DNA from: Thermoplasmatales archaeon | GTDB taxonomy: Archaea > Thermoplasmatota > E2 > DHVEG-1 | Length of the DNA stretch: 64,000 nucleotides | Direction of reading: 5' to 3' | Assembly: GCA_020350825.1 (NCBI GenBank) | Contig: CP070724.1 | Span: forward strand, 2,012,848-2,076,847 | Shown here: positions 1 to 64,000 of the stretch, piece by piece | Layout: each line of letters begins with the position of its first letter | Numbering within the stretch: position 1 is the first letter of the stretch | Made by a program: the position numbers and the translations under genes | Notes under the pieces: generated by a model | What the model was told of the DNA's origin: nothing | Seen by the model: only the letters and a program-made list of their open reading frames with translations | Database searches by the model: none

Positions 1-542
1 GTTTGTCTATGAAGCTCTCTATCACTTCTGATTTTTTTTAGATCTCCTCTAATCTTCTTCATTTGTTTTTTAATCATTTCATAGTAATCATCTACCTGAT
101 ACTCACCTCCAGCCATAAAACCAGGATGTTCACCAGCTCTTGCACGATGAATAAGTTCGCGAACATATGGCCTTTCATACTGGAGTTGAGCAAGTTTAAC
201 CTGCAATTTGGCTTCTTTTCTCTCAGCCCTTTCTTCAAATATAGCAAGAATGAGGCGAATTCTATCATAAACATCGACCTGTAGTTTTTTTTCAAGGGTA
301 AACCACTGGGACGGCTTTAATTCCCCATCAACAATGATTAGATCGATGTCTTCTAAAGAACTGTCAATATACTCCCTAACATCATCTACCTTACCAGAAC
401 CAATGTAAAAATTAACATCAGGAATTTTTCTATGCTGAATAAACTCTTTTACTACATTATAATCCAGAGAGTCGGCTAACTTGTTTATTTCTGAAATATT
501 ATCGTTGATAGATACAATTATTGCATTTTTTTGATTATTCAT
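1..542 (-). CDS. GTPase HflX-like protein, N-terminal part (gene runs off the left edge)
   Basis: Minus-strand ORF starts at ATG 542 and has no stop before position 1. My translation begins MNNQKNAIIVSINDNISEINKLADSLDYNVVKEF...IGSGKVDDVREYIDS. The GSGKV.E pattern matches the HflX N-terminal domain. The ORF track omits it because it is open-ended. Confidence 0.45.
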   Translation of the reverse strand, partial: MNNQKNAIIVSINDNISEINKLADSLDYNVVKEFIQHRKIPDVNFYIGSGKVDDVREYIDSSLEDIDLIIVDGELKPSQWFTLEKKLQVDVYDRIRLILAIFEERAERKEAKLQVKLAQLQYERPYVRELIHRARAGEHPGFMAGGEYQVDDYYEMIKKQMKKIRGDLKKIRSDRELHRQ

Positions 543-670
543 TTTTTCTTAAACCACTTTATTGTACTAAAATCATTATCATTACTTCGTTTATACACTT
601 TTTAGATTATTTCTGTAATTAAAATATTGTCAAAGACGTGATTTTTCTCATGATATATCTGAGGTTTCAT

Positions 671-1615
671 TTACAAAAATTTCACATACTCTGAAATCTC
701 AATATTATCTATCTTTTTAGAACCAGAGTCGATTTGAATCGTACCAGTATTTCTTACATGATGTCGCCAGTAATTAACCGTAGGTACGCTTATATGATGG
801 AAATTTATCGATTCCATTTTTGCATCTACATGCAATAGATCATTTTCAACGTTTAAACAACACGTTGTTGGTATTCTTTTACCATGATCCATGACATACT
901 TTTCAATTGTGAAACTTACATCCCTAGGATTTATCGATATGTACTCTTGGTTTTTGTTTAAAATTACAATTAGTTCTTCATTATTACGATTTTTTGTAAC
1001 GTGAGCCCATGTGATGTTCATCGTGTCTATTGGTATTTTTCCAAAATGATAACCCTTGTTTGTCAATGATGCATATATAGGATAGATATTATGATCATGA
1101 TAGCCCTCACCTGCGACACTAACAGTGTCTCTATCTAGAAAAATTCTTCCATTTACCTCAAATCGTGGAATAACGAGCCAGTCACCCAAAAAAGTTTTTC
1201 CCTTCCATGCCTTATTTATTTTAATGAACTCTAAATCAACGCCCTGCTTATCATCTCCCATGGAGATCTGATAAATCCATCTCTTCGTATCTTTGTTGAT
1301 ATATCCTTTTATTATCTGTCGGTCATTTATCTTTATAAGTGGTTCTTTCTCTGAACCATAGAAACATTTGTAAGAATTTTTGCTCCTTAGACGTTTTACT
1401 AATTTTGTATTTCTATAAATCGACAGTCCTGCTAAAACGATACTGAGATAGCCCATGTGAATAACATTCACGAGGGTAACAATACTATAGTTGTTATCAA
1501 ATATAGCACCATAATGCCATGTTTCTATATAGCCAAAACTCCCTTTCCTATGAAGTGCATCGTCCTGTAGAACTATATCGTGTGGCGTAAATATTCTCGG
1601 GCCGATTGTAGTCAC
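671..1615 (-). CDS. CrtC/AttH-like (hydroxyneurosporene-synthase-like, lipocalin-fold) protein; paralog of 54342-55499
   Basis: Carries ETWHYGAIFDN and GYHDHN motifs, shared with the 54342-55499 protein (TEWWYFDAVFDN, GYHDHN, WKGKT/WKGST). A W-W/H-Y-x-D start is typical of the CrtC/AttH family. Confidence 0.4.
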   Translation of the reverse strand: MTTIGPRIFTPHDIVLQDDALHRKGSFGYIETWHYGAIFDNNYSIVTLVNVIHMGYLSIVLAGLSIYRNTKLVKRLRSKNSYKCFYGSEKEPLIKINDRQIIKGYINKDTKRWIYQISMGDDKQGVDLEFIKINKAWKGKTFLGDWLVIPRFEVNGRIFLDRDTVSVAGEGYHDHNIYPIYASLTNKGYHFGKIPIDTMNITWAHVTKNRNNEELIVILNKNQEYISINPRDVSFTIEKYVMDHGKRIPTTCCLNVENDLLHVDAKMESINFHHISVPTVNYWRHHVRNTGTIQIDSGSKKIDNIEISEYVKFL

Positions 1616-1763
1616 CTCATCATTATAATGATATCAAGGTCTGAATCATAATAGTATCGGCAAAATCACTGAGACGTTCGATTTTGAACGGTATTTTTTC
1701 TATTAATTTTTTATTAACCAATTGCAAGCAATGTATATCCATCATATTACTCCATCCTTTTCC

Positions 1764-2417
1764 TTATTTGATCCTGTTAAAACCCTTTCGAAACCATTTT
1801 AACGTACTATAAAATCGTTGGACAGCTGTTATGTTACCAACTATAGCAAAATAGATTAAAACCCAATCTAAGAACGTCGTTTCCCATGACAGATTTAATG
1901 AGAAACGAAGCCCAATATGTTGGACTATAGGAAATATCATTAACAACACTAGTCTATCCGCACGTCCTAACAACCCAGAATATTCCCTTTTATAGCCTAC
2001 AGCTTGGGATTGGGTTCCCATATAACTGGTAAGTAACATTCCAATAATCGCAAGCAGTCCAATGCTCGGTCTGCTGCACCAGGAACTGAGAGCAAGGCCT
2101 CCTACCATGAGAACATCTGCATATCTATCCAACGCATGATCAAGAAAATCTCCTCTTAATGATGCTTTATTTGCCAACTTGGCAACCTTTCCATCTATTG
2201 CATCAAAAAATCCATTTAAAAAAACAAAAAATGCAGCAAAAAAAAGATAATAGTTTAACAGTTCAAATTCTGGAGAGGAAAAATAAAAAAATAAACCAGA
2301 AAAAAATGCAAATACAAGTGCAATCCATGTTAAAATATTAGGATTTATTTTTAAAAAACGTTTTGCAAAAATCAATAACAAAGGATCTATTGAATCCCTT
2401 TTTCTGTCAAGTACCAT
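1764..2417 (-). CDS. CDP-alcohol phosphatidyltransferase family protein (archaeal polar-lipid head-group transferase)
   Basis: Signature D-G-x2-A-[RK]-x8-G-x3-D-x3-D is present as DAIDGKVAKLANKASLRGDFLDHALDRYAD. Multiple TM helices. Confidence 0.75.
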   Translation of the reverse strand: MVLDRKRDSIDPLLLIFAKRFLKINPNILTWIALVFAFFSGLFFYFSSPEFELLNYYLFFAAFFVFLNGFFDAIDGKVAKLANKASLRGDFLDHALDRYADVLMVGGLALSSWCSRPSIGLLAIIGMLLTSYMGTQSQAVGYKREYSGLLGRADRLVLLMIFPIVQHIGLRFSLNLSWETTFLDWVLIYFAIVGNITAVQRFYSTLKWFRKGFNRIK

Positions 2418-2432
2418 CTTATTCTCCCAGAG

Positions 2433-2981
2433 TTAGAACTCATTTAGTATTTCTTCAGACCAATCAATCTTTCCTATCTTATACTTTTTTGTCGGCTCGA
2501 AGTTGCTTTTGATAATCTCAACAATTGATGATAACACAGAATTGTTGTTTTTATTAGTAGTGTCTATTTCAAAAATATTTTCTTCAGTTTGAAGTTCAAC
2601 AGTTTCGCAGAGAATAACATCTATTGTTTCTGCTTCTATATTTTCCTTGATTTTTTCTTGGTTCCATCCCTTTTTTTCTAGACGGATTTTTAACTTATTA
2701 GGATGACATCTAAGAATTATCACCTTATCTGCTGTTTTTAAAAGATGAGAAGCATGTCCCTCAATAAAAATAAGGTCATCAGTTTTGTAATACCCATCGA
2801 TGTAATCGTTTATTCCATCGATGTCAATTATCTTTGAGTTTCTCTCGGTATCAATACCAGTTACAAATCCTTGATTTATGGCAAGCTCGTTCAAGCTAAT
2901 TATAGTGTATCCTTCTTTTTGTAAAAGAGCGGAAACATTGCTTTTTCCCGTTCCAGGGGTACCAGAAAGAGCAGCAAGCAT
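2433..2981 (-). CDS. P-loop nucleoside monophosphate kinase, Fap7/adenylate-kinase-6-like
   Basis: N-terminal Walker A motif LSGTPGTGKS. About 180 aa. Fits the archaeal Fap7/AK6-type small kinase. Confidence 0.55.
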   Translation of the reverse strand: MLAALSGTPGTGKSNVSALLQKEGYTIISLNELAINQGFVTGIDTERNSKIIDIDGINDYIDGYYKTDDLIFIEGHASHLLKTADKVIILRCHPNKLKIRLEKKGWNQEKIKENIEAETIDVILCETVELQTEENIFEIDTTNKNNNSVLSSIVEIIKSNFEPTKKYKIGKIDWSEEILNEF

Positions 2982-2982
2982 T

Positions 2983-4287
2983 TTATATCAACTTATGGTA
3001 ATCGTATCCTCGGAATCCTTCTTTTAAACAGTAGTGAAGTTCTTGGAAATCCTTTCTGAATTCTTTGATATCTGCTTTTATTTTCTTTGTGTCTTCGTTT
3101 TTGAGTAGTGCTCTTTCATAGAGATGGGCAACTTCATCCATTTCTTTTTCCTTCATTCCTATCCTTGTCAATTCAGGTGTTCCTATTCTTAGGCCTGATG
3201 GATTTAACGGGTCTTCATCACCAGGAATTGTGTTCATATTGGTCACAATGCCTGCATCTTCGAGTTTTTTGGACGCTTCTTTTCCTTTACCTGACCCGAT
3301 TTCGAGTAAAATCTGATGTGATTTGGTAAATCCTAGTTTTTCGCCAAATACTTTAAAGTTTCTTTCATACAGTGACTGTGCTAATCTTTGTGCATTTTTT
3401 ATAATCTGTTTGGCGTATGCTTTACCAAATTCTAGGTGTTCGGCAAATGCTATAGCTTTTGCTGTAACATGATGAAGGTGATATGAAGAAGTAACTCCTG
3501 GAAACACTCCAAAACCCAGTTTTCTGAGAAATGATTTATCTTTATCTGTATCGCCTTTGTGGTCTGATAAAATCATTCCACCTTGAGGTCCTGGCAGAGT
3601 TTTATGAGTACTGCCACTCATCACATCTGCACCCTCTCTTAACGGATCTTGGAATTGCTTTCCTCCAATAAGTCCAAGAACGTGTGCTGCATCATAGATA
3701 AGATATGCATCTACGTCATGTGCTGCTTCTGCAATTTCTTTTATTGGACTTGGAAATAAAAAGACAGACCGGCCATTTAATGCAAGCTTTGGTTTTACTT
3801 TTTTAATAAGTTTTATTGCACCATCTACATCGATGTTCATTTCTTCATCATTAAATGGGTACGATATGAGTTCAACGCCTCTAACCCCTGCTGCACCCCA
3901 TTTTCCAAATGAGATATGGGCACCATTAGCAAGATCTAGAACTGTTGCAGGTTCTCCTGGTTTTATAAGTGCTTTTAAAATCGCTATATTTGCAGTTGTT
4001 CCTGCAGTCGGTCTTACGTCAGCGTATCTACAGTTGAAAAGTTTTTTTGCAAGTTCCATTGCTTTTTCTTCTACTAAATCAAAAAATTTACATCCTTCAT
4101 AGTATCTATGACCTGGAGTACCTTCAGCATATCTACCATGAAAATCGGTAATAAGCATTTCTTTGCAAAGAGGAGATAAAACATTTTCACTGGCTATCAT
4201 AGGAAGAGAGTTAGCAAAAAATTCATTGTTTCTCTTTGCCTGTTTCCTAATATATTCAGCCTCATCAAACCAACTCATAAGAATCAC
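2983..4287 (-). CDS. glyA: serine hydroxymethyltransferase
   Basis: Full-length SHMT-like protein with the PLP-lysine region SGSTHKTLPGPQGG and a typical N-terminal SENV segment. Confidence 0.95.
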   Translation of the reverse strand: MILMSWFDEAEYIRKQAKRNNEFFANSLPMIASENVLSPLCKEMLITDFHGRYAEGTPGHRYYEGCKFFDLVEEKAMELAKKLFNCRYADVRPTAGTTANIAILKALIKPGEPATVLDLANGAHISFGKWGAAGVRGVELISYPFNDEEMNIDVDGAIKLIKKVKPKLALNGRSVFLFPSPIKEIAEAAHDVDAYLIYDAAHVLGLIGGKQFQDPLREGADVMSGSTHKTLPGPQGGMILSDHKGDTDKDKSFLRKLGFGVFPGVTSSYHLHHVTAKAIAFAEHLEFGKAYAKQIIKNAQRLAQSLYERNFKVFGEKLGFTKSHQILLEIGSGKGKEASKKLEDAGIVTNMNTIPGDEDPLNPSGLRIGTPELTRIGMKEKEMDEVAHLYERALLKNEDTKKIKADIKEFRKDFQELHYCLKEGFRGYDYHKLI

Positions 4288-4390
4288 AAGAGGCTGAATA
4301 AGTGATTCTCATAAAAATGTAATGGAAAACATAGATTAATTATTGTGCTTAAAATGAATTAGATGGAAAAAAATTGAATATTCAATTTTG

Positions 4391-4415
4391 TATATATATA
4401 TATATATATATATAT
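4391..4415. repeat. (TA)12 dinucleotide microsatellite in the divergent intergenic region upstream of glyA
   Basis: Direct reading: tatatatatatatatatatatatat. Confidence 0.95.
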
Positions 4416-4541
4416 GAATACATCATATTGTCATTAATAAAAAATGAAAAGTATAACATAAAAAAATATATAAATTACACTTTTTATGGCGGCGTACGAA
4501 AACGTAGCTATATTTAAAAGGAAAATATCAGTTGAGGTATA

Positions 4542-4790
4542 TTGATGGTTAAAATAAATATTAGCATAGAAGGAGAAGATATTTCAGAGATTGTCGAAGA
4601 ACTCTTAAACGTTGGAATTGGGCTTGTAAAATCCAACAGAAAGGAAATAAGGGAAGCAATGAAGGTTTTAGCGGATGAAGCACTAGATATCATGATGGAA
4701 CATAAAATACTAGAGAGAGGTGCACAACTTTATAAAAAAATCAACAATGAGATCAATTGGACCTATAAAAGAGATAAGCGGCAATATTAA
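4542..4790 (+). CDS. hypothetical small protein
   Basis: 82-aa ORF in an otherwise empty intergenic stretch, charged and helical. No recognisable motif. Confidence 0.25.
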   Translation: MMVKINISIEGEDISEIVEELLNVGIGLVKSNRKEIREAMKVLADEALDIMMEHKILERGAQLYKKINNEINWTYKRDKRQY

Positions 4791-4809
4791 CTGCTTCCTT
4801 CATACAAAA

Positions 4810-5898
4810 TTATATCTCTAACAATTTTCTAGAGCTCGTCGTCAACAGCTCCATACCATCTTTTTTTACTAAGATATCATCTTCTATTCTTAAACCGCCA
4901 AACCCAGGAATGTACACACCAGGTTCAACAGTAAACACCATGTTTTCTTTTAAGTCAACATGACTATCAGAGCCAAATCCTACTCCATCATGAACAGCAA
5001 GTCCAAGAGCATGACCGGTGGAATGGATAAAACGACCTTTGAATTTCGTGTTATCAATAAATGAACTAACGGCAGTATGCACGTCGCTTGTTTGTATTCC
5101 TGGTTTTATTGAACCAAAACCCACTTTTTGTGCCTCTAACACTGTTTCATACATTTCCTTTTGTTTTTTATCTGCTTTTCCAAAGACAAATGTTCGTGTC
5201 ATATCTGAATTATATTTTCGAAAACATGCACCAAAATCAAACAAGGTAAAATCGCCTTTTTTTAATCTCGTACTACCGTGACTGTAATGTGGTTCTGCAG
5301 TATTTTTACTAAAAGAGGAAATAGTCTCAAATGCAGGTTTATCTGCACCTAACTTTTGCATAAAATAATCTATTTCTGCGGCTATCTCATATTCGTACAT
5401 TCCTTCATGTAACATATCTGGTATTTTTTCCATAACTTTGTCTGATATTATGCATGCTTTTTTGATTAATTCTATTTCCATTTTGTCTTTTACTAGCCTT
5501 GTTTTGAGAAGTTCTTCTGAAACATCAAATAATTTTGATTTATTAAATATATCTTTTAGATTACAAAAATCTCTATGAGAAAGACATGTATAATTCAAAC
5601 CTATATTTTTTAGAGACGAAAAAGATGCTTTAATAATACTTTTAATGTCTTCTTTATCTTTAAACACATGAATATCTGCTTTTGCTTTACTTGCACTTTC
5701 TGCTTCAAGTTCAGAAACTAATAGATCAAGAGTGCCATCAGGATATACAATGAGATAAGATCCTTCAAAAATCCCTTTTTCCAGGCCTGTAATGTAAAAG
5801 AAATTGTCGTCAATAAATGGAAGAGCAGCATTTTTTATAACAATTGCTTCTAAATTTTTTTCAATTATATTAAAAATATTTTTAGCTCTATTTTTCAC
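4810..5898 (-). CDS. Xaa-Pro aminopeptidase/prolidase, M24 metallopeptidase family
   Basis: Creatinase-like N-domain plus the M24 pita-bread catalytic domain. Metal-ligand context DFGACFRKYNSDMTRTF...HSTGHALGLAVHDG...GGLRIEDD. Confidence 0.85.
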   Translation of the reverse strand: MKNRAKNIFNIIEKNLEAIVIKNAALPFIDDNFFYITGLEKGIFEGSYLIVYPDGTLDLLVSELEAESASKAKADIHVFKDKEDIKSIIKASFSSLKNIGLNYTCLSHRDFCNLKDIFNKSKLFDVSEELLKTRLVKDKMEIELIKKACIISDKVMEKIPDMLHEGMYEYEIAAEIDYFMQKLGADKPAFETISSFSKNTAEPHYSHGSTRLKKGDFTLFDFGACFRKYNSDMTRTFVFGKADKKQKEMYETVLEAQKVGFGSIKPGIQTSDVHTAVSSFIDNTKFKGRFIHSTGHALGLAVHDGVGFGSDSHVDLKENMVFTVEPGVYIPGFGGLRIEDDILVKKDGMELLTTSSRKLLEI

Positions 5899-5983
5899 TA
5901 AGATATCACCAGATAGATATATAGAGTACTTTTCACCTTTAGGTAATAAAGAAGAAGTAATTCTGGGATTATTAAAGGTTCAT

Positions 5984-6373
5984 CTAACTTTTTTCGATAG
6001 TAGAAACCAGACGATTCAATTGGGTGAGATCTTGCTTGATGTTTTCTACTTCTTTCATCTTTTCTTTTTCAAAACTCTTTAAAATGCCAGGTAAATCTTG
6101 TGTGAGTTTGTAAAGATGTACCGGTCTTCCTTTCCCCTTCTTTTTAATATCTCGTTTTTTTGCCCATCCTCTTCGCCTTAGTTCTTGCATAGCAACGCTT
6201 ACTTCAGGTTGTCTAAGATCAGCCCCTTGTTCAACATCTGCAGAGCGGCATTCCTCAACCTGAGAGATATACATTAATGTCTTAGCAAGATTCTTTGGCA
6301 TGCCAAGCTCAGCGAAGAGCTGGACAGCTTTTGTATCCTTTTCATCCAACACGAATGATCTTTTTCGTTTCAT
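5984..6373 (-). CDS. winged-helix DNA-binding transcriptional regulator
   Basis: 129-aa basic protein with a wHTH-like segment LRQPEVSVAMQELRRRGW. Confidence 0.5.
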   Translation of the reverse strand: MKRKRSFVLDEKDTKAVQLFAELGMPKNLAKTLMYISQVEECRSADVEQGADLRQPEVSVAMQELRRRGWAKKRDIKKKGKGRPVHLYKLTQDLPGILKSFEKEKMKEVENIKQDLTQLNRLVSTIEKS

Positions 6374-6486
6374 GATTTCTCCTCATGAAATAAATCAATT
6401 CTCGACTATATATATTTTTCTTATTTTTCAAATTTTCAATAGATTTTTATTATTGAATTTTAGGCTAATTTTTATATGCAACTCTA

Positions 6487-6948
6487 TTATTTAAATCTTT
6501 TTATTTTTAAATTACTCTCTCTAAGCATCCTTTTTGCTAGGTCATCAGGATAATCACCAGAATAAATAATCTCCTTTACGCCAGCATTTATAAGCATTTT
6601 AACACAAACAACGCATGGTGTACTAGTACAGTACAAAGTAGAGTCTGTTATGGAAACACCAAAGACAGCTGCTTGAATAATTGCATTCTGCTCTGCATGC
6701 AATCCTCGACAAAGTTCATGTCTTTCCCCAGGAGGGATATCATTTTTTTCTCTTATGCAACCTACTTCAGAACAATGTTTAAAACCTTTTGGAGCGCCAT
6801 TGTAGCCTGTACTTAAAATATGTTTATCTTTTACAAGTATGGCTCCGACTTTTCTCCTTAAACAAGTACTTCTCTTTGATACAACATGAGCCATTTCCAT
6901 AAAGTATTCACCGTATCGTGGCCTATCACTCCCTAGCTTTTCTGGCAT
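6487..6948 (-). CDS. dCMP deaminase / cytidine-deoxycytidylate deaminase family
   Basis: Zinc-binding motifs HAEQNAI and PCVVCVKML (H-A-E ... P-C-x2-C). Confidence 0.8.
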
Positions 6949-7008
6949 AATAATAAAATCAGAATCGATCTAGACCTTAATAAAATATTGATTTTATAAG
7001 CAGAGAAT

Positions 7009-7929
7009 TTATTTTTTCAACTTTACTTCATGCTCCTGAAGATCTTTCGGGACAAACGAATTCTTAAAGACTTTGCGGGCATCGTTTTCAATAACTCGAT
7101 GATCTAAATATCTGGGACTAATATGAGTTAAAAATAATTTTTCTACCTTTGCTTTTTTAGCGATCTCTGCAGCCTGAAAAGCTGTCGAATGTCCATAATC
7201 CCCTGCAATATCTTTAAGTTCCGAATCAAAAGTTCCATCATGGATTAAAATATCTGCCCTCTTGGAGAAATTTATTATCTTTTCATATGGAATGGTATCT
7301 CCAGATATTACTATTTTTCTTCCCTTTCTAGGTGGACCCAATACCATGCTAGGATTGATTTTTTTACCATTGTCTAAAGTTATAGAACGACCTCTTTGGA
7401 GTTTGGAATACATTGGTCCTTCGGGTATACCTAGCTCTAATGCTTTGGATTTGTTGAATTTTCCAGGACGTTTTTTTTCTTCAATACAATACGCCAGTGC
7501 TGGGACGTTATGTCTCACCTCTAGTACACATATAGTATATCCTTCAAAATCTAGAGCGTCCCCATCATTTATTTCATGCGTAACTATTTTATAAGAAGGT
7601 TTAAAATAGCCCAGCGATAAAAGCTGGGATACTAGCTTGTCCATACCGTGTGGTCCATAAACATGTAAGGGTTTTTCTCTATCATTTAACTGCATTGTTT
7701 GAATAAGACCAGGTATACCTAAAAAATGATCTCCATGAAAATGAGTAATAAATATCTTAGATATCTGCATATAACTAAGATTTGATTTTTGAAACTGTCG
7801 TTGTGTACCTTCTCCACAGTCAAAAAGGATTATTTCACTGCCTCTTTTTACTGCAACAGACGATACATTTCTTGTTATTGTTGGCCAGCTTCCGCTGGTT
7901 CCAAGAAATATTATTTTTAGTTGTGTCAT
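7009..7929 (-). CDS. rnz: ribonuclease Z (tRNA 3' endonuclease), metallo-beta-lactamase fold
   Basis: HxHxDH motif as ITHFHGDHFLG. About 300 aa, the typical short-form tRNase Z length. Confidence 0.8.
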   Translation of the reverse strand: MTQLKIIFLGTSGSWPTITRNVSSVAVKRGSEIILFDCGEGTQRQFQKSNLSYMQISKIFITHFHGDHFLGIPGLIQTMQLNDREKPLHVYGPHGMDKLVSQLLSLGYFKPSYKIVTHEINDGDALDFEGYTICVLEVRHNVPALAYCIEEKKRPGKFNKSKALELGIPEGPMYSKLQRGRSITLDNGKKINPSMVLGPPRKGRKIVISGDTIPYEKIINFSKRADILIHDGTFDSELKDIAGDYGHSTAFQAAEIAKKAKVEKLFLTHISPRYLDHRVIENDARKVFKNSFVPKDLQEHEVKLKK

Positions 7930-7968
7930 TTAAAAGGCGGATGTTAACATTAGGTAAAAGCATTTTGG

Positions 7969-8976
7969 TTATTTCTGATATACTACAAAAAAACGAGTCA
8001 AGCTTCTATGAACTCTATATTCATATTTTTTCAATAATGAAAAATACCTCTCACCAAGGGTAATCATATTTTTATTTGACAAACCTACTACTGCTATTCC
8101 ATTTTTTTTCAATACTTTTGCGATATTCTCAAACGTACGATCATAAAGCCTATTAATATTCTCGCCTTTTGTTGTAGTTGATTTTCCATAGGGCAGATCT
8201 GTTACAATTGCATCTACATCACTAATATAGTTATTAATCTCACCAATATCAGAACAAAAGAGTTTGTAGTCTTCAATCTTATAAAAATCCAGAGTTTTTT
8301 TGCAACCTTTTATCATTTTCTCCTCTATATCGCTACCAATTATCTTTGCACCGATTATTCCTGCTTCAATTAATATACCGCCGGTGCCACAAAAAGGATC
8401 TAACAATTTTTCATTTTTTTTGATAGAGGATAAGTTAACTAATGTACGTGCCAATTTTGGATGAAGAGAAATAGGTGAGAAAAATGGTCTATGGTGAACC
8501 TTTCTTTTTTCAAATAAACTTCTCTTTATTTCAACTATTTTTAAACCGACATATACATTGGTATCAGTAATGAATACACGCATCTCTAGATCTGGGTTAT
8601 CTAGATTTACAGGATTATCTTTAGTATATGTTTCTGCTAGTGCTCTCACTATTGGCTGTGAATCAACAGAATTTGATCTATTCTTATAGTTTATCGCAAT
8701 TGATCCTTCCCTGTCTATTATGTTACTTTTTGTGTATTTTTTAATCTCATCAAGAGAAGTAGAACAAGAAAACAACAGTTCATCAATAAAAAATGTGAAA
8801 GACAACCTTTCAGCAAGTCTCTCTATTTTGTCATAAGCAGCATCTGAATTAATAACCAATACATTTTTATTTGAAACAACAACATTGTAAATAATTGCTT
8901 CGGCTTTTAAACAAGATAAAACCTCATCTTTAGGTAGAGTGTTATGTTCCTTAGATAACTCAAATAGTAATTTCAC
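7969..8976 (-). CDS. THUMP-domain tRNA (guanine-N2) methyltransferase, Trm11/Trm-G10-like
   Basis: SAM-binding DPFCGTGG and catalytic DLPYG motifs in the C-terminal half. The N-terminal half is THUMP-like. Confidence 0.6.
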   Translation of the reverse strand: MKLLFELSKEHNTLPKDEVLSCLKAEAIIYNVVVSNKNVLVINSDAAYDKIERLAERLSFTFFIDELLFSCSTSLDEIKKYTKSNIIDREGSIAINYKNRSNSVDSQPIVRALAETYTKDNPVNLDNPDLEMRVFITDTNVYVGLKIVEIKRSLFEKRKVHHRPFFSPISLHPKLARTLVNLSSIKKNEKLLDPFCGTGGILIEAGIIGAKIIGSDIEEKMIKGCKKTLDFYKIEDYKLFCSDIGEINNYISDVDAIVTDLPYGKSTTTKGENINRLYDRTFENIAKVLKKNGIAVVGLSNKNMITLGERYFSLLKKYEYRVHRSLTRFFVVYQK

Positions 8977-9501
8977 AAATTTACTAAATGTTATCGTTGT
9001 TTAAATGTTGCTTTAAAATTTTCTAACAATATATTAAAATTACAGCCTACCACCAAATTAATCTCTATTTTCCACTATTTCTTTACTTTTAAGAATTTTT
9101 TTACTTTTTTTAAGGACTCATCATACCATTTTTTCCTTTATTATTTACTTCATAATTCCATATAGTAAAAGCAGTATGCCAATCATCAATATCATTTTCA
9201 GTTCTCCATTTTAACCATATTTATCCACGATGTATTTCCATACTTCTCCCATACGTATTTCTATTTTTTCTGTATATTGCATTTTTATTTTCACCCCATC
9301 TTTTAATACTATTCTTTTAATGATACAATAACGAACATAGTTGCTAATTGTGATTCTGAAATCTTCTCCTTATTTAAAACTTTTACTCCCCCCACTTTTT
9401 CTAAATTACATATATGAATTCATATGATTCAAGTGATTATACGTTGAAAAGTACCATTCCTAAGAAATATACACAAATTGATTATAACGTTAAATATTAG
9501 G

Positions 9502-9924
9502 TTATTTAAAATTATATGCACCCATAAGAGTATTTGTTGGTATATGTCTAAGTGCCAAATTACCGTTACAGTTAACCACTACATCTCCTTCTTTAATAGG
9601 TCCAGATGGGAGTGTTGCATTTCCCGAACATATTTCATTATCTTCCCAGTTCAAATTAGAATTATATATTTTTTGAACAGTTAGGGTTCTAGTGTTTTTA
9701 TCCATTGAAAATAAAACTGGAAGTTTTTCCTTTCCTTTTATATTAGTACGTTCAAAAATAAAAATTGAAAGGAAGAGACAAAATAATCCTGTTATAAAAA
9801 GTTGAATATGATAAATCCAAATGGCAGTAAACCAACAAATTATCCAAGCATATCCAAATAATTTCTCTATTGACTGTATCTTTTTTTGTATCGATTTTAG
9901 TTTTTCAATTACATCTAAGTCCAA
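9502..9924 (-). CDS. hypothetical membrane protein
   Basis: 140 aa with two predicted TM helices (WIICWFTAIWIY.., GLFCLFLSIFIF). No motif. Confidence 0.3.
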   Translation of the reverse strand: MDLDVIEKLKSIQKKIQSIEKLFGYAWIICWFTAIWIYHIQLFITGLFCLFLSIFIFERTNIKGKEKLPVLFSMDKNTRTLTVQKIYNSNLNWEDNEICSGNATLPSGPIKEGDVVVNCNGNLALRHIPTNTLMGAYNFK

Positions 9925-10391
9925 GAGCGCACATCCATCCTAATTTACCAATATCCCAATGCTTGAAATAATTTACTATGTTATAAACTGTCTTCTCCCA
10001 CAAATGGATTTACATTTTAATGTAGTAACAAATCTACGCAATATGATATTGTATAATAAATAAGAACTTGTAAAAATCTCCAAAAATGTTAATATGTCAT
10101 AGAAGATATTTGATATCTAATGTTTGAAAATAGAAGTGAACGGCAATTAATTATAATATATTTAATTATTGCATTAGTAATTACCTTGTTATTAGCCGTT
10201 TTTCATATATATCAAGGGCTCCACCCTTACTACATAATTATTGCGGCAAATATTGAGTTTTTTTGTATATTTTATGTTTTGTATTTTCCATTAAAAGTAA
10301 AGAAGGAACAAAAGTAGTCTTTTTATTTAAATAATCACTTGAGTTTTATTTTAAACTTACTTTGCAAATCGGTACAGATATGATATTGTAA

Positions 10392-10450
10392 AAGGGGTCA
10401 GAAGGGAGGAAAATGATGGAAAAAAATCATTTTCAAAAGTTTTGACCCCT
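10392..10450. other. 8-bp inverted repeat (aggggtca ... tgacccct) enclosing a ~43-nt loop; candidate small structured RNA
   Basis: Direct reading of the inverted repeat in a gene-free region. Confidence 0.3.
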
Positions 10451-10545
10451 CTAGTGGGTGTTATAGTCTTTTTGTTAATAAATATAATCTTATTGTCAAT
10501 TTTTCAAAAAACATTATAAAAAATGTTTTGAAGGATGGGAGCATA

Positions 10546-10606
10546 TATTCGATAAACGACAGGAAAAGTCCTGTAACTCCCTTCCTTCTTGCCTACATAT
10601 TATTTA
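10546..10606. ncRNA. candidate structured small RNA: 12-bp outer stem with a nested 6-bp inner stem
   Basis: Outer stem gaaggatgggag / ctcccttccttc (11 of 12 complementary). Inner stem acagga / tcctgt with a 4-nt loop. No ORF. Strand undetermined. Confidence 0.3.
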
Positions 10607-11195
10607 TATTTCTGGAGGTATTTAAATAATTTCATAATTATTTACGACAATTGTCGAAAAATAATGCAATTTTATATGTTCTAAGGTCTATGAATTGCAT
10701 TATTGCTAAAAATGAAAAAAATGCCTTAGAGGGTTTTTTGTACTACTATTAATCTAATTTCAACAGGGTTGTTACATCAAGTAATGTTAATCTCCTTGAG
10801 GCCTGAAAAACCAATCAAATGTAAGCCTTTTCTTTTTACGTTTTAACCTTTCTGCATCTTTTTGTGCGCTTATCATCCCATCTTCTTTTTTCTGGTTTCT
10901 ATTTGATTTACTGATTTTATTTTGTGTGTCATGGAATTTTCCTTGTGCTTGTTTCCATTTTCTATTGAACATATTATTAGTTTGACTTTCCTCCAATATT
11001 ATTGCTACATCTAAAGATGGGAGAGTTTATAAATGCTATCCTTTATCACATTTTCTGCTAACTAAAACTTATTGGCAGTAATTATTTTATCGATTATATT
11101 ATTATATTTGAATATTCAAAAAGCGGGAACAAAAAATTAATAAATAATAATCCATTTCGTCTTATAAATATTTAGAAGAGGATGAGGATGCTATT

Positions 11196-11384
11196 ATGCA
11201 GGAAGTTTTGTATAATATTGAGATAAAGAGAGATGAGAACAAATATCTAGGTAAAATATATTCAGAGATCGATGGGGTAAGGGAATTTAAAAATGAACAC
11301 ATAGATAGATTACTTAATGATATGACTGTTGACATGCAGCTAACTCTTGATGAGTTTTCTAATCACTCTATAATATTTGAATAA
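11196..11384 (+). CDS. small HicB-like / UPF0150-family protein (possible orphan antitoxin)
   Basis: 62 aa. YNIEIKRDENKYLGKIYSEIDGVREF matches the HicB N-terminal strand-turn pattern. A purine-rich stretch (gaggatgaggatg) precedes the start. Confidence 0.3.
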   Translation: MQEVLYNIEIKRDENKYLGKIYSEIDGVREFKNEHIDRLLNDMTVDMQLTLDEFSNHSIIFE

Positions 11385-11549
11385 AATCTAGAAAGAATAA
11401 AAAAAGAGTATTAATGAATTGATTTCATTTTACCGTTGCTTTAATCTTATGGTTAACTATCAAAAAGCATATCTTATTTGCTTAGTGTTTAAATGATGGA
11501 TTCAAGTTTTGATTTCATAATGTTTGATGATCTCATTTTTTTACGTTTC

Positions 11550-12761
11550 TTAAAATAGAGCTTTAATTAAAAACGGTGTTATCAAAGTAGTTGCAATAGT
11601 TAATAGAATAGTTACTGCAAGTATCTGATGTTCAACCTTTGGACTACTAAACATCCCATGAGAAATTGCAGAGCTTACAATTATTAGTGCCAACTCCATT
11701 CTTGGGACCATTCCCACTCCTATCTGTAAAGATTCTCGATTTTTCATACCGGCAAGTTTTGCTCCGATTCCACAGCCCACAATTTTTCCCACGATGGCAA
11801 CGATAATAATTACTAACGCTATTAATCCAATAGTAGCAAACGAAGAGAGGTCTTGGCTAGCACCTACCCATAAATTGGCCCCAGTCCATACAAAAAACAG
11901 CGGAATAAAAAATCCGTATCCTATAGCTCGTACATCGTCGATAATTTTTCTAGATTTTAATGTATGTCCAATGATAAGTCCGGCAACAAACGCACCAATT
12001 ATTCCTGCTATTCCGCTTTTATCGGCAAAAAATGAAAATAAAAGGAAGATGGCAAGAGAAATACTTAACAAGGCTTTTGGAAGGTGTATTTTTTCCCCAA
12101 GATCTAAGATTTTATCCACAATTTTTAATCCAAGATATAGGAATATTAGTAAGAAAATAATTATTTTTATACCTATATAAATCGGTGAGTCTATTCCCAA
12201 AATGAATGCCAATAAAATAATACCTAAAACATCATCAATTACCGCACTACTAAGAATTGTAACACTAACATCTGAATCAAGAGCATGTAAATCCATCAAT
12301 GTTCTTACAGTTACACCAACAGAGGTAGCGACAAGTATTAGGGCGATAACAATACTATCTTGCTGCGAAAAACCGAAAAACATACCAACAACAATACCTA
12401 GTATTAATGGCAAAAATATCCCACCGACAGCTACAAATAATGACGGTTTTTCTATTTTCTTTAATTTGGGTAAACTTGTTTGTAACCCAGAGATGAACAG
12501 TAAGAATAATATTCCTATCTCTGCTAATAACTTGAATTCCCAAGAATTATAATTCAATTGAGGTAGAAAAAAAGTTAAATTTAAAAAAGAAAAACCTTGT
12601 CCAGAAAAAACTACTAATCCTAATCCTCCCAGAACTATACCTGCAATTATTTCACCTATCACCGCAGGTTGTTTTAGTCTGTCAAATACAAAACCCATGA
12701 TCCTTGCAAATATGAGAGCTAAGGCAATTAATAATACAAAATCAAATACCGTTAAAATCAA
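11550..12761 (-). CDS. monovalent cation:proton antiporter, CPA2 (KefB/NapA-like) family
   Basis: About 12 TM helices. N-terminus ...FARIMGFVFDRLKQPAVIGEIIAGIVLG is typical of Kef-type antiporters. Confidence 0.85.
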   Translation of the reverse strand: MILTVFDFVLLIALALIFARIMGFVFDRLKQPAVIGEIIAGIVLGGLGLVVFSGQGFSFLNLTFFLPQLNYNSWEFKLLAEIGILFLLFISGLQTSLPKLKKIEKPSLFVAVGGIFLPLILGIVVGMFFGFSQQDSIVIALILVATSVGVTVRTLMDLHALDSDVSVTILSSAVIDDVLGIILLAFILGIDSPIYIGIKIIIFLLIFLYLGLKIVDKILDLGEKIHLPKALLSISLAIFLLFSFFADKSGIAGIIGAFVAGLIIGHTLKSRKIIDDVRAIGYGFFIPLFFVWTGANLWVGASQDLSSFATIGLIALVIIIVAIVGKIVGCGIGAKLAGMKNRESLQIGVGMVPRMELALIIVSSAISHGMFSSPKVEHQILAVTILLTIATTLITPFLIKALF

Positions 12762-13255
12762 GCTTCTTTATCCTCTGTTATCGAATGATATTGAGTGGCA
12801 TCATAATATTTTCTAATTAACTGATGTAAGGTAAGTTCCCCTATTACCTCCTTATCTTCCAATACAGGAAGTCTTCGCAACCGATGTTTTGTCATTTTTT
12901 GAAGGACATCGACAATTTTTTCATATTGATTACAGGTAACAAGCCGTACACTCATAATATCTGCTGCGGTTTTTGCTGTTCCGTGGTGAATCGATTTTAC
13001 ATCGGGCATACCGAATACATATGATGGAAATTTTTTTGGAGCTAGTATTGAAAGAACATCATGTTCTGTTATCACACCTACGAGCTCTTTTTTTTCTTTA
13101 TCTTTTACTACCCAGATGTGGTTTCTAGCACCTAATATATTTAGGATATGTTGAATATCTTCGTTTTCTTCAATTATGGGCAGATCCCATATTCTTTTAT
13201 CCATCACCTGTTTTACAGTAAGTTCATAGAAATCAGGAATCAATCGTTTTGGCAT
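12758..13255 (-). CDS. CBS-domain pair protein, translationally coupled to the antiporter
   Basis: Two CBS motifs. Overlaps the downstream antiporter by 4 nt. Confidence 0.75.
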   Translation of the reverse strand: MPKRLIPDFYELTVKQVMDKRIWDLPIIEENEDIQHILNILGARNHIWVVKDKEKKELVGVITEHDVLSILAPKKFPSYVFGMPDVKSIHHGTAKTAADIMSVRLVTCNQYEKIVDVLQKMTKHRLRRLPVLEDKEVIGELTLHQLIRKYYDATQYHSITEDKEA

Positions 13256-13284
13256 GATAAAACATAAAACCCAAAGTTGTATTT

Positions 13285-13444
13285 AAAAGCTATTTAGGTA
13301 AGGAGAACTTTCCTTAAAACTCTCCTTTAAGAACAGTTCAAAAATGCGTCTTTGATGATCGAGATTAAAAAAATTCTTACTAACCATAAGTGGAGAAGGA
13401 TATCTTTAATCCTTCTCTATTTTCTTTATTTTTTTAATAATAAT
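13285..13444. repeat. ~160-bp direct repeat, copy A (partner at 15860-16020)
   Basis: About 88% identical to copy B by eye. Contains hairpin gagaagga-N9-tccttctc (13393-13417) followed by a T-rich run. Confidence 0.9.
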
Positions 13445-13661
13445 CCTCCGACCCATAACAAATCTTCTTGAGCTGTTACAAAGTGGTTACATTCCCCTTT
13501 TCGCTGTAAATTTCGTCGAAAAATTATACTTTTTTCTAAAACCTTTCTTCTCTCTATTTTGAACTTACTCGGATACTATTAATAAAAATTTTAGCTAATC
13601 TAATATCTTCTCTTCTATCAGCTTTATCAAATTCCAATATTCAGGATGATATTTTTAAGTT

Positions 13662-14753
13662 CTAACTTCCGAAAAAGATTTGGGCGATCTCATAAAGATC
13701 CATATCAACCGTTTTTAATCTTGAAACAGACTTTTCAAGTTCAACTGGGACAATTTTATTTCCCTGTAATGCAACCATTTTCCCATAATTATCCTCATTT
13801 ATTAAGTCAACAGCCGCAACACCAAATCGTGTTGCTAAAACCCGATCATAAGCAGAAGGTGTACCCCCTCTTTGTACATGACCAAGAATAGTAACCCTTG
13901 TATCAACTCCCAAACGTTTCTCGATTTCATTTGCTAGAAAATGTCCAATTCCTCCAAGTTTTACATGGCCAAATTCATCCTTCTCCTCAGTTTGAGTAAT
14001 CAGGGTACCTCCTTCCCCAATAAAACTAGTATCCCCTTCTACACCAGTTTGAGAAACCGATAAGTCCTTTTTTATGGGTTGTGCACCCTCAGCTACTACA
14101 ACTATACTGAATTTTTTACCACGATCATAACGTGCCTTCAGATGATTACAAACAAATTCAATATCAAATTGTTCCTCAGGAATCAATATCTCATCAGCTC
14201 CACCAGCAATACCTGCCACTGTCGCAATCCATCCTGCATGCCTCCCCATTACCTCCACGACTATTACTCTATGATGAGACTCAGCAGTTGTATGAAGCCT
14301 ATCTATAGCCTCAGTAACGATAGAAACCGCGGTATCAAATCCAAATGTATAATCAGTGCCAAAGAGATCATTATCAATAGTTTTTGGAATACCTACCACG
14401 GGAATACCAATCTTATGTAATTTTAAAGCGACACCAAGAGTATCCTCACCGCCGATAGCTGCAATAGCATCAATCCCAAATCTTTTAGTATTCTCAGTAA
14501 GCTTTTGCACATCCTCCTCATATTTAAACGGATTTGTACGCGATGTCCCAATGATAGTTCCACCCTTTGGAAGGATGCCAGAGACAGTGTAATCTGTAAG
14601 TGGTTCCACATCGCCTTCTATTAGACCCTTCCATCCATTTCTAATACCAATGATCTCCCAGCCATATTTAATAGATTTTTTTACAACAGCTCGGATAACA
14701 GCATTCAAACCTGGGCAGTCTCCTCCACCAGTTAAAACTCCAATTTTTTTCAT
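13662..14753 (-). CDS. pfkA: 6-phosphofructokinase, PFK-A family (bacterial type)
   Basis: MKKIGVLTGGGDCPGLNAVIRAVV ... GGDGT-like ... PKTIDNDL motifs. ATG at 14753 overlaps the fba stop as ATGA. The track start at 14774 is a spurious upstream extension. Confidence 0.9.
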   Translation of the reverse strand: MKKIGVLTGGGDCPGLNAVIRAVVKKSIKYGWEIIGIRNGWKGLIEGDVEPLTDYTVSGILPKGGTIIGTSRTNPFKYEEDVQKLTENTKRFGIDAIAAIGGEDTLGVALKLHKIGIPVVGIPKTIDNDLFGTDYTFGFDTAVSIVTEAIDRLHTTAESHHRVIVVEVMGRHAGWIATVAGIAGGADEILIPEEQFDIEFVCNHLKARYDRGKKFSIVVVAEGAQPIKKDLSVSQTGVEGDTSFIGEGGTLITQTEEKDEFGHVKLGGIGHFLANEIEKRLGVDTRVTILGHVQRGGTPSAYDRVLATRFGVAAVDLINEDNYGKMVALQGNKIVPVELEKSVSRLKTVDMDLYEIAQIFFGS

Positions 14754-15694
14754 AAAACTAATTCCTCCTCCCAAGCCTTATCAGCTGAGCCAAGTATATC
14801 AATCTTTTCTTTGACTACATCATATATAGCATTTCGTGCAGGACCTAATATCTTCCTTGGATCAAATTGCTCTGGTGAATTAGCAAATACTTCTCTTATT
14901 GCAGTAGTGAATGCCAGTCTCAAATCAGTATCAATATTTATCTTATTGATTCCCAGTTTAATCACTTTTTTTATGTGTTCAGTGGGAACACCTTTTGCAC
15001 CTGGTATTTTTGCACCATATTTTGCTGCCTTTTTAAGGATATTTTCAGGAACACTTGAAGCACCGTGTAGCACTAATGGGATTTTTGTCAAATTTTTTGT
15101 TTCATCCAATCTCTCAAAATCTAGTTCTGCTTCTCCTTTGAATTTAAAAGCACCATGAGACGTTCCTATGGCAGGGGCCAATGAATCAATTTCTGTTTCT
15201 TCTACGAATAATTTAGCATCCTGAGGGTTTACTAAAATCGCATCTCTTTCTAATACAGAGACATTATCCTCGATGCCTTGTAATCTACCAAGTTCGGCTT
15301 CCACAGAAACATTATGGGTATGAGCTGTTTTTACTACTTTTTTTGTTTCTTCAATATTCTCATCTAATGATAAGTGTGAAGCATCAATCATCAATGATGT
15401 GTAACCGTATTTTATGCATTTTTGTATAACTTCGAAATTCTTACCATGATCTAAATGAAGAGCTATGGGTACACTTGTTATATTTGCCGCTGTTTTTACC
15501 ATTGATACAAGATAATTTATACCGGCGTATTTAATTGCACTTTCACTCGTAGCGATTATTACTGGAGAATTCTTTTCTTCAGCCGCTCTAATAATACCTT
15601 GAAAAATTTCCATATTATTGATGTTAAACGCCCCAACAGCATATCCTCCAACATTTGCTGCATCTAAAATTTCCTTACCTGTAACTAAACTCAT
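14750..15694 (-). CDS. fba: fructose-bisphosphate aldolase, class II (bacterial type)
   Basis: GYAVGAFN...HLDHG...class II Zn-aldolase signatures. 314 aa. Confidence 0.9.
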   Translation of the reverse strand: MSLVTGKEILDAANVGGYAVGAFNINNMEIFQGIIRAAEEKNSPVIIATSESAIKYAGINYLVSMVKTAANITSVPIALHLDHGKNFEVIQKCIKYGYTSLMIDASHLSLDENIEETKKVVKTAHTHNVSVEAELGRLQGIEDNVSVLERDAILVNPQDAKLFVEETEIDSLAPAIGTSHGAFKFKGEAELDFERLDETKNLTKIPLVLHGASSVPENILKKAAKYGAKIPGAKGVPTEHIKKVIKLGINKINIDTDLRLAFTTAIREVFANSPEQFDPRKILGPARNAIYDVVKEKIDILGSADKAWEEELVL

Positions 15695-15859
15695 ATTTCC
15701 ATCTCCTCAAAGATTCATACTAAAATCCATATTAATAGCTTGCTATAAAAACAATAAAATGAAAAAACAGATGGAAGATGAAATGAAATTATTGTATGCA
15801 GTTTACCCTACTTTTTAATGGATCGGATTTGGAAAAATGAAAAGGCTATAATTAGAGTA

Positions 15860-16020
15860 AAAAGCTATTTAGGTAAGGAGAACTTTCCTTAAAACTCTCC
15901 TTTAAGAACAGTTTAAAAATGCGTCCTTGATGATAGAGAATAAAAAAATTCTTACTAACTATAAATGGAGAATGAAATCTTCAATCATTCTCTATTTTCT
16001 TTATTTTTTTAATAATAATC
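15860..16020. repeat. ~160-bp direct repeat, copy B (partner at 13285-13444)
   Basis: Same orientation as copy A. Hairpin gagaatga-N9-tcattctc (15968-15992) differs from copy A by a compensatory pair change, G-C to T-A at stem position 6. Confidence 0.9.
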
Positions 16021-16271
16021 TTATGGATACATAACAACATTGATATTCAAAAAATATAGGGGAAAAATTTAGTGTTTTCTAACTTAGCAGAGAAATTTAT
16101 TGATTTGAGCTTTTATTTCGTTTTTAAATTTTCAATTTGTAATTATTGAAATTGAATCAGAATAGCACGCACTGGTTTTGTTACAGATGTTTCAAATAAA
16201 AATTCATCATAACATTTAAATCGATTTTGGATATATCTTATTTGTATATCGCATATATGGGGAGGTAAATT

Positions 16272-17186
16272 ATGCTGCAGTCTTTCTTATTACCACCTGT
16301 TAAAGCAGTTCGAATAGCTTGGGCACGCACTGGTGATTTTTCAGAAAACTCACATTCTCGACGTTATGCAGATCAGGCTAAGACAGAACTGAAAGATATT
16401 AAAAGGCAAGCAGAAGGAGATAAAAAAGAAAGGAGATATGTAAGTGATGCTATAGCAATCATAGAAGCTAGCTTGCGCAACCTTGACACAATCTACAAAG
16501 GGCGTGAACTCAATTTTTATGAGAATGAAAAATTAAGATTATCTCATCTAGAATCTGTAAAACAAAGCCTGGAATTTGGAAACAAAGCAAAAGATTTTTT
16601 AAAATCTCTGCCCACTATGACAATTGGTTCTGCAAGCGGTATTACTGTAGCTCAACTTCTTGGAGCTACCGTTATGCAATTGTGGGCTGTAGGTTTGTTG
16701 TTTGCCGCTGTTGGTTATTTAGTCAATTGGATTATTGTAGATAGAATGCGTATAGAAAAACAATGGAACTTTATTCTTCAGGATTATGAAAGAGGGCTTT
16801 ACTATGTCCAATATCTTAACAGAGTCACTGAAGCATTAGCATCTTTGTATAATAGTATAGATCAAATCCATAAAACTGTTTTTAATCAAAAATACCCAAT
16901 AGATACAGATGTAATTAAGATTATCAATGAATTGTTAAGGGGAATTCGACCAACATATTGTGATTATGTTAAGGAACATTTAAAGACCGAGGTAATTGTA
17001 GATAAAAAAGGTAAAGAAAAAAAGGGATGGTTAATAATGAATGGAAAGGAAAAGAAAGGGAGGAAAAAAAAGAAAGCAATGTGGGAGCAGTGGTCGGTGT
17101 GTGAATCTGGGATCGAAGAAGCTGTAGAAAAATGCCGGTTTTGGGAGGGGAAAAAACCCAAGGAAATTGAAGTAAAAAAAACTTAG
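16272..17186 (+). CDS. hypothetical membrane protein (central TM hairpin, Lys-rich C-terminal tail); upstream partner of the EEP nuclease
   Basis: 304 aa. Hydrophobic segment TMTIGSASGITVAQLLGATVMQLWAVGLLFAAVGYLVNWIIV. No recognisable domain. 10-nt gap to the next gene. Confidence 0.5.
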   Translation: MLQSFLLPPVKAVRIAWARTGDFSENSHSRRYADQAKTELKDIKRQAEGDKKERRYVSDAIAIIEASLRNLDTIYKGRELNFYENEKLRLSHLESVKQSLEFGNKAKDFLKSLPTMTIGSASGITVAQLLGATVMQLWAVGLLFAAVGYLVNWIIVDRMRIEKQWNFILQDYERGLYYVQYLNRVTEALASLYNSIDQIHKTVFNQKYPIDTDVIKIINELLRGIRPTYCDYVKEHLKTEVIVDKKGKEKKGWLIMNGKEKKGRKKKKAMWEQWSVCESGIEEAVEKCRFWEGKKPKEIEVKKT

Positions 17187-17196
17187 GAGAGAGAAT

Positions 17197-18174
17197 ATGA
17201 GACCTATACCAGATTTTTTTGAACCACCACCTAGTCATGTAGTAAATGACTATTATAATTTAGTGGTTGCTTTGAATAACACAATACCTGAAAAAACAAG
17301 CAATAATCTCTTGATTGCAACCTGGAATTTAAAGAAATTTAGCTCATTAACTAAGAAATGGTTATCTGATTCCAATGACAGTCCAAAAAGGGATTTTACT
17401 GCTATACAAACTATTACCGAAATTGTTTCTAGATTTGATGTTGTTGCTATCCAAGAAGTTATGGGAAATCTGCGTGCTCTTCGTTACTTAATTAATATGC
17501 TTGGTAAAGATTGGGCGTTCTTAATGACTGATATTACCCTTGGGGTTGCAGGGGGTGCTGAAAGAATGGCATTTGTTTTTAATCGTACTAGAGTTAAACT
17601 CTCAGGTTTGGCATGTGAACTGGTGATTCCTCCAGACTGGTCTGAAAATATAACAAATCAATATCCCCAACAATTTGCGCGTACACCTTATGCTGTAAGT
17701 TTTAAACGAGAATCGGCAACATTCATTCTTGTCACCTTACACATTGATTATGGGGACCAATCAATAGATAGGATTCCTGAATTAAAAGATATTGCAAAAT
17801 GGATGTACGATTGGGCTGAACGTGTAACCAGCTGGCATCATAATCTTATCACCCTAGGAGATTTTAATATCGATAGAGAAGGCGATGAATTATGGGGCGC
17901 TTTCACCTCAACAGGGTTAAAGGTTCCAAAATGCTTAGAAAATCAAAAAAGATCAATTTTTGCAACTGCTGAAGATACAAAGAAAGAAAAATATTATGAC
18001 CAAATCGCATGGTTTCAAGATAGTGCGAAAAATAACCTCATAGAAATGAAAATCAATGATGGGGATAATTTTGATTTTCTCCCTTATGTATATCAACATC
18101 TTTCATTGAAAAAAAATTCGATCCAGCACAGAATATCGGATCACTATCCTCTTTGGTGTGAATTTATAATTTAA
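17197..18174 (+). CDS. endonuclease/exonuclease/phosphatase (EEP, DNase I-like) family nuclease
   Basis: EEP motifs LIATWNL, VVAIQEV, LGDFN, SDHYP. No signal peptide. Confidence 0.75.
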   Translation: MRPIPDFFEPPPSHVVNDYYNLVVALNNTIPEKTSNNLLIATWNLKKFSSLTKKWLSDSNDSPKRDFTAIQTITEIVSRFDVVAIQEVMGNLRALRYLINMLGKDWAFLMTDITLGVAGGAERMAFVFNRTRVKLSGLACELVIPPDWSENITNQYPQQFARTPYAVSFKRESATFILVTLHIDYGDQSIDRIPELKDIAKWMYDWAERVTSWHHNLITLGDFNIDREGDELWGAFTSTGLKVPKCLENQKRSIFATAEDTKKEKYYDQIAWFQDSAKNNLIEMKINDGDNFDFLPYVYQHLSLKKNSIQHRISDHYPLWCEFII

Positions 18175-18564
18175 TAGAGCATATTGATAGTACCGTGTAA
18201 AATTACCTGTATTTCCAATATGTTTCGCTAGATACTCTCAGATAAATGGTGTGTTCAGATGAAAAATTTTTAAATTTCTCTCCTGTCACACAGGATCAGT
18301 TTTAATGACCTCCTATAGTATTATACAATGAGGGGGATCCCTTATTATGATCTTTGGTTCTTGATTGTTGCCAAGTATGGACTACATACCCAGCTATAAA
18401 CCCATCAACTGTCTAATTATTGGAAAAATCCGTGGATGATTCTGATACTTATATTGTTGCTCGGTTTAAACTAATTTTTTGAATGTAACAATCATTAACA
18501 AGGTTATTTGGCAAAACAAGCATTTGCTTGGATTATTATGTGAAGCCGCATTTGAATTGCAATT

Positions 18565-18609
18565 ATGATTCATAAAAGAATAAAAAGAAGGAATAACCAT
18601 TCTATTCCT
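18565..18609 (-). terminator. hairpin plus T-tract terminator candidate downstream of the 18632-19069 gene
   Basis: aggaata-N7-tattcct (18589-18609), followed on the minus strand by ttctttttattcttttatg. Confidence 0.45.
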
Positions 18610-18631
18610 CCTTTCATTATGATTTAATTAT

Positions 18632-19069
18632 TTATGCCCAGAAATAAGCTGATTCTCCTACATTGTTATCTTCTCTTATCTCAGTAAGCTCATGGTAAAA
18701 ATCTGTTACTGCAACACACTTATATCGTTCTGGTGGATCATTAGTCAAATAAAAAAGTTTAGACACAGGAACCGTCCATCCTCTAGGTATACCAATAGGA
18801 TGCGTGTAATCCTTTAATATTAACCAAGACTGCCCATCGTCTAGAAAAAGCAATGTATTAAACCCAGGATCAGCACCATGATCACCAATGTTTTTTACCC
18901 ATGCCGTCACAAGATGCCAATTTTGCACAGGACCAGGTACAACCGTTACACTTGTAATTGTCAGATCTGGCATTGGAGAATAATCTCCGCTACTTACAAT
19001 AGGTACAGTAGAAAACAGTAAAATAGCTACCATCAGCCCCAATACTAAAAATCCTAATTTCCTCTTCAT
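18632..19069 (-). CDS. secreted protein with CARDB-like domain
   Basis: Signal peptide MKRKLGFLVLGLMVAILLF. DLTITSVTVVPGP...VKNIGD resembles the CARDB domain. Confidence 0.5.
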   Translation of the reverse strand: MKRKLGFLVLGLMVAILLFSTVPIVSSGDYSPMPDLTITSVTVVPGPVQNWHLVTAWVKNIGDHGADPGFNTLLFLDDGQSWLILKDYTHPIGIPRGWTVPVSKLFYLTNDPPERYKCVAVTDFYHELTEIREDNNVGESAYFWA

Positions 19070-19096
19070 TGTATTTCAACCTCCGATATTATTTTG

Positions 19097-19146
19097 ACCT
19101 CCCGAGAATAAGGTTCCTTTAGGCATATTTTTCCGTCCCGGTCGTT
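19097..19146. promoter_or_regulatory. conserved ~50-bp upstream element, copy 1 (partner at 20018-20068); likely shared promoter or leader
   Basis: acctcccgagaataaggttcctttaggcatatttttccgtcccggtcgtt, about 28 nt upstream of the ATG at 19069. The minus-strand sense contains aaaaatatgcc (TATA-like). Confidence 0.4.
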
Positions 19147-19267
19147 ATAATACCATAAAAAACAAGAGTGATAAAGAGATAGTACACTTTCCCAAATTGA
19201 TATCACTACCATAATGATCTACCCTAAATTTTTTATAAATATTTTTTAATACAACAGTCGTCACACT

Positions 19268-19966
19268 TTAGTTGTCCCAAGCCCAAGCGTCGAGAGTATA
19301 AGAACCAACGCAATTGTCTCCAAAATCATAGCAGTAAACCTTTATCTTGTAATCCCCATCGAAAATACTAGAATTAATCTTGTCACTTACATGGTCTGTT
19401 AAGGTACCCCATCGAATGCTCTTTTTTGCAAAACTCCAGGACCACCAGATACGTTCCCACAGATAAAGATCACAATCCCCACTATGTGTGGATAATGTAA
19501 TATCACACTCATCTACATCATAGAAATAAAAGTAGTGACTTTGTCCTTTCGTGAGGTTACCAGAAGTATGGATATGATAAGTCTCCAAACTGTTTCCCTT
19601 TAAGCCATCCAAACCTATTGCGATGTGCAAGGATGACAATACATCATCCAAAGAAGGAAAATCTTTCTTTGATGTAGCATGGAGATCCCTTCCGTGAAAC
19701 AACGTTCGTCTTACTTGAGCCTGCTTTTGATATAGTGGCTCCAAGATCTTTTTTTGTTCTTCCCTGTTTTTAGGTGCGAACACCTCTACCTGCAACTCAG
19801 GTTGTTTTCGCTGCTGGAAAGCAACGACTAACTGTTCTGGTCCTGCGACTGTAACTTTAAACTGTTTCCGTTTTTTTTCATCACTAAGCGAAAATGGTAG
19901 CGTGATTAAATCGTAAGCAGCATATTCTTCTGTAGGTTTCACTTTCATAAAATCAAGTGTCTTCAT
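19268..19966 (-). CDS. protein with C-terminal pre-peptidase C-terminal (PPC)-like domain
   Basis: The C-terminal segment GDCDLYL...DYKIKVYCYDFGDNCVGSYTL resembles the PPC / P-domain. ATG at 19966 (MKTLDF...) is preferred over the TTG at 19996 used by the track. Confidence 0.45.
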   Translation of the reverse strand: MKTLDFMKVKPTEEYAAYDLITLPFSLSDEKKRKQFKVTVAGPEQLVVAFQQRKQPELQVEVFAPKNREEQKKILEPLYQKQAQVRRTLFHGRDLHATSKKDFPSLDDVLSSLHIAIGLDGLKGNSLETYHIHTSGNLTKGQSHYFYFYDVDECDITLSTHSGDCDLYLWERIWWSWSFAKKSIRWGTLTDHVSDKINSSIFDGDYKIKVYCYDFGDNCVGSYTLDAWAWDN

Positions 19967-20017
19967 ATTAACCCGCCTTAAAACTCGATTATCCAATCTT
20001 TCTCATCTCCATTCTAT

Positions 20018-20068
20018 ACCTCCCGGGAATAAGGTTCCTTTAGGCATCATGTTTCCGTCCCGGTCGTT
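20018..20068. promoter_or_regulatory. conserved ~50-bp upstream element, copy 2
   Basis: acctcccgggaataaggttcctttaggcatcatgtttccgtcccggtcgtt, upstream of the 19268-19966 gene. Confidence 0.4.
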
Positions 20069-20317
20069 TAAACAACTAATATAATCATCGTGATTAAGAG
20101 AAAATATGCTTTTCCAAATTGACATCATTTCCTTACTGACCTCCCCGGATTAAATTGTGTCACTTGTACACAATCAATTGATATTTGTAATATTATGGAA
20201 AATGTATCAGCTCCATTTTCCAACAAATTATGCAACACATTATGGGTATTTATACTTTTCCCATTTTCCCATTAACCCCATAAAACTAAATATTAGTGTA
20301 CACATTATAATTTGTAG

Positions 20318-20515
20318 ATGGAAAAATTACTTGGTAAACCCCGACAAATAGACAGTAGAAACAGGGTAACACTTCCTCCTGAAGTTTTGAAACTCTTAAA
20401 CTTAAAACCAAAAGATGAAGTATTCTTTAAGGTTAAGGGGGGGAAAATAATAATGGGTAAAGCCCTGATAAAATACGAGCTTATTGATGAGATCATAGGT
20501 ATTAAAAAAGAATAG
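20318..20515 (+). CDS. AbrB/SpoVT/MazE-family swapped-hairpin DNA-binding protein (antitoxin-like), orphan
   Basis: IDSRNRVTLPPEVLKLLNLKPKDEVFFKVKGGKIIM matches the SpoVT-AbrB domain consensus. Confidence 0.6.
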   Translation: MEKLLGKPRQIDSRNRVTLPPEVLKLLNLKPKDEVFFKVKGGKIIMGKALIKYELIDEIIGIKKE

Positions 20516-20517
20516 GT

Positions 20518-20766
20518 TTACATACCTAGTTCTTCTTTTATTTGTTGTGCTCTCCGGTTTTTTACATACCAGAGAGTTGTTTTCATATGTTCGATAACAT
20601 CATCAAGGCTTTTATCTTGATCTTTGAACTCTTGCAATAAAATAATTTCGTACTCAATATATTTTTCTATTACGTCTTTTCTATGTTTCTCAAGTTGAGG
20701 ATCAGTTTCCTTAAAATCAATAATACTATACGATTCTTTTTCCTTCATTATATATCCCTCCCTCAT
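20518..20766 (-). CDS. hypothetical small acidic protein
   Basis: 82-aa ORF convergent with the AbrB-like gene. No motif. Confidence 0.3.
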   Translation of the reverse strand: MREGYIMKEKESYSIIDFKETDPQLEKHRKDVIEKYIEYEIILLQEFKDQDKSLDDVIEHMKTTLWYVKNRRAQQIKEELGM

Positions 20767-21125
20767 GTCAATTTGACAAATATTAACAGGGATTAATAAT
20801 ACTCTTATTATTATTTAAAGCCATATTTACTAATTTCCCTACAAAAAACCAAAATAAAGTAACATTTTTTACGTTTGTAGGATTTTAAACAACAGCAAAT
20901 ATATTCTTAATAACAGATATATATTGGACAGTGGTTATACACTTTTAGTATGAATATGCATCCATTTCTTTATAAATCCTTTTTTTCACTTACTCAATTT
21001 AATAGTAAAACTATGTCTCAGCTATTTGAACGAATGAAGTGTAGTGGAAATGAAGGGTAGTGGTTTCATTTTATCTACTGGGCTTACAATGTATTCAAAA
21101 ATGATGTGAGGTTGAAACATATAAG

Positions 21126-22292
21126 CTATTTACTTTTATTTTTTTTAGAACTCTTTTTTAATTTTTTATCGACCTGGGATTTAATATCGTATACTCCTTC
21201 AAACCACTTATCTTCCATTTGCTCTTCAATCTCTCCAGTTAACTCATTTATCTTGTACTTCATATGATCTTTTCCTTTAAACCACTCATATTCGTCCTTT
21301 TTATGGTTGGATATGACCTTCTCTGTTTCTTCCTCCACTACATATTTTATTTCCTTCTTTTTTTCTGATCTTTGAATTCTTATCTCTTCTACTCGAGGTT
21401 CTTTTTCCGACAATGGCAATTTTTCTTTAGCTTTTGCGTCTGAAGGTGTCTTTATTTGATTAGTCTTGTTAGTAATATTTTCTTTTTTATTTTTAATGCT
21501 TTTCTCAGGAGAATCTGCTTTAATTTCAATTGTCGGTTTTGGTAATTCTTTTCTAAATCTTACAAATAATATCGCAAACATGAGGACAAGTACCGCTGCG
21601 ATAATTGGCGTTAAACTATCCATGAATATACTTTCCGGCACATTTTCTGCACGTATTGTAGTTGAGCCTACAAAATATCCTCCCTTAAAGGCATTAATAT
21701 TGATCTCGACATCATCAGTAACGTCTGGTGCTGTAAGATATGCTATGCCATTTGAACCGGTGGTATCTGAATCGCCTTCAGATCCATCTATATCCAAATA
21801 TACAGTGGAGCCCTCCACCCTATTGCTATTCTGATCCCAAACAATCACACAAAAGCTCTCTTTCTCCTTAACTGTTCCACGATCTGTTGTTACCGATAAT
21901 TCTCCCTTTAAAACCTTAATTTCTTGTTCAGCAGAAGTGTATCCATCTTTTAATGCAGTTATAACAAACTCAGGATATTCTTCAAAATCTGGTGTTTCTA
22001 TGGTTATCCATGGTGATTCCTCACTAGTTATACACGGGACTTCCCAAGGTACACTTACAGTTACATTATAGACATATCCATATTGATTTTCACAGCCTAT
22101 TGCTATGTCATATTTTTTACCCTCTAAAAATATATTTTCTTCTATTGGAAGACATGTTTCTGAATTGTGGATGACAATAAAAAGCGTATTTTCTTCTTGG
22201 GCTAAGGCATTTAATGAAAATAGAACACTAGTTAATAGTAATATTAAAATTGAAAACGCAAAACAAATTTGAAATTTTTGATGCTTTTCTAT
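21126..22292 (-). CDS. secreted, single-pass membrane-anchored protein with a K/E-rich cytoplasmic tail; start codon uncertain
   Basis: The open frame continues upstream of the track start (a GTG) through signal-peptide-like KHQKFQICFAFSILILLLTSVLFSLNALA-QEE. There is no in-frame ATG/GTG/TTG before the stop at 22311-22313. An SD-like aggtggtgg lies just upstream of ATA 22292. TM helix PIIAAVLVLMFAILFV. Confidence 0.45.
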   Translation of the reverse strand: MEKHQKFQICFAFSILILLLTSVLFSLNALAQEENTLFIVIHNSETCLPIEENIFLEGKKYDIAIGCENQYGYVYNVTVSVPWEVPCITSEESPWITIETPDFEEYPEFVITALKDGYTSAEQEIKVLKGELSVTTDRGTVKEKESFCVIVWDQNSNRVEGSTVYLDIDGSEGDSDTTGSNGIAYLTAPDVTDDVEININAFKGGYFVGSTTIRAENVPESIFMDSLTPIIAAVLVLMFAILFVRFRKELPKPTIEIKADSPEKSIKNKKENITNKTNQIKTPSDAKAKEKLPLSEKEPRVEEIRIQRSEKKKEIKYVVEEETEKVISNHKKDEYEWFKGKDHMKYKINELTGEIEEQMEDKWFEGVYDIKSQVDKKLKKSSKKNKSK

Positions 22293-22518
22293 CTTAATCC
22301 ACCACCTTTTTTAGTGTATAATCAGATATTTCTCCATATAATACAGAAATATTTCTTATTATATTATTTTGGCAAAGTTTTTCGCAAATTTCATTTCTGT
22401 TTGCTACCCTCATATAGCCTCACTAAATCTTACATGTTATACTCTGTTATTTATAATATATAAAGATTACGTGTAAAAATGTCAAAATTACCTTATGCCT
22501 AACTTAAAATGAGAGAGG

Positions 22519-23577
22519 TTATGTTTCAGCAAGACGTTGTTTTAATTCTGTTATAATATCTACAGGTGTTGGATCAATATTTCTTAAAAAGGCAAGATAA
22601 CAACTAAGAAAATCTCCTAAACACATTATATACATTATTTTTGCCAGTCTACTTCTTCCTTTTGGATATATTTCAATAACGTTTGCAACAGAATCTTCAA
22701 AAAGACTTATCATAAAGTTAAGACGGGTTGATATGTTCAGAGATTCATTGTCCTTGTCTCTAAACAAAATACAAGAAAAATTTTTTGATACATCCGGATT
22801 TGAAGACCAGCCAACTATATCATTATGATTACTTTCAGACACGACATCTTCCCTTGCAATGGCTTTACTATTTTCATTGAATTGCTGGCGCCATCTTGTT
22901 GCAATGGGATAATACACTCCCCAGCCATATATTTGAGGTATGGTATTGTATATCTTTTTTGCAATCTGTTTTGAAAGATTATTTTCTTTGACAACTGATT
23001 TTTTATTATTATCTATAAGATCTTGTATTACGGCAATGGTTTCCTCGATATCTGATTCAATATTATTTTTCAAAAGACCAGTTCTTTTAAGAATCCATAT
23101 CAATACAAATAATGGATATGCTATTGCAGCTCTCGGCTGAAAGCCAGAGGGTATCTTTATGTGAGCGATTCCTCTTTTTTCCGACATTTCTTGTAATTTT
23201 CCACCAGATGATATACTCACTATTTTACATTTTTTCTGACTTGCAATTTTAAATGAGCTCAATGTCTCTTCAGTATTCCCAGAGTAGCTAAAAAATATTG
23301 TCAGTGTATCCTTTTTTGCCCATTTTGGCAGATCATATTCTCTGTTAATATATATTGGGACATCTATTTTATCTCTAAATAAACTAGCTACAATATCTCC
23401 AGAAATTCCTGAGGCTCCCATACCAGTTATTATTACATTGTCAATCTTGATGAAATCATCTATCTTAGCATTCTTTGCTATTTCAATGGCTTCTTTAATC
23501 TGTCTGGGAAATTGAGCAATTGTTTCCAACATATTTGATTTATCTATTTCTGAAATTTTTTCAAGATCATCTAACAT
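22519..23577 (-). CDS. bifunctional phosphoglucose/phosphomannose isomerase (archaeal SIS-domain PGI/PMI)
   Basis: SIS domain with GMGASGISGDI...FSYSGNTEET. Length and organisation match the archaeal PGI/PMI family. Confidence 0.6.
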   Translation of the reverse strand: MLDDLEKISEIDKSNMLETIAQFPRQIKEAIEIAKNAKIDDFIKIDNVIITGMGASGISGDIVASLFRDKIDVPIYINREYDLPKWAKKDTLTIFFSYSGNTEETLSSFKIASQKKCKIVSISSGGKLQEMSEKRGIAHIKIPSGFQPRAAIAYPLFVLIWILKRTGLLKNNIESDIEETIAVIQDLIDNNKKSVVKENNLSKQIAKKIYNTIPQIYGWGVYYPIATRWRQQFNENSKAIAREDVVSESNHNDIVGWSSNPDVSKNFSCILFRDKDNESLNISTRLNFMISLFEDSVANVIEIYPKGRSRLAKIMYIMCLGDFLSCYLAFLRNIDPTPVDIITELKQRLAET

Positions 23578-23715
23578 ATTTTACGTCATCTCATATCTTT
23601 AATTTGAAAAGACAAGGGAAATCATTATTGATATTCAAAAATATTTCTATATTGAAAAAATACTAATTCAACTTGGAAAGAGAATTTAAAAACATTCTTT
23701 ATTACATTATTTCAA

Positions 23716-24729
23716 ATGCAATATGTCAAGGGAGATATACTAACCCATGATGGTTTTAAAAAGGGCTATTTGGGTTTTGAAAAGAATAGGTTAATCGACT
23801 TGAGAAGTGGATCACCCCCTGAAAAACCATTAGCCAAAGGACTTATCGTTCCAACTTTTGTAAATTCTCATACCCACGTAGGTGATTCGTTTATTAAAAA
23901 GAAAAAAATTAAATTACCGAGAAATGTAGAGGATCTTGTTGCACCACCCAATGGATTGAAACATAGATTATTGGAGAAAGCATCTGAAGAAGAGATAATA
24001 GATGGGATGAAAACCTCTATCGATGAGATGATGGGGACGGGCACTTCTTATTTTTGCGATTTTAGAGAAGATGGTATCAACGGAGTTTATCTTCTAAGTA
24101 ATGCTTTAAAAAATAGAAAAATTGGTTCCATTATTTTATCAAGACCTCAACAAATGAGTTATGATAAAAATGAAGTGGAACTGCTTTTAAAAAACTCTTT
24201 TGGTATTGGTCTCAGTAGTATTTCTGATTGGGAGTATTCAGAAATCGAAAAGATCGCGAGACATGCTAAACAGGGAAAGAAAATATTTGCTTTGCATGCT
24301 AGTGAAGTTGTAAGGGAAGATATCGACCTTATTTTGGATCTTAAACCGGATTTTCTAGTTCATATGGTTTTAGCTACAGAATCAGATCTCACTCGTGTTA
24401 AAGACGAAAATATATCGGTCGTAATCTGTCCTCGCTCTAATGCATTTTTTAATCTGAAAATGAATCTAAAACTAATGAAAAAAACAAAGGTTGATTTGAT
24501 GCTTGGTACAGATAATGCCATGTTAAATATTCCTAATGTTTTGAAAGAACTTAGATATCTACGAAATTCAACTACGGTTTTTTCCACTCAGGAACTACTT
24601 AATATGATAACATATACTCCAAGGAAAGCTTTAAATTTGGATGACTGTATTCATGGTCCCAACTCATCGGGTAACTTTGTAGTTTTGGATAGAAAATCTC
24701 TAAAATCAGTATATATCTCAAATAAATAA
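23716..24729 (+). CDS. metal-dependent amidohydrolase family protein
   Basis: N-terminal metal-binding VNSHTHVGD (HxH). About 340 aa TIM-barrel hydrolase pattern. Confidence 0.55.
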   Translation: MQYVKGDILTHDGFKKGYLGFEKNRLIDLRSGSPPEKPLAKGLIVPTFVNSHTHVGDSFIKKKKIKLPRNVEDLVAPPNGLKHRLLEKASEEEIIDGMKTSIDEMMGTGTSYFCDFREDGINGVYLLSNALKNRKIGSIILSRPQQMSYDKNEVELLLKNSFGIGLSSISDWEYSEIEKIARHAKQGKKIFALHASEVVREDIDLILDLKPDFLVHMVLATESDLTRVKDENISVVICPRSNAFFNLKMNLKLMKKTKVDLMLGTDNAMLNIPNVLKELRYLRNSTTVFSTQELLNMITYTPRKALNLDDCIHGPNSSGNFVVLDRKSLKSVYISNK

Positions 24730-24739
24730 GAGGTGAAAC

Positions 24740-25588
24740 ATGAAAGTAAAAGATGTAATGTCAAAAGAATTAATTGTTGGATATTTACCAGGTACAATTA
24801 AGGATGCTCTGAAAATTCTAGCAAAACACGATGTTTCTGGTATGCCTATCTTAAAAAAAGATACCAAAAAAGTTGTAGGCGTTGTAACGAGAAATGATAT
24901 ATTTAAAAATCCTGATGAGGAGCAACTTGCTCTGATAATGAGTGAGGATCTCAGTATTATTAACAAAGACAAAGATGTAGTGGATGCTGCAAAGTTATTA
25001 TATGAAAAAAGAGTGCATGGTCTACCGGTTGTTGACAAAAGAAAAAATCTTGTTGGTATAATAAGTCCAACAGATATTCTAAAAACCTTGCCAGATGAAT
25101 ATAAAGACGTTGTTGAGAATTACTATACCTCTAATCTCACTCCAGTTTACCAAGATAATCCTATAACAATAATTATGGAAATTATCAATATTACAAACGA
25201 AACAGCTCTCCCTGTTTTAAACGAAGAAAGGACACTTGTTGGTATTGTGAGTGAGGGAGATTTGTTTAAACTCAGTCACATTCGTGAAAGTATATCTCGT
25301 ACTGACATGGGAATGGGTGGAGATGAAGACGTTTGGACTTGGGAAGGAATAAGGGATACGGTAAGACTGTATTATTCTACAACAACTGTTGACTTACCTC
25401 CCGTTCCAGTAAAAGAAGTAATGATTACAGATGTTATTAAAGCATATAGAAACGATCCAATTTCTGAGATCGCTAGAAAAATGTACAAGAATCATATTAG
25501 TCATGTCCCTATAGTAAATTCAGAAAACAGACTGGTAGGCATGGTTACAGATATTGATCTTATGTCATGTATGTTTAAACCCTGTTAA
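24740..25588 (+). CDS. CBS-domain protein (four CBS repeats)
   Basis: Repeated CBS signatures (GMPIL, GLPVVD, LPVLN, HVPIVN). Confidence 0.7.
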   Translation: MKVKDVMSKELIVGYLPGTIKDALKILAKHDVSGMPILKKDTKKVVGVVTRNDIFKNPDEEQLALIMSEDLSIINKDKDVVDAAKLLYEKRVHGLPVVDKRKNLVGIISPTDILKTLPDEYKDVVENYYTSNLTPVYQDNPITIIMEIINITNETALPVLNEERTLVGIVSEGDLFKLSHIRESISRTDMGMGGDEDVWTWEGIRDTVRLYYSTTTVDLPPVPVKEVMITDVIKAYRNDPISEIARKMYKNHISHVPIVNSENRLVGMVTDIDLMSCMFKPC

Positions 25589-25619
25589 TTAATTCTTGGA
25601 GATGTGAGTCAGGAGAATT

Positions 25620-27278
25620 TTGCTGATGCCTCAAGACATCTATGATAAAATTATGATGCTAGCTAAGAGGAGAGGATATATTTATCCTTCCTTTGAAATC
25701 TACGGTGGTGTAGCCGGTTTTTATGATTATGGGCCATTAGGTTCTCAATTAAAAAACAATGTTGAGGACCTCTGGAGAAAATTTTTTCTTTTGAAAGATA
25801 ATTGTATAGAAATAAACACTCCAACAATCAACCTCTATGACGTTCTGAAAGCTTCTGGCCATGTTGAAGAGTTTACCGATCTTACAGTTGATTGTGAAAA
25901 ATGCAATAAATCATACAAAGTTGAAGATATTATCGATGATAATATCTCTGTTGAACAAGCATCAAAAAAAGATAAAATAAAATGTCCAACTTGTGGTAAG
26001 AAATTAAAGGATGCTCATCCTGTTAATCTCATGTTTTCAACAACTATTGGGACTGGCGAAGGAAGAGCTGCATTTTTGCGTCCGGAAACTGCCCAAGGCA
26101 TTTTTACAAATTTTCATTTGCTTTATAGATATAATCGGGAGCGACTTCCTTTTGGCGTTATCCAGGTTGGTAAAGGATACAGAAATGAAATATCTCCCCG
26201 ACAAGGTATGTTAAGACTGCGAGAATTTTCTATGGCTGAAGCTGAGGTTTTTTTTGATCCAGAAGATAAAAAACACCATAATTTTAATAGTGTAAAAGAT
26301 AAGAAGTTGTTTCTTTTTGATAATGAAAAAGAATTCAAGATATCATTGAAAGAAGCGGTTGATAAAAAAATAATCAATAATCAGGCTCTTGCTTATTATA
26401 TGTATCTTACTCAGGATTTTTTACTATCGGCAGGTGTTGATTCTAAGAAATTTAGATTTAGAAAACATGGATCAGGTGAACTTGCACATTATGCAACTGA
26501 ATGCTGGGACGCAGAACTTTATAGCATGCGATTTGGATGGATAGAGTGTGTAGGTATCGCAGATAGATCTGCCTATGATCTTAATGCACATATCGATTCT
26601 ACAAATGTAGATATGTATGCAATGAAAAAATTTGCCAAACCTAAGGTAGTAAAAGTAAAGAAAATAGTGCCAAAAATGAATGTAATGGGACCACTTTTTA
26701 AGGATAAAGCAGGAAAGATTAAAGATTTATTAGAAAAAATAGATGTAAAAGATACAAAAAAGATATCTGTTGAGGTAGACGGCGAAACCGTAGAGATACC
26801 TGAAAAATGTTATGAAATTGTAGAAACGAAGGAAAAGATGATGGGTGAAAAATTCGTACCCCATGTTATAGAACCGTCTTTTGGGATTGATAGAGTAATA
26901 TACTTCCTTCTTGAACATAATTATGCTGAAATTAAGAAAAAAGGAGAGGAATATAGAATTCTTAAACTGACTCCTCAAATGGCTCCTATTAAGTTAGGTG
27001 TATTTCCTTTGATTGGAGATAATAAACTTGTCGATATTGCCAAAGATATTGATAAGAATCTAAGAAATGCAGGAGTTGAAACCTATTATGATGAAGGTGG
27101 AACTATTGGAAGAAGATATGCAAGAATGGACGAAATAGGTACACCATTTTGCGTTACCGTTGATCATGATACATTAGAGGATAATTCAGTAACAGTTCGT
27201 GATCGTGATACTACACAACAAGAGCGAATGAAACTAGTACAACTTGTCTCCTATTTTCAAAAAAGACTTGAATTATAA
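25620..27278 (+). CDS. glyS: glycine--tRNA ligase, archaeal/eukaryotic-type class II
   Basis: PSFEIYGGVAGFYDYGPLG N-terminal motif, class II motifs and a Zn-ribbon insertion CEKC...CPTCG. Confidence 0.9.
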   Translation: MLMPQDIYDKIMMLAKRRGYIYPSFEIYGGVAGFYDYGPLGSQLKNNVEDLWRKFFLLKDNCIEINTPTINLYDVLKASGHVEEFTDLTVDCEKCNKSYKVEDIIDDNISVEQASKKDKIKCPTCGKKLKDAHPVNLMFSTTIGTGEGRAAFLRPETAQGIFTNFHLLYRYNRERLPFGVIQVGKGYRNEISPRQGMLRLREFSMAEAEVFFDPEDKKHHNFNSVKDKKLFLFDNEKEFKISLKEAVDKKIINNQALAYYMYLTQDFLLSAGVDSKKFRFRKHGSGELAHYATECWDAELYSMRFGWIECVGIADRSAYDLNAHIDSTNVDMYAMKKFAKPKVVKVKKIVPKMNVMGPLFKDKAGKIKDLLEKIDVKDTKKISVEVDGETVEIPEKCYEIVETKEKMMGEKFVPHVIEPSFGIDRVIYFLLEHNYAEIKKKGEEYRILKLTPQMAPIKLGVFPLIGDNKLVDIAKDIDKNLRNAGVETYYDEGGTIGRRYARMDEIGTPFCVTVDHDTLEDNSVTVRDRDTTQQERMKLVQLVSYFQKRLEL

Positions 27279-27289
27279 ATAAAATTAGT

Positions 27290-29719
27290 TTACATTATTA
27301 CAAAGGGGCCTAGTATAAAGGCAGTTGCTGTTTGTTCTGCTTTCTCCGCAGTTACAATAATTTTAACGTTGCCAAGACCAAATATTAAACCCGATTTCAC
27401 TGTTTTTTCTCCTCCTGCAGGAATATCGAGATTGTTACCAGATTTATTACCACCAAGTAATATGAAATCTCCACTGAGTTTGATATTCCACTGTACACCA
27501 GTTGCCTCAGCAGTTCCAGTGTTTTTGATAATTGCGTTTACTTTGAGTAATCCATTAGTGATGTCGCCTATTTCAATTATAGGCAACTTAATGTTTACCA
27601 TTAATGGTTCTGACCAGTTGCTTGACCCACCATAAATATCCCTAGCTTTTACTCGTATCTCGTAATCTCCTGGCTCAGTCCATGAATGAGATGCTTCACA
27701 AGTTGCTCCAGAGTTATATGGCCCTATCCATCCGCTATGTGTCCCATCACCCCAATCCCACATATAGGATACTTGATCTCCATCAGGATCTGTTGTATCG
27801 GTAGTATATGTATATTGTTCTCCTGGCTTTTCACTTGGTTTTCTAGGTGTTTCTGGCGGGTCATTTACACCTGTCTCATAAAAACTAAGACTTGGGTCAC
27901 CAAATAAGTTTGTTTCATAGTAAACCCAACGTATACATGATCGACCGATGATATGGAGGTTATCCTCTTTGGAATCATGATTGGCTTTGCCAATTACGGG
28001 AATATTTTCGCCAAATACTGCATCCCAAAACTGCCTGTGAAATCGTTGTGAATCACCATCCGTGCTATATGACCAGAACCAACCATATCGCGCATTCATG
28101 ATTACTGCAAAAGCACCATGATCTGTTTTTACAGTGAAATATTCAGCAATACAATCATCGTAATCAAAGCCGCCTGCCATACAGCCCTGTGAGTATACAA
28201 AGCAGAGTTTATTATTTGAAAGTGTATTAACGTCGTAATTTTCCATTTTCATATCGTATTCATAATATGCATGTCCCAGGTGATTTATTATATGGACTCC
28301 ATTATTTATTACGGTCATGATTTCTGATGTTGGCCAATAGTTACCAGGCCAATCACGATCGTATAATGTTGTGATATTATATTCATTAGATGGTATACCT
28401 ATAGTAGTATATCCATCATCAGTTGAACCGTCAATTAGTTGGTCCATATAATTTCCACCCCAAGTAGCAATACCATAATCACCCATATATTCTCCAGCGA
28501 AACAAGCATTAGACAAATACTCCAACTCAGGATCCTGATTGATATAAGTAACAGTTTTACTCACAAAATTATTCACATCATTCATATTATCAACACAAGC
28601 ACGACCAACATAAACTTCAGCTATTAAATCTACATCACCGCCACCTTCTCCATCAGTTGGTTCTCCCCATTTGTTGTCACCGTCATAGTTGTATGGTCCA
28701 TCTAAACATGCATAATAAAGATCAGAGGGCATATATTCCTCGTAAGGGGTAGTATTTTCATCCAATCCGTATACCCATAACCATGGATCAGGGATGATAT
28801 TATCATCACCTCCAATGAGTACATAGTCGATTTCCCAATTGATATATGCATCTCTTATGTAGTTACGGATGTCTTCAAGATTACTGCTGCCAATGTCAGC
28901 TAATGTTTTGATTACTGTATCAATGCCTGTTGCACCATGGGCTTGTTTTAATGGTTCAAAACCATCTTTTAATGAATCTGTCGTGATTATAAGGAGATCG
29001 TGGTCTTCATTTCTGGATGTGGGTTTTGCACTCTTTTCACGATATCTTTCAGAAATCTCAGGATTGTCAACTTTCTTCATTACCTCAATTTTATCCTTTT
29101 CCAATCCCCTAAACAAATCTACTGAATTATCATCAGATATTGTCTCAATTGAGACTTCCAGGTTTCTATAATAAAATAGCCCATCTGTTACGGGATTGTA
29201 TTGGATTGGATGTAGTAAAAGAACGAGTAGGTTGTATCCTCTAAACTTATAGGTTCCAACTTCAGTGTACAGGGTTCCAGGATAAAAGGCATTAGAATTA
29301 TAAATCGTTGCATCTGGAGTCGGTACTGAAGGGTATATCGCTTGTGAGATTGGAATCGGTTTACTTGTTGGTTCGATAGTAAATTCTGTTTCAAGGGCAA
29401 TTTTCTCACCGGATTTGATATATATGGCGCTTACCTTTGATTTTGGAGGCATCAAAACATATGCTCCCTTTGACGGTATCATGGGTTCTCCAGTGTTTCC
29501 TGCAGGTGAACAATCAGCAAGTAGCACCCTATTGTAAACAGTTCCCTCAATATCAATGGTTTCCATTACTGGCCTTTGAAATGAATAGGTTGTATGTATA
29601 GTATCATCTGTTGAAAAACTACTGGCTGGTGCGATGATAGATAGAGGCGCTAACAATAAAATCATTGTAATAAAATAAGGTTTTATATTACGAGTTATTG
29701 ATTTAATATTTTTATTCAT
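27290..29719 (-). CDS. secreted peptidase family C25 (gingipain-like) with C-terminal PKD domain
   Basis: Signal peptide. C25-like His/Cys contexts NHLGHAYYEY and VYSQGCMAGGFD. PKD motif DPDGDQVSYMWDWGDGT. Confidence 0.7.
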   Translation of the reverse strand: MNKNIKSITRNIKPYFITMILLLAPLSIIAPASSFSTDDTIHTTYSFQRPVMETIDIEGTVYNRVLLADCSPAGNTGEPMIPSKGAYVLMPPKSKVSAIYIKSGEKIALETEFTIEPTSKPIPISQAIYPSVPTPDATIYNSNAFYPGTLYTEVGTYKFRGYNLLVLLLHPIQYNPVTDGLFYYRNLEVSIETISDDNSVDLFRGLEKDKIEVMKKVDNPEISERYREKSAKPTSRNEDHDLLIITTDSLKDGFEPLKQAHGATGIDTVIKTLADIGSSNLEDIRNYIRDAYINWEIDYVLIGGDDNIIPDPWLWVYGLDENTTPYEEYMPSDLYYACLDGPYNYDGDNKWGEPTDGEGGGDVDLIAEVYVGRACVDNMNDVNNFVSKTVTYINQDPELEYLSNACFAGEYMGDYGIATWGGNYMDQLIDGSTDDGYTTIGIPSNEYNITTLYDRDWPGNYWPTSEIMTVINNGVHIINHLGHAYYEYDMKMENYDVNTLSNNKLCFVYSQGCMAGGFDYDDCIAEYFTVKTDHGAFAVIMNARYGWFWSYSTDGDSQRFHRQFWDAVFGENIPVIGKANHDSKEDNLHIIGRSCIRWVYYETNLFGDPSLSFYETGVNDPPETPRKPSEKPGEQYTYTTDTTDPDGDQVSYMWDWGDGTHSGWIGPYNSGATCEASHSWTEPGDYEIRVKARDIYGGSSNWSEPLMVNIKLPIIEIGDITNGLLKVNAIIKNTGTAEATGVQWNIKLSGDFILLGGNKSGNNLDIPAGGEKTVKSGLIFGLGNVKIIVTAEKAEQTATAFILGPFVIM

Positions 29720-29809
29720 ATCATGTCCCCTAAGTATTCATTACTAGTTTTCATCTTAAAAACTTATCGATTCTTATTATTTAAAAATATATTAATCTGG
29801 ACAAATAAT

Positions 29810-31126
29810 TTACATTTTAACCGCTTTGTCTAAGATAGTAAGGGCCTCATCAACCTCTTTTGAAGAAATAATAAGAGGTGGGCGAAATCGTATAGTGGTT
29901 GCACCACAACCTAAAACTATCAAGTCATTAGCATATAATATCTCTTTAATTTCATCTCGCTTTTCAGGAGTAGGAAGATCAAATGCACACATGAGCCCTC
30001 GTCCACGTGCATTATATATTTTATTAGGATATTTCTGCGCTAATTCTTCAAGACCTTCTAAGAGATGTTTTCCCTGTATCTCTGCGTTTTTGATGAGTCT
30101 TTCTTCCTCAATTATTTCAAGGTATTTCTGACATCGAACCATATCAATAAGATTTCCACCCCATGTTGAATTTAATCTGCTTGAAACAGCAAACACATTG
30201 TCTTCGATTTCATCAACTCTTTTTCCAACTATTATACCACAAACTTGTGTTTTCTTTCCGAACGCTATGATATCCGGTTCAAAATCGTAATGCTGATAAG
30301 CCCACATCTTCCCAGTTAGCCCTACACCACTTTGTATCTCATCAAGTATAAACATCATTTCATGTTCATTACAAAGCCTTCTTAGTTCTAAAAAGAACTC
30401 TTTTCGGAAATGATTGTCCCCGCCTTCCCCTTGTATAGGTTCTATAATGAGAGCGGCAATGTCATCTGGATTTTCACAAAGAGCTTGTTCTATCTCAGAT
30501 AGTGCTTGTTTTTCGAGTTCTTTCACGTTTTTGAGATTTTTTTCGGTGAGCGGGAATGTAATTTTTGGATTAATGATGCGGGGCCAATTAAACTTTGGAA
30601 AATATTTTATCTTATTGAAATTAAACGTATTTGTAAGTGATAGAGTATACCCTGTTCTTCCATGAAATGCTTCTTTGAAATGAATAATCTGTGTGCCAAG
30701 TTTGTCTCCATTTCCTTTCTCTATGTTTTTTCTCATTTTCCAATCAAATGCAGTTTTTAATCCGTTTTCTACTGCTAGTGCACCACCACTGACAAAGAAC
30801 AAATGTTGGAAATGATCTGGAACTGCGTATTTTTTAAAAGATTTAACAAACTCAGCCATTTCAGTAGTGTAAAGATCAGAATTAGTTGGTTTGTTTACTG
30901 CGAGTTCACCCATTTTTTTGATAAATTCGGATTTAGTAAGTTTAGGGTGATTGCATCCGAGAGGCAAAGTAGCAAAAAATGAGAAACAATCAAGCATATA
31001 TTTTCTTTTACTTGAGTCATAAATACGACAGCCTTTACTTTTTTTCAGATCTAAAACAAGATCAAGCCCATCAACTAACATGTATTTGGATAATGTTTTA
31101 TGGACATCTGCAGGTTGAATTGTCAA
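29810..31126 (-). CDS. lat: L-lysine 6-aminotransferase (lysine epsilon-aminotransferase), class III PLP aminotransferase
   Basis: Motif-by-motif match to LAT as I recall it: LVDGLDLVLDL, HLFFVSGGALAVENGLK, AFHGRTGYTLSLTN, IEPIQGEGGDNHFR, IAFGKKTQVCG, VSSRLNSTWGGNL, RGRGLMCAFDLP. Confidence 0.85.
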   Translation of the reverse strand: MTIQPADVHKTLSKYMLVDGLDLVLDLKKSKGCRIYDSSKRKYMLDCFSFFATLPLGCNHPKLTKSEFIKKMGELAVNKPTNSDLYTTEMAEFVKSFKKYAVPDHFQHLFFVSGGALAVENGLKTAFDWKMRKNIEKGNGDKLGTQIIHFKEAFHGRTGYTLSLTNTFNFNKIKYFPKFNWPRIINPKITFPLTEKNLKNVKELEKQALSEIEQALCENPDDIAALIIEPIQGEGGDNHFRKEFFLELRRLCNEHEMMFILDEIQSGVGLTGKMWAYQHYDFEPDIIAFGKKTQVCGIIVGKRVDEIEDNVFAVSSRLNSTWGGNLIDMVRCQKYLEIIEEERLIKNAEIQGKHLLEGLEELAQKYPNKIYNARGRGLMCAFDLPTPEKRDEIKEILYANDLIVLGCGATTIRFRPPLIISSKEVDEALTILDKAVKM

Positions 31127-31274
31127 GATCTTTTGCCCCCGTTAAAATTGACTATTGTATGTCAAAGCGGTAACTTTCGTGCTTATAAAATGGTATCGGT
31201 AGGTTTTTTCCTATTAATTAGTTAATTTAATGAGTCGAGTTTTTGGCTAGTAAATCGAAGGTAATCTGCTAATC

Positions 31275-33095
31275 TTAGGTTTTCATAAAAAATAGTTGGA
31301 TAAAGATTAACAGCAGTTTTTCTAACACTGGAAAACGGCTAAAAATTCTCTCTAAATTCCTTAAGGTGTTACTAAATTGTTGGTTTACAGGCATTGTTAC
31401 ATCGAGTGTACCCCACTCGCTCTCAACATTATGAATATCCTTAGCTTTTGCCATTATTGTGTATGTTCCTTCCTCATCCCAAATGTGTTTTGCCGTAACT
31501 TCATAGTTACTAGTGTAAGGACCAAGCCATCCACTGCTTGTATTATCCCCCCAATCGATTATTACATAAACATCATCACCCTCGGGATCTGATCCATTTA
31601 TTATGTATTCATACTCTTTTCCTGCATTTCCGTTCGTTTGACCTGTTATTGTTGGTTTATTTGGCGGCATGTTGGGAATTTCTATATACGCCTGGGTTAT
31701 ATCTGTTGATTCGCTGTTTTCCACGTCTGTAACAGTTAGGGTGACGGTGTAGCTACCAGTATCGATATATGTATGAATTGGATTTTGTTCATCTGATGTA
31801 TTTCCATCTCCAAAATCCCAAAACCATGAATACGATGGAATTCCTCCATATGCACTGCCTGTGAATTGAATCGGCATATTAAAAAAACCGTAATACGGTC
31901 CATTTGCATCGGCAATGAGTTCGTTTTCACCAAATGCAATTACCTTCCCATCGCCCGATCCGATGAATATTTTGCTAGCAGCTATAGCTGGAGATGATTT
32001 CATTCCTAATTCAGTTCCGAGATGATACTGCCAAATCTCGTCTCCATTGAAAGCATCGAGACAGACGAAATAGCTAGGAGCACCACAACAAGGATATGTT
32101 CCAAAATAAACTTTTCCATCTGCTACTGAAGGATGTGACCTAATACCGCCATTTATTAGATAATCCCAGATATAATCGCCTGTTTCTTCGTTTAAACAAA
32201 ACAACCCCCGATCACTAGAACCGATATAAACATAACCATAAGCAATTGCCGGTGAAGAATGCACCTCACCAAGTGTATCATAACTCCATATAAAACTACC
32301 ATCTTCTGCGTTTAAACAATATACATTATTGTCATTTGATCCAAAAATAACTTTTCCATTAAAAACAGTTGGAGATGACCATATTCCACTACTTGTAGTA
32401 TAAGTCCAAACAAGATCTCCATCAGTACTATCTAAACAAAAAAGAATCCCATCAAGTGAACCAAAATATACCTTATGATCAGATATAACTGGAGAGGACC
32501 AAATAACGTTTCCTGTTGGATAACTCCAAATAAGGCTTCCATCGTCAGCGTTTAAACAATATAATGCACCATCACTAGAACCAAAGTAAACATTACCATC
32601 TTTAACTACTGGTGATGATTCAACCATGAAAATGGTATCATAAATCCATATAAGACTACCATCAATGGCATCAAGGCAATACATCTTAGAATCCTTTGAG
32701 CCGATGTAAACTTTACCATCTGCAACTGCAGGAGAAGATGTAATCTCACCATTTGTTGTATAGTTCCATAGCATATCTCCATTGTTCATGTTGAAACAGT
32801 AAATCTTATTATCCCATGATCCAATGTACACTTTTCCATGTGAAACAGCAGGGGACGACGTAATAAAAAAATCCGTTTGGTATGACCATAGCACTTGATT
32901 GTTATCCGATGCAGTTGAGGTTGAAAATCCCAAATGCTCTGAATCATGGCGGAACATCGGCCACCAATCAATGTCAAGAGATCCGCGAGGATTTACTCCA
33001 TCAATTTTACTACCATTCATAGCCTCGCCCATTGGTAATAGTAAGGTAATAAAAAGTAGCATACAAATTAAAATACGTGTAGGTTTTTTATTCAT
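31275..33095 (-). CDS. secreted PQQ-repeat beta-propeller protein with two C-terminal PKD domains and a hydrophobic C-terminal tail
   Basis: Signal peptide. About eight repeats of GKVY(I/F)GS.D..(L/Y)YC(L/F)...G...W. PKD motifs WFWDFGDGN and IDWGDNT. Tail ...TMPVNQQFSNTLRNLERIFSRFPVLEKLLLIFIQLFF. Confidence 0.7.
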   Translation of the reverse strand: MNKKPTRILICMLLFITLLLPMGEAMNGSKIDGVNPRGSLDIDWWPMFRHDSEHLGFSTSTASDNNQVLWSYQTDFFITSSPAVSHGKVYIGSWDNKIYCFNMNNGDMLWNYTTNGEITSSPAVADGKVYIGSKDSKMYCLDAIDGSLIWIYDTIFMVESSPVVKDGNVYFGSSDGALYCLNADDGSLIWSYPTGNVIWSSPVISDHKVYFGSLDGILFCLDSTDGDLVWTYTTSSGIWSSPTVFNGKVIFGSNDNNVYCLNAEDGSFIWSYDTLGEVHSSPAIAYGYVYIGSSDRGLFCLNEETGDYIWDYLINGGIRSHPSVADGKVYFGTYPCCGAPSYFVCLDAFNGDEIWQYHLGTELGMKSSPAIAASKIFIGSGDGKVIAFGENELIADANGPYYGFFNMPIQFTGSAYGGIPSYSWFWDFGDGNTSDEQNPIHTYIDTGSYTVTLTVTDVENSESTDITQAYIEIPNMPPNKPTITGQTNGNAGKEYEYIINGSDPEGDDVYVIIDWGDNTSSGWLGPYTSNYEVTAKHIWDEEGTYTIMAKAKDIHNVESEWGTLDVTMPVNQQFSNTLRNLERIFSRFPVLEKLLLIFIQLFFMKT

Positions 33096-33353
33096 ATTAT
33101 TAATCCCCTAATATATAACTAATATATATCTTCTATTTAGACTTTATCCTAGAATTAATGGTATTGGTAGATTTACTGGATTGACTAACAAGTCAAAATT
33201 TGTTGATTAATTAGCGTTTTACACATTAAAAATTCAACTGATTTTTCATCCTTCATTCATTACTTTTATTTAAACCACAGCCTCAATAAATCTTTACCCC
33301 ATGTTTCTTCTAACTATCACACTAATAAGAGTAAATTGACTAAATAATAGAGA

Positions 33354-33383
33354 AAGAGTGGGGGAGAAGAAATATATAGGGAA
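33354..33383 (-). terminator. 9-bp stem hairpin downstream of the 33410-35365 gene (terminator candidate)
   Basis: gagaagaaa-N12-tttcttctc. Confidence 0.35.
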
Positions 33384-33409
33384 GTTTCTTCTCTCTCTTT
33401 TATAACAGT

Positions 33410-35365
33410 TTACACAAGTTTTATACTATTAATTTCACTGAGTGTTTCAAGATTATTCATCTTAATCATGTTATTTGAAATTGTGTAGAGAATATCGTCA
33501 ATGTAGAGAGAGCGAGAGATGGAAGAAGAACCCCAATATCCATAATAACCTGATTTAAGAATATCCTCGTCATCTAAATGAGTTATTCGGCCCTTGTATT
33601 CAAATCCATTTTCAAGGCTTAATCGATATACAAAGGCTCCCTGAAACGTAAATTCGCCATACATACTACCAGTATAGTCATCATATTGCTCTTTGATTTC
33701 ATCGCTTATCTCAAAGAGGTTTACAGGTATTACCAACAATTCTTTTTCTCTGTCAAACAAAAAAGCTTTATGGTCATATAGAGCTGGACTATCTGTTCCA
33801 CGATCTCCGATGATTATCTTAGCAACCTCTTTTGGATTCTTGAAATCACTGACGTCAAACAATGCAATTTTGAGCCCTTGATACCAGGCAAAATCTAAGT
33901 TACGAGATTCTTTTAGAGAATCGAGTGCTTCAATGGTGTCTTTTCCAATACCGATGATATGATTCTCATCGTAAGGGTGTAGATAATCAGAATACCCAGG
34001 TATTTTCAGTTTTCCAAGGATTTTTGGATTGTACGGATCAGATAAATCGAGTGTAAAGAATGGGTCGATTTTCTTAAAGGTTACAAGATAAGCCTTTCCA
34101 CCAAGAAATCTTGCTGAATAGATTTGTTCACCAGGAGCGATATCTTCTATTTCGGATACACGGTTTAAATCCTCATCTAGGATATAGACATTGTTGCTAG
34201 ATTTAACATTCTGATCCCACACATTTCCAACTGTTGTTGCAATCCTGAAAAATCCATCATGTTCATCCATGGAGAATTGGTTCAAAACACGACCTGGGAC
34301 ATCTCCTTGAGCAGAATAAGAGATATCTCCATCTTTTATCGAGATTTTATGAAGGATTGTACTTTCCCCATAATCGTCACTAGAGCCTCCAATCAGAGGA
34401 ATAGGATAAACATAATTATATTTTGTATATGCTAAGAAAATATTATTTTTCGATACATACATAGATTGAGAACTGCCAAGAAAAAAACTTTTTTGATTTA
34501 CTTCATCATCATATATGTTAATCGATATAACATGAGTCATAGTATCCAGTCTCTCAGGTATATCCACATAGTAAATCTGGTCGGCGGGTATTTTTCTTGA
34601 AACATCATTAATAGCTATCTCAGGTATGTTAATGGTTTCATTACCCTCACGAACACCGTAAATATTATAAGAATACTCAGTAGCGATAATATAGATGTAA
34701 TCGCCAATCATTCGGGAATCAAAGTATCCCCCATCTACTTCTATATCTTTTACGAATTCAGGATTTTCTCTATCAGTTATATCGTATATTTTAATCACTG
34801 TTGTCGATATTCCGCCCCACCAACAATATTCAGATGTATCATAGCCTAATGGATTTTTATATGAATTACCAAAAACAATGAGTCGATCTTTGGTGATGAA
34901 AATATTGCTGAGATACACATCGCTTTCCAACAAGATTTCAGATAAAATAATAGCTTTCTCCGCAGGATAAGCTCTTACAATAAATACCTTCTGATCTGCT
35001 ACAATATACAAATAAGTGCCATCTGTTTTTACAATATCTGGTTCATCCACACCTTCTACTTGGATATTTGTATTTGAGAAATCAACAGGTGTCCCAACAA
35101 CACCATTATTATCTCCAGCTTCGCCTCTTCCAGATTTTGAAAAAGCCATTGCAGGGACATCTTCACAGAGCCACCCATAACCAGTATAGTTCTCATAATT
35201 ACTATTCAGAAAATCAATGAGTTCGTCATAGGACGAAAATGTTTGAATTTCATATGTATATGTCCCTCTGCTAAGTGGCGATAGTGAAAATGCAGTAACT
35301 AGACTTGCGCATACCAACATGCCTAATACAATTATTCCTTTTATTTGAACATTTTTCAGGTTCAT
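33410..35365 (-). CDS. large secreted hypothetical protein (beta-rich, probable beta-propeller)
   Basis: Signal peptide MNLKNVQIKGIIVLGMLVCASLVTA. 651 aa, no catalytic motif recognised. Confidence 0.4.
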   Translation of the reverse strand: MNLKNVQIKGIIVLGMLVCASLVTAFSLSPLSRGTYTYEIQTFSSYDELIDFLNSNYENYTGYGWLCEDVPAMAFSKSGRGEAGDNNGVVGTPVDFSNTNIQVEGVDEPDIVKTDGTYLYIVADQKVFIVRAYPAEKAIILSEILLESDVYLSNIFITKDRLIVFGNSYKNPLGYDTSEYCWWGGISTTVIKIYDITDRENPEFVKDIEVDGGYFDSRMIGDYIYIIATEYSYNIYGVREGNETINIPEIAINDVSRKIPADQIYYVDIPERLDTMTHVISINIYDDEVNQKSFFLGSSQSMYVSKNNIFLAYTKYNYVYPIPLIGGSSDDYGESTILHKISIKDGDISYSAQGDVPGRVLNQFSMDEHDGFFRIATTVGNVWDQNVKSSNNVYILDEDLNRVSEIEDIAPGEQIYSARFLGGKAYLVTFKKIDPFFTLDLSDPYNPKILGKLKIPGYSDYLHPYDENHIIGIGKDTIEALDSLKESRNLDFAWYQGLKIALFDVSDFKNPKEVAKIIIGDRGTDSPALYDHKAFLFDREKELLVIPVNLFEISDEIKEQYDDYTGSMYGEFTFQGAFVYRLSLENGFEYKGRITHLDDEDILKSGYYGYWGSSSISRSLYIDDILYTISNNMIKMNNLETLSEINSIKLV

Positions 35366-35528
35366 ATTATCACATCACTTCCTTTTTATCCAAAATTATA
35401 TCCTCCAAAGTTTATATACTGTAGGAAAACGTTTGGAAAAAACCAAATAAACTCACAAGAAAGATGGGGATATTATACAATAGTCATAAAGAAAATTTAA
35501 ATAAATAGGTTAATTGAGTATTAATGTT

Positions 35529-36263
35529 TTAGGCTTTTTCTAGTTCAAAAATTAAATACTCATTATCATCCATGAAGACTCTTATATCATTTTGTTGAGT
35601 AACAAATCTGTTCTTCTCAAGGGTTAGCAAATAATCTCCTGGTGGAAGTCGTAAGACAAAGCATCCTCTGTTGATCAGTGGAATTCTTTTTGTAAAAGTA
35701 ACTCTTTTAAATGAATCTGATTGAACAGTAACTTTTACACCAGGTATGCTTGTATTAAACAGCCCACCAATAACCTGTCCTTTGATAGTTACAAACTTAG
35801 TTTGTGGAAAAAAATTGAATATAAATACACTGTCAGAATCTTCCGCTCTATTGTTATTATTGTCGTAGGCTTCTATTTTGACATTGTGTCCTAAAAATTT
35901 TTTTTCATTCCACGTCCATTTATAAGGAGGATCGTATACTGTATCTCTTAATTGCCCATCAATGTAGAAGTTCACCATTTTTATTCCAGATTCATTATCT
36001 GAAACCTCGGCTATAACATCGATACCTCCAATTATTGTAGGGGTAGAAAGCCCCCTTATCGCCTTGTTGTTTATATACAACTCTTTGTCAGGTTTTACAA
36101 GCTTTACAATGGGGGGGGTAGTATCATTTTCATTAGAAAATTCTGTAATCTCACTATAGTCTATATTAAAAGATATATTTTTAGATGATATTGGATTAAT
36201 ACCACTTATCAGTAACAAAGATATTATTCCAATTATTGCAATCTTTACAGCATTATTTTTCAT
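35529..36263 (-). CDS. secreted protein with carboxypeptidase-regulatory-like / Ig-like domain
   Basis: Signal peptide. C-terminal VTIKGQVIGGLFNTSIPGVKVTVQSD matches the CarbopepD_reg-like pattern. Confidence 0.4.
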   Translation of the reverse strand: MKNNAVKIAIIGIISLLLISGINPISSKNISFNIDYSEITEFSNENDTTPPIVKLVKPDKELYINNKAIRGLSTPTIIGGIDVIAEVSDNESGIKMVNFYIDGQLRDTVYDPPYKWTWNEKKFLGHNVKIEAYDNNNNRAEDSDSVFIFNFFPQTKFVTIKGQVIGGLFNTSIPGVKVTVQSDSFKRVTFTKRIPLINRGCFVLRLPPGDYLLTLEKNRFVTQQNDIRVFMDDNEYLIFELEKA

Positions 36264-36380
36264 AATTTAATACCTAACTTAGTATATTTATTATTTCTAA
36301 AATTATTTAAAACTTATTATACAGCTGGTATCTAAAAAACTTGTCTATGGGGAAAAGATTTTTTTATATAAAAAAATAGT

Positions 36381-37703
36381 TTATAGAACCTCGGTTTCTT
36401 CGTTAAATTTAATACCCATCCCTTCAAGTTCATCAAGAATTGGATCGTAGATCTCTGGAATTACAGGAATGTGAATTCCAGTAATATTGATTATCCCTTC
36501 CAAAATCATTTTAACAGCAATAGCTGCCGGCAATGTAACTGTACGTGCAATCGAAGAATCGCCATGAGGTATGCCATAATCAACCAATGTCGAAGTAACG
36601 TACTCCTTGCTAGAAGGATACTCTACAATAATCTCATGATACATCACAATCATATCTCGCTCTCCCTCACCTAATAACATCTTCTTCAGAGTTATTATAT
36701 TGAGATAATCTAGCGGATTGTAATTTTTTTCTGGAAGTAATTCATCGCTAAAAAGACCTAACCATTCAAGTCGTTTAATAACAGCAGAATATGGTTCTAG
36801 ACCAAGATATATCGCAGTTGCTTTTAGAAGATTTTCATCAGAGCTCACACCAATAAGATGTCTTGTAAGATCACCGTATGTTTTGCCAGAAAAACCATCG
36901 ACTGGTTCATCGCTTAGCCACCCCAAAGCTACAATTTTTCTCATAGTTTCACACCAACCAGTCATCCTAAATGTGCCACGATACACTGTTTTTGCGTCTT
37001 TTAATCCATAGATTTCCTTATAAGGTACAGAGTTTCTGTTTGGGTAGTTTTCAAATGTACCAACTCCTGGAACGTCCTGTAAAATATAGTTTTCAAAGAG
37101 CTGCTCACCAGGGATTGATATCTCCTCGCCATTTTCCAGCCATTTTGAGGGATTCTTGGATGCTAGAAGAACACCTCGGGGAGCCCATGAAAATTTGTAA
37201 CCAAAAGGATTGTTATTGGCCTCATAGGATGGAAGGGCACCAGTAGTAGATCTAAAACTAACAACCTTTCCACCTTTCATCTCGACATCATGGATTATCC
37301 TCATTGCAGACATATGATCGATACCTGGATCAAGGCCGCTTTCATTAAGAAGTAAAATCCCTACTTCTTTTGCTTGGTCATTAAGCTTTTGCATCTCGTC
37401 ACTTACATAGGATGTAGTTACCAGGTGTTTTTTATGTTTTATACATAGTTTTGCTACTTTAACGTGATAGTTATATGGTAATAGACTAACGGTGACATCT
37501 GACTCAGAAATTAGTTGCTCTAATGTTGAATCATCCAAAACGTTTAATGCCACTGCTTCTCCTCTTTCATGGGAATCTATTATTTTTTCGGCTTTGCTTA
37601 CTGTTCTGCTTGCCATTTTCACGTGATAATTTGGTTGATCCAAAAGATATCTTACTAGAGGTCTAGAAACCATCCCGGCACCAAGAACCAATACTTTCTT
37701 CAT
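36381..37703 (-). CDS. saccharopine dehydrogenase (NADP+, L-glutamate-forming; LYS9 / AASS C-terminal SDH-domain homolog)
   Basis: KKVLVLGAGMVSRP Rossmann start. SLLPY..H..VAK.CI, LDPGIDHM, PFGYKFSWAPRGVL, ENYPNRNS and KDMIVM segments align with the SDH half of eukaryotic AASS. Confidence 0.85.
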   Translation of the reverse strand: MKKVLVLGAGMVSRPLVRYLLDQPNYHVKMASRTVSKAEKIIDSHERGEAVALNVLDDSTLEQLISESDVTVSLLPYNYHVKVAKLCIKHKKHLVTTSYVSDEMQKLNDQAKEVGILLLNESGLDPGIDHMSAMRIIHDVEMKGGKVVSFRSTTGALPSYEANNNPFGYKFSWAPRGVLLASKNPSKWLENGEEISIPGEQLFENYILQDVPGVGTFENYPNRNSVPYKEIYGLKDAKTVYRGTFRMTGWCETMRKIVALGWLSDEPVDGFSGKTYGDLTRHLIGVSSDENLLKATAIYLGLEPYSAVIKRLEWLGLFSDELLPEKNYNPLDYLNIITLKKMLLGEGERDMIVMYHEIIVEYPSSKEYVTSTLVDYGIPHGDSSIARTVTLPAAIAVKMILEGIINITGIHIPVIPEIYDPILDELEGMGIKFNEETEVL

Positions 37704-37752
37704 TTTTTATCTCCCATAATCTATAGAACTGTTGGAGGCGAAATGGATTTCC

Positions 37753-39051
37753 TTATAAATATTTGTCGATGTACTGATAATCGGGTGTAAGTTTGCCGTG
37801 ATACAAAATAACCGCTTTTTTTATTGAGGGAGGCAAGTTACAATTGTCAAAATCCTGGGTGAAATCGGCTTTTACAATTTCTGGTACCAAAGTATGAAGA
37901 GCAATACTAAAAGCATGAGAAGATTCACGTGGTAACTCACATGGAAGATTGTCAATTCCCATAACAACAACACCTTCGTCAATGTATCCATCCTTTATCG
38001 TGTCTGATAAGGGATTATAAACAAATACTGGATTATCGGGGGTGGTTGCCTTCTCAGTAAATTCAATTGCCCCGTTAATGTCTATGCTTATATCTCCAAT
38101 TACTTGTAAACTCAAACATTCTGTATAATTTTTCTTCAAAAAATCCTTGGTAACAAGTCGTGGATACTGAGTATTCCAGTATATACAATTCATTAGAATT
38201 GTTAAATAAGGAACATATCTCTCAAAAATAGATTGATATTTTTCAGGGTACTGATAATAATCCTGAAGATCAAAGCTATCATTAGACGAAATCGGTTCTA
38301 CCATGTCTTCTTCTTTGAAAACTACTTTATATATACATTTATTTGAAGGATTATCATAAATCTTTTCCATTTCTTTAGGTAAAATCTCTTCCTCAGGCAG
38401 TATATCTAGGATTTCTTGACCACCTTTTGATACATTACCATATCCAGCAAATCCAATTATCAAAGGTGTTAAAGAATCGGAAAGTCCATTTTGTTGTATC
38501 TTTTTACCAATTTTTTTAAAATGCTCTTTGATTTCATCAAGATTTTTATAATAAATCGTTTGTTTGATTTCATTAAACGACGTGTCTATATTTTTGGAAT
38601 TCAACCTCTGCCCAAAAGCCCATAGAGTATCAACCATCCCTGCAATACCTGCAAATCTACCAAAGAAAATCAGACGATACCCACGCTTATCTGCAATTTT
38701 TTCATAATCAATTAAATTACACTTAAGGTCTATCATTTTCCTAAGCATAGGCATATTATAATTCTGACCTTTGACCGTATGAGAGAAGAAAATATAGGTT
38801 TTCCCATATTCAAAAAAATCGATAGGTATTTCCTTTACTGCAAAAATGGTTGGACAGTTTGATAAATCTTCTTTAACAACAGCACCTGCTTTAATATATT
38901 CATCTTCAGAATAAACACGAATTCGTGAGGGTTGAATGATTGTTTTAATACCATATTTTTCTTTGAATTCTTTAACATGTTTTGGAATTAATGGGACCCT
39001 TCTTTCCCACCGATTTTTGTCTTCTCTTCTAATACCTATTGTAAAAACCAT
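37753..39051 (-). CDS. lysine-ketoglutarate reductase / saccharopine dehydrogenase (L-lysine-forming; LYS1 / AASS N-terminal LKR-domain homolog)
   Basis: IRREDKNRWERRVPLIPKHVKEF, IIQPSRIRVYSEDEYIKAGAVVKEDLS, TYIFFSHTVKGQ, IDYEKIADKRGYRLIFFGRFAGIAGMVDTL and IDNLPCELP align with the LKR domain of AASS. Confidence 0.8.
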   Translation of the reverse strand: MVFTIGIRREDKNRWERRVPLIPKHVKEFKEKYGIKTIIQPSRIRVYSEDEYIKAGAVVKEDLSNCPTIFAVKEIPIDFFEYGKTYIFFSHTVKGQNYNMPMLRKMIDLKCNLIDYEKIADKRGYRLIFFGRFAGIAGMVDTLWAFGQRLNSKNIDTSFNEIKQTIYYKNLDEIKEHFKKIGKKIQQNGLSDSLTPLIIGFAGYGNVSKGGQEILDILPEEEILPKEMEKIYDNPSNKCIYKVVFKEEDMVEPISSNDSFDLQDYYQYPEKYQSIFERYVPYLTILMNCIYWNTQYPRLVTKDFLKKNYTECLSLQVIGDISIDINGAIEFTEKATTPDNPVFVYNPLSDTIKDGYIDEGVVVMGIDNLPCELPRESSHAFSIALHTLVPEIVKADFTQDFDNCNLPPSIKKAVILYHGKLTPDYQYIDKYL

Positions 39052-39116
39052 TAGTTTTCCTGAAACAGCCCATCTATTGAGATTTTATATAGATTTTGTG
39101 AAAGAATAATTGCTTA

Positions 39117-40187
39117 CTATTTGTATCGAAGAATTGCTCCAACATGTCCAAGATTATGTATTTCCTCATCATCGGTGAACTCAATTTCCGAATCGGTTCT
39201 TTCAGCAAACTCTAAAATTTCTTCAATTACATCTACCTCAGAAGTAGGATTACCACAATTTGGGCAGTTTTTAATCGCACCCGCTTTTAATAGTTGACAA
39301 TGCTCACATAGGCATCCCTTGAGTTTGTAATCTTTTTCAATTATGAGAAGTTCAACCTGTCCGTTTTTTACCGCGTTTAAAGTATCATCAAATCCATAAA
39401 CAGCAAGACCATCTTTTAGGATTTCTTCTTTTAACTGTTGAACTGCCCCCTTGCTTTTTCGTTCTTCTAACTCAGATATTAAATGAATAGATTCTTTTAA
39501 CAGCTCTTTCTCATCATCAATGCTTATGTCAATTACTTCAACAATTTTCTTTTTAAGTTTTTTAGAAAGCATATCACTGAACTGGAATTTTGCCTGCCCA
39601 GGGCCTGCAAGAACAATTTGCTCATCAGCAATTTTTTCAAGTGCATCCTTAACTTCTGAGAAGAAAGCGTGTATAGCTCCCTTTCTTAGCCTTTGAAAAC
39701 GCGCTTGGGACCAACCTCCCTTTTTATGTTTGTTCATAATATCTGCAGAGAGGTTTTTTTCTTGCTCTACTTTACCAAGAGAAATTGAAAATATTTTTGC
39801 ATAGTTTGAATTCAGAAGTACTAATGTAAAGGATTCCCACTCATCTTTAATCCTAGCAAGAGGGCGTATATATGGTGAGGAATCAACAATTAATGAATTG
39901 TTTATTTTAAAAGGTAGAGAGATGTGTTTAAAAAAATTATGTTTGTGAGATGCAAATATTGCTAATGTATTACCTGTATTTATATTAAGAAATTCCTTGA
40001 TTTTTTCCATTGTAATAATAAAATTTTTCTGTTCTTCTCCCGATAGTAACGACTTACAAGCTTTTTCCCGTCTCTCCAAGAATTTTATATTTGCATCTTT
40101 ATTAATGTAGATGCTGACATATGTATCTCGACTATCTGCATCGTAAATCTCTGACAATTCTCTAATTAATTCACTTAAATCATTCAT
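39117..40187 (-). CDS. eRF1/Pelota-superfamily paralog with GGW(SQ) in place of GGQ and a Zn-ribbon insert
   Basis: Central loop KHKKGGWSQARFQRLRKGA parallels the eRF1 sequence HGRGGQSALRFARLR. C-terminal end GHVGAILRYK matches eRF1/Pelota domain 3. CxxC...CxxC at CEHCQ...CPNCG. Confidence 0.6.
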   Translation of the reverse strand: MNDLSELIRELSEIYDADSRDTYVSIYINKDANIKFLERREKACKSLLSGEEQKNFIITMEKIKEFLNINTGNTLAIFASHKHNFFKHISLPFKINNSLIVDSSPYIRPLARIKDEWESFTLVLLNSNYAKIFSISLGKVEQEKNLSADIMNKHKKGGWSQARFQRLRKGAIHAFFSEVKDALEKIADEQIVLAGPGQAKFQFSDMLSKKLKKKIVEVIDISIDDEKELLKESIHLISELEERKSKGAVQQLKEEILKDGLAVYGFDDTLNAVKNGQVELLIIEKDYKLKGCLCEHCQLLKAGAIKNCPNCGNPTSEVDVIEEILEFAERTDSEIEFTDDEEIHNLGHVGAILRYK

Positions 40188-40292
40188 TTTTCATTTCCTA
40201 AATTAACTTAACCTATTATATGGCTACTGATTTTTTTACTTTCAATTACCTGAATAAAAACATAAATAGTATAAAAATAGCTATTACTATTA

Positions 40293-40565
40293 ATGGGAAA
40301 ACAAACTTCTCTAAAAAGAAATGACGTTATAAGTGCTTCAGAAATTGGTCAATACATGTATTGTTCCATAGCATGGCATTTACAGAGACATGGACATGAA
40401 CCAATTTCACCAATGCTTGAAGTCGGTAAAAAAGCCCATATTGATCTAGGTCAAACAATTGACAATATTCAAGATGAACTAGGCAGTTCAAGACGGTTTG
40501 CAATCATTGGTTATCTGTTTTTGATTCTTGCAATTATTATCATTATTTACGGGGTGATTATATAG
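40293..40565 (+). CDS. Cas4-like / DUF83 PD-(D/E)xK nuclease, N-terminal fragment ending in a TM helix (frameshift-split)
   Basis: ISASEIGQYMYCSIAWHL resembles the Cas4 N-terminus with the first Fe-S cysteine. Ends in hydrophobic FAIIGYLFLILAIIIIIYGVII. Confidence 0.45.
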   Translation: MGKQTSLKRNDVISASEIGQYMYCSIAWHLQRHGHEPISPMLEVGKKAHIDLGQTIDNIQDELGSSRRFAIIGYLFLILAIIIIIYGVII

Positions 40566-40591
40566 ATATTTTTATAGCTATAAGCATCATT

Positions 40592-41092
40592 TTGTTTTTA
40601 TGTGCTGTTTTTTCCTTTTTTATATCAAAAAAAATGCATATAGGTGCTGTAAGCAAAAAGAAAATATATAGAATTCCTGACGGTAGAATTGCGTATTCCG
40701 ATTTGAATATTCCAGCAAAAGCATTGTTTTCAAAACGCTATAGAATAGCTGGTAAACCAGATTACATTGTGAAGAGAAATCATCACTATATCCCTATTGA
40801 AGTGAAATCAGGATCATATCCAAATCCACAGAGAAACCATATTTTACAACTTGCAACGTATTGTCAATTGATAGAGGATAATTATAGAGATTTTGTTCCT
40901 TACGGTATAATCATTTACAAAGACTCTGATTTCAAAATACCATTTGATCCAAAACTACGATTTGAGTTAGCATCTGTTATTAACGAGATAAGAGGATCGT
41001 TAAAAAATGATAAAATAGTATTAAATCATAATGATCCAGGGAGATGTAGATTTTGCTCGATGAGGTCGTATTGTACAGAGAAACTGGTTTAA
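40592..41092 (+). CDS. Cas4-like / DUF83 PD-(D/E)xK nuclease, C-terminal part (other reading frame)
   Basis: GKPDYIV...IPIEVKSG (D...E-x-K) and C-terminal CRFCSMRSYC tri-cysteine cluster. Starts with a hydrophobic segment. Confidence 0.5.
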   Translation: MFLCAVFSFFISKKMHIGAVSKKKIYRIPDGRIAYSDLNIPAKALFSKRYRIAGKPDYIVKRNHHYIPIEVKSGSYPNPQRNHILQLATYCQLIEDNYRDFVPYGIIIYKDSDFKIPFDPKLRFELASVINEIRGSLKNDKIVLNHNDPGRCRFCSMRSYCTEKLV

Positions 41093-41141
41093 TGACAATA
41101 GACAGAAAAACCATTTAAAAAAATTTTTAAACAAATTATAT

Positions 41142-41399
41142 ATGCTTACGAACGAACGTTTTTCATGGGGGAATAACTTAATGGAAGTTAAAAATTTAAC
41201 ATTTGAAGACGGAGTGCTTCTATGTAAACACATATATCAATGTGCTATACATAAAACGCTTAATGATGTTCCAGAACAATGGGATATTTTTTGTAAAACA
41301 CATGAAGCTTTAGAGAAATTAGACCAGAAGTTTAGTAACGAGCGGTTGTATGAAGTATTATTTAAGCTCAACATGGAAGACATCTACGCAAAGATGTAG
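41142..41399 (+). CDS. hypothetical protein
   Basis: 85-aa ORF, no motif. Confidence 0.3.
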   Translation: MLTNERFSWGNNLMEVKNLTFEDGVLLCKHIYQCAIHKTLNDVPEQWDIFCKTHEALEKLDQKFSNERLYEVLFKLNMEDIYAKM

Positions 41400-41512
41400 A
41401 ATAGATATTGATTATCAAATCGTTGTACAAAATTAGAAACGTAACTATTTATTGGGCGAAACTTGGTGAATAAAAAGCTTTTAATAAACACTCATCTTCT
41501 CGTTCTCAAATT

Positions 41513-43285
41513 ATGCGTATAGCAGTGTTACTAAGAGACAGATGTAAATCAAAACGATGTGCAGTAGAATGTATAAAATATTGCCCGAGAGTAAGAGCTG
41601 GGGATGAAACTATTATTATGGGGGAAGATAACAAACCTATTATTTCTGAGGAGTTATGTGTTGGTTGTGGCATCTGCATTAATAAATGTCCATATGATGC
41701 AATTAAAATAATTGGTCTTGCTGAAGAATTAAAAACAGACCTTGTTCACCAGTTTGGGAAAAACGGATTTAGATTATATCGGTTACCAATCCCAAAAAAA
41801 GGTATTTGTACAGGTATACTTGGTCAGAATGGAATAGGAAAAACTACAGCCATAAAAATCCTATCTGGACAGTTTATGCCAAATTTAGGCTATTATGAAG
41901 ACGAATCTGATTGGGATGATGTTCTTGAGTATTACTCTGGAACAGAACTTTATGAACATTTTAAAGGTCTGTCAAACAATAAAATAACGTGTGTGTTAAA
42001 ACCCCAATATGTGGATAAACTCCCAAAGAGTATTAAGGGAAAAATTGGAGATATCCTTAGAAAAGCAGATAATTCTGGGAATTTTGATATTGTTGTTGAA
42101 AAGCTGGAAATAGGAAATATTCTTGATAAAGAAATTCAAAAAGGAACTATTTCTGGTGGTGAACTCCAACTTGTTTCTATAGCTGCAGCGTTAATTAAAG
42201 ATGTAGACCTGTATTTTTTTGATGAACCTACTTCATATCTTGATATCTATCAGCGATTAAAAGTTGCTCGAATTATTAGAGAATTATCAAAGGAGAAAAA
42301 GGCCATAGTTGTAGAGCATGATCTTGCAGTACTTGATTTCCAATGTGATAATGTTCACATCATGTACGGTACTGAAGGCGCATATGGTGTAGTGACCTTT
42401 CCCCGTAGTGTACGACATGCAATAAATACCTATCTTTCAGGCTATCTTAAGGAAGAAAACATCAGATTTGGGGAGAAAATAGAGTTTTCTGCTCATCCTC
42501 CTAAGCAACGACAAAAGATGAGTATTCTTGTGTCTTATGATAATCTGGCTAAATCATTCAAAGATTTTAATCTTGACGTTGAAAATGGTATGATTAGACA
42601 AGGGGAACTAGTTGGTGCCGTAGGACCAAATGCAATTGGAAAAACAACATTTGTTAAAATGCTCGCAGGTGTTATAAAACCCACAGAAGGAACAATTGAA
42701 TATAATATTAAAATAAGCTATAAACCTCAATATATCTCTCCCGAATACAAAGGAACCCTGAGAGAATTTTTTGAAAAAAGTTCTCAAAAATTGTTTACCT
42801 CTTCTTTTTTCAAAGCAGAGGTGTATGAGCCGTTGCATCTTAAGTATTTACTTGACAGGCAATTAGAAACATTTTCTGGTGGGGAATTACAACGGGTGGC
42901 AATTGCTTCTTGTCTTGTAAAAGACGCAGACATATTTCTTATTGACGAACCATCTGCATATCTTGATAGTGAACAGCGAATGATTGTATCAAGAATGCTG
43001 CGCAGGGTAATAGAAAAATCTGGTAAATCTGCAATGATCGTAGACCATGACGTCTATTTTATTGACATGGTATGTGACGCATTGATAGTTTTTGACGGTG
43101 AATCTGGAAAGCATGGTAAAGCACAAGGACCGTTTAGTTTACATGAAGGTATGAATCGTTTCTTGAAAGATGTAGATATTACATTTCGCAGAGATGAAGA
43201 CACGCAAAGACCACGGGTAAATAAAACTGATTCATATATGGATAGGAAACAAAAACAAAGTGGTGAATTTTACTACAAAATGTAA
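41513..43285 (+). CDS. abce1: ABCE1 (RNase L inhibitor homolog), ribosome-recycling ATPase
   Basis: N-terminal Fe-S domain CxxCxxxC...CVGCGICINKCP plus two ABC cassettes with Walker A GQNGIGKTT / GPNAIGKTT. Confidence 0.95.
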   Translation: MRIAVLLRDRCKSKRCAVECIKYCPRVRAGDETIIMGEDNKPIISEELCVGCGICINKCPYDAIKIIGLAEELKTDLVHQFGKNGFRLYRLPIPKKGICTGILGQNGIGKTTAIKILSGQFMPNLGYYEDESDWDDVLEYYSGTELYEHFKGLSNNKITCVLKPQYVDKLPKSIKGKIGDILRKADNSGNFDIVVEKLEIGNILDKEIQKGTISGGELQLVSIAAALIKDVDLYFFDEPTSYLDIYQRLKVARIIRELSKEKKAIVVEHDLAVLDFQCDNVHIMYGTEGAYGVVTFPRSVRHAINTYLSGYLKEENIRFGEKIEFSAHPPKQRQKMSILVSYDNLAKSFKDFNLDVENGMIRQGELVGAVGPNAIGKTTFVKMLAGVIKPTEGTIEYNIKISYKPQYISPEYKGTLREFFEKSSQKLFTSSFFKAEVYEPLHLKYLLDRQLETFSGGELQRVAIASCLVKDADIFLIDEPSAYLDSEQRMIVSRMLRRVIEKSGKSAMIVDHDVYFIDMVCDALIVFDGESGKHGKAQGPFSLHEGMNRFLKDVDITFRRDEDTQRPRVNKTDSYMDRKQKQSGEFYYKM

Positions 43286-43333
43286 ATGATTTTTTTAAAA
43301 AACTAGATAAAATGACCAAGTGTTTTAGTTGTT

Positions 43334-44035
43334 ATGATTGAATGGTTTCTCTTAGTGTTTATGTCTTTTCTACCGCCAATTATATACACAGTATGGATTA
43401 GAAACACAGAAAAATACAATCGTGAAAAATGGAAAACCATTTTGTTATGTTTTTTATGGGGAGCTAGTATTGCCATTATTGCTGCGTTATTTATAGAAAT
43501 ATTATTAGAAATTTCACTTGATGCTTCAATTCAGGATTACGATACTCTTTCTCTTCTATCTTTAGTTCTTGTTGCTCCGGTTGCTGAAGAATTTTCAAAA
43601 CCTCTAGTATTGGGATTAAAATCCGTTAAAAAAGAGATTGATGAGCTTGAAGATGGGCTTATATATGGTGCAGTAGCTGGTCTTGGTTTTTCAGCGACAG
43701 AGAATCTATTTTACGGGTGGAGTTTTCTCTCAAAGGGGTTATTTATTTTCTTAATTCTGATCAGTTTAAGAAGTTTTGGAGGCTGTTTACTCCATGCTTC
43801 AGCAACGGCATTGACCGGATATGGTTATGGAAAAACTATTATGAAACATACAACAGTTCTGCGTGTCATTCCATATTTTATCTTAGCAATTTTTGTTCAT
43901 TCAGCCTATAATTTCCTTGTCTCATATGATATGATAGGTGCTTTAACCGGCCTTTTTGCAGCGTTGATTTTTGTTATATTTGCAATAACTTTTGTAAGAA
44001 AAAAAATTAAAATTCTAGATAAACAAAGTAATTAA
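43334..44035 (+). CDS. PrsW-family intramembrane protease
   Basis: Multi-TM protein with EEFSK, FSATENLFY and HASATALTGYGYG motifs. Confidence 0.6.
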   Translation: MIEWFLLVFMSFLPPIIYTVWIRNTEKYNREKWKTILLCFLWGASIAIIAALFIEILLEISLDASIQDYDTLSLLSLVLVAPVAEEFSKPLVLGLKSVKKEIDELEDGLIYGAVAGLGFSATENLFYGWSFLSKGLFIFLILISLRSFGGCLLHASATALTGYGYGKTIMKHTTVLRVIPYFILAIFVHSAYNFLVSYDMIGALTGLFAALIFVIFAITFVRKKIKILDKQSN

Positions 44036-44050
44036 AATTTTTAATATTTT

Positions 44051-46474
44051 TTAAATTCCACCGCCAGGTTTGATGTTTATAAAGATTAAGAATACAAAAC
44101 CGTTTAATTCTTTCGTATCCGTTGATCCATCTGGAATCCAGGTATCAACGTTTACTACTGTAGGTCCAAATCCAATTATGAAATTTGAATTTATAGTCTC
44201 TATTTCATCTGCGGCAATAGTTAGATCAGAACCTTCTGACACTTGACCAATAAACGCTCCGCCATCTAATGTAATTCTCCAATTCACTCCCGTTGCTTCA
44301 ACTGCACCGTTGTTTTCAATATCCACAGCTATTTTGAATAGTCCACCTTTGATGGTACCAATATTAAGCGATGGTCCTTCAACTATGTTGATTGTGTGGT
44401 TGGTAGACCAATCACTTTCGCCAAATTCATCCCTTGCTTTTACTTTTATTTCATAGTTACCTTCTACAATCCAAGCATGGTATCCTTCTACAGAAGTTCC
44501 GGAAGCTACTGGCCCTATCCAATCACTATAGGTTCCATCTCCCCAGTCAAACATGTATGAGATTGGGTCTTCCTCAGGATCTGTTGTGACAGCTGTGAAG
44601 GTGTATTCTACCTGAGTTATACCATCAGCTGGTCCAGAAGGTGCATCAGGGATCCCAGGATTTTTATTGGCATTTGTAGCGGCCAAATTTTGTATTGCAT
44701 CTATATCTGCCCCTGGGTTTATTTCGTAGGCATCCCCATCACCATCGTCAACTATCTTAACATATCTTGCAAAATCCACTGAAAGTCCATCCATATCAAA
44801 CTCTGTTGTTCCCATACCTGATCCTACTAAAACCCATGGTCCGTTCCAATTAGAAGAAACATACACCTGATATCCATCGTCTGTGCTATCACCTTCAACA
44901 ACTTTTAAATCAGGTTCATTTTCCAGATTAAAAATCTCTGTTCCCTCTCCCATGTCTAGAACTATATCTCCGCCTTTTCCCAAGGAGGCACAGTATTCAT
45001 CTGGAATACCTAGGGCATGGATTCCATCGGTAGGATTATTTTGAAAATTACCAGAGGGTGCATAGTATTTACACCACGTAACCTGATATGCATAATAGCT
45101 ATTTATAGGCTGTAATTCTATATCGAGAATTGTAGGATCAGTATCACTGGTTACTGTAACCGTCTCAATTTCTTCTGCGTAGCCATTTGCCTGGAAATGA
45201 ACAGTATATGTACCTGGAGAAAGCACATGATGGTAATCGCCAATAGCAGGGTCAGTAAACGTGGGCCAATATGCTTCCTCTACCCAAACAGTAGCGGTAA
45301 GCGGTTGACCTGTATTAGCATCCTTAACTAAACCCGTTAATCCTAAATTTGCGGCATCAATAATATCAAGCATTGCCTGACGGTTCTTATTCCATGAATA
45401 AGGGATGTTGCTATTACCGGTTTCAATGGTCCAATCTATATCACCTCGGCAGCCATAGCTGAAATCATTGGTATCACCCCTCGTTTGATACCAGTCATAT
45501 CCACGAATTGCAGTATAGCCACTTAATGCAGCATAGTGGTAAGATAGCTGCTGAATCATTGCATCATCAGGGCTTGGCTGCGCCTTATAATTCCACAAAT
45601 AGTTCACGTAAGCTGCTGTGGTATGGAAAGAAAGAGATAAAACAAAGTTGTTCTCAAGGGCATGCTGTCGAATAACCTGAGTTTCTGGCTGTGAAAACGG
45701 TGATGGACTACTACCAGAACCAGCCCACATATAACCATAATCCCTGTTGAGATCCACACCATTTGCATTGTAGCGAGTAGATGCTTCTCTGCCATCAGGG
45801 TTTACCATTGGTATAATCCAGATTTCCCGGTTATCAACCAGGTCTTCAATAATAGGATCACTCGCATAGTTATCTACAAGATGCCATGCTAAAAGTAAGG
45901 GTAGCTCGACAGACATAAACTCATTACCATGATGACAACCGCAGATACGTACTTCAGGCTCATTTTCCTCAATACTAGGATTGTCCGTTATCTTAAGACC
46001 CCAAATAGTCCGCCCTTGGACACTACTGCCAAGGTCGTATAGCTCTGCGATATTAGAATAGATATTGGCAATATTTTGCAGTTCACTGGTCATTGTAGAG
46101 TAAGAATGGAATTGACGGACAAATTCAGGAGGAAACATCTTTTCATTCATTTCTGCGAGATTTTCAAAAAGAATTTCTGATTTGAATCCAGAATTATGAA
46201 GCCATTCTAGTTCGCTATTAGTTATATAAGCTGTAACCTTTGAATCCTTAACATCAACGATATCAAGGTCACGATCAATCAATTCCTGCAATTGTGAACG
46301 ATGAGTAAATGAAATACTGACAACCTTCGACTCAGGTATTTGATAGATAGGGTATTGCCCGGGATTTGAATCATCCCCTACAATTTGGTTTCCTAATGTT
46401 ATAATCCCCGTAAAAACAGTTGCTATCAAAATAAATGAAAAAGCTATCGTTATAATTCTGGTTTTAATTTTCAT
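44051..46474 (-). CDS. secreted zinc carboxypeptidase (M14 family) with PKD domain
   Basis: Signal/TM start. M14 motifs CGCHHGNEF (HxxE), PMVNPDGR, NRDYGY. PKD motif YMFDWGDGTYSDWIGP. Confidence 0.8.
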   Translation of the reverse strand: MKIKTRIITIAFSFILIATVFTGIITLGNQIVGDDSNPGQYPIYQIPESKVVSISFTHRSQLQELIDRDLDIVDVKDSKVTAYITNSELEWLHNSGFKSEILFENLAEMNEKMFPPEFVRQFHSYSTMTSELQNIANIYSNIAELYDLGSSVQGRTIWGLKITDNPSIEENEPEVRICGCHHGNEFMSVELPLLLAWHLVDNYASDPIIEDLVDNREIWIIPMVNPDGREASTRYNANGVDLNRDYGYMWAGSGSSPSPFSQPETQVIRQHALENNFVLSLSFHTTAAYVNYLWNYKAQPSPDDAMIQQLSYHYAALSGYTAIRGYDWYQTRGDTNDFSYGCRGDIDWTIETGNSNIPYSWNKNRQAMLDIIDAANLGLTGLVKDANTGQPLTATVWVEEAYWPTFTDPAIGDYHHVLSPGTYTVHFQANGYAEEIETVTVTSDTDPTILDIELQPINSYYAYQVTWCKYYAPSGNFQNNPTDGIHALGIPDEYCASLGKGGDIVLDMGEGTEIFNLENEPDLKVVEGDSTDDGYQVYVSSNWNGPWVLVGSGMGTTEFDMDGLSVDFARYVKIVDDGDGDAYEINPGADIDAIQNLAATNANKNPGIPDAPSGPADGITQVEYTFTAVTTDPEEDPISYMFDWGDGTYSDWIGPVASGTSVEGYHAWIVEGNYEIKVKARDEFGESDWSTNHTINIVEGPSLNIGTIKGGLFKIAVDIENNGAVEATGVNWRITLDGGAFIGQVSEGSDLTIAADEIETINSNFIIGFGPTVVNVDTWIPDGSTDTKELNGFVFLIFINIKPGGGI

Positions 46475-46661
46475 AATATTTATCCCCCATTGTCTAATTA
46501 TACTATAGTAGTATTTAATATATAAATATTATTAACTCTCATCAATTAAATATATTTTCATGGCTTTTTACAATAAATAACGGATTTTTCTTCTGATTAT
46601 TCATTCTCCAATTGAAATAATCTGTATGGAATTAAAAAAAAAAGAGTAGTTTAGAATTGAT

Positions 46662-47438
46662 TTATATTCCTAATAGTTGTCTTAGTATTGGCAATGCGTT
46701 TGGAAATCTTTCAAGCAGCCAACTTAGGAAATTGAAGTTGAAATTGAAAGCTTTGTTTCTTGGCATAGTGACCTCGAAATAAGTCCAGTTGCTCTCTGCA
46801 CCATGTTCATCTTTAGTCATTGCATTGATGATAAATGTATCTCTAATTGTATACATGTGAGTCAATACAACTTCTTCTCCAGATGGATACGGGCCATGCC
46901 ATTCCGCACCACCACATTCACCACCCCAATCAATGTAATATGTGATGTCATCTCCATCAGGGTCTATAGCAATAATGGTCCATTCATATTCAACTCCAAC
47001 ACTTCCACATGTTGGACCATCTATATCTGGTGCATTTGGTGGTTTATTAGGTGCCAAGACGAAGTCATAGGTGGTGTTATCAACTATGCTAAGTAAAACT
47101 AACTCGGTTTTGTATCCAATCTTGGAAGCAGTACAGTTCTTCAAACAATAGCAAATTGGGATGTTATTTACATTATAATATCCAGAAGAATCAGTATAAT
47201 TCTCTTCGTATGTCTCATGGAAGTACACCCGTACCCTTGCTCCCTCTATCGGGTTCATTGAAGTATCATTGACATAGCCTGATAAGTTGCCGTCATAATT
47301 CGTTGACATAGTAGGTTTTTTTTCAACAATATTTCCAGTTGATGGAATAACGCTCACACTAATGAATAAGAGAATAATTGTAATTACTAAGACTTTTTTA
47401 ATTGATAAGTATCTCATATTTTTCCTCCACTTATACAT
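46662..47438 (-). CDS. secreted protein with CarbopepD_reg-like and PKD domains and an RFP-containing C-terminal tail
   Basis: Signal anchor. ARVRVY...SSGYY. PKD motif IDPDGDDITYYIDWGGECGG. Tail ...FEVTMPRNKAFNFNFNFLSWLLERFPNALPILRQLLGI. Confidence 0.55.
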   Translation of the reverse strand: MYKWRKNMRYLSIKKVLVITIILLFISVSVIPSTGNIVEKKPTMSTNYDGNLSGYVNDTSMNPIEGARVRVYFHETYEENYTDSSGYYNVNNIPICYCLKNCTASKIGYKTELVLLSIVDNTTYDFVLAPNKPPNAPDIDGPTCGSVGVEYEWTIIAIDPDGDDITYYIDWGGECGGAEWHGPYPSGEEVVLTHMYTIRDTFIINAMTKDEHGAESNWTYFEVTMPRNKAFNFNFNFLSWLLERFPNALPILRQLLGI

Positions 47439-47620
47439 AATAATAGGTAATATAAAAAATATTTTTTTAAGATTTTGTACAAAGTGGTAAAAATTTCAAT
47501 ATTCATGTGGTTATGTTCAAAATATCTGTTTTTCTGAAAAAATAAAAGAAAATTCGTTAAAGAATTTATTTGTACTGTTTTTAACTAATTAAGCACATCT
47601 AACGAATTGGTTGTTTATTA

Positions 47621-47824
47621 TTAACTTCCTCTTTGTTGATATCTCTTAATGAAATTCTCTACACTTCGATTATACGTCTTTTCTATATCATCTGGGAAAA
47701 AACATGCTGGAACTTCGCCCCGACTCCAGTGATACTTTAGACATTCACAGCACATACCTTTTTTATCACATGAATAAGTACAGTTGCAAACCATTTTGTT
47801 CTTTTCTACATTGCATTCTACCAT
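47621..47824 (-). CDS. small cysteine-rich protein, co-transcribed downstream of ligA
   Basis: 67 aa with 8 Cys ([21 protein letters not shown]...C). 9-nt gap after ligA. Confidence 0.45.
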
Positions 47825-47833
47825 ACTACACCT

Positions 47834-51540
<3,707 letters not shown>

Positions 51541-51553
51541 GATGCCTCTCTCT

Positions 51554-52216
51554 CTATTTTTCCAAATAAATGATTATCTCTACTTCGCTACCATCTTTTA
51601 GATGCAGTTTTTCTCGCAAATAATGCGGAGAAATAAACTCAAGGATGTTCGAGTAATGACTTCGCTTTGGCAGAACAATTGCTCCCTTGCGGTTATTTAT
51701 CGTTGCACTGAGACATAGTACGCTACCAAAAGTACGGTTTTTGGTTTTGAATTCATCGATAACAATTCCACCATAGTTTTTTAAAAGTCTTAGCTTATTT
51801 CTTTCAACAAATTCGATCTCAACATTCAATGTTCCAGGATAAGGAACAAAACCAAGTTTCTTTTTAAATTGATCAACATAGCCTCTCTGTTCAGTATAGT
51901 ATTTTCCTTCACCCATTCCTGAGACAACTTTTCCTTTAAAGACAACTTTGTTTGATAAATCAAAAATCTGATTATATTGAGAGTGTTCTTCTTTTAAAGC
52001 TTCTGTCCCCAAACTCGTTATTTGTATGAGTTGTTTTTTAATCCCTAACTCGCGGGTAATCATTTGTACGTTATCCAGCTCCAGAAGATATCTAGAAGCA
52101 GTTTGCTGACTTGTCTCCAATTGTTTTGCCAATTCATGAGACGAAATTTCTATTCTATTTCTAATTGCACCAAGCAGTGCAAGCTCTTTTAGAGTTTGTA
52201 AGAGATACGGTTTCAT
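51554..52216 (-). CDS. winged-HTH fused to CTP-dependent archaeal riboflavin kinase (RbkR-like)
   Basis: N-terminal HTH (ISSHELAKQLETSQQTASRYL) and C-terminal archaeal RibK with the PYPGTLN motif. Confidence 0.65.
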   Translation of the reverse strand: MKPYLLQTLKELALLGAIRNRIEISSHELAKQLETSQQTASRYLLELDNVQMITRELGIKKQLIQITSLGTEALKEEHSQYNQIFDLSNKVVFKGKVVSGMGEGKYYTEQRGYVDQFKKKLGFVPYPGTLNVEIEFVERNKLRLLKNYGGIVIDEFKTKNRTFGSVLCLSATINNRKGAIVLPKRSHYSNILEFISPHYLREKLHLKDGSEVEIIIYLEK

Positions 52217-52235
52217 ATACTACTTTTCCCCTCCA

Positions 52236-52469
52236 TTATTTTCCAATGCTTTCGACAAGTTTCTCTCCCTTTTTGGTAAAGACATAGTTATTGTCCTGCT
52301 TTTCTATTATCTCGTTTTTAATAAAATCATCTACGACTCTTTGGGCCACTGTCTGAATAATACGATGTTTTTTTGCAATTCTTTGTATATTTGTTTCTCC
52401 TGCTGCAAATTCATCAAAAATAGCTCTCCTGTACTTATTTGAAAGTATAAACCCTTCATTCATAGTCAT
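52236..52469 (-). CDS. small winged-helix DNA-binding protein
   Basis: 77 aa, IQRIAKKHRIIQTVAQRVVDD helix-turn-helix-like segment. Confidence 0.4.
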   Translation of the reverse strand: MTMNEGFILSNKYRRAIFDEFAAGETNIQRIAKKHRIIQTVAQRVVDDFIKNEIIEKQDNNYVFTKKGEKLVESIGK

Positions 52470-52514
52470 ACCAATATCTTAATTTACAGGCATCACATAA
52501 AGCTTTTCACTTTT

Positions 52515-53480
52515 ATGTTCGCGAAAATTCCAATAATACTCAATGCAGAACAACTGCTTGATCATGCTATCAAAAAAACAAAGAAGATACAGATATATGA
52601 TAGAGATGCACGCTTCAAGATAAAAAAGACAACTATAGCACGTATAGATTCATTTGCAACAGTTATTATTTCTACACTAGAAAGATATGTAAAAGAATTC
52701 CCTTCGATTGAGCAACTCCCCTCATTTTACCAGGATATAATTGACATTAAAATAGATACGGACAAACTTAAAAAATCACTCGGTGCAGTTGATTGGGCGA
52801 GAAAAACATGTGCAATGATCTATTCAAAACAGGGAAGAGCATTGAAAAAAACAGGAAATATAGACTTTCTAAAACAAAAACAAAAGGAGATCTATGGTAG
52901 AATCTCTTCTGTTTTGAAACAAATCGATGAATATTTGATGTTTCTTGCAACTGCACAAAATATAATGAAAAATTTTCCTGATATTCAAGATGTTCCTACC
53001 GTTGTGATTGCTGGTTATCCAAACGTAGGCAAATCCTCTCTACTTAGACTCCTATCTTCTGCAAAACCAAAGATAGCTCAATACCCTTTTACAACTAAAC
53101 AGATTCACGTGGGACATATTGAAAGAAAAGAAAAATATATCAAAAAACAGTATCAAATAATTGATACACCTGGATTATTGGACAGATCGTTATCTAAGAG
53201 AAACAATATAGAAAAACAAGCTATCGCGGCGCTTACTCATCTTGCCGATCTTATTGTCTTTATCTCGGATCCTTCAGAGACATGTGGATATTCATTAAAA
53301 GATCAATTGAATATACTGTCCCAGATAAAAGAAATTTTTAGTGATGTGCCTTTCATAGCCGTTGAAAACAAGGTTGATCTTAAAAAAACAAATTCTTCTA
53401 ATTTGAAGATATCTTGTACAATTAAAGAAGGTATTGATGAAGTGGTGAAAGAGATTTTTAAGATATTAGATAAAGTTTAA
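52515..53480 (+). CDS. NOG1-family GTPase (archaeal)
   Basis: G1 GYPNVGKSS, G3 DTPG, G4 NKVD. N-terminal NOG1-like helical domain. Confidence 0.65.
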   Translation: MFAKIPIILNAEQLLDHAIKKTKKIQIYDRDARFKIKKTTIARIDSFATVIISTLERYVKEFPSIEQLPSFYQDIIDIKIDTDKLKKSLGAVDWARKTCAMIYSKQGRALKKTGNIDFLKQKQKEIYGRISSVLKQIDEYLMFLATAQNIMKNFPDIQDVPTVVIAGYPNVGKSSLLRLLSSAKPKIAQYPFTTKQIHVGHIERKEKYIKKQYQIIDTPGLLDRSLSKRNNIEKQAIAALTHLADLIVFISDPSETCGYSLKDQLNILSQIKEIFSDVPFIAVENKVDLKKTNSSNLKISCTIKEGIDEVVKEIFKILDKV

Positions 53481-53547
53481 TTAAACATCACTTTCTGCCT
53501 ATATGAGTACTTATCTATCGGCGAAAAATAAACCAAAAATAACTATT

Positions 53548-53892
53548 TTATCTTCTATTCTTTATTGATTCTATCATTTCTTTTCCAAACGGAGTTATCC
53601 CATATAAACGAATATTTTTACCTCCGCTCTTCTCTTCAACCACATTGAGACTAATAAGCGATTCATCCTCCTTATATCTAAAGTTCATTCCTCTTAAAGC
53701 ACCTATTACATTAGAAGATGTGGCTCCAACATTATATGCTATTTCAGAAGTATAGCTATAACTAGGACTGATATCAAAAAGATATTCAGCTACTTTTTTT
53801 CTAATATTGCTTCTCCTTAGAGCTCTTACTACGAGAGGTCTTTTGATATCGAGAGAATAATCTAAATTGTCGTCTTCTGGCATCCCATCCAC
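53548..53892 (-). CDS. winged-helix transcriptional regulator (archaeal)
   Basis: 114 aa with a wHTH pattern. Confidence 0.4.
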   Translation of the reverse strand: MDGMPEDDNLDYSLDIKRPLVVRALRRSNIRKKVAEYLFDISPSYSYTSEIAYNVGATSSNVIGALRGMNFRYKEDESLISLNVVEEKSGGKNIRLYGITPFGKEMIESIKNRR

Positions 53893-54111
53893 TTACCTTA
53901 AAAACGAATACAGCATCCTTTTAATAAAGTATTCTCTAACGGATATTTATCTACACATACGTGTGTACAATTACGTGTATAGATACTTGCATAATCGATA
54001 ATACGAATAACCATCTGCGCGTTTACGTACAGATTCAGTTACATATATTTCTACTAATGTTAATCTTTGTATACATAAAAACTAGAAAAAAGTATTAAAA
54101 CGCTGGAAAAT

Positions 54112-54183
54112 GCGGGCGCCGGGATTTGAACCCGAGTTATAAGCTTGGCAAGCTTAAGTGATACCAGGCTACACCACACCCGC
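54112..54183 (-). tRNA. tRNA-Gly (anticodon GCC)
   Basis: The reverse complement folds as a cloverleaf: acceptor GCGGGTG/CGCCCGC, D-arm TAGCCTGGTA, anticodon stem TAAGC/GCTTA with loop TTGCCAA, T-arm CGGG-TTCAAAT-CCCG. The GC-rich 72-nt island stands out from AT-rich flanks. No encoded CCA. Confidence 0.85.
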
Positions 54184-54341
54184 ATCGTAAAATTAAAAAC
54201 CAAGAAGCAATAATCCCTTAAAAAGTATTACGATTAGTATGTATCTCTAATCTTTATTTGTTATCATTTATTTTTAACAATTTTATAAAAATTATCTAGA
54301 AAAATATTTAAATGATATATATGTTATAATAAGTATATAAT

Positions 54342-55499
54342 ATGAAAAAAGCTACTGCACTACTAATCATTTTTCTACTTTTAAACACCTCAATAGTAGC
54401 TATAGGTGGAGAATCGTCCTCTCCAAACAAATCAATTCTAGAAAAACAAATCGATAGATTACATTCGCTATCAATAACCAAACATAACAACAAAATTCAA
54501 AATTATAAAGAAAGATTGAATAACCGTTTTCAAAGCAAAGTAAATAATATAGTAGGTGACAATATTTTTTCACCTGAAGATATTGAGCTTAAAGACGATG
54601 CATTCCACGGAGCAGATACCCTGCATTTTACAGAATGGTGGTATTTTGATGCGGTATTTGATAATGGTTATACTGCACAGGTAGGTATAAGAGTTTTAGG
54701 TGTTATTAACCAGGGTATAGTTTCTGCAAGGCTTGACATATATAAAGAGGGAGAATTAGAATCACATGAGCTAAAAAAATATCTTATCTGGGATTTCTAC
54801 GCATCTAAGGATGTACCTCTTATAGAACTAAAGGATAAACAAGTGATGGATTGCCATATCAATGAAACCACAGGAGATTGGGTATATAACCTTTCTTTGG
54901 AGCTTGATAAATCATCTGTTGAGTTGTGTTTTGTTGGGCGTACAAAAGGCTGGAAAGGAAGTACACCGGGAGGCAAATGGGCAGTCATATTACCTAGAGC
55001 AGACGTAAGTGGTACAATTAAGTTAAAAAACGAAGAAATCAACGTTAGTGGTGTTGGGTATCATGATCATAACTGGGAAATAACAATATTTACTGGTATA
55101 AATTTTGGATGGTTTTGGGGAAAAGTGAATTCCAATAGCTATACGATGATATGGTCTAAAATAATGACAACAAGATTTTGGGGCCAGCCATTACTTGTAA
55201 TAAACAAGAAAAACAATGGTTATATGAATATCGAATCAGGAGATATCCAGTTTATCGCTAAGGATATTCGCATAGAAAAAGGAATGCTTGTACCTTACTC
55301 ATTTGATCTTAAAGTGCAGAAAGAGGATGTTTATCTCAAAGTTGACATAGAGGTTATAGATACACATCACGAAAGATGGGTTGGCATTATAAATTACTGG
55401 AGATATCATATAAAATGCACTGGTTCAATAACTATTGACTCTCAAACAGAGATTATCGACGATATACAATTAGCAGAATATATTAGATTTAGAAGATAA
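54342..55499 (+). CDS. secreted CrtC/AttH-like lipocalin-fold protein (paralog of 671-1615)
   Basis: Signal peptide MKKATALLIIFLLLNTSIVAIGG. FTEWWYFDAVFDNGY, WKGSTPGG and GYHDHNWE motifs. Confidence 0.45.
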   Translation: MKKATALLIIFLLLNTSIVAIGGESSSPNKSILEKQIDRLHSLSITKHNNKIQNYKERLNNRFQSKVNNIVGDNIFSPEDIELKDDAFHGADTLHFTEWWYFDAVFDNGYTAQVGIRVLGVINQGIVSARLDIYKEGELESHELKKYLIWDFYASKDVPLIELKDKQVMDCHINETTGDWVYNLSLELDKSSVELCFVGRTKGWKGSTPGGKWAVILPRADVSGTIKLKNEEINVSGVGYHDHNWEITIFTGINFGWFWGKVNSNSYTMIWSKIMTTRFWGQPLLVINKKNNGYMNIESGDIQFIAKDIRIEKGMLVPYSFDLKVQKEDVYLKVDIEVIDTHHERWVGIINYWRYHIKCTGSITIDSQTEIIDDIQLAEYIRFRR

Positions 55500-55523
55500 A
55501 TATTCGGAATTTTATTATTTTAA

Positions 55524-56844
55524 TTATCGATACATTCTTTTTAGTGGTTTACTCAGATGTCTTCTAGCGCACACTGGCACTTCATAAAAACCAGTATGAA
55601 TTATTCGTTTCTTTTTACGTACAATTGGTTTATCACTTTTAGTGCCACATATTTTACATTTATACCCCTGATCCATGCCCTTTGATTTCATATGCTTACC
55701 GCAATTTGGACAAACAGGATTTTCTAACTTTTCAAAAATTGTTGTGAGATGTTCAACATTAATCTTTTCAATGTTTAATGTTAAAGGTTGCTCACTAATA
55801 CTCCCATATACTTCCACAACATCCCCTATATAAAGGTTTCTTATAACGTTTCTAAATTCTTTTGTTGGTTCATAGGCAGCACAATCAATTGTTCCAGTAG
55901 TGTCTTTAATTTTCATAATTACATGACCTCCCTCTAATGTGTAAGGATTTTGAACAACTAAACCTCTTAATATAACTGATTGATAAGATTGAATATCTGC
56001 AATATTTTTTTTCTGAAGATGATCATCGGTTCCTTGATTAGTTTCAAAAATCAACCAGCTGTCAACTAGTTCTGATTCAACTATTGAATAAGCTTTCATC
56101 AAATCTTTTACATCATCTCCTCTAATTCCATATAGAATAGGACAGGGAGAATTTGGTACTAACCTGTTGTGTTTGTTTTCGTAATCGAAATTGTCAAAGG
56201 TAGTTTTACAAGATGTATCCATCTTTTTAACAGAATATGAATCCACATCTCGTTTAGTTCCCCATCTTCTTTGTTGCCTATATGAGATAAGTTCATATGT
56301 TCTATCCAACAAAGGTGACCAGGCAATAGCAGATGTTGCACCAATAAGGCCCCTGCTATTTTTGTATCCTTCAAAATCTGCTCCTATTGAGCTCAAGAAC
56401 GACTTTATTTCTGCAATAGTAACAATCTGAGTAACTGATTTTTTATACGTTTCCCCATTTGGCTGATCTTTTAGGATAACAAAACCAGGGTTTGTATTTT
56501 CGTCTTCTATTCTTGCGTTTTTTTCTACAATTTCTTTAACTATATTTTTTATTTTTTTATTGTCTGATTTCTCAAGATCACGTGTTAATTTAAGAGAAGA
56601 TACAATGTCTTTACCATTAATCTCTCCAATCTTTATCTTTTTTTTACCTTCTTTTCCCACTTGTATCGAAATTGCACCATTCCCTCTTGTTTTCCAAGGT
56701 ATATTGGGATTTAATCTTACAAGACGGGGATATCCAATAATATCATATTTTTCCAATAATTTTTTAATTACAGTTCTTGCGACATAGGTTGTGCATCCAC
56801 CATTTATTGAATCAGTGTCATCAATACCTATCCAGATTATTTCA
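55524..56844 (-). CDS. tiaS: tRNA(Ile2) 2-agmatinylcytidine synthetase TiaS; N-terminal region apparently frameshifted
   Basis: YPRLVRLNPNIPWKTRGNGA kinase-domain motif. C-terminal Zn ribbon CPNCG...CKICG. The conserved IGIDDTDSINGGCTTYVA is encoded in-frame upstream of the track start, but the ATG at 56844 is one base out of frame across a T5 homopolymer. Confidence 0.8.
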
Positions 56845-56888
56845 CCAAAAACATTATTATATAAGATATACTTTAAGTTTCATCTACA

Positions 56889-57839
56889 ATGGAAAGAAAT
56901 GAGCTACTAGGAAGCATCAGAGATGTCCTAATCAATGCAGGATTCTATGTCTCAGATTTACATTCTATTCGCCTAACTGGTTTTGACATAGTTGCAAGAA
57001 GAGATGACTCACTGCTTATAATCAAAGTTTTGACCAATGTTGATTCCTTATCAGAGGATGTTGCAAATGAATTAAAGACATTATCTTCACTTCTGAAAGG
57101 ATGCCCATTGCTAATCGGCGAAAAGAACGGATCTGGCATTCTCGAAGACGATGTTGCATATTACAGATTTGGCATACAAGCCATTACATTAGACACGCTC
57201 AAAAACCATTTACTTGAAGGAATACCTATAAAAATATATGCAGCACCTGGCGGACTTTATGTACATCTTGATGAAGAAAAACTTCGAAAAATTAGAGAAG
57301 AAAAAAACATTTCTTTGGGAGCATTTGCAAGATATGTTAACGTATCTCGAAGGACAGTACGTATGTATGAAGAAGGCATGAATTCCAGAATCGAAGTTGC
57401 CAATAGAATAGAAGAACTTTTAGAAAGCTCCATTACTATTCCTATAAATCTTTTTAAAAATCCATTTATTGACAATAAAATCACCCCTACTTATCACAGT
57501 GAAACAGAAAATATTGAAGCTTTTCAAAGAGAAATATTTTCCCTACTCCAAAATGTTGGCTATAAAATAATTCCAATGGACAGATGTCCATTTGAAGCTT
57601 TAAGTAAGGATAAAGAAAAAATACTATTAACATGTGTACACAAATATAATAAAAAATTACTCAAGAAGGCTCAAGTTGTAAGTAGCATATCTAAAATAAC
57701 TGAGAAACACGCTGTTGTTTTTACAGATAAAAATGTCAATAAAAGAAATGTAGAAGGTACTCCGATTATCATAAAGAAGGAATTAAAAAGGGTAAAAGAT
57801 CCGGAAGAAGTTTATGAGTTGATTATTAAGAGGATTTAA
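56889..57839 (+). CDS. archaeal conserved HTH (XRE-type) domain protein, COG1395-like
   Basis: Central HTH ISLGAFARYVNVSRRTVRMYEEG. Confidence 0.5.
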   Translation: MERNELLGSIRDVLINAGFYVSDLHSIRLTGFDIVARRDDSLLIIKVLTNVDSLSEDVANELKTLSSLLKGCPLLIGEKNGSGILEDDVAYYRFGIQAITLDTLKNHLLEGIPIKIYAAPGGLYVHLDEEKLRKIREEKNISLGAFARYVNVSRRTVRMYEEGMNSRIEVANRIEELLESSITIPINLFKNPFIDNKITPTYHSETENIEAFQREIFSLLQNVGYKIIPMDRCPFEALSKDKEKILLTCVHKYNKKLLKKAQVVSSISKITEKHAVVFTDKNVNKRNVEGTPIIIKKELKRVKDPEEVYELIIKRI

Positions 57840-57936
57840 CCTAATTTAATAGCTACCCAGTTAACCAAACTTTTATAAATAAGGTTATTATTCCCGAGAA
57901 CTACACTATCCTATGGAGTAATTAAGCCATAGCTTA

Positions 57937-58593
57937 TTGTTGATTCAAATGATAGACAAGAAGGTAGTCGAATTAGTTCAGAAGGCTTTGGATGAATCCA
58001 AAAAGCTGGATCGGAAATTCAAGCAAAATATTGACTTAGTCATTAATTTAAAAAATGTTGATCTCGAAGATGCTAAAAATAGGATAGATGAAGAAATCAT
58101 TCTTCCACGTGGAAGAGGAAAAGAATCAAAAATAGCGATTTTTGCAAGTGGTGAGCTTGCACTAAAAGCAAAGGGAAAAGTGGATCTTATTATCAAACCT
58201 GAAGAAATTGAAGATCTAGCCAAGGATAAAAAGAAGTTTAAAAAGATAACAGATGAACATGATTTTTTTATTGCAGAAGCACCACTTATGCCCACAATCG
58301 GTAAAACATTAGGTGTTGTCCTAGGTCCAAGAGGAAAAATGCCAAGACCAATACCTCCTCATATTAACGTTACAGGTATTGTAAAAAATCTGAGACAAAC
58401 GATAAGGTTACGATCTAAGGCAAATAAAACATTTCATGCTATCGCAGGTAAAGAAGAAATGGGTAAAGAGCAAATCGCAGAAAATATTGATACGATTATA
58501 AAACGATTGGAATCAAAATTAGAACGAGGACGAATGAATATCAGATCAATTCATGTCAAGACAACGATGGGACCTTCGGTGCGAATAATTTAA
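57937..58593 (+). CDS. rpl1: 50S ribosomal protein L1 (uL1)
   Basis: 218 aa, L1 family (…GRGKE…, …GPRGKMP…). Confidence 0.9.
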   Translation: MLIQMIDKKVVELVQKALDESKKLDRKFKQNIDLVINLKNVDLEDAKNRIDEEIILPRGRGKESKIAIFASGELALKAKGKVDLIIKPEEIEDLAKDKKKFKKITDEHDFFIAEAPLMPTIGKTLGVVLGPRGKMPRPIPPHINVTGIVKNLRQTIRLRSKANKTFHAIAGKEEMGKEQIAENIDTIIKRLESKLERGRMNIRSIHVKTTMGPSVRII

Positions 58594-58604
58594 GGTGTAA
58601 TGAT

Positions 58605-59486
58605 ATGGCTCATGTTGCAAAATGGAAGGTTAACGAAGTAGAACAGATTACCAATCTTTTGTTAAATAAAAAAATAGTTGGAATAGCAAAAATCGGAGGT
58701 ATACCAGCCCCACAGCTTCAAAAAATGAGAGAGAACATTCGTGACAAGGCCCAAATTCGTTGTGTAAAAAATTCTCTGATATTAAGAGCTTTAGATGAAG
58801 CAGAAAAAAAAGTTAAGGGAATAAATGGATTGAAAAACGAAATCAAAGGCCAAGCTGCAATAATATCTACAGATTTGAATCCTTTTAAACTCTTTAAAGA
58901 GATAAAAACAACGAGAACAATGGCACCTGCAAAAGGAGGGGAAACTGCAACACATGATATAGAAGTAAAAACAGGAGATACTCCTTTCAAGCCGGGACCG
59001 GTTGTCGGAGAACTACAAAAAACGGGCATTCCAGCAGCCATTCAAGAAGGTAAGGTTGTCATTAAGAAAGATAAAGTAATTGTACCTGCTGGAGAAAAAA
59101 TACCTGTAGATGTCGCACAAATGCTCACAAGACTTGAAATATTTCCAATTGAGATCGGCATGAATCTTAATGCAGTCTTTGCGGATGGGACCATTTACAA
59201 ACCAGATGTTTTAGATATTGATATGGATAAATTTATAATACAATTACGACAAGCATCATCAAATGCATTTGACCTCGCCATAGAAGTTGCTTGGCCCAAC
59301 AAATCAACAATTAAACAGTTATTGCTAAGAGCACATAGCAATGCCCATACGCTTGCTTTGGAGAAAAATATCTACACAAAAGACACAATAAAACAATTGC
59401 TGTCAAAGGCCAATGTATCTATGCTTTCAATAGCATCGCATGCGAAAGATGCATTAGATGATGATTTAAAGAAAAAATTAACATAG
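58605..59486 (+). CDS. rpl10: 50S ribosomal protein L10 / acidic P0 (uL10), archaeal
   Basis: [12 protein letters not shown]... P0 N-terminus. Stalk protein positioned between L1 and P1. Confidence 0.9.
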
Positions 59487-59497
59487 GAGGAAAAAAA

Positions 59498-59818
59498 ATG
59501 GAGTATGTATATAGCGCAATGCTTCTTCATTCCGCAGGCCAAAAGATAACTGAAGAGAATGTAAAAAAAGTTCTCACTGCCGCTGGTGCAAAGCCCGATA
59601 GTGCAAGAATTAAAGCATTGGTAGCGTCTCTTGACGGTGTAAATATCGATGAGGCGATCAAAACAGCCGCAGTTCCAGTAATTGCAGCCGAAGCACCTAC
59701 ACAAGCTGCTAAAGAACCTGCCGAAGAGAAAAAAGAAGAGAAAAAGAAGAAAGAAGAAAAGAAAGAAGAAGTCTCTGAAGAAGAGGCTGCAGCTGGACTT
59801 AGCGCATTATTCGACTAA
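59498..59818 (+). CDS. rpl12: 50S ribosomal protein L12 / P1 stalk protein, archaeal
   Basis: [14 protein letters not shown]... P1 N-terminus. Ala/Glu/Lys-rich hinge and conserved C-terminal GLSALFD. Confidence 0.9.
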
Positions 59819-59880
59819 ATGTAAAGGATTGTTATCTCTAAAAACAACCTTCTTCTTAGTTTTACATTATAGGAATTATG

Positions 59881-59999
59881 TTGATAAAAAAGGGAGCTGC
59901 AATTAGAAGTGGGGGACGGGATGCATTGGATAGGAGGAATGTAACTTTAGTGGAAAGCAGATTCCTAAAGCAGCCTCCCCAACTTCTTTGCTGTGTCCC
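59881..59999. other. GC-rich interlocked inverted repeats (A-B-A'-B' order); candidate structured RNA or bidirectional terminator
   Basis: A gggagctgc (59884-59892) pairs with A' gcagcctcccc (59961-59971). B tgggggac (59902-59909) pairs with B' gtccccca (59992-59999). The element sits between convergent genes. Confidence 0.35.
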
Positions 60000-60140
60000 C
60001 CATTTTCAAATATCTTTTTTAAATAAATAGTTTTCTCTTACATTTTACATACCGTCGGAATTTAAAAATAACTGGAGTAACAGAACCTATTAATTTTTAG
60101 TAAGAAAATTATGTTAATTCTGTTTTAAACAGTTAATAAC

Positions 60141-62012
60141 TTAGCTATAACCACCAATCATGAGACTTGGATCGCCTAATAGTAAGAATTCTTCAATTGT
60201 GAAATAATCTTCCCAAACGTTATTTATGTAATCATTTTGTGCATAGGTCAGCATTTCTCCTGCTGTTACTCCCTCTTCATATGCCTTGAAGAATTGAACA
60301 TTTAAATATCCTGCTCCAGCATAAACTCCATCATTGTCTACCCATGTATAGGCAGTTCGAGTAGCACCTATCGTTGCTATTGCACCTCCGTTTTCTTTCT
60401 TTAGAAACCACCAAGCAAAACAAGGATAGAAAACCGAAGGGTCATCTTCTATTTTTGTAAAGATGAGCAGGAATTTTACAAAATTAGGAAAGTACTCTTC
60501 TAGATCGGCAATGGTAAAATCGAGTTTTGTGGTAAGGCAAGCGTCAAAGAAAACAACAGGTAGCTTGTGGTTGTTTTTTAGGCCCATTATAAATGGCGAA
60601 TAATAAATAATCATCCTCTTTTTTGAGATAGCATTTGGACGATAGGTGCCCCACCCATGCTCAAATCCATGACCTGAATAGCTAACAAAACCTGCACCTT
60701 TTGTAATTGCTATGTTAAAGGTAATAGCGTTTAAATTACGTTTAGATGCCCATAATTTAACATGTGTAAAGTCAGGTAGTTGTTCTGCAACTTTTTTATT
60801 TGTTATTTCTCCCTCAAAAACAAATGGTGGCGCTCCATTAGCTACAGGGAACGTATCTCCGCCAGCAAGTATTATTTTTTTGAACCAGATTTGATCATAG
60901 GTTTCTTTTTCATAATTTATTATTTTGTTGACAACAATATCTAACTCGTTTTCATTAGTACAAGATATACGACCAATGTGTACATCAGCATATAAATCAA
61001 CACCGTCGATATTGATCATTTGAGGTGGAAATCCGCCCTCAAAAGATACCTCACCAAAAAGGTTATTCTCGTTTGTATCCCAGCTACAGAAACTACCGTT
61101 TTCATCATATATATCAGCATAATAGAGATCCGAGAGGATGTCAGGCTCCCACATTGAAGCATAGGTCGTTCTTATGGGTAGTTTTTTAATGTCCCCTACT
61201 AAGAGTACGTAGTGAGTGTCCCATTCTTCAACAGCATATTTAACAAAATATTTTATTTTTTCAGCCTCATCCCTTCCAGGAAAGTTTGCATAGATGTCTT
61301 CCAATATCACAAGGTTTGTCTCTAAACTATAACTATTCTTATGGTGAATTAAGGGTTCAAGGTTATCGGAAAATTCAAAGGGAGCTATGATAACAAGATC
61401 GTACATATCAGAAATTGTTATTAATTCTTGTTCTTCATACTTAATGCTTACCTCAACTTGCCTAATATATTGAATGGAATTTTCTAAAGGAATATATCTA
61501 GCAGGATAAATGTGTAATGAAAGAAATAGTACATGATCATTATTCTTATTAAGACCAGCTCCAGTAGTATATCTACACCACTCACCGGGGTATGGTTCAG
61601 AACTGGTATACACATCTTGATTAAACGTTGTCGCCGTGGTGACTATTGTATCATCTGTTTTTTGTTTAGATGGCACTGGTTTAACTTGTTTTTCAACGTA
61701 CATAGTTTTTACTTTTGAAGGCGTAACTTTTACATCTGTTACTTTTGTTCCGAGTGGAAATTCTAATGTTTTTGAAAAAACCGGCATCATTGGTGCTTCA
61801 TCATAAGTCATAAAAGAATTTATCTCTTTAACGTATAATTCTATAAATTCCACATTATCTATAATCACTGGCTCCGAGAAATCTTGAATAAATTCTATGG
61901 TTTCTGATTTAGAAGCAAAAACACCCTTATTTAATGTACTAGTAACACCTGGAGCAATTCCCATTCCAATAAACAGTATAATTATTCCTATAGCAAATTT
62001 TCTTTTATCCAT
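60141..62012 (-). CDS. secreted peptidase family C25 (gingipain-like)
   Basis: Signal anchor MDKRKFAIGIIILFIGMGIAPGV. His context VSYSGHGFEHGW and Cys context VVFFDACLTTKLD. Confidence 0.65.
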   Translation of the reverse strand: MDKRKFAIGIIILFIGMGIAPGVTSTLNKGVFASKSETIEFIQDFSEPVIIDNVEFIELYVKEINSFMTYDEAPMMPVFSKTLEFPLGTKVTDVKVTPSKVKTMYVEKQVKPVPSKQKTDDTIVTTATTFNQDVYTSSEPYPGEWCRYTTGAGLNKNNDHVLFLSLHIYPARYIPLENSIQYIRQVEVSIKYEEQELITISDMYDLVIIAPFEFSDNLEPLIHHKNSYSLETNLVILEDIYANFPGRDEAEKIKYFVKYAVEEWDTHYVLLVGDIKKLPIRTTYASMWEPDILSDLYYADIYDENGSFCSWDTNENNLFGEVSFEGGFPPQMINIDGVDLYADVHIGRISCTNENELDIVVNKIINYEKETYDQIWFKKIILAGGDTFPVANGAPPFVFEGEITNKKVAEQLPDFTHVKLWASKRNLNAITFNIAITKGAGFVSYSGHGFEHGWGTYRPNAISKKRMIIYYSPFIMGLKNNHKLPVVFFDACLTTKLDFTIADLEEYFPNFVKFLLIFTKIEDDPSVFYPCFAWWFLKKENGGAIATIGATRTAYTWVDNDGVYAGAGYLNVQFFKAYEEGVTAGEMLTYAQNDYINNVWEDYFTIEEFLLLGDPSLMIGGYS

Positions 62013-62112
62013 GTTTTTTATCCCCTAAGATTAGTTATTGTCAATCATTATTAATTAATTATTACATAGGTAAACTTATTATTTAAGATTTTTTATATAT
62101 TGAGGTTTGACA

Positions 62113-62622
62113 CTATTTTCTTTTTTTCAATAGATACTTAGTGTCTTTACCAAGATCTAAGAAATAATCTGCCACCTCATTTAACTTATGAGAAGTTGTT
62201 TTTCCAAAAGCTACTACCTCGGCTCTACAGCCCAGGCTTTTTGCATGTTCCAACAAATCAGAGAAGTCTCCATCTCCACTTACCAGTACGATCGTATCGA
62301 GTTTTGGCGCTAGCCTCATTACATCCATAGCAATTCCCACATCCCAATCTCCTTTTTTGGCCCCTCCATAGAATATCTGAAGTTCCTTTGATTTTACTTC
62401 AAAGCCCATATCTGCTAATGCATCATAGAATGTGTTTTCATCCTTCACATCTGCTTTTATAACATAAGCAATGGCTCTAATGAGTTTTCTGCTGTCAATA
62501 GCTTCTTTTAAAATTGTCTTGAAATTTACTTTACATTTGTATAAGTGTTTTGCAGAATAATACATGTTTTGTACGTCAACAAACACGCCAATTCTTTGAT
62601 TTATGTGTCTTGATTTTGTCAT
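62113..62622 (-). CDS. NYN-domain (LabA-like) protein
   Basis: IGVFVDVQNMYYSAK ... IVLVSGDGDFSDL, typical NYN/LabA acidic residues. Confidence 0.7.
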   Translation of the reverse strand: MTKSRHINQRIGVFVDVQNMYYSAKHLYKCKVNFKTILKEAIDSRKLIRAIAYVIKADVKDENTFYDALADMGFEVKSKELQIFYGGAKKGDWDVGIAMDVMRLAPKLDTIVLVSGDGDFSDLLEHAKSLGCRAEVVAFGKTTSHKLNEVADYFLDLGKDTKYLLKKRK

Positions 62623-62756
62623 ATATTTATTTCGTAACGTCTATTATCTATAAAAAACAATAGCTATGAATTATTAAAAAATTATAGCTTTATCAGAGAT
62701 AGAATTTAAATATTAAAAGCTATATACTGCCTCACTTCTATCTAAACAGGTGAATC

Positions 62757-63188
62757 ATGGGTAAAGGAATAAATGCAGCAAGAAAACTTAAAAAAAGCAG
62801 AAAAAAGCAATCATGGAGTGATAGACATTACAAGAGAAGAGTCTTACATTTAAAAGAGAAATCAGATCCTCTTGGTGGAGTTGCTCAAGCAAAAGGTATT
62901 GTTATTGAAAAAGTGGGCATAGAGGCAAAACAACCTAATTCTGCCATTAGAAAATGTGTTAAAATACAACTTATAAGAAATGGTAGACAAATTACTGCAT
63001 TTACTCCCGGAGATAATGCAATTGGTTTTATTGATGAGCACGATGAAGTTGTTGTAGAAGGAATTGGTGGCAGAATGGGAAGAAGTTACGGGGATATTCC
63101 TGGTGTCCGCTTTAAAGTAATAAAGGTTAATGATGTATGCTTACAAGAACTTGTTAGAGGAAAGGTTGAGAAACCAATGAGACGATAA
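62757..63188 (+). CDS. rps12: 30S ribosomal protein S12 (uS12)
   Basis: Archaeal S12: [27 protein letters not shown]. Confidence 0.95.
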
Positions 63189-63190
63189 AC

Positions 63191-63784
63191 ATGAGCGATA
63201 AAAAAGACGTAAAGGAAAACACAGAATTTTTTCCAATATTGGGAAAGTACGATGCAAGTACTGTTAAAATTGAAGACAGAGGATTAGAAAAATATATAAA
63301 AATAGATACCAAGGATTTATTCCTTGGAGCTCCACATGCAAATAGATTATTTGGTAAGTCCAAGGTCCCCATTATTGAAAGATTAATTAACAATTTAATG
63401 AGGACAGAAATGTACACGGGTAAAAAAACAAAATCCTACAAAGTAGTAAAGACGACATTTGGAATAATTGAAAAAAGGACAAAGGGGAATCCTATACAGG
63501 TTTTTGTAGACGCGCTTCAAAATGCGGCACCAAAAGAAGAGACAACAAGACTACGTTTTGGAGGCATTTCAGTTCCAAAAGCAGTTGACATTGCACCACA
63601 GAGGCGTTTGGATACCGCAATACGAAACATTTGCCTAGGGGCTCTTAATGCAAGCCATAAGAATAAAAAAAACATTGAATCATGTCTTGCTGACGAAATA
63701 ATAAAAGCAAGCAAAAACGATCCCGCTTCTTTTTCGATAGCAAAGAAAAATGATGTGGAACGTATTGCTCGATCAGCCAGATAA
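63191..63784 (+). CDS. rps7: 30S ribosomal protein S7 (uS7)
   Basis: 197-aa S7-family protein immediately after S12. Confidence 0.9.
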   Translation: MSDKKDVKENTEFFPILGKYDASTVKIEDRGLEKYIKIDTKDLFLGAPHANRLFGKSKVPIIERLINNLMRTEMYTGKKTKSYKVVKTTFGIIEKRTKGNPIQVFVDALQNAAPKEETTRLRFGGISVPKAVDIAPQRRLDTAIRNICLGALNASHKNKKNIESCLADEIIKASKNDPASFSIAKKNDVERIARSAR

Positions 63785-63813
63785 AATTTTAGAATTTTAT
63801 AGGGGCAACTATT

Positions 63814-64000
63814 ATGGGAAGAAAAGAAGATAATATTGCAAAAGCAAAGAATCTGATGAATAAATTAGATTATATCCGTAACATTGGTATAGCTGCACAT
63901 ATTGATCATGGAAAAACAACACTTTCGGATAACTTGCTTGCGGGTTGCGGAATGATGAGTGAGGAACTTGCAGGTAAACAGCTGGTTCTTGATTATGACG
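63814..64000 (+). CDS. fusA: elongation factor 2 (aEF-2), N-terminal fragment (runs off the right edge)
   Basis: [49 protein letters not shown] carries the G1 motif AHIDHGKTT. Canonical S12-S7-EF2 order. Confidence 0.9.

Follow-up and report, generated by a model that had tools for sequence, protein, structure and literature searches.

The two 161-bp direct repeats that flank a bacterial-type fba–pfkA gene pair in an AT-rich Thermoplasmatota archaeon are probably the recombination junctions of two DNA blocks, inserted in tandem at one core sequence. As end-pieces of inserted blocks, the repeats would therefore mark the arrival of genes, rather than the local evolution of a control element. 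The window analysed here, i.e., the whole stretch of 64 kb, comes from a metagenome-assembled genome of 2.32 Mb, and its relevant features are collected in Table 1.

Aligned without gaps, repeat copies A and B matched on the same strand over 161 nt, with 10 mismatches and 0 gaps (93.8% identity; blastn E-value of 8e-68), and the 64-kb window contained these two copies. This agrees with an earlier note on this DNA, which had described same-orientation direct repeats bracketing a coupled fba–pfkA pair; the ~88% identity reported there is true only for an alignment extended to 187 nt (13259–13445). The edges of the repeats were sharp. Outside A and B, the flanks on both sides were no more alike than shuffled sequences, ruling out a longer ancient duplication.

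Each repeat consists of a target-derived crossover core (the first 12 nt, with an exact 10-mer inside) and of a 149-nt arm, hereafter X. This arm is the sole sequence common to the two inserted blocks; at their far ends (the would-be P arms), the blocks were no more similar to each other than shuffled sequences. All 10 differences between A and B fall outside the 54 nt nearest the crossover, with P = 0.014 for that specific segment, but P = 0.16 (not significant) for an identical 54-nt run whose position is not fixed beforehand.

Table 1. Coordinates of the repeats, inserted blocks and native neighbours within the 64-kb window
Feature	Position	Strand	Remarks
kefB-like antiporter gene	11550-12761	-	coupled to CBS gene
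CBS-domain gene	12758-13255	-	native neighbour across the target; coupled to kefB; putative TATA box abuts core
Repeat copy A	13285-13445	+	161 nt; core copy 1 + arm X copy A
Core copy 1 (J1, attL-like)	13285-13296	+	AAAAGCTATTTA; host sequence to the left, arm X to the right; relatives align up to 13296
Arm X copy A	13297-13445	+	149 nt; H1 13300-13327, H2 13393-13417, T-rich tract 13418-13435; missing from all relatives
Block 1 spacer	13446-13661		unique, 216 nt, from arm X to pfkA stop; minus-strand T5 tracts; unlike the sequence after copy B
pfkA, bacterial-type ATP-dependent 6-phosphofructokinase	13662-14753	-	363 aa; PF00365 5.8e-117; TIGR02483 473.8 bits (cut-off 430.55)
fba, class II fructose-1,6-bisphosphate aldolase	14750-15694	-	314 aa; PF01116; TIGR01859 396.9 bits (cut-off 343)
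Block 1 right end, fba upstream region	15695-15859		unique; TATA-like TTTTTATAG; Shine-Dalgarno-like GAGGAG
Repeat copy B	15860-16020	+	161 nt; core copy 2 + arm X copy B
Core copy 2 (J2, internal attP-like)	15860-15871	+	AAAAGCTATTTA; between block 1 end and block 2 arm X
Arm X copy B	15872-16020	+	149 nt; H1 15875-15902, H2 15968-15992, T-tract as in copy A
Block 2 cargo	16021-21122		whole stretch missing from relatives
Membrane protein (u304)	16272-17186	+	304 aa
EEP-family nuclease	17197-18174	+	block 2
CARDB-like secreted protein	18632-19069	-	145 aa
242-aa secreted protein	19268-19996	-	block 2
AbrB/MazE-like ORF	20318-20515	+	65 aa
82-aa ORF	20518-20766	-	block 2
Core copy 3 (J3, attR-like)	21121-21132	+	ATAAGCTATTTA, then ancestral CTTTTATTTTTTTTAGAAC
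u376	21126-22262	-	unknown function; conserved, 376-427 aa; 3' end is the insertion target

Evidence for an insertion came from relatives, where the gene order PGI, u376, CBS, kefB, THUMP is conserved. In 13 related contigs (seven close, six more distant) u376 adjoins CBS or kefB, whereas 7836 bp lie between them in the window. Window sequence up to 13296 aligned directly beside that from 21120 onward in L042 and L043 (92% nucleotide identity), L012 (91%), L044 and L045 (88%), and L015 and L016 (75%); L046 and L047 showed the same order, with a u376–CBS gap of 36 nt. When the relatives were searched by tblastn, u376 was found at most ~200 nt from CBS or, in L014 (no CBS match there), from kefB, and the PGI–u376–CBS–kefB–THUMP order held down to ~57% KefB identity. 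No match to fba, pfkA, u304 or EEP was detected by tblastn within 10 kb of the locus in the relatives.

Since relatives join position 13296 to ~21120, the window carries a 7.8-kb lineage-specific insertion. These empty sites fit the earlier suggestion that the repeats are tied to the gain of the cassette. They also correct the view of the EEP module as a native neighbour, because that module is itself inserted DNA; relatives are without both modules and have CBS joined to u376. Exact-protein look-ups of the window CBS and PfkA for strain variants found neither on record, and the corresponding look-up of KefB returned one short contig, ending before CBS.

The 3' end of kefB harbours a second island, likewise bounded by direct repeats of its own target, and L015 and L016 have an unrelated insert at the same kefB 3' spot. 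This lineage has therefore received such insertions at gene 3' ends repeatedly.

The core occurs three times. The 10-mer AAGCTATTTA was found exactly at 13287, 15862 and 21123 in the 64-kb window, always on the + strand and always at a junction, and once in each of the seven close relatives, at the u376/CBS junction. From the alignment, the ancestral junction reads GTTGTATTTAAAAGCTATTTA directly followed by CTTTTATTTT. Core copy 1 overlaps the putative TATA box of CBS (minus strand TTTTAAATA, 13280–13288), and the stop codon of u376 (minus-strand TAG, 21126–21128) sits within core copy 3. In the u376 product, the N-terminus resembles a signal peptide, the tail is rich in Lys, and there is a weak Ig-like match.

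The three junctions can be read as follows: J1 is host-left sequence, core and X; J2 is the end of block 1, core and X; J3 is the end of block 2, core and host-right sequence. On the left, the homology between A and B begins at 13285, within 0–2 nt of where the core shared with J3 begins. Because the two edges coincide, random duplication is not the expected origin of the repeats.

An independent Logan contig (L001) covers 14598–15889; it runs from block 1 through the core into X, of which it contains the initial 18 nt, and thus spans J2. Its J2 is compatible with a tandem array or with a circle of block 1. This contig also bears on whether the arrangement is an assembly artefact, joining two strain variants via a shared repeat, a concern that arises because the genome is metagenome-assembled. 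Neither strain variant alone would have the J2 that the short-read contig contains, and the 2.32-Mb length of the contig carrying the window argues for long-read support. We regard an artefact as highly improbable, and would say the same of a small MITE-like mobile element, which the earlier note had proposed and which would account for a discrete, sharp-edged unit. X has no terminal inverted repeats (the score for such repeats did not exceed that of shuffles), no target duplication flanks the 161-nt unit, and beyond the two copies in the window none turned up in public pattern scans or across 510 kb of related loci.

These searches took several forms. An nhmmer profile of both copies, run against the window and 48 loci, gave no third copy, and no homologue of X was present in the 510 kb of related loci. 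Exact-pattern scans of the element gave no match in the metagenome collection and, in the genome collection, one chance 21-mer in a Promethearchaeota coding region, with no extended similarity. Four element patterns found no match among viral contigs, and distant blastn against plasmids and phages returned only low-complexity T-rich matches, from Staphylococcus. As no homologue appeared in related loci or public collections, the reading of X as a recombination site rests on two copies in one genome.

Some further readings of X were tried and dropped. A 24-nt match resembling the start of X (20693–20716) was judged to be due to chance; it lies within an ORF, with no adjoining core. The 33-codon minus-strand ORF of copy A does not appear to be coding: copy B has ATA for ATG, and all five differences change an amino acid. 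A C/D-box sRNA was also discarded upon reading the sequence, since UGAUGA was found but the CUGA D box was absent.

Block 1 (2575 bp) and block 2 (5261 bp) each have X at the start and the core at the end. Block 1 carries fba and pfkA, which score above the cut-offs of curated profiles and show the ATGA overlap (14750–14753) described in the earlier note. The fba product is 100% identical to GenBank UCF12420.1. The nearest homologues of PfkA and Fba were ~76% identical and came from Halobacteriota-type contigs, in a different gene context. The GC3 of the inserted genes (0.22–0.28) is host-like, so that either the events are old or the donor had a similar composition. Composition was therefore dismissed as a sign of recent transfer, being uninformative when GC3 equals that of the host.

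Neither the 7.8-kb island nor the scanned window ORFs of at least 100 aa contained a tyrosine or serine recombinase domain, and the window gave no PF00589-type match. The possibility that the cargo itself is a recombinase or a defence system was rejected; Pfam, PHROGs, NCBIfam and PADLOC yielded only an AbrB/MazE-like antitoxin fold and a weak MnuA-like nuclease match.

Taken together with the junctions, the most likely mechanism would be two successive conservative site-specific integrations. The core (AAAAGCTATTTA, 10–12 bp) is native to the chromosome, where the stop codon of u376, a conserved and putative surface-protein gene, meets the CBS–kefB promoter, and the 149-bp arm X would have arrived with foreign DNA. 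Each time, we infer, recombination took place between the attP-like site (core + X) of a circular gene-carrying element and the core in the chromosome (attB). Because neither block carries a recombinase, the enzyme would be encoded elsewhere and supplied from there. The two blocks do lie head to tail; by this mechanism, copy A would be attL, copy B would be an internal attP-like site, and attR would be the core that stands alone at 21123; block 1 would have brought fba–pfkA with its own promoter region.

Some observations speak against this mechanism. Conservation is one-sided, with no shared sequence at the far ends of the blocks, unlike a lambda-type attP with arm sites on both sides. The absence of a recombinase gene from the window ORFs tested, the lack of homologues of X, the host-like GC3 and the P value of 0.16 for the 54-nt run also weigh on this side.

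An identical end product (161-bp same-orientation repeats with sharp edges) could also arise by homology-driven duplication, without a dedicated recombinase. If block 2 with core and X was already present, a circular or linear fba–pfkA fragment bearing a related core + X could have entered by a Campbell-type crossover within the 161 bp. In another version, an unequal crossover at the 12-bp core would have stacked two alleles; either route leads to X–cargo–X. The 94% identity would permit homologous recombination, and such a process agrees with a window devoid of recombinase genes. However, the incoming molecule must already have joined the host-derived core to X, i.e., through an earlier event at the same core, and the first insertion, with the 10-bp core at both ends, is left unexplained. 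Accordingly, we consider homology-driven duplication unlikely.

Returning to X as an element-borne recombination site, its predicted folds contain two separate short hairpins, H1 and H2, while end-to-end pairing consisted of weak A-U and G-U pairs and was seen in one prediction only. H1 of copy A pairs AAGGAGA with TCTCCTT (13300–13327), and in minus-strand RNA H1 becomes a 12-pair stem. The stem of H2 is 8–9 bp long across both copies. It is formed in copy A by GAGAAGGAT and ATCCTTCTC (13393–13401 with 13409–13417), and can be extended there to 13388–13422, with 14 pairs including G-U, on the + strand. In copy B the stem is formed by GAGAATGA and TCATTCTC, with the top pair lost and a T-A pair in place of G-C.

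This last replacement (repeat positions 114 and 128) is the compensatory change pointed out in the earlier note. As DNA, H2 was favoured over shuffled sequences on both strands (z of −3.1 to −5.0), and a T-tract, TATTTTCTTTATTTTTTT, does follow it 3' on the + strand. As for the earlier proposal that the hairpin is under selection, a compensatory double change in this stem has P ~0.01–0.02 given 10 random substitutions, which is suggestive, but it is a single event in two sequences. The whole unit folded slightly better than shuffles, with z of −1.3 to −2.9.

Such features could suggest that the 161-nt unit is kept as a functional transcription unit or signal, either as a + strand small RNA gene ending at H2 and its T-tract, or as a terminator/promoter module, copied together with the cassette or selected beside it. 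Consistent with a signal of this kind, the extended H2 is followed by a T-run, its pairing was kept through the compensatory change, H1 gives its 12-pair stem on the minus strand, T7 and T5 tracts lie downstream of pfkA on the same strand (copy A being 216 nt past pfkA), and the whole-unit fold is somewhat better than that of shuffles. On the other hand, no + strand gene lies upstream of, or runs into, either copy, and on the minus strand the distance to the next start codon is unequal (29 vs 165 nt); for these reasons, the terminator/promoter unit suggested by the earlier note fits poorly.

Rfam matches did not favour an RNA gene either. Across the whole window only a tRNA passed the gathering threshold, and a search of 13100–16300 at E up to 10 assigned no family, the best matches on the repeat having E ~7, far under threshold. 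The unit is moreover found in none of the relatives, at a locus that is deeply conserved; the ATG of the 33-codon minus-strand ORF of copy A is not kept in copy B; and a transcriptional role leaves unexplained why the unit starts exactly at a chromosomal core that recurs at 21123. A transcription unit or signal thus seems quite unlikely as the reason for the repeats, although a role in transcription can coexist with the junction reading, as a secondary role of X.

If the repeats are junctions, the hairpins and T-tracts of X would probably serve for recognition by the recombinase, for stopping transcription in both directions so that the cargo is insulated from host genes, or for both purposes. 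In terms of known intrinsic or oligo-T terminators, H2 followed by TATTTTCTTTATTTTTTT fits the consensus on the + strand, and the minus strand has its T7 and T5 tracts downstream of pfkA. Unlike such terminators, neither copy has a co-oriented + strand gene upstream, and a terminator role explains neither the core nor the insertion. In archaea, to our knowledge, a hairpin is not required for termination.

In bacteria, there are documented cases of islands that lack an integrase, are bounded by repeated att cores and have accreted in tandem, for example the ICESt1/CIME arrays of Streptococcus thermophilus and the ssrA genomic islands of Dehalococcoides (PMC5704250, PMC3146451). The locus described here resembles these arrays in that foreign blocks with adaptive metabolic cargo break a conserved synteny at a gene 3' end, a short target-derived core recurs at the two outer ends and between the blocks, additional element-side sequence is conserved, and the blocks carry no integration genes. 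It differs in its archaeal host and in its target, which comprises the final codons and the stop of a protein gene beside a promoter (not a tRNA or tmRNA gene); furthermore, no integrase or remnant of one is visible in the 7.8 kb, and conservation is one-sided (149 nt vs nothing).

A further parallel is offered by IMEX, such as the CTX/TLC/RS1 arrays of Vibrio cholerae, which exploit a host recombinase at dif. Like the blocks studied here, they encode no integrase, are arrayed in tandem at a single site of the chromosome and rely on a recombinase in trans (putative in our case). However, the core of our blocks is not a dif-like 28-bp palindrome and sits in a gene end/promoter spacer.

In formal terms, the arrangement matches that of an integron-like cassette array, with X + core (minus strand) as attC, the chromosomal core as attI and an IntI-type integrase encoded elsewhere. 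Integrons and integrase-less attC clusters (CALINs) have been reported in Archaea (PMC9668308). As in those arrays, which may lack an integrase, accessory cassettes were apparently captured serially at one chromosomal point, with one structured, hairpin-containing site at one end of each cassette and nearly all of this site to one side of the crossover; the cargo consists of promoter-bearing accessory genes, including an antitoxin-like gene. The attC core sites RYYYAAC and GTTRRRY were, however, absent from both strands of both copies and their flanks, and the core is a 10-mer other than GTTRRRY. X forms two short hairpins, in place of the one long imperfect palindrome that pairs both ends of attC into a single bottom-strand hairpin. 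No integrase or intI gene is nearby, the insertion point adjoining u376 and CBS–kefB, and the cassettes (2.6 and 5.3 kb) hold several genes in both orientations with their own promoters, unlike typical single-ORF cassettes. A genuine integron is therefore very unlikely.

A bolder and rather doubtful proposal is that X + core is the recombination site of an undescribed archaeal cassette-capture system, a functional analogue of integrons with its recombinase in trans. Such a system would serially capture, at the 3' end of a host gene, integrase-less and promoter-bearing cassettes through a one-sided site of ~160 nt, with two hairpins and not attC-like.

The acquisition of a bacterial-type phosphofructokinase and a class II aldolase by an uncultured sediment archaeon can be traced base by base, with readable junctions and with relatives that preserve the empty site. 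Small blocks of ordinary metabolic genes, without mobility genes, stack at one archaeal chromosomal site. If the 149-nt arm is not a recombination site, the locus would be a clean but ordinary genomic island with att-type repeats. If the arm does function in recombination, it would indicate a recombinase together with a cassette pool missed by current integron and island finders; and were the cassette-capture system real, it would have delivered bacterial-type genes of upper glycolysis to a peptide-degrading archaeon of the sediment.

The two repeats that flank fba–pfkA are same-strand copies, A and B, of a 161-nt unit and align without gaps, with 10 differences (93.8% identity; blastn E-value 8e-68). 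The earlier note had put their identity at ~88%, a figure that holds for an alignment stretched to 187 nt and not for the ungapped unit; its description of same-orientation repeats around a coupled gene pair was confirmed, the two genes overlapping by ATGA. The edges of the repeats are sharp, in that the flanks past either end resemble each other no more than shuffled sequence does, and blastn found no third copy in the 64-kb window.

When synteny was compared in relatives, pfkA–fba was absent and u376, a conserved gene of unknown function, adjoined CBS (or kefB). The sequence up to window position 13296 runs straight into that from 21120 onward in the contigs L042/L043 (92% nucleotide identity to the window), L012 (91%), L044/L045 (88%) and L015/L016 (75%); L046 and L047 likewise keep the gene order, with a u376–CBS gap of 36 nt. 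By tblastn, the order PGI, u376 (376-427 aa), CBS, kefB, THUMP methyltransferase is kept down to ~57% KefB identity. The distance from u376 to CBS is at most ~200 nt in those contigs (to kefB in L014, where CBS has no match), and no compared contig carries fba, pfkA, 304-aa or EEP genes within 10 kb. This direct joining of the flanks, without any of those genes, shows a lineage-specific insertion of 7836 bp in the window. The EEP module, previously taken for a native neighbor, belongs to it; the proposed link between the repeats and cassette gain was borne out, as both copies are junctions of the insertion.

The best match of Fba is 76% identical and that of the 304-aa protein beside copy B 58%, neither having close relatives; the KefB-like antiporter, by contrast, has many at 75-92% identity. 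The window has a G+C content of 34% and encodes gingipain-type C25 peptidases and further secreted peptidases, which we take to fit the sediment Thermoplasmatota MBG-D/Thermoprofundales.

The relatives give the ancestral junction as GTTGTATTTAAAAGCTATTTA followed directly by CTTTTATTTTTTTTAGAAC. In the window, the 10-mer AAGCTATTTA occurs three times, at the island junctions J1, J2 and J3, and nowhere else; each of seven close relatives has exactly one copy, located where u376 meets CBS, and the remainder of the 510 kb fetched has none. These counts and the junction alignment show that each 161-nt repeat is composite, its first 12 nt being the chromosomal core and the other 149 nt an arm, X, that was imported. 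X opens and the core closes each of the two blocks, block 1 of 2575 bp and block 2 of 5261 bp. The A/B homology and the core copy at J3 share their left boundary to within 0-2 nt, a coincidence that would not be expected of a random duplication. On the minus strand the core reads TAAATAGCTT and includes the u376 stop codon TAG. It adjoins TTTTAAATA, which precedes the CBS ATG by 25-33 nt, a spacing that, given what is generally known of archaeal promoters, would suit a TATA box serving a leaderless mRNA. The insertion disrupts neither the u376 reading frame nor this putative TATA box.

Coordinates of the repeats, junctions, genes and other features (window numbering)
Feature	Position	Strand	Remarks
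Copy A	13285-13445		161-nt unit
Copy B	15860-16020		161-nt unit
J1	13287 (10-mer)	+	host-left + AAAAGCTATTTA + GGTAAGGAG...
J2	15862 (10-mer)	+	fba-block end + AAAAGCTATTTA + GGTAAGGAG...
J3	21123 (10-mer)	+	second-block end + ATAAGCTATTTA + host-right
H1 (hairpin in X)	13300-13327		AAGGAGA/TCTCCTT; 3 nt from core
H2 (hairpin in X)	13393-13417		hairpin of the earlier note
pfkA	13662-14753	minus	passes PF00365 and TIGR02483
fba	14750-15694	minus	passes PF01116 and TIGR01859
304-aa membrane protein and EEP-family nuclease genes	16272-18174		block 2
AbrB/MazE-like 65-aa ORF	20318-20515	+	block 2
Second direct-repeat family	19097-19224, 20018-20146	minus	inside island
AAGC-N(1-4)-ATTTA sites	13287, 15862, 21123, 9002(-), 20818, 8888(-)		loose motif
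Second island	9017-11546		
u376 homologue	21126-22262 (first ~140 codons: 21849-22262)	minus	
Cas4/PD-(D/E)XK nuclease-like gene	40592-41092	+	solitary
NAD-dependent DNA ligase gene, coupled to PolX/PHP polymerase gene	47834-49822, 49822-51540	minus	ligase with LigA domains, BRCT

The u376 homologue of the window has 378 open codons, with no ATG, GTG or TTG in the first ~140. The ATG start of L044 is ATT in the window and in L042, and the GTG annotated in L042 is GCG in the window; either a rare start codon is used or the signal-peptide part has been lost.

The occurrence of the core at the outer and internal junctions, with X beside it at J1 and J2, forms a recognizable signature of two conservative site-specific integrations into one attB, the most likely mechanism, in which J1 would be attL, J2 an internal attP-like site and J3 attR. 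No recombinase, transposase or replication genes were found in the blocks or among the other window ORFs scanned; with no recombinase gene in either block, the enzyme would need to be supplied in trans, presumably acting via circular intermediates, and the blocks would then be cassettes or else decayed elements rather than integrative elements that are self-sufficient. An identical product would result from homology-driven entry, by Campbell-type recombination inside X or by unequal crossing-over at the core, but this route, which we regard as unlikely, still needs an incoming molecule that already carries core and X. The MITE-like element considered in the earlier note is disfavored by the lack of inverted ends and of further copies in the window and the related loci searched, and mis-assembly by an independent short-read contig (L001) that spans J2; even jointly, these two readings are very improbable. 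Our confidence is high that two tandem insertions took place at one core (the structural statement) and moderate that a site-specific recombinase acted in trans through circular intermediates (the enzymatic one); the combination of the two we consider somewhat probable.

The covarying hairpin reported earlier (H2) is real. In copy A it has the stem GAGAAGGAT/ATCCTTCTC and a 7-nt loop; in copy B the stem is kept through one G-C to T-A double change, the top pair being lost. When both copies were folded as DNA, H2 was favored over shuffled controls on both strands (z -3.1 to -5.0). With 10 random substitutions, 1-2% of trials would be expected to yield a compensatory pair in this stem, and this single event is suggestive that pairing matters. 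It does not tell the purpose: a G-C to T-A change keeps pairing on both strands, in DNA and in RNA, and is compatible with a recombinase recognition structure as well as with a two-way transcription stop, roles that are not mutually exclusive. H2 on the + strand has 14 pairs if G-U is counted, followed by a T-run, and was found by a terminator scan; the minus strand of X has T7 and T5 runs. H1 forms 12 pairs as minus-strand RNA and does not differ from shuffles as DNA. As the primary explanation, a functional RNA or the terminator/promoter unit envisaged earlier is quite unlikely: it leaves unexplained the core and the absence of the unit from all relatives, and the placement relative to genes is inconsistent. 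X could still have such a function secondarily.

The 54 nt nearest the crossover are free of differences, all 10 lying beyond; with P 0.014 for that segment and 0.16 for such a run anywhere, this is only a hint. X contains neither terminal inverted repeats nor attC core motifs and has no Rfam match. No homologue of X was found in related loci by a profile search, in pattern scans of genomes, metagenomes and viruses, or in plasmid and phage collections. The sole 20-mer match in 596 Gb of genomes (L008, 217-237) was rejected as a chance 21-nt identity in a Promethearchaeota coding region; a lone match of this kind in AT-rich DNA is no evidence of homology. Copy A contains an ORF of 33 codons; lacking conservation in copy B, it was rejected as coding sequence.

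Block 1 has fba–pfkA as its only genes, preceded by an upstream region with a TATA-like box and a Shine-Dalgarno sequence. Besides the 304-aa/EEP module and the 65-aa ORF, block 2 encodes a 145-aa CARDB-like secreted protein, a 242-aa protein and, adjoining the 65-aa ORF on the opposite strand, an 82-aa ORF. The GC3 of the inserted genes is 0.22-0.28 (0.37 for the 242-aa gene), matching the host.

The nearest fba–pfkA pairs (~72-76% protein identity) lie on Halobacteriota-type contigs (L002, 10001-11975; L005, 3334-5308), where they are flanked by three V4R-domain genes and by a LonB protease gene; the ATGA overlap is replaced by a 20-nt spacer, and Fba has 307 vs 314 aa. The pair has moved among archaeal lineages into differing contexts. 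The 304-aa/EEP module recurs, in inverted order, in the unrelated contigs L009 (6891-8793), L010 and L011, with homologues dispersed among MAGs of bacteria and archaea; the membrane protein matches no PADLOC or Pfam family. The 65-aa ORF resembles AbrB/MazE-type antitoxins and has no recognizable toxin partner, and the 82-aa ORF has no family match. The second repeat family forms leaders just upstream of the 145-aa and 242-aa genes; its 3' 60 nt are ~95% identical (AACGACCGGGACGGAAA.AT.ATGCCTAAAGGAACCTTATTCYCGGGAGGT), with a possible CCGGGA/TCYCGG hairpin beside a Shine-Dalgarno-like GGGAGG and no Rfam match at gathering threshold. Elsewhere, the window has a Cas4-like gene, with no other cas genes among the ORFs scanned, and a bacterial-type DNA ligase gene.

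Recurrent insertion at gene ends is supported by a second island, on the far side of the CBS–kefB operon, where it separates the kefB stop codon from the THUMP methyltransferase gene; L042 and L012 have it, and L044, L046 and L013 do not. On its two flanks the last codons of kefB are repeated imperfectly in direct orientation, the left copy giving a new stop (KefB of 403 vs 406 aa), and L015/L016 have an unrelated 1.4-kb insert at this site, also with kefB-end repeats (L015, ~8343-9817). The loose motif AAGC-N(1-4)-ATTTA has only six occurrences on both strands (128 kb), four of them island junctions (three in the first island and the right junction of the second). The motif copy TTTAAAGCCATATTTAC (20818) is similar to the ancestral attB; it is located at a TATA-like box that precedes the 82-aa ORF. 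The motif may reflect recombinase target specificity or, since both island targets adjoin TATA-like boxes, promoter composition.

The island shows the pattern known from bacteria in which cis-mobilizable elements accrete in tandem (PMC5704250). The tandem ssrA islands of Dehalococcoides are likewise a match: extra conserved sequence adjoins each of their repeats, and some of them have no integration genes (PMC3146451). With integrons, on record in archaea (PMC9668308), the island shares a one-sided site and serial capture; unlike them, it lacks the defining attC motifs and attC fold in X and a neighboring integrase, and an integron-like system is very unlikely.

The earlier interpretation was right to tie the repeats to cassette gain and to see the hairpin as constrained; what it missed is that this is an archaeal island of two blocks, with the repeats as its att-type junctions. 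There is a small chance that X defines an unrecognized cassette-capture system. The locus is a clean record of bacterial-type upper-glycolysis genes entering an archaeal chromosome.

Follow-up and report, generated by a model that had tools for sequence, protein, structure and literature searches.

A two-gene operon for upper glycolysis in the 64-kb stretch of DNA that we analysed (the window) is most probably a mosaic, in which the order's own phosphofructokinase (PFK) is combined with an aldolase from a cassette lineage, inside an inserted island; we put the probability of this reading at roughly 0.7. The window also encodes the archaeal markers TiaS, CTP-dependent riboflavin kinase, NOG1, ABCE1 and ribosomal proteins P0 and L1, and the host is a low-GC Thermoplasmatota archaeon, kin of the SG8-52/MBG-D group. 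An earlier note on this DNA had described an adjacent, translationally coupled class II aldolase and PFK-A kinase of bacterial character between flanking repeats, and had taken them for a horizontally acquired upper-glycolysis module. The adjacency and coupling, the repeats and the bacterial character of both enzymes, whose families are overwhelmingly bacterial, were all borne out. The acquisition held in part: the pair does lie in inserted DNA, but the PFK is native and only the aldolase is patchy. The locus reflects gene shuffling of an ordinary kind, instructive in its history, rather than the recent arrival of a whole glycolysis module from bacteria.

The upstream gene (minus strand, 14750-15694) encodes a 314-residue class II fructose-1,6-bisphosphate aldolase of the IIb, Helicobacter/Thermus-like type. 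The protein matched PF01116 with an E-value of 2.7e-105 (352.3 bits, cut-off 25.5) and passed the cut-off of the equivalog model TIGR01859 (396.9 against 343 bits), and it fell below those of the tagatose-bisphosphate aldolase (GatY/KbaY) models NF009374 (344.4 against 383) and TIGR01858 (320.1 against 443.55). Alignment to the H. pylori enzyme (3c4u) showed that the metal-binding histidine motifs HLDHG, GTSHG and LHGAS are kept. In the sequence upstream, a Shine-Dalgarno-like GAGGAG run (minus strand, 15703-15708) stands 8 nt before the ATG, and a TATA-like TTTTTATAG (minus strand, ~15742-15750), some 57 nt upstream, is a candidate promoter.

The downstream gene (minus strand, 13662-14753) encodes a PFK-A-family 6-phosphofructokinase of 363 residues counted from its ATG, although the longest form of the ORF starts at a TTG at 14774. 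It matched PF00365 over profile positions 1-277 of 277 (E = 5.8e-117; 390.4 bits, cut-off 30.9) and scored above the cut-off of TIGR02483 'PFK_mixed' (473.8 against 430.55 bits), a model that includes an ATP-dependent exception, and below that of the ATP-dependent equivalog TIGR02482 PFKA_ATP (345.6 against 371.35 bits), the GGDG motif being absent. The protein had previously been described as a classical PFK-A with GGDG and PKTIDND. The second motif is present, as IPKTIDND, but GGED occupies the site where human PFKL has the catalytic GGDG, and the residues are those of the pyrophosphate (PPi) type, with Asp at 104, Val at 108 (GGEDTLGV) and Lys at 124 in E. coli numbering; the GGDG of the earlier description was probably the N-terminal GGGD. 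A motif census found GG[DEN]DT with PKTIDND in 120 of the 120 best homologs. ATP enzymes carry GGDG and PPi enzymes GGDD, a third-position glycine is confined to ATP enzymes, and the Lys in P(G/K)TIDXD marks the PPi type, yet is not diagnostic alone (PMC12203962). We predict from these residues that the window PFK is pyrophosphate-dependent.

Sequence relationships mark this PFK as the order's own old gene and not a new acquisition. Identities to database proteins descended through 88, 87, 81 and 78% and onwards, with more than 120 matches at 73% or above, and every named match came from Thermoplasmatales/Thermoplasmata archaea except P0070, a cassette PFK labelled Halobacteriota. Among the matches listed, the best bacterial PFK was only 63% identical, which speaks against the idea that the pair was acquired together from bacteria, and the nearest proteins beyond the tight PFK clade were from Omnitrophota, Ignavibacteriales and Actinomycetota at 55-63%. 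The earlier note had proposed phylogeny and GC/codon usage as checks on a foreign origin. In neighbour-joining trees with p-distance-type corrections the window PFK nested among Thermoplasmatota PFKs, joining P0002 and P0003 with 100% bootstrap support, then P0004-6 with 93% and the other Thermoplasmatota at a deeper node with only 77%; the clade including the cassette PFKs had 99%. Codon usage was native, with nothing in it to suggest a foreign source (GC3 z = -0.1 for the PFK and -1.3 for the aldolase).

The genomic setting of the relatives points the same way as the tree. In every relative checked, the PFK is a solo gene in the archaellum cluster, between flaJ and archaellin genes, and P0002, P0004, P0005, P0023 and P0045 have archaellum genes on their flanks and no aldolase in the available sequence. 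The window PFK and the archaellum-linked PFKs have a 19-residue insertion that the cassette PFKs are without, and six of seven diagnostic sites in the window protein are of the archaellum-linked type. DNA identity between the window and the P0002 locus was 86% and restricted to the PFK ORF. Sheridan et al. 2022 (PMC9287336) reported that most Thermoprofundales possess a pfk gene, and placed its gain from bacteria ahead of the order's last common ancestor. From the 64-kb window alone, the copy found here may have been relocated, duplicated or imported from a relative. A chimeric PFK was considered and rejected, a sliding window and the diagnostic sites revealing no switch after residue 68, with the first 67 residues uninformative.

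Sequence comparison marks the aldolase as the foreign, patchy member of the pair, its absence from close kin being judged by database matches to short contigs. After the self-match the nearest aldolase was 76% identical, and none of identity between 76% and 100% was present among 5.8 billion proteins; the viral contigs searched held no relative. Named matches below 68% identity were from Deltaproteobacteria, Spirochaetes and Thermodesulfobacteriota. All four of the close relatives checked (P0122, P0124, P0127 and P0145) lie in aldolase-to-PFK cassettes, and such cassettes were found in Halobacteriota MAGs (e.g. GCA_034190245.1), in a Chloroflexota MAG (GCA_034189315.1), where the cassette adjoins ComEA and ComEC in a true bacterial context, and in a Bathyarchaeia MAG. 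The window aldolase and the cassette aldolases formed one clade (87% neighbour-joining bootstrap), and its nearest relatives lie in Halobacteriota archaeal cassettes and one Chloroflexota cassette. At ~73 bacterial PFK loci among the matches listed in a genome-collection scan, which included at least one Thermoplasmatota locus, no class II aldolase lay within 6 kb of the PFK. Because the window gene has been fully ameliorated (GC3 0.216) and shares only 76% identity with its nearest sampled relative, we take its donor to be unsampled; the transfer is possibly an old one.

The boundary between the two genes retains a trace of the cassettes. At four cassette junctions (L005, L090, L092 and L094), aligned side by side with the window, the aldolase stop is followed by 11-19 nt and then the ATG of the kinase. 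The window junction (minus strand, 14750-14773) has a TGG at 14771-14773 where the stop would have been, then the former 17-nt spacer, and the present aldolase stop TGA (14752-14750) and the kinase ATG (14753-14751) share letters in an ATGA overlap (14750-14753); a Shine-Dalgarno-like run, GGGAGGAGG, sits at 14764-14772 in the former spacer. We judge this junction, from the alignment, to be homologous to the cassette layout. Because an independent Logan assembly (L172, SRR14739665) was 100% identical across 15889-14598, with its contig ending 30 nt inside the upstream repeat copy, the repeat-aldolase-kinase junction is confirmed and is not an assembly artefact.

The pair lies in a strain-specific insertion of 7.8 kb (13297-21122) between two conserved genes, one for a 240-residue protein (h240, 21126-21848) and the CBS gene. 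The order h240, CBS, NhaP, THUMP methyltransferase recurred in dozens of 77 related contigs; h240 stood directly upstream of CBS with no insertion in ~40, and a phosphoglucose isomerase (PGI) gene preceded h240 in ten. In the closest relative (L095, ~90-93% DNA identity) ~95 nt take the place of the island. Beside this empty site, the insertion is marked by a 10-bp direct repeat, TAAATAGCTT, at both ends. The 64 kb contain exactly three occurrences of this 10-mer, each at a junction and each on the minus strand, namely at the right junction (13287-13296; from the 10-mer search and from aligning the window with the empty L095 site), internally at the end of a longer repeat (15862-15871), and at the left junction (21123-21132), where it overlaps the TAG stop of h240. 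In gene-sense order the island carries an 82-aa ORF, a MazE/AbrB-like ORF (20318-20515), a 242-aa ORF, a 145-aa CARDB-like ORF, an EEP nuclease (17197-18174) whose gene is patchy across many bacterial phyla, and a 304-aa membrane protein (16272-17186), followed by repeat copy B, the aldolase, the PFK and repeat copy A. Searches with Pfam, PHROGs and PADLOC at relaxed thresholds found no integrase, transposase or other recombinase domain in the island ORFs, and PADLOC matched no defence system among the island genes.

The longer direct repeats that flank the pair, both on the minus strand, are 161 nt with 10 mismatches (94% identity) and occur only as these two copies in the window. Copy A (13285-13445), downstream of the PFK, ends at the right junction of the island, immediately ahead of the CBS gene's TATA box, and copy B (15860-16020) precedes the aldolase start by 165 nt. 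All mismatches fall in the first 107 nt; the final 54 nt are identical and contain a hairpin with a 12-bp stem. An exact 24-mer of the repeat had no match in metagenome or viral contigs, and an Rfam scan of the window gave a tRNA-Gly as its sole match and none within the repeats. Two candidate explanations of the repeat were set aside: a structured RNA, for which the folding z-scores were too weak (-2.9 for copy A, -1.25 for copy B), and a copy of native sequence left of the insertion site, whose local alignment scored no higher than that of shuffled sequences except for a 10-12 bp core.

These repeats could also be read as the footprint of site-specific insertion, with the aldolase-PFK unit (13297-15861) as a small mobile cassette inserted at TAAATAGCTT beside a first element (15872-21122), the two lying in tandem and sharing a right end of ~150 nt. 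The placing of the 10-mer, one per junction, would fit such a cassette, as would the 149-nt right end common to both segments, with its identical junction-proximal 54 nt and hairpin, and the patchy distribution of the first segment's genes. The lack of a recombinase and of terminal inverted repeats in the island, the unrelated left ends of the two segments and the unmatched 24-mer weigh against it, however, and Campbell-type homologous recombination or local duplication would yield the same structure. We regard this explanation as rather unlikely, and we give slightly less credence still to a more specific version, in which the unit is cargo of a recombinase-less archaeal mobile element that inserts at TAAATAGCTT via its ~150-nt hairpin end, two such elements lying in tandem; if that were true, sediment archaea could pass central-metabolism operons around in the manner of integron cassettes.

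Vertical retention of an ancestral cassette, with other lineages losing the aldolase and moving the PFK to the archaellum cluster, is in our estimate distinctly improbable. It would account for the homologous junction, for the approximately equal distances to the cassette versions (76% for the aldolase, ~79% for the PFK), for the full amelioration of the aldolase and for the GGED of the window PFK, likely the ancestral state. However, the window PFK is nested in the archaellum-linked clade (at the 100, 93 and 77% nodes) and is not basal to it, its closest relative P0002 is itself archaellum-linked, the site is empty in the ~40 related contigs, one of them at ~91% DNA identity, and the gap between 76 and 100% identity among aldolases is unfilled. 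Joint arrival of aldolase and PFK as one module straight from a bacterium is very unlikely: the predominantly bacterial families, the bacterial taxa nearest outside the PFK clade and among the lower aldolase matches, the cassette beside ComEA/ComEC in Chloroflexota and the location of the pair in inserted DNA would suit it, but the PFK is 88% identical to the relatives' archaellum-linked solo PFKs and shares their insertion, which is missing from the cassette PFKs of Chloroflexota and Halobacteriota (74-80% identity), none of the ~73 bacterial PFK loci among the matches listed has the aldolase nearby, codon usage and GC3 are native, and the PFK gain has been dated before the order's ancestor (Sheridan et al., PMC9287336).

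In the mosaic operon that we favour, the PFK ORF would have come from bacteria ahead of the order's diversification and would have descended vertically thereafter. The aldolase, the 20-30 nt upstream of it and the aldolase-PFK spacer would derive from the cassette lineage, which is otherwise found in Halobacteriota and one Chloroflexota bacterium, the version in the Bathyarchaeia MAG being more distant. Recombination within the first ~200 nt of the PFK, which are highly conserved, would have joined the two genes, either through homology-facilitated insertion of the foreign cassette or through gene conversion of the cassette PFK by the native copy, and either in the window's lineage or in a low-GC donor closely related to it. 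Such a crossover may have taken place, and is compatible with the data because no diagnostic site falls within PFK residues 1-67. The ATGA overlap would have formed because a change of the aldolase stop from TGA to TGG let the reading frame run across the old intergenic spacer, and translation of the kinase would now be coupled to that of the aldolase through the overlap. The joined pair would have come to rest at the CBS-proximal end of the 7.8-kb insertion, with the 10-bp direct repeat at the bounds and the 161-nt duplication around the pair.

The operon would provide a reversible upper Embden-Meyerhof pathway, in which the PPi-PFK interconverts fructose-6-phosphate plus PPi with fructose-1,6-bisphosphate plus Pi, and the metal-dependent class II aldolase interconverts fructose-1,6-bisphosphate with DHAP plus GAP. 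Fructose-6-phosphate would be supplied by a bifunctional PGI/PMI-type phosphoglucose isomerase (minus strand, 22519-23577; PF10432, E = 2.2e-48), encoded 3.4 kb beyond the island. This gene, syntenic in the ten related contigs noted above, is a native, functionally linked neighbour outside the island.

Transfer of glycolytic genes from bacteria to archaea is well known. Current views are not overturned here, the PFK gain having already been published (PMC9287336). The locus presents a bacterial-type pathway step in an uncultured, globally abundant sediment archaeon as the product of two histories, that of an old, order-wide PFK versus that of a patchy, recently mobilised aldolase. It would also serve as a worked case of an operon formed by recombination at a conserved gene start and then translationally coupled by stop-codon loss. 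For annotation, the Thermoprofundales 'pfk' looks PPi-dependent, and would therefore entail a different glycolytic ATP yield and a reversible step.

Compared with the known cassettes, the window operon has the same aldolase-to-PFK order and the same stop-spacer-ATG layout, as well as an aldolase of their group, but its PFK is not of the cassette type, its aldolase stop has been lost and its genes overlap. The cassette hosts sampled are mid-GC (GC3 0.43-0.54), whereas the window host is low-GC. Among solved structures, the full-length matches to the window aldolase were the H. pylori class IIb enzyme (PDB 3c4u, the top match at 359.9 bits) and the Thermus enzyme (1rv8, 328 bits); unlike these, the window protein has a 7-residue C-terminal tail produced by read-through of the former stop codon. 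It does not belong to the haloarchaeal class II type, scoring 142 bits for NF041368, whose cut-off is 500.

The TIGR02483 PPi-PFKs of Amycolatopsis methanolica, Dictyoglomus thermophilum and, more distantly, Thermoproteus tenax are short and non-allosteric, and the window PFK resembles the members of this family in size, in Asp 104, in a non-glycine residue at 108 and in Lys 124. An Amycolatopsis homolog (L060, 56% identity) has GGEDTLGV and PKTIDND identical to those of the window protein, and bacterial members are ~55-63% identical to it among the matches listed. With 192 bits, the window PFK fell far short of the 550 required by NF041103, the model for Thermoproteales PPi-PFKs, and its 19-residue insertion, after residue ~228, is common only to the Thermoplasmatota relatives. 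A close known system is the Thermoprofundales pfk (K21071), of the same family and archaeal group, in whose clade the window PFK nests; it is named ATP-dependent there by its KO name, whereas the residues point to PPi (PMC9287336). In contrast to that solo gene of the archaellum cluster, the window copy shares its operon with a class II aldolase, and the operon lies in an inserted island.

The minus-strand gene at 14750-15694 encodes a 314-aa class II fructose-1,6-bisphosphate aldolase (PF01116, E=2.7e-105; TIGR01859, 396.9 bits against a cut-off of 343), which scores under the cut-offs of the tagatose-bisphosphate aldolase models and keeps the HLDHG, GTSHG and LHGAS metal-site motifs of its best solved relative, the Helicobacter pylori class IIb enzyme 3c4u. 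The downstream gene (13662-14753, minus strand) encodes a PFK-A-family kinase of 363 aa from its ATG (PF00365, E=5.8e-117; TIGR02483 'PFK_mixed', 473.8 bits, cut-off 430.55). The aldolase stop TGA and the kinase ATG overlap as ATGA, with GGGAGGAGG 11-19 nt 5' of the kinase start; the adjacent, translationally coupled pair described in the earlier note is confirmed. The presence of genes for TiaS, CTP-dependent riboflavin kinase, NOG1, ABCE1, a Pelota/eRF1-like protein and ribosomal P0/L1 identifies the window as archaeal, and a Logan assembly (L172, run SRR14739665) was 100% identical to it across 15889-14598, indicating that the aldolase-kinase junction is not an assembly artefact.

The PFK is an old, order-wide gene that has been inherited vertically, as is already known from the literature: Sheridan et al. 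2022 reported pfk in most Thermoprofundales, nearer to bacterial homologs and gained before the last common ancestor of the order (PMC9287336). More than 120 database clusters were 73-88% identical to the window PFK, and the named ones were all from Thermoplasmatales/Thermoplasmata archaea, SG8-52 included, with the sole exception of P0070, a PFK labelled Halobacteriota from a two-gene aldolase-PFK cassette. The best bacterial PFKs among the matches listed reached 55-63% (Omnitrophota, Ignavibacteriales, Gaiellaceae and other Actinomycetota). In a neighbour-joining tree (300 bootstraps) the window PFK grouped with P0002 and P0003 (100%), then with P0004-6 (93%) and then with other Thermoplasmatota (77%), while the whole clade including cassette PFKs had 99% support. 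In five distinct relatives the PFK stood alone between flaJ and convergent archaellin genes (P0002, 88% identity to the window PFK; P0004, 81%; P0005, 78%; P0023 of SG8-52, 77%; P0045 of complete genome CP070712, 76%); the five loci, listed here by handle, are L001 8001-9083, L003/L004 8001-9083, L087 64-1155, L088 8001-9089 and L089 168-1256. A 19-residue insertion was common to the window and archaellum-linked PFKs and missing from cassette-type PFKs. The 86% DNA identity to the closest relative, L087, was limited to the PFK ORF, starting 1 nt ahead of its ATG and ending 13 nt beyond its stop. The archaellum-cluster gene lay 3' of flaJ (T2SSF) and was convergent with four or five archaellin genes in these five Thermoplasmatota lineages; it is odd that a glycolytic, apparently PPi-type PFK should be kept in a motility operon across the order. 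The top match in the representative library, a 730-aa JGI metagenome protein (P0241), comprised two PFK halves, the C-terminal one closely resembling the window PFK; it is a tandem fusion or else an artefact of gene calling.

The aldolase alone of the pair is a patchy xenolog, with an affinity to archaeal cassettes. Its identity ladder contrasted clearly with those of the PFK (best identities to relatives 88, 87, 81 and 78%) and the neighbouring CBS gene (91, 88, 88 and 81%): the next match after self was only 76%, and the named matches below 68% were bacterial. In an aldolase tree it grouped with the cassette aldolases (87% support), and all four close aldolase relatives read in context were in an aldolase-PFK cassette. 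These were P0127 (MAG labelled Halobacteriota; neighbours V4R, DUF2551 and PGF-CTERM), P0124 (neighbours V4R, DUF2551 and CofC), P0122, and P0145 (Chloroflexota MAG; ComEA and ComEC adjoining). The tie of a further aldolase, P0129, to the cassette-clade PFK P0082 was less direct (longest contig 23,018 nt for both). Among the matches listed in a genome scan, no class II aldolase lay within 6 kb of any of the approximately 73 bacterial PFK loci, and the two genes were adjacent only in the window and in the separately fetched Halobacteriota L005 and Bathyarchaeia L013; the Chloroflexota cassette was fetched after the scan and is outside this tally. That cassette (L094, 8001-9982) was in a true bacterial context, flanked by ComEA and ComEC, and its PFK nested within an otherwise archaeal clade; the Bathyarchaeia cassette (L013, 5065-7023) was more distant. 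The cassette has crossed phylum and domain boundaries, in one direction or the other.

In Halobacteriota cassettes a spacer of 19 nt separates the end of the aldolase, ...GGCAAGGCT TGA, from the ATG of the PFK. The window junction, ...GATAAGGCT TGG GAGGAGGAATTAGTTTT ATG, has the same layout, except that the stop has mutated to Trp (TGG), so that the aldolase reading frame continues through seven more codons to ATGA. The sequence upstream of archaellum-linked PFKs is unrelated to this junction. The aldolase and its spacer therefore derive from a cassette and the PFK ORF is native; 6 of the 7 diagnostic sites in the PFK are in the archaellum-linked state. No site before residue 68 is informative, which makes the first ~200 nt of the PFK, nearly invariant in sequence, the likely crossover zone. 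Joining could have occurred by homology-facilitated insertion of a foreign cassette at the native PFK, or by gene conversion of a cassette PFK by a native paralog.

A metagenome scan with the CBS protein yielded 77 related contigs, in dozens of which the order h240 (a 240-aa gene), CBS, Na+/H+ exchanger, THUMP methyltransferase recurred. h240 was immediately 5' of CBS in approximately 40, and PGI preceded h240 in ten. The closest relative at this site, L095 (~90-93% DNA identity), has ~95 nt between h240 and CBS; the window has 7.8 kb (13297-21122). The pair thus lies in horizontally inserted DNA, missing at the L095 site and in the ~40 contigs. The 10-mer TAAATAGCTT occurs once in the empty site and exactly three times in the window, always at junctions: at the left junction, overlapping the h240 stop codon (21123-21132), at the end of repeat B (15862-15871), and at the right junction, where repeat A ends immediately ahead of the TATA box of CBS (13287-13296). 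The flanking repeats of the earlier note were confirmed as 161-nt copies (A, 13285-13445; B, 15860-16020) with 10 differences, none of them past nt 107; the 54 nt nearest the junction, including a 12-bp-stem hairpin, are identical. The structure is explained equally well by two rounds of insertion into one target, by elements that share a right end, and by Campbell-type integration of a circle bearing the 161-nt sequence. Judged by repeat geometry alone, the repeat-bounded unit is possibly a mobile cassette of metabolic genes belonging to an undescribed element, the reading that would raise the interest of the locus.

No recombinase or known defence system was detected in the island, and PADLOC gave no match for the nuclease unit. 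Other cargo comprised a MazE/AbrB-like protein, a membrane protein with an EEP-family nuclease, and two proteins without a confident family match. The 304-aa membrane protein has no family match and the nuclease begins 11 nt later (16272-18174, plus strand); nuclease homologs were 75, 73 and 67% identical, followed by a 56-60% plateau over many bacterial phyla (Cyclobacteriaceae, Anaerolineae, KSB1, Deferrisomatales, Sedimentisphaerales, Hyphomonas), and the two genes resemble an accessory or defence-like pair that has been transferred widely. Near the left end, a 65-aa MazE/AbrB-like ORF (SpoVT fold; 20318-20515, plus strand; PF04014, E=1.4e-9) is back to back with an 82-aa ORF (20518-20766, minus strand); no toxin partner was recognised. 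Short minus-strand ORFs at 19066-19212 and 20003-20128, 5' of the 145-aa and 242-aa island genes, have a common motif, SIW.S..SL.H...NDRDG, which suggests that an upstream region was duplicated within the island.

Compared with 43 non-island window ORFs (mean GC3 0.258 +/- 0.032), the pair had no compositional trace of recent bacterial origin: GC3 was 0.255 for the PFK and 0.216 for the aldolase, and codon-usage distances were within ~1 sd. The higher GC of the PFK was due to first and second codon positions. Since the sampled cassette lineages are mid-GC (GC3 0.43-0.54), the native GC3 of the aldolase implies long residence in a low-GC genome, which points to this lineage itself, or to a low-GC archaeon related to it, rather than to a bacterium as the immediate donor of the pair. 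The proposal of a horizontally acquired bacterial upper-glycolysis module stands in part: bacterial-type enzymes do occur in repeat-flanked inserted DNA, but it does not hold for the PFK, whose phylogeny lies within Thermoplasmatota.

Elsewhere in the window, the gene for LigA, an NAD-dependent DNA ligase of bacterial type (adenylation, OB, Zn, HhH and BRCT domains), overlaps by 1 nt the PolX-PHP polymerase gene downstream of it (47834-51540, minus strand), and the two may be a further bacterial-type repair pair in this archaeon. A second insertion (8977-11549), very AT-rich (27% GC), separates the Na+/H+ exchanger and THUMP methyltransferase; it is common to L095, the closest relative (86-91% DNA identity), and the gap is ~100 nt in most relatives, L104 included, and 1.5-3.5 kb in three others. 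Three peptidase genes (27290-29719, 60141-62012 and 44051-46474, all minus strand), two for gingipain-like C25 enzymes, of which one has PKD domains, and one for an M14 carboxypeptidase that has PKD and CarboxypepD_reg domains, agree with the description of MBG-D archaea as extracellular protein degraders.

Beside PGI/PMI, the locus is predicted to be a reversible PPi-using fructose-6-phosphate to triose-phosphate module. PPi dependence of the PFK is a well-grounded prediction from its signature residues, the motifs of 120 homologs and an Amycolatopsis match. Aligned to human PFKL, the window PFK has GGED opposite GGDG, correcting the GGDG motif claimed previously, and PKTIDND opposite (V)GSIDND; in E. 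coli numbering the residues are Asp104, Val108 and Lys124. GG[D/E/N]DT and PKTIDND were present in 120/120 best homologs, and GGEDTLGV was identical in the Amycolatopsis homolog. A 2025 review of the PFK superfamily assigns GGDG to ATP enzymes and GGDD to PPi enzymes, and gives as further signatures Lys in P(G/K)TIDXD, which it warns is not diagnostic by itself, and a third-position Gly confined to ATP enzymes (PMC12203962).

Follow-up and report, generated by a model that had tools for sequence, protein, structure and literature searches.

Lysine genes in the window

The window, by which we mean the whole 64-kb stretch of DNA analysed, from a sediment archaeon (Thermoplasmatota), carries three lysine ORFs on the minus strand, encoding a predicted lysine-ketoglutarate reductase (LKR), a predicted saccharopine dehydrogenase (SDH) and a predicted L-lysine 6-aminotransferase (LAT). 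The flanking genes and the GC content identify the window as archaeal chromosome. RLI, a pelota/aRF1-like gene, dimeric GlyRS, L1/L10 and TiaS surround the lysine genes, and the GC is uniform across the window (0.29–0.40). The setting is also proteolytic, as the initial annotation had noticed: two C25 peptidases (27290–29719 and 60141–62012) and an M14 peptidase (44051–46474), all secreted or of extracellular type, are present, together with an M24 peptidase.

The LKR gene (37753–39051, minus strand) encodes 432 aa. Its Pfam architecture, AlaDh_PNT_N plus AlaDh_PNT_C, is the two-lobe arrangement of AlaDH/PNT. Residues 5–429 align with the LOR domain of human AASS (PDB 8dda; E = 7.3e-81, 275 bits), whereas yeast Lys1 is matched over the N-terminal lobe only (45 bits) and alanine dehydrogenase at only 24 bits. 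R18, K77, H96 and R131 of yeast Lys1 correspond in the alignment to R18, K73, H91 and R126 of LKR. In Lys1, Lys77/His96 are the acid-base pair and Arg18/Arg131 bind carboxylate; the window LKR has retained the catalytic Lys/His and both of these Arg. By its full-length match, the protein is a genuine AASS-type LKR (a monofunctional LKR/LOR; saccharopine dehydrogenase, L-lysine-forming type; EC 1.5.1.8 or 1.5.1.7) in its predicted activity. A protein of a Thermoplasmatales archaeon MAG that is 100% identical to it (JSW06_10445) is labelled 'hypothetical protein' by NCBI.

The cofactor preference of LKR is less easily assigned. Ser266/Arg267 are the NADPH specificity determinants of human AASS (PMC9490328). 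Since these are replaced by K246/E247 in the window LKR, the cofactor is not readable from the sequence. K/R-E-E occupies this region in 111 of the 120 closest LKR homologues. We dropped the attempt to deduce the cofactor from the human positions, as these alignment columns vary too much, within eukaryotes as well. Glu-Glu-Asp, a possible sign of NAD, occurs among the residues after β2 of the window LKR; the conserved Lys/Arg at the human S266 position could equally bind the phosphate of NADPH.

The SDH gene (36381–37703, minus strand) encodes 440 aa with the Pfam domains Sacchrp_dh_NADP (257 bits) and Sacchrp_dh_C (87 bits). Over its full length it matches Magnaporthe saccharopine reductase (1e5l; E = 3.7e-90, 306 bits), yeast Lys9 (2axq; E = 1e-86, 295 bits) and the SDH domain of human AASS (5l78; E = 2.3e-77, 264 bits). 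Polyamine-type members of the fold score far lower: 31 bits for the carboxynorspermidine-dehydrogenase-like 4ina and 48 bits for Pyrococcus PH1688. The predicted activity is accordingly that of a monofunctional, L-glutamate-forming saccharopine dehydrogenase/reductase of the Lys9/AASS-SDH type, set apart from the polyamine-type proteins. At the end of β2, the window SDH reads MASRT, similar to the fungal VACRT, whereas the human enzyme has GSD. The SRT motif recurs in 116 of its 120 closest, archaeal-type homologues, and TRT in 2 more. SDH of Neomarinimicrobiota and human has an Asp at the end of β2, which the window SDH lacks. In Rossmann folds, an Asp at this position goes with NAD (animal type) and Arg/Thr with NADP (fungal type). 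The motif suggests that the window SDH is likely NADP-type, with EC 1.5.1.10 chemistry likelier than EC 1.5.1.9.

Both folds host several substrate specificities, and the NCBI labels say no more than 'hypothetical protein' for LKR and 'domain-containing protein' for SDH. The two proteins could thus have different substrates and be opine-type dehydrogenases of another kind or polyamine enzymes (for example, carboxynorspermidine dehydrogenase or homospermidine synthase). We regard this as highly improbable. Characterised LKR and SDH proteins are matched over the full length at about 260–306 bits, compared with 24–48 bits for alanine dehydrogenase, 4ina and PH1688, and the grouping with AlaDH/PNT or polyamine-type families that would have spoken against the initial annotation was not found. 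The substrate-binding and catalytic residues of Lys1 are conserved in LKR, and genomes from several phyla show the LKR and SDH genes linked with one another as well as with genes for lysine enzymes.

The LAT gene (29810–31126, minus strand) starts with TTG, encodes 438 aa, and is located 5.3 kb downstream from the stop codon of SDH. The protein has the class-III aminotransferase fold (Aminotran_3) and scores 667.5 bits against TIGR03251 (LAT_fam), for which the cutoff is 520.8. Residues 5–435 match Mycobacterium tuberculosis LAT (Rv3290c, PDB 2cin; 470 bits); K291 aligns with the PLP-binding K300 of that enzyme, and E234 with its Glu243. Many homologues are called from an internal Met16 (423 aa), and the alignment with M. 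tuberculosis LAT reaches upstream of this residue. LAT is known also from Streptomyces and Flavobacterium. An identical protein is named 'L-lysine 6-transaminase' by NCBI, and LAT in MBG-D MAGs had been listed earlier in a supplementary table only. The E-values given here are far beyond chance, and the identities first proposed for LKR, SDH and LAT were upheld.

Gene order and putative transcription signals

Read along the coding strand, LKR comes first and SDH follows after a gap of 49 bp. As initially described, this is the N-to-C order of the two domains in AASS. The signals around the genes, read from the sequence, fit a two-gene operon. A TATA-like box (TATATAAAA; 39083–39091, minus strand) lies approximately 36 nt upstream of the LKR ATG and may be the archaeal promoter from which LKR-SDH is transcribed. 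Within the spacer, a Shine-Dalgarno-like GGGAG (37711–37715, minus strand) is located 7 nt upstream of the SDH ATG, which suggests that the two genes are co-transcribed. A run of seven T (36370–36376, minus strand) begins 5 nt after the SDH stop codon and is a possible archaeal oligo-T terminator. LKR and SDH probably form a single bicistronic unit.

Distribution and phylogeny of LKR

The initial annotation regarded the saccharopine route as uncommon in prokaryotes and especially in archaea. This did not hold. LKR matches fell into 670 clusters at 50% identity (E ≤ 1e-30). When clusters were drawn at 90% identity (E ≤ 1e-10), the number was at least 7987. Hundreds of the 50%-identity clusters, bacterial as well as archaeal, consisted of monofunctional LKRs of approximately 430 aa, and there was also an Asgard (Promethearchaeota) cluster. 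The best 120 matches listed were all at least 65% identical to the window LKR, and every one named to organism was a Thermoplasmatales MAG. The homologues originated in environmental metagenomes and MAGs, those of sediments included.

The description of the pair as 'eukaryote-like', with a donor lineage to be sought, was likewise not supported. In a rough neighbor-joining (NJ) tree, the eukaryotic fused forms made up their own split (72/100), and the window LKR was placed outside it, among the prokaryotic forms of approximately 430 aa. The mean identity of the window LKR was 42% (maximum 52%) to these prokaryotic forms and 38% (maximum 43%) to the eukaryotic forms. As judged from these comparisons, the LKR-SDH pair is neither rare nor eukaryote-derived. 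One 690-aa LKR protein grouped with prokaryotes in the tree; the rule 'long = eukaryotic', considered as a length marker of eukaryotic LKR, was dropped for this reason.

The deep branches of the LKR tree had low bootstrap values: 38/100 for Thermoplasmatota with P0121, 1/100 when the Asgard cluster was added, and 4/100 for eukaryotes with the Calditrichota-type proteins, their nearest prokaryotic branch. We propose no donor or sister group on this basis. It seems very unlikely that the unfused LKR/SDH of Asgard archaea and Thermoplasmatota are the prokaryotic stock of the eukaryotic fused AASS. If they were, eukaryotic lysine catabolism would be of archaeal rather than bacterial origin. The Asgard homologue that sits with a full lysine-fermentation cluster would be in keeping with this idea.

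Gene neighborhoods in other genomes

A contig scan with a single LKR protein yielded nine loci. The peptide patterns used were overly specific, and the loci serve as examples rather than a census. In these examples, LKR and SDH were adjacent and in the same order in three Thermoplasmatota genomes, three Neomarinimicrobiota, and one member of Ignavibacteriales. Altogether, the adjacency was kept in eight archaeal and four bacterial loci. At one locus (L001), an insert of 2.1 kb separated LKR from SDH, in which we recognised no domains.

The order LKR-SDH-variable secreted-protein slot-LAT, as in the window, was kept in eight related archaeal loci with LKR identities of 66–89%; at one locus (L015), the distance between SDH and LAT was 100 bp. 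Histidine-degradation-type genes and an amino-acid permease adjoined the LKR-SDH-LAT block in relatives. Recent horizontal acquisition was rejected on account of the uniform composition of the window and the retention of the block down to 66% identity among relatives. The block including the RLI, GlyRS and CBS genes is syntenic in the lineage of the window. Because the whole block is syntenic, the linkage of LAT may mirror general synteny rather than function.

Other lineages had other partners. In two Neomarinimicrobiota loci (L006 and L007), the gene after the pair encodes an aminoadipate-semialdehyde dehydrogenase (AASADH) of the ALDH7A1/Pcd type (E = 7e-161 to human 4x0t), which would give a complete three-gene unit from lysine to aminoadipate. 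On an Asgard-type contig (L014), LKR and SDH lie among the lysine-fermentation genes Kdd, KamA, KamD, KamE and Kce.

Proposed pathway of lysine degradation

The sequences show homology, the catalytic residues, a conserved gene order, and, in other lineages, linkage to lysine-catabolic genes. We consider it probable that the window encodes a prokaryotic, unfused saccharopine pathway together with LAT, both serving lysine catabolism to aminoadipate semialdehyde. LKR would condense L-lysine with 2-oxoglutarate and reduce the imine to saccharopine. SDH would then oxidise saccharopine at the opposite side of its nitrogen, giving glutamate and 2-aminoadipate 6-semialdehyde. This semialdehyde is in equilibrium with piperideine-6-carboxylate. 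The PLP-dependent LAT of the same conserved block is predicted to give the same product in one step, in support of the earlier proposal that the two routes converge on aminoadipate semialdehyde. LKR/SDH and LAT could thereby feed lysine released by the peptidases into catabolism. The semialdehyde might plausibly pass through aminoadipate and 2-oxoadipate to glutaryl-CoA by way of ferredoxin-dependent 2-oxoacid oxidoreductases, which have been reported in related sediment Thermoplasmatota (PMC6461988).

The catabolic direction is what we infer, and the Ser-Arg-Thr motif of SDH counts against it, being of the type found in the NADP-dependent, biosynthetic Lys9 of fungi. The pair could instead run the fungal way, from aminoadipate semialdehyde, glutamate and NADPH to saccharopine and on to lysine and 2-oxoglutarate. 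The higher scores of SDH against the fungal enzymes than against human SDH, the 'xRT' motif in 118 of its 120 closest homologues, and the JGI label 'saccharopine dehydrogenase (NADP+, L-glutamate forming)' on some of its relatives would all agree with this, as would a preference of LKR for NAD if that is what Glu-Glu-Asp signifies. However, LKR belongs with the catabolic AASS proteins rather than with Lys1, and a gene for a Lys2-like aminoadipate reductase was not found in the window. The partner genes are catabolic as well: AASADH in bacteria, Kam/Kdd/Kce on the Asgard-type contig, and LAT in the window. A peptide-scavenging organism would, moreover, have little need for a route that makes lysine. 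A biosynthetic role is unlikely.

We searched the window and all examined loci for AASADH by tblastn. Matches were obtained in Neomarinimicrobiota only; no aldehyde dehydrogenase turned up in the 64-kb window or up to 10 kb from the pair at any archaeal locus examined. This result counts against the catabolic reading and would also suit a different end point, in which LKR, SDH and LAT make piperideine-6-carboxylate for pipecolate or aminoadipate, as a compatible solute or stress metabolite, and not for energy-yielding fermentation. Neshich et al. 2013, as cited in PMC7253579, tie the saccharopine pathway to osmotic stress and pipecolate in plants and bacteria, and the environmental origin of the homologues, sediments included, is compatible with such a role. 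The neighboring genes argue otherwise. A gene for a P5C/P6C reductase or a cyclodeaminase was not found in the window or the related loci, and the lysine-fermentation genes of L014 and the AASADH of L006 point to degradation. A stress-metabolite role is improbable.

Two enzyme systems for the same product amount to redundancy, which also counts against the catabolic reading. The net reaction of LKR plus SDH equals that of LAT, and a cycle would explain the apparent redundancy: LAT would convert lysine to the semialdehyde, and an NADP-type SDH and an NAD-type LKR would work back to lysine, so that the three enzymes act as a metabolic transhydrogenase moving hydride between NADPH and NAD+. The NADP-type motif of SDH, the lack of the human NADPH determinants in LKR, and the conserved linkage of the three genes are in keeping with it. 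The cycle is purely inferential, however, and LAT was not seen beside LKR/SDH in the bacterial and Asgard-type loci, within the stretches examined. In addition, LKR could use its Lys/Arg at the S266 position for NADPH. We give the cycle very little credence and retain lysine degradation as the preferred reading.

Few amino acids are more abundant than lysine in detrital protein. As far as titles and abstracts tell, none of the papers searched that name saccharopine together with Thermoplasmat* or Asgard deals with lysine disposal by the dominant protein-degrading sediment archaea, and the main text of two key sediment-archaea papers makes no mention of lysine. The conserved LKR-SDH-LAT block of the Thermoplasmatota lineage and the Asgard-type cluster provide testable gene targets for this process. 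The results also correct the assumption that AASS-type LKR is a eukaryotic speciality, and an annotation rule could be derived for archaeal LKRs now carrying the NCBI 'hypothetical protein' label. They leave the understanding of how the saccharopine pathway works unchanged; the window genes extend a known pathway modestly and are no oddity.

Comparison with known systems

The bifunctional AASS of animals, plants and many protists is homologous to the window proteins over the whole length of both domains (approximately 40% identity; 275 and 264 bits to human) and has the same LKR-then-SDH order. The window LKR also has the C-terminal segment of LOR that is essential for human activity (PMC9490328). 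Unlike AASS, the window has two genes separated by a 49-bp spacer, lacks an interdomain linker, and shows Ser-Arg-Thr instead of Ser-Asp in SDH and Lys-Glu instead of Ser266-Arg267 in LKR; the eukaryotic forms are a separate split in the rough NJ tree (72/100).

Fungal Lys9 structures are the closest to SDH (306 and 295 bits) and have the 'xRT' motif in common with it, and the catalytic residues of Lys1 are conserved in LKR. In contrast, LKR matches Lys1 over the N-terminal lobe only and AASS over the full length, and the genomic partners of LKR/SDH are catabolic. M. tuberculosis LAT is matched over its full length, with the PLP lysine and the equivalent of Glu243 conserved; the window LAT differs in being archaeal and in lying in a conserved block with LKR/SDH.

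Separate, adjacent bacterial LKR and SDH genes were described in 2012–2013 (Serrano et al. 2012 and Neshich et al. 2013, as referred to in PMC9490328 and PMC7253579). The window pair resembles such genes in size (approximately 430–440 aa), separation, adjacency and LKR-SDH order, with 44–50% identity to the Neomarinimicrobiota, Ignavibacteriales and Chloroflexota examples. It differs in its archaeal host, in the NADP-type motif of SDH where the Neomarinimicrobiota enzymes have Asp, and in being linked to LAT instead of the adjacent AASADH of the two Neomarinimicrobiota loci.

Identification of LKR, SDH and LAT

The ORF call placed a minus-strand series at 27-42 kb of the window, three members of which are LKR (37753-39051; 432 aa; Pfam AlaDh_PNT_N and AlaDh_PNT_C), SDH (36381-37703; 440 aa; Sacchrp_dh_NADP and Sacchrp_dh_C) and the class-III aminotransferase LAT (29810-31126; 438 aa; TIGR03251). 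These genes are enclosed by RLI, a pelota/aRF1-like protein, a dimeric GlyRS, ribosomal L1 and L10, TiaS and a NOG1-type GTPase, and the GC content is even across the window (0.29-0.40). On a 2.32-Mb contig, an NCBI 'Thermoplasmatales archaeon' MAG encodes proteins that match the LKR-like and LAT sequences at 100% identity. The window is archaeal chromosome. It also carries, at 47834-51540 on the minus strand, a bacterial-type NAD-dependent DNA ligase (LigA architecture, BRCT) and a PolX/PHP polymerase overlapping by one base, which look like a bacterial-type repair gene pair in an archaeal genome.

We compared LKR and SDH against all PDB sequences. [quoted passage not shown] In contrast, alanine dehydrogenase scored 24 bits, and assignment of LKR to the alanine dehydrogenase/PNT family was rejected. 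Lys1 K77 and H96, the acid-base pair, and R18 and R131, the carboxylate binders, aligned with K73, H91, R18 and R126 of LKR. Along its entire length, SDH aligned with Magnaporthe saccharopine reductase (1e5l; E=3.7e-90), yeast Lys9 (2axq; E=1e-86) and the SDH domain of human AASS (5l78; E=2.3e-77). Other members of the fold were far weaker (Pyrococcus PH1688, 48 bits; Wolinella 4ina, 31 bits), and a polyamine-type enzyme was rejected. LAT scored 667.5 bits on the NCBIfam equivalog TIGR03251 'L-lysine 6-transaminase' (cutoff 520.8) and 470 bits, full length, with M. tuberculosis LAT, whose PLP lysine K300 and Glu243 are kept as K291 and E234. The initial annotation had named all three enzymes, allowing that LKR and SDH might group with alanine dehydrogenase/PNT or polyamine-type enzymes; they did not, so the identification stands.

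Distribution and phylogeny

An exhaustive HMMER search with LKR of 1.84 billion 50%-identity representatives gave 2940 matches at E<=1e-3 and 670 at E<=1e-30. The best 150 fell into two size classes: the named members of the long class (850-1130 aa) were eukaryotes (Andalucia, Cavostelium), and those of the short class (~430 aa) included candidate division WOR-3, CSSED10-310, the planctomycete Uabimicrobium, Calditrichota and a cluster from Promethearchaeota, the Asgard archaea. Against the 90%-cluster database, LKR matched at least 7987 clusters (E<=1e-10). Among the best 120, none fell below 65% identity, and all that carried an organism name were Thermoplasmatales MAGs. SDH gave a similar picture in this database, and so did LAT. 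The pair therefore belongs to the standard gene content of an uncultured but widespread lineage of Thermoplasmatota and is no rarity.

In a neighbour-joining tree, the Thermoplasmatota LKRs were monophyletic (100/100) and the eukaryote-type LKRs formed a separate split (72/100), with no resolved branching deeper than these splits. Window LKR was closer to prokaryotic representatives (mean 42% identity, maximum 52%) than to eukaryote-type ones (mean 38%, maximum 43%). This distance tree supports a single conclusion, that nothing suggests a eukaryote-to-archaeon transfer of LKR. The initial annotation was right on the gene identities but overstated both the rarity and the 'eukaryote-like' character of the pathway.

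A conserved archaeal block with a variable slot

Eight related archaeal loci (66-89% LKR identity to the window) shared the order RLI ... pelota-like, LKR, SDH, variable slot, LAT, GlyRS, CBS protein and amidohydrolase. The SDH-LAT slot turns over inside this otherwise fixed block (window 31275-36263; L010, L012 and L015-L018 among the archaeal relatives). Its contents, all secreted-type, vary by genome (PF09826 beta-propeller, SIMPL, C25 peptidase or PGA_cap), and in L015 it is empty, leaving 100 bp between SDH and LAT. LAT seems distant in the window because three minus-strand genes fill the slot (Big_7/CarboxypepD_reg; Beta_propel; PQQ-propeller/PKD), all of whose products have a hydrophobic segment at the N-terminus. 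Since the surrounding housekeeping genes are conserved equally with LKR-SDH-LAT, linkage alone is weak evidence of functional coupling of LAT to the pair; only the shared substrate and product add weight.

The gene directly upstream of LKR (39117-40187, minus strand) has baeRF_family10 as its top Pfam match and scored 125 bits on the aRF1 model, below the cutoff of 235. It keeps this position in most archaeal relatives examined and may encode pelota or a divergent release-factor paralogue. Between it and RLI lies a stand-alone Cas4/PD-(D/E)XK nuclease gene (40592-41092, plus strand), found at the matching position in L010, L012, L016 and L017; no CRISPR-associated genes were found among the annotated ORFs. 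In the closest relative that the genome collection contains (L001), a 2.1-kb insert (11300-13445) interrupts the otherwise tight LKR-SDH pair, and its small ORFs had no Pfam match.

Neighbourhoods in other lineages

LKR was followed by SDH in three Thermoplasmatota, three Neomarinimicrobiota and one Ignavibacteriales genomes. In two Neomarinimicrobiota loci (L006 and L007), an aldehyde dehydrogenase directly follows and matches human ALDH7A1 (E=7e-161), the aminoadipate-semialdehyde dehydrogenase, and bacterial Pcd (1e-162); these genes make up a complete lysine-to-aminoadipate unit. In the Ignavibacteriales locus (L004, 11379-12729), SDH is broken into two overlapping ORFs, which may reflect a frameshift, faulty sequencing or a pseudogene. 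A contig filed under a Thermodesulfobacteriota MAG (L009, 1-2258) carries LKR and SDH 73-79% identical to the archaeal proteins, whereas genuine bacterial homologues show 44-50%; misbinning of an archaeal contig is the probable cause.

L014, an 87-kb contig bearing a protein of the Promethearchaeota-named cluster, has SDH and LKR in divergent arrangement. Around the pair (1-21368) lie Pfam signatures of a near-complete clostridial-type lysine fermentation set: lysine 2,3-aminomutase (KamA), both subunits of B12-dependent beta-lysine 5,6-aminomutase (KamD, KamE), 3,5-diaminohexanoate dehydrogenase (Kdd) and 3-keto-5-aminohexanoate cleavage enzyme (Kce). One archaeon would thus combine two distinct routes of lysine degradation within a single cluster.

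Proposed reactions, direction and cofactors

On the minus strand, a TATA-like box ~36 nt upstream of the LKR start, GGGAG 7 nt upstream of the SDH start and a T7 run just downstream of the SDH stop, all read from the sequence, suggest that the pair is a bicistronic unit. LKR would convert lysine and 2-oxoglutarate to saccharopine, which SDH would then split by oxidation, releasing glutamate and aminoadipate semialdehyde; the same semialdehyde would arise from lysine through transamination by LAT.

We infer the catabolic direction from the AASS-type LKR, the catabolic partners elsewhere and the proteolytic genes of the window. The peptidases comprise two gingipain-like C25 enzymes (27290-29719 and 60141-62012, minus strand; one with a PKD domain), an M14 carboxypeptidase (44051-46474, minus strand; PKD and CarboxypepD_reg domains) and one M24. 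The C25 and M14 enzymes are consistent with a report that MBG-D-type archaea degrade protein extracellularly (PMC6461988).

Three other readings, each of low probability, are that the pair runs in the biosynthetic direction, that the enzymes make a stress metabolite, or that the pair and LAT form a transhydrogenase cycle. They are kept because no aldehyde dehydrogenase was found in the 64-kb window or, in the archaeal loci examined, up to 10 kb from the pair, and because of the residues at the cofactor sites of both enzymes. Window SDH ends beta2 with Ser-Arg-Thr, resembling the 'CRT' of the NADP-dependent fungal Lys9, whereas human AASS SDH has Ser-Asp and Neomarinimicrobiota SDH has Ala-Asp. 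The motif was SRT in 116 and TRT in 2 of the 120 closest homologues, and window SDH shares it with the Asgard-type SDH. Residues at the beta2 end of a Rossmann fold indicate NAD or NADP use, and this usual rule predicts NADP(H) for window SDH. NADPH use by human LKR is conferred by S266/R267 (PMC9490328); these columns, which vary even among eukaryotes, hold K246/E247 in window LKR, and of 120 relatives 111 have K/R-E-E there. If LKR also used NADPH, the pair would be redox-neutral and chemically equivalent to LAT.

Relation to known systems

Annotation pipelines already recognise these genes in part. JGI labels many LKR relatives 'alpha-aminoadipic semialdehyde synthase', and NCBI calls archaeal LKR 'hypothetical protein' and SDH 'domain-containing protein' and names LAT correctly. 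LAT (K03918) appears in MBG-D MAGs as one supplementary table entry without comment. Judged by title and abstract, no paper naming saccharopine together with Thermoplasmat* or Asgard concerns archaeal LKR/SDH, and lysine is absent from the main text of two key studies of protein-degrading sediment archaea. Serrano et al. in 2012 and Neshich et al. in 2013 reportedly described separate bacterial LKR and SDH genes and how these relate to the enzyme of plants and animals. The window pair is an archaeal instance of this already known pathway type, with two small additions: the conserved LKR-SDH-LAT block of a Thermoplasmatota lineage and a predicted NADP-type SDH.

What the first reader, a model, noticed from the sequence alone, without database searches (positions are those of the whole stretch)
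39117..40187. eRF1/Pelota-family paralog with GGW(SQ) instead of GGQ and a zinc-ribbon insert, near ABCE1
The central loop KHKKGGWSQARFQRLR is plainly homologous to the eRF1 catalytic loop HGRGGQSALRFARLR. The catalytic Gln is replaced by Trp, with a Gln two residues later (GWSQ, a GxxQ arrangement reminiscent of Vms1-type release factors). The C-terminal domain ends with the family-typical GAILRY and contains a CxxC…CxxC ribbon. The N-terminal domain resembles neither the eRF1 NIKS domain nor the Pelota Sm-like domain. It lies 1.3 kb from ABCE1, the partner of Pelota/eRF1 in ribosome splitting. This could be a ribosome-rescue or quality-control factor of a poorly described clade.
Basis: partly seen in the sequence, partly recalled or inferred. 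Interest (0 to 1): 0.65.

Follow-up and report, generated by a model that had tools for sequence, protein, structure and literature searches.

The report
Archaeal Balon-like release-factor paralog (baeRF-1 family 10)
This gene encodes a real, conserved third relative of the archaeal release factor aRF1 and of Pelota; it belongs to a family already catalogued by computation (Pfam baeRF family 10, "potential archaeal Balon") whose function has never been tested.

Summary
The ORF (39117-40187, minus strand, 356 aa) is real and under purifying selection. It is identical to a "hypothetical protein" of a Thermoplasmatales MAG. It is neither the canonical aRF1 nor the Pelota ortholog. All 80 relatives tested match Pfam PF18854 (baeRF-1 family 10). 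The predicted fold has three aeRF1-type domains, and its overall shape is closest to the bacterial hibernation factor Balon (TM 0.77-0.79).

The loop HKKGG[W/M/C]SQxR[F/Y]xR is the most conserved segment of the family. Trp is only the commonest residue at its position. The GG pair, Ser and Gln161 are the constant features. This is the GGxSQ/GxuQ signature described in 2019 for Vms1-like release factors.

The N domain has the eRF1 N-domain fold but lacks NIKS and YxCxxxF. The zinc ribbon is a normal aRF1 feature.

ABCE1 proximity is synteny within one Thermoplasmatota clade. None of 36 other archaeal loci has ABCE1 within 10 kb.

Relatives occur in at least 265 species genomes, including ANME-1, Methanoperedens, Archaeoglobaceae, Chloroflexota and Rubricoccus. 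A 2026 paper lists such proteins as "potential Balon", always alongside aeRF1.

My best guess is a stop-codon-independent A-site factor that releases peptidyl-tRNA. A non-catalytic hibernation role is nearly as likely. Verdict: a new member of a known, uncharacterised kind.

The parts
39117..40187 (-). Gene for the 356-aa aeRF1-superfamily paralog (baeRF-1 family 10 type). The stop codon is at 39117-39119.
   Evidence: The ORF is. The product is identical to JSW06_10450. PF18854 scores 68.5 bits against a cut-off of 27.1. dN/dS is 0.07-0.15. The AF2 model has pLDDT 90.7 and pTM 0.80.
39837..40187 (-). N-terminal domain (residues 1-117). It has the eRF1-type N-domain fold with a shortened helical hairpin. 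It has no NIKS and no YxCxxxF.
   Evidence: Secondary structure is. In Foldseek all top 25 hits are eRF1, aRF1 or Balon chains, the best being A. pernix aRF1 at TMq 0.67-0.69. None of 80 members matches Pfam eRF1_1. The only PDB hit of the N-domain profile is Balon Msmeg1130, E = 0.008.
39861..39878 (-). Conserved motif S104-P-Y-I-R-P109 at the junction of the N and middle domains. It occupies the place of eRF1 YxCxxxF.
   Evidence: It lies in the second most conserved 15-residue window of the family. S104, P105, Y106 and R108 are invariant in 80 sequences. It aligns with DSAFLTEPLA of H. salinarum aRF1 and with DDGPFIHPLV of Balon Msmeg1130.
39474..39836 (-). Middle domain (residues 118-238), an RNase-H-like eRF1 domain 2.
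   Evidence: PF18854 matches residues 105-230 and PF03464 matches 120-236.
39684..39731 (-). Loop K153-HKKGGWSQARFQRL-R168, equivalent to the GGQ loop. The family motif is HKKGG[W>M,C,Q]SQxR[FY]xR.
   Evidence: It aligns without gaps to the GGQ loops. It is the most conserved window of the family, at 2.90 bits against a mean of 1.71. Position 159 is W 90, M 16, C 3, Q 3, F 3 of 122. Position 161 is Q in 104 of 122. H154, K156, G157, G158, S160, Q161, R163, R166 and R168 are invariant in 80 sequences of 33-90% identity.
39120..39473 (-). C-terminal domain (residues 239-356), eRF1 domain 3 (Pelota/L7Ae-like), ending in GAILRYK.
   Evidence: PF03465 scores 36.7 bits over residues 245-356.
39246..39317 (-). 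Zinc ribbon inserted in the C domain (residues 291-314: C294-x2-C297 ... C308-x2-C311).
   Evidence: The four Cys are 93-99% conserved. The ribbon aligns with the Cys/His ribbon of H. salinarum aRF1 4af1. It is described as a common insert in aeRF1 (PMC6514570).
41513..43285 (+). ABCE1/RLI gene. It is a neighbour only, and it is not shown to belong to the same system.
   Evidence: NF009945 scores 877 bits. It lies within 10 kb of the family gene only in one Thermoplasmatota synteny clade and in none of 36 other loci.

Best explanation
The gene encodes a third aeRF1-superfamily factor of this archaeon, in addition to aRF1 and Pelota. It is an archaeal member of baeRF-1 family 10.

It combines two things. 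The body is Balon-like: about 360 aa, with a reduced eRF1-type N domain that has no stop-codon-reading motifs. The loop is of the Vms1-like type (GG-x-S-Q) and is strictly conserved.

Proposed mechanism:
1. The protein enters the ribosomal A site as a tRNA mimic, without reading a stop codon.
2. The conserved SPYIRP element, which replaces YxCxxxF, contacts the decoding centre.
3. The C domain with its zinc ribbon faces the GTPase side, as in aRF1 and Pelota.
4. The GG[W/M]SQ loop, followed by a helix bearing R163, R166 and R168, reaches the peptidyl-transferase centre and triggers release of peptidyl-tRNA on stalled or idle ribosomes.

What is shown:
- family membership
- the three-domain fold
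- loss of the codon-reading motifs
- extreme conservation of the loop
- purifying selection
- co-occurrence with a separate Pelota

What is inferred:
- A-site binding
- catalysis by the loop
- any delivery by aEF1-alpha
- any later splitting by ABCE1
For: Membership:
- PF18854 scores 68.5 bits, above eRF1_2 at 59.9 and acVLRF1 at 46.5.
- All 80 relatives of 33-90% identity match PF18854, the best at 2.5e-32.

Fold:
- The AF2 model has pLDDT 90.7.
- Foldseek gives the best E-value for aRF1 4af1 (2.4e-23). It gives the best overall superposition for ribosome-bound Balon, TMq 0.77-0.79 at 4 A rmsd.
- The N domain alone matches only eRF1, aRF1 and Balon N domains.

No stop-codon reading:
- None of the 80 relatives matches Pfam eRF1_1.
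- The NIKS position is a two-residue turn between helices 34-47 and 50-69.
- YxCxxxF is replaced by LIVDSSP.

Catalytic-type loop:
- Residues 154-168 form the most conserved window across 122 representatives of 25-58% identity. GG is 96-98% conserved, Ser 88%, Gln 85% and R163 90%.
- The motif equals the GGxSQ/GxuQ signature that PMC6514570 assigns to VLRF-1 families. That paper singles out baeRF-1 family 10 as keeping a conserved Gln and possibly being a hydrolase. It describes most other baeRF-1 families (the clade in which I place Balon) as having poorly conserved loops.

Not a replacement of aRF1 or Pelota:
- TIGR03676 scores 125 bits, below its cut-off of 234.7.
- Bona fide pelota lies on the same contig in three MAGs.
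- PMC13324472 reports that all archaeal genomes with the 'potential Balon' also have aeRF1.

Functional gene: dN/dS is 0.07-0.15.
Against: - No experiment exists for any member of the family.
- The residue at the canonical Gln position is a large hydrophobic one. W, M, F or L make up about 91%. This could equally serve to stack on an rRNA base and hold the catalytic centre inert, as Balon's lasso loop does.
- In the AF2 model Gln161 is the first residue of the helix rather than the loop tip.
- The overall shape and the N-domain sequence are closest to Balon, which does not release peptides (PMC10901736).
- No conserved neighbour points to rescue.
- I could not check directly that this very genome has aRF1 and Pelota. 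Neither is in the 64-kb window.
Confidence: 0.45

Rival explanations
1. It is a non-catalytic, Balon-type ribosome hibernation factor. It occupies the A site of idle or paused ribosomes independently of mRNA. The GG[W/M]SQ loop only anchors it near the peptidyl-transferase centre, for example by Trp/Met packing on an rRNA base. It protects ribosomes during starvation in slow-growing sediment archaea.
For: - The best overall structural match is Balon Msmeg1130, TMq 0.77-0.79. P. urativorans Balon gives 0.69-0.72.
- The only PDB hit of the N-domain profile is Balon. In that alignment IRPL lines up with IHPL.
- The NCBIfam hibernation-factor models give full-length though weak alignments of 50-78 bits.
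- PMC13324472 lists Balon homologues lacking NIKS and GGQ in the same lineages: Thermoplasmatota, Methanosarcinia and Syntropharchaeia. Our hits come from the same lineages.
- The canonical Gln position prefers a hydrophobic residue.
Against: - Scores on the three Balon-type models are far below their cut-offs of 320-480 bits.
- By sequence profile the family is nearer aRF1 (121 bits) than Balon (68 bits).
- Burroughs & Aravind describe poorly conserved, length-variable loops without Gln for most baeRF-1 families (PMC6514570), and the Balon paper reports no GGQ motif (PMC10901736). Here the loop is the most conserved block and has a fixed length.
- Balon's beta-hairpin replaces the zinc ribbon, whereas here the ribbon is intact.
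- The bL27 trap has no target in Archaea (PMC10901736).
Confidence: 0.35
2. It releases nascent chains as ANKZF1/Vms1 has been reported to do, by cutting the peptidyl-tRNA acceptor end rather than hydrolysing the ester bond.
For: It shares the GxuQ/GGxSQ loop signature with VLRF-1 families (PMC6514570). Pfam acVLRF1 scores 46.5 bits. NCBI names relatives 'Vms1/Ankzf1 family'. That ANKZF1 acts as a tRNA nuclease is from my own recollection of the literature. It was not checked here.
Against: The architecture differs from every VLRF-1 family. aVLRF-1 lacks the C domain and has an N-terminal coiled coil, and acVLRF-1 lacks the N domain (PMC6514570). The loop has the aRF1 length, not the longer VLRF-1 length (PMC6514570). 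NF041024 scores 19 bits against a cut-off of 125.
Confidence: 0.08
3. It is simply the organism's aRF1 or Pelota ortholog, a divergent but canonical termination or rescue factor.
For: JGI annotates many members as 'peptide chain release factor subunit 1'. TIGR03676 aligns over nearly the full length.
Against: - TIGR03676 scores 125 bits, below its cut-off of 234.7. There is no NIKS, YxCxxxF or GGQ.
- The N domain is not Sm-like.
- Real pelota genes of about 390 bits sit beside family members in three MAGs.
- The family also occurs in bacteria that use RF1 and RF2, such as Rubricoccus, Chloroflexota and Aminicenantes.
- It is found in only 265 species genomes.
- PMC13324472 reports aeRF1 in every genome that has it.
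Confidence: 0.02
4. It is a dedicated partner of ABCE1, encoded next to it because the two act together in ribosome splitting.
For: ABCE1 lies 1.3 kb away in the window. It lies within 1-7 kb in about 23 related loci. aRF1 and Pelota are known to work with ABCE1 (PMC6514570).
Against: The two genes are divergent and separated by three unrelated genes. The distance varies through insertions. The linkage is confined to one synteny clade that also keeps unrelated metabolic neighbours. None of 36 loci outside that clade has ABCE1 within 10 kb, and about 19 of these have 6.6 kb or more of upstream flank. No gene cluster is shared between the two groups of loci.
Confidence: 0.05

Closest known systems
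baeRF-1 family 10 (Pfam PF18854; Burroughs & Aravind 2019)
   Same: It is the best-scoring family model, matched by all 80 relatives tested. It shares the three-domain aeRF1 architecture and the conserved Gln in the loop, and the family has been predicted to be a possible hydrolase (PMC6514570). Bacterial members (Chloroflexota, WOR-3, Aminicenantes, Rubricoccus marinus) share GGWSQ, the zinc ribbon and the LLRY ending.
   Different: The family is named 'bacterial', but this member and hundreds of relatives are archaeal: Thermoplasmatota, ANME-1, Methanoperedens, Archaeoglobaceae and Theionarchaea. Archaeal and bacterial members are only about 25-30% identical. There are no functional data for any member.
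Balon (bacterial ribosome hibernation factor; PDB 8v9j/8v9l, 8rd8, 8v9k)
   Same: It gives the best overall structural superposition, TMq 0.77-0.79. The length is the same, about 360-375 aa. It shares the reduced N domain without NIKS. In the N-domain alignment IRPL lines up with IHPL. Proteins of this description were called 'potential Balon' in Archaea (PMC13324472).
   Different: Balon has no GGQ-type motif (PMC10901736), and most families of the baeRF-1 clade, in which I place it, have poorly conserved loops (PMC6514570). Here GGxSQ is the most conserved block. Balon has a beta-hairpin where this protein keeps a four-Cys zinc ribbon. NCBIfam Balon-family scores are 50-71 bits against cut-offs of 320-480. 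Sequence identity is 15-17%.
Classical aRF1/eRF1
   Same: It is the nearest solved relative by sequence: H. salinarum aRF1 at 121 bits and E = 5e-34 with the family profile. All three domains are the same, the loop has the same length, and the zinc ribbon and the GxLRY C-terminus are shared. The A. pernix aRF1 loop reads KHKMGGQSQRRYER, so it carries both Gln.
   Different: There is no NIKS, no YxCxxxF and no match to eRF1_1. The N domain is about 25-30 residues shorter. The loop reads GGW/M/C instead of GGQ. The score is below the TIGR03676 cut-off. The distribution is patchy rather than universal.
Vms1/ANKZF1-like release factors (VLRF-1 clade: eVLRF-1, bVLRF-1, aVLRF-1, acVLRF-1)
   Same: The loop signature is G-x-(S/A)-Q, and specifically GGxSQ as in aVLRF-1 and acVLRF-1 (PMC6514570). 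Pfam acVLRF1 scores above its gathering score. NCBI uses the name 'Vms1/Ankzf1 family peptidyl-tRNA hydrolase' for relatives.
   Different: The domain architecture differs. The full N and C domains are kept, and there is no coiled-coil, ankyrin or VIM module. The loop is not lengthened. The family10 model scores higher than acVLRF1. NF041024 scores far below its cut-off.
Pelota/Dom34
   Same: It shares the superfamily and the middle and C domains (E = 6.5e-5 to 2e-16). It is expected to act independently of stop codons.
   Different: The N domain is not Sm-like. The loop is conserved and carries Gln, unlike Pelota's. Bona fide pelota is encoded separately on the same contigs in three MAGs.

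Membership tests
baeRF-1 family 10 (PF18854) | Match to the family HMM above the gathering score, and better than to sister models | tested here: met
   It scores 68.5 bits against a cut-off of 27.1. This is above eRF1_2 (59.9), acVLRF1 (46.5) and family 2 (21.1). All 80 relatives match.
baeRF-1 family 10 (PF18854) | Well-conserved Gln in the catalytic loop (PMC6514570) | tested here: met
   Q161 is invariant in 80 archaeal-type sequences. It is Q in 104 of 122 representatives.
baeRF-1 family 10 (PF18854) | Three-domain aeRF1-like architecture (N domain, RNase-H-like middle domain, Pelota-type C domain) | tested here: met
   The AF2 model has pLDDT 90.7. Foldseek matches to aRF1, eRF1 and Balon run over the full length. 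The N domain alone matches eRF1, aRF1 and Balon N domains.
Classical aRF1 (TIGR03676) | Score at or above the equivalog cut-off | tested here: not met
   It scores 125.4 bits against a cut-off of 234.7. Relatives score 120-131 bits.
Classical aRF1 (TIGR03676) | Stop-codon-reading motifs NIKS and YxCxxxF, and a match to Pfam eRF1_1 | tested here: not met
   None of 80 members matches eRF1_1. The hairpin tip is a two-residue turn. LIVDSSP stands in place of YxCxxxF.
Classical aRF1 (TIGR03676) | GGQ tripeptide | tested here: not met
   This protein has GGW. The family has W 90, M 16, C 3 and Q 3 of 122 at that position.
Pelota (TIGR00111) | Score above the cut-off, and an Sm-like N domain | tested here: not met
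   The window protein gives no pelota hit at E <= 1. A relative scores 39 bits against 177.65. The N-domain fold matches eRF1-type domains and no Pelota N domain. Separate pelota genes of 389-396 bits lie on the same contigs in L053, L054 and L056.
Balon-type hibernation factors (NF052287/8/9) | Score at or above the equivalog cut-offs | tested here: not met
   It scores 70.8, 50.0 and 53.4 bits against cut-offs of 330, 480 and 320.
Balon-type hibernation factors (NF052287/8/9) | Absence of NIKS and of GGQ (the criterion used in PMC10901736 and PMC13324472) | tested here: met
   Both motifs are literally absent. However, a GGxSQ motif is present and conserved.
Balon-type hibernation factors (NF052287/8/9) | Overall fold like ribosome-bound Balon | tested here: met
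   TMq is 0.77-0.79 with rmsd 4.0-4.2 A to 8v9j and 8v9l. It is 0.69-0.72 to 8rd8, 8rdv and 8rdw.
Balon-type hibernation factors (NF052287/8/9) | Beta-hairpin insertion in the C domain in place of the zinc ribbon, and a bL27 trap | tested here: not met
   The four-Cys ribbon is 93-99% conserved. bL27 is absent from Archaea (PMC10901736).
Balon-type hibernation factors (NF052287/8/9) | Binds the A site of hibernating ribosomes without releasing the nascent chain | not testable with these tools
   This needs ribosome binding and release assays, or cryo-EM.
VLRF-1 clade (Vms1/ANKZF1, aVLRF-1, acVLRF-1) | GxuQ / GGxSQ loop motif | tested here: met
   The loop has G157-G158-W159-S160-Q161. The motif definition is from PMC6514570.
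VLRF-1 clade (Vms1/ANKZF1, aVLRF-1, acVLRF-1) | Family-specific architecture: aVLRF-1 has an N-terminal coiled coil and no C domain, and acVLRF-1 has no N domain and is about 208 aa | tested here: not met
   The N and C domains are both complete and there is no coiled-coil extension. NF041024 scores 19.4 bits against a cut-off of 125.

The most novel reading that the evidence does not exclude
The family is a catalytically active cousin of Balon. It would be a stop-codon- and mRNA-independent A-site factor, present in many anaerobic Archaea and some Bacteria, that releases nascent chains with a displaced Gln (GG-W/M-S-Q). It would give Archaea a third aeRF1-type factor beside aRF1 and Pelota. 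It would also mark the archaeal stock from which the bacterial Balon-like proteins and the Vms1-like loop type derive.
Probability: 0.4. Interest if true: 0.6.

Novelty: new member of a known kind. Interest (0 to 1): 0.35.

Why it matters
Archaea are usually credited with two A-site tRNA-mimic factors, aRF1 and Pelota. This gene is one of a third type. It occurs in many uncultured sediment lineages (Thermoplasmatota class E2/DHVEG-1, ANME-1, Methanoperedens) and in some bacteria.

The two existing labels for the family contradict each other. NCBI and the 2019 survey point to a 'Vms1/Ankzf1-type peptidyl-tRNA hydrolase'. The 2026 survey calls such proteins 'potential Balon hibernation factor'. 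The analysis here sharpens that conflict: the body is Balon-like, but the loop is the best-conserved part and has the Vms1-like GGxSQ signature.

Settling this would show whether Balon-type proteins began as rescue hydrolases. It would also show how archaea without a known RQC release factor clear stalled peptidyl-tRNA. The window itself adds no unique evidence, so the practical value is a corrected annotation and a clear experiment.

Tried and rejected
- The look-up of encoding contigs found no record of the exact protein.
The narrower alignment A3 worked.
- I searched for aRF1 or Pelota paralogs inside the window and found none.
- I could not search the rest of the JSW06 genome with these tools. 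I therefore did not verify directly that this genome has aRF1 and Pelota. That point rests on PMC13324472 and on three other MAG contigs.
- I considered typing an aRF1 probe from memory for a homology search. I rejected this because the 120-hit limit made success unlikely.
- An unbiased neighbour clustering of 80 loci found no gene shared between the synteny clade and the other 36 loci, apart from antisense shadow ORFs. Gene context therefore gives no functional lead. The pelota adjacency in L053, L054 and L056 is interrupted by opposite-strand genes and confined to related genomes.
- A single-sequence search of the N domain against PDB gave nothing.
- The supplements of PMC6514570 are not held. 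The supplements of PMC13324472 gave taxonomy but no per-genome Balon list.
- The Balon paper does not give the residue numbers of its 'HP motif'. The match of IRPL to IHPL therefore remains a lead, not a test.
- The promoter/terminator scan and the tandem-repeat scan were uninformative.
- I rejected the pseudogene or decaying-paralog idea because dN/dS is 0.07-0.15.
Full report
**1. The observation.**
The ORF 39117..40187 on the minus strand encodes 356 aa. The product is 100% identical to NCBI protein JSW06_10450. That record is a "hypothetical protein" of a Thermoplasmatales archaeon MAG on a 2.32-Mb contig.

The loop K153-HKKGGWSQARFQRL-R168 aligns without gaps to the GGQ loops of H. salinarum aRF1 (KGGQSAQRFARLR) and human eRF1 (GRGGQSALRFARLR). 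The C-terminal GAILRYK and the C294xxC297...C308xxC311 ribbon are present.

ABCE1 (41513..43285, plus strand) scores 877 bits on the RLI model. Its start codon is 1,325 bp from the start of this gene. The two genes are divergent and three small ORFs lie between them.

The gene is functional. dN/dS against five orthologues is 0.07-0.15. Homologues are abundant: 1484 in the word-indexed search and 2733 clusters at 50% identity, of which 133 have E <= 1e-30.

**2. What family it is.**
Pfam ranks baeRF_family10 (PF18854) first at 68.5 bits. eRF1_2 follows at 59.9, acVLRF1 at 46.5 and eRF1_3 at 36.7. All 80 relatives of 33-90% identity hit PF18854, and none hits the eRF1 N-domain model eRF1_1.

NCBIfam aligns the aRF1 equivalog over almost the full length, but at 125 bits against a cut-off of 234.7. 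The three Balon-type hibernation-factor models give 50-71 bits against cut-offs of 320-480. Pelota is not hit.

Against solved structures, the family profile scores as follows:

| Target | Bits |
|---|---|
| H. salinarum aRF1 | 121 |
| eRF1 | about 85 |
| Balon Msmeg1130 | 68 |
| P. furiosus Pelota | 63 |

So the protein is neither a canonical aRF1 nor a Pelota. It belongs to the family that Burroughs & Aravind defined by computation in 2019 (PMC6514570).

**3. The loop.**
In 15 close relatives (65-90% identity) position 159 is W, M or C. G157, G158, S160, Q161, A162, R163 and F164 are invariant.

In 122 full-length representatives of 25-58% identity the counts are as follows:

| Position | Residues |
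|---|---|
| 159 | W 90, M 16, C 3, Q 3, F 3 |
| 157-158 | GG, 96-98% |
| 160 | S 88%, A 10% |
| 161 | Q 85% |

Residues 154-168 form the most conserved 15-residue window of the whole protein, at 2.90 bits per column against a mean of 1.71.

The family signature is therefore HKKGG-x-SQ-x-R-[FY]-x-R, and Trp is only the commonest filler. This is the GGxSQ motif that PMC6514570 reports for aVLRF-1 and acVLRF-1. It also fits the GxuQ motif of Vms1/ANKZF1.

The same paper says that most baeRF-1 families have poorly conserved, length-variable loops without Gln and are probably inactive. [quoted passage not shown]

A. pernix aRF1 reads KHKMGGQSQRRYER. A Gln at the +2 position therefore also exists in some canonical aRF1s, and a few family members read GGQSQ.

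**4. Structure.**
AlphaFold2 with an 80-sequence alignment gives pLDDT 90.7 and pTM 0.80.

Foldseek against the PDB gives the best E-value for aRF1 4af1 (2.4e-23, TMq 0.56). The best global superposition is with ribosome-bound Balon. TMq is 0.77-0.79 at 4 A rmsd for Msmeg1130 and 0.69-0.72 for P. urativorans Balon. eRF1 gives at most 0.60 and Pelota at most 0.43.

The N domain modelled alone (pLDDT 84) matches only eRF1, aRF1 and Balon N domains in its top 25 hits. A. pernix aRF1 gives TMq 0.67-0.69 at 3.1-3.5 A. No Pelota N domain appears.

The fold is an eRF1-type N domain. Its helical hairpin (helices 34-47 and 50-69) ends in a two-residue turn where NIKS would be. YxCxxxF is replaced by the strongly conserved D102-x-S-P-Y-I-R-P109.

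A profile of the N domain alone hits a single PDB sequence, Balon Msmeg1130 (E = 0.008). There VVDsSPYIRPLA aligns with VVLDDGPFIHPLV. Whether that His-Pro is the "HP motif" of the Balon paper could not be verified from the text.

The zinc ribbon aligns with the ribbon in H. salinarum aRF1 and is a usual aeRF1 feature (PMC6514570). In this family it is intact, whereas many baeRF-1 families have only a beta-hairpin there.

**5. Distribution.**
A scan of one genome per species found relatives in 265 genomes. The best 80 are mostly Thermoplasmatota. They include SG8-52-3, which GTDB places in class E2, order DHVEG-1. The rest include Archaeoglobaceae, Theionarchaea, Methanophagales (ANME-1) and Methanosarcinales. 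Further searches add Ca. Methanoperedens and ANME-2.

More distant members of 25-30% identity, with the same GGWSQ, ribbon and LLRY features, are bacterial. They come from Chloroflexota/Anaerolineae, Caldilineaceae, WOR-3, Aminicenantes and the cultured Rubricoccus marinus.

Newer NCBI annotation calls these proteins "Vms1/Ankzf1 family peptidyl-tRNA hydrolase" or "baeRF10 domain-containing protein". JGI calls them "peptide chain release factor subunit 1".

A 2026 paper on archaeal hibernation factors (PMC13324472) found "potential Balon" homologues in 30% of Methanosarcinia, 10% of Syntropharchaeia and several Thermoplasmatota lineages. It separated them from aeRF1 and Pelota by the lack of NIKS and GGQ and by monophyly. 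It states that all genomes encoding one also have aeRF1, and sometimes pelota. The lineage pattern matches ours, so this is very probably the same family. I could not compare accession lists.

**6. Is it the genome's only Pelota or aRF1?**
No other aeRF1-superfamily gene lies in the 64-kb window, and I could not read the rest of the genome.

In the 80 related loci, three contigs carry a bona fide pelota (TIGR00111, 389-396 bits against a cut-off of 177.65) 3-4 kb upstream of the family gene. These are L053 and L054 (uncultured archaeon) and L056 (Archaeoglobaceae). The two genes are separated by opposite-strand genes.

For this particular genome it remains untested.

**7. ABCE1 and other neighbours.**
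The arrangement ABCE1 <- 85-aa ORF <- Cas4-like <- 90-aa ORF | family gene -> AlaDh_PNT/LKR-like -> saccharopine dehydrogenase is kept in 44 of the 80 loci. All 44 belong to one Thermoplasmatota clade of 57% identity or more. Within this block ABCE1 is seen in about 23 loci, at 0.9-6.8 kb.

None of the other 36 loci has ABCE1 within 10 kb, and about 19 of these have 6.6 kb or more of upstream flank. An unbiased clustering of all neighbouring ORFs found no gene family shared between the two groups.

The ABCE1 proximity is therefore inherited local synteny, together with unrelated metabolic genes. It is not evidence of a functional link.

**8. Mechanism.**
The following points are shown:
- The gene is conserved and selected.
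- The protein is a three-domain tRNA-mimic of the aeRF1 type.
- It lacks the stop-codon-reading motifs.
- Its most constrained part is a GG-x-S-Q loop followed by an Arg-rich helix.
- It coexists with canonical factors.

From this I infer a stop-codon-independent A-site factor. I favour a catalytic role, the release of peptidyl-tRNA on stalled or idle ribosomes (0.45). Three arguments support this. The loop has a fixed, aRF1-like length. It carries the signature of the VLRF-1 release factors. It contrasts with the degenerate loops described for most other baeRF-1 families.

It is established for class-1 release factors that the GG backbone conformation matters more than the Gln side chain. This is my own knowledge, in line with the discussion in PMC6514570. 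A Trp or Met at the canonical position therefore need not abolish activity.

The main rival is a non-catalytic Balon-type hibernation factor (0.35). It is supported by the global fold, by the N-domain similarity, and by the hydrophobic preference at position 159. That residue could anchor on an rRNA base.

The other readings are unlikely: a Vms1-like tRNA-cleaving variant (0.08), a dedicated ABCE1 partner (0.05) and a canonical ortholog (0.02).

**9. Verdict.**
But the family is already catalogued (Pfam PF18854, 2019; "potential Balon", 2026; NCBI product names). The ABCE1 argument does not hold. Neither Trp nor the zinc ribbon is the distinctive part.

It is a new member of a known, experimentally uncharacterised kind. 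The open question worth an experiment is whether this Balon-shaped protein with a Vms1-type loop releases peptides or only parks on ribosomes.

Noticed in passing
window 40293-41399 (+): ORFs 40293-40565, 40592-41092, 41142-41399: A stand-alone Cas4-like PD-(D/E)XK nuclease of 166 aa (TIGR00372, 76.6 bits against a cut-off of 65; also PF01930 and PF12705). It is flanked by two small ORFs with no family hit (90 aa with a hydrophobic C-terminus, and 85 aa). The trio lies just upstream of ABCE1 on the same strand. It is conserved in 26-37 of 44 syntenic Thermoplasmatota loci. There is no CRISPR array or tandem repeat in the window.
   Followed up: partly
L053:5607-6698, L054:5863-6945, L056:5826-6896: Bona fide pelota genes (TIGR00111, 389-396 bits) lie 3-4 kb upstream of the family gene in two 'uncultured archaeon' contigs and one Archaeoglobaceae contig. 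Opposite-strand genes separate them from the family gene.
   Followed up: yes
L014 and L070 (MAG JBFEOQ01); L034 and L048 (MAG CAZFFN01): Two diverged copies of the family gene occur in the same MAG. They are 65% and 52%, and 61% and 57%, identical to the window protein. This suggests paralogy within the family, or mixed bins.
   Followed up: no
L040 (WJMJ01000139.1, labelled Promethearchaeota): This contig carries a 57%-identical copy together with the Cas4-like gene and the 85-aa ORF in the Thermoplasmatota-type arrangement. It is probably a mis-binned Thermoplasmatota contig rather than an Asgard occurrence.
   Followed up: no
window 36381-39051 (-): An AlaDh_PNT (lysine-ketoglutarate-reductase-like) gene and a saccharopine dehydrogenase gene lie directly downstream of the family gene. 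The first starts 66 bp after the family gene's stop codon, and an A/T-rich TATA-like stretch lies in the spacer. The pair is kept in 43 of 44 syntenic loci.
   Followed up: partly
window 33410-36263 and 43334-46474: A cluster of secreted or membrane protease-type genes: an M14 zinc carboxypeptidase with PKD and CarboxypepD_reg domains (44051-46474), a PrsW intramembrane protease (43334-44035), a beta-propeller protein (33410-35365) and a Big_7/CarboxypepD_reg protein (35529-36263). From my own knowledge, this fits a protein-degrading sediment archaeon of the MBG-D/DHVEG-1 type.
   Followed up: no
P0360 (named [Eubacterium] cellulosolvens, 42.9-kb contig): A family member grouping with archaeal sequences (37% identity to a Thermoplasmata protein) is attributed to a Firmicute isolate record. 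This could be contamination or horizontal transfer.
   Followed up: no
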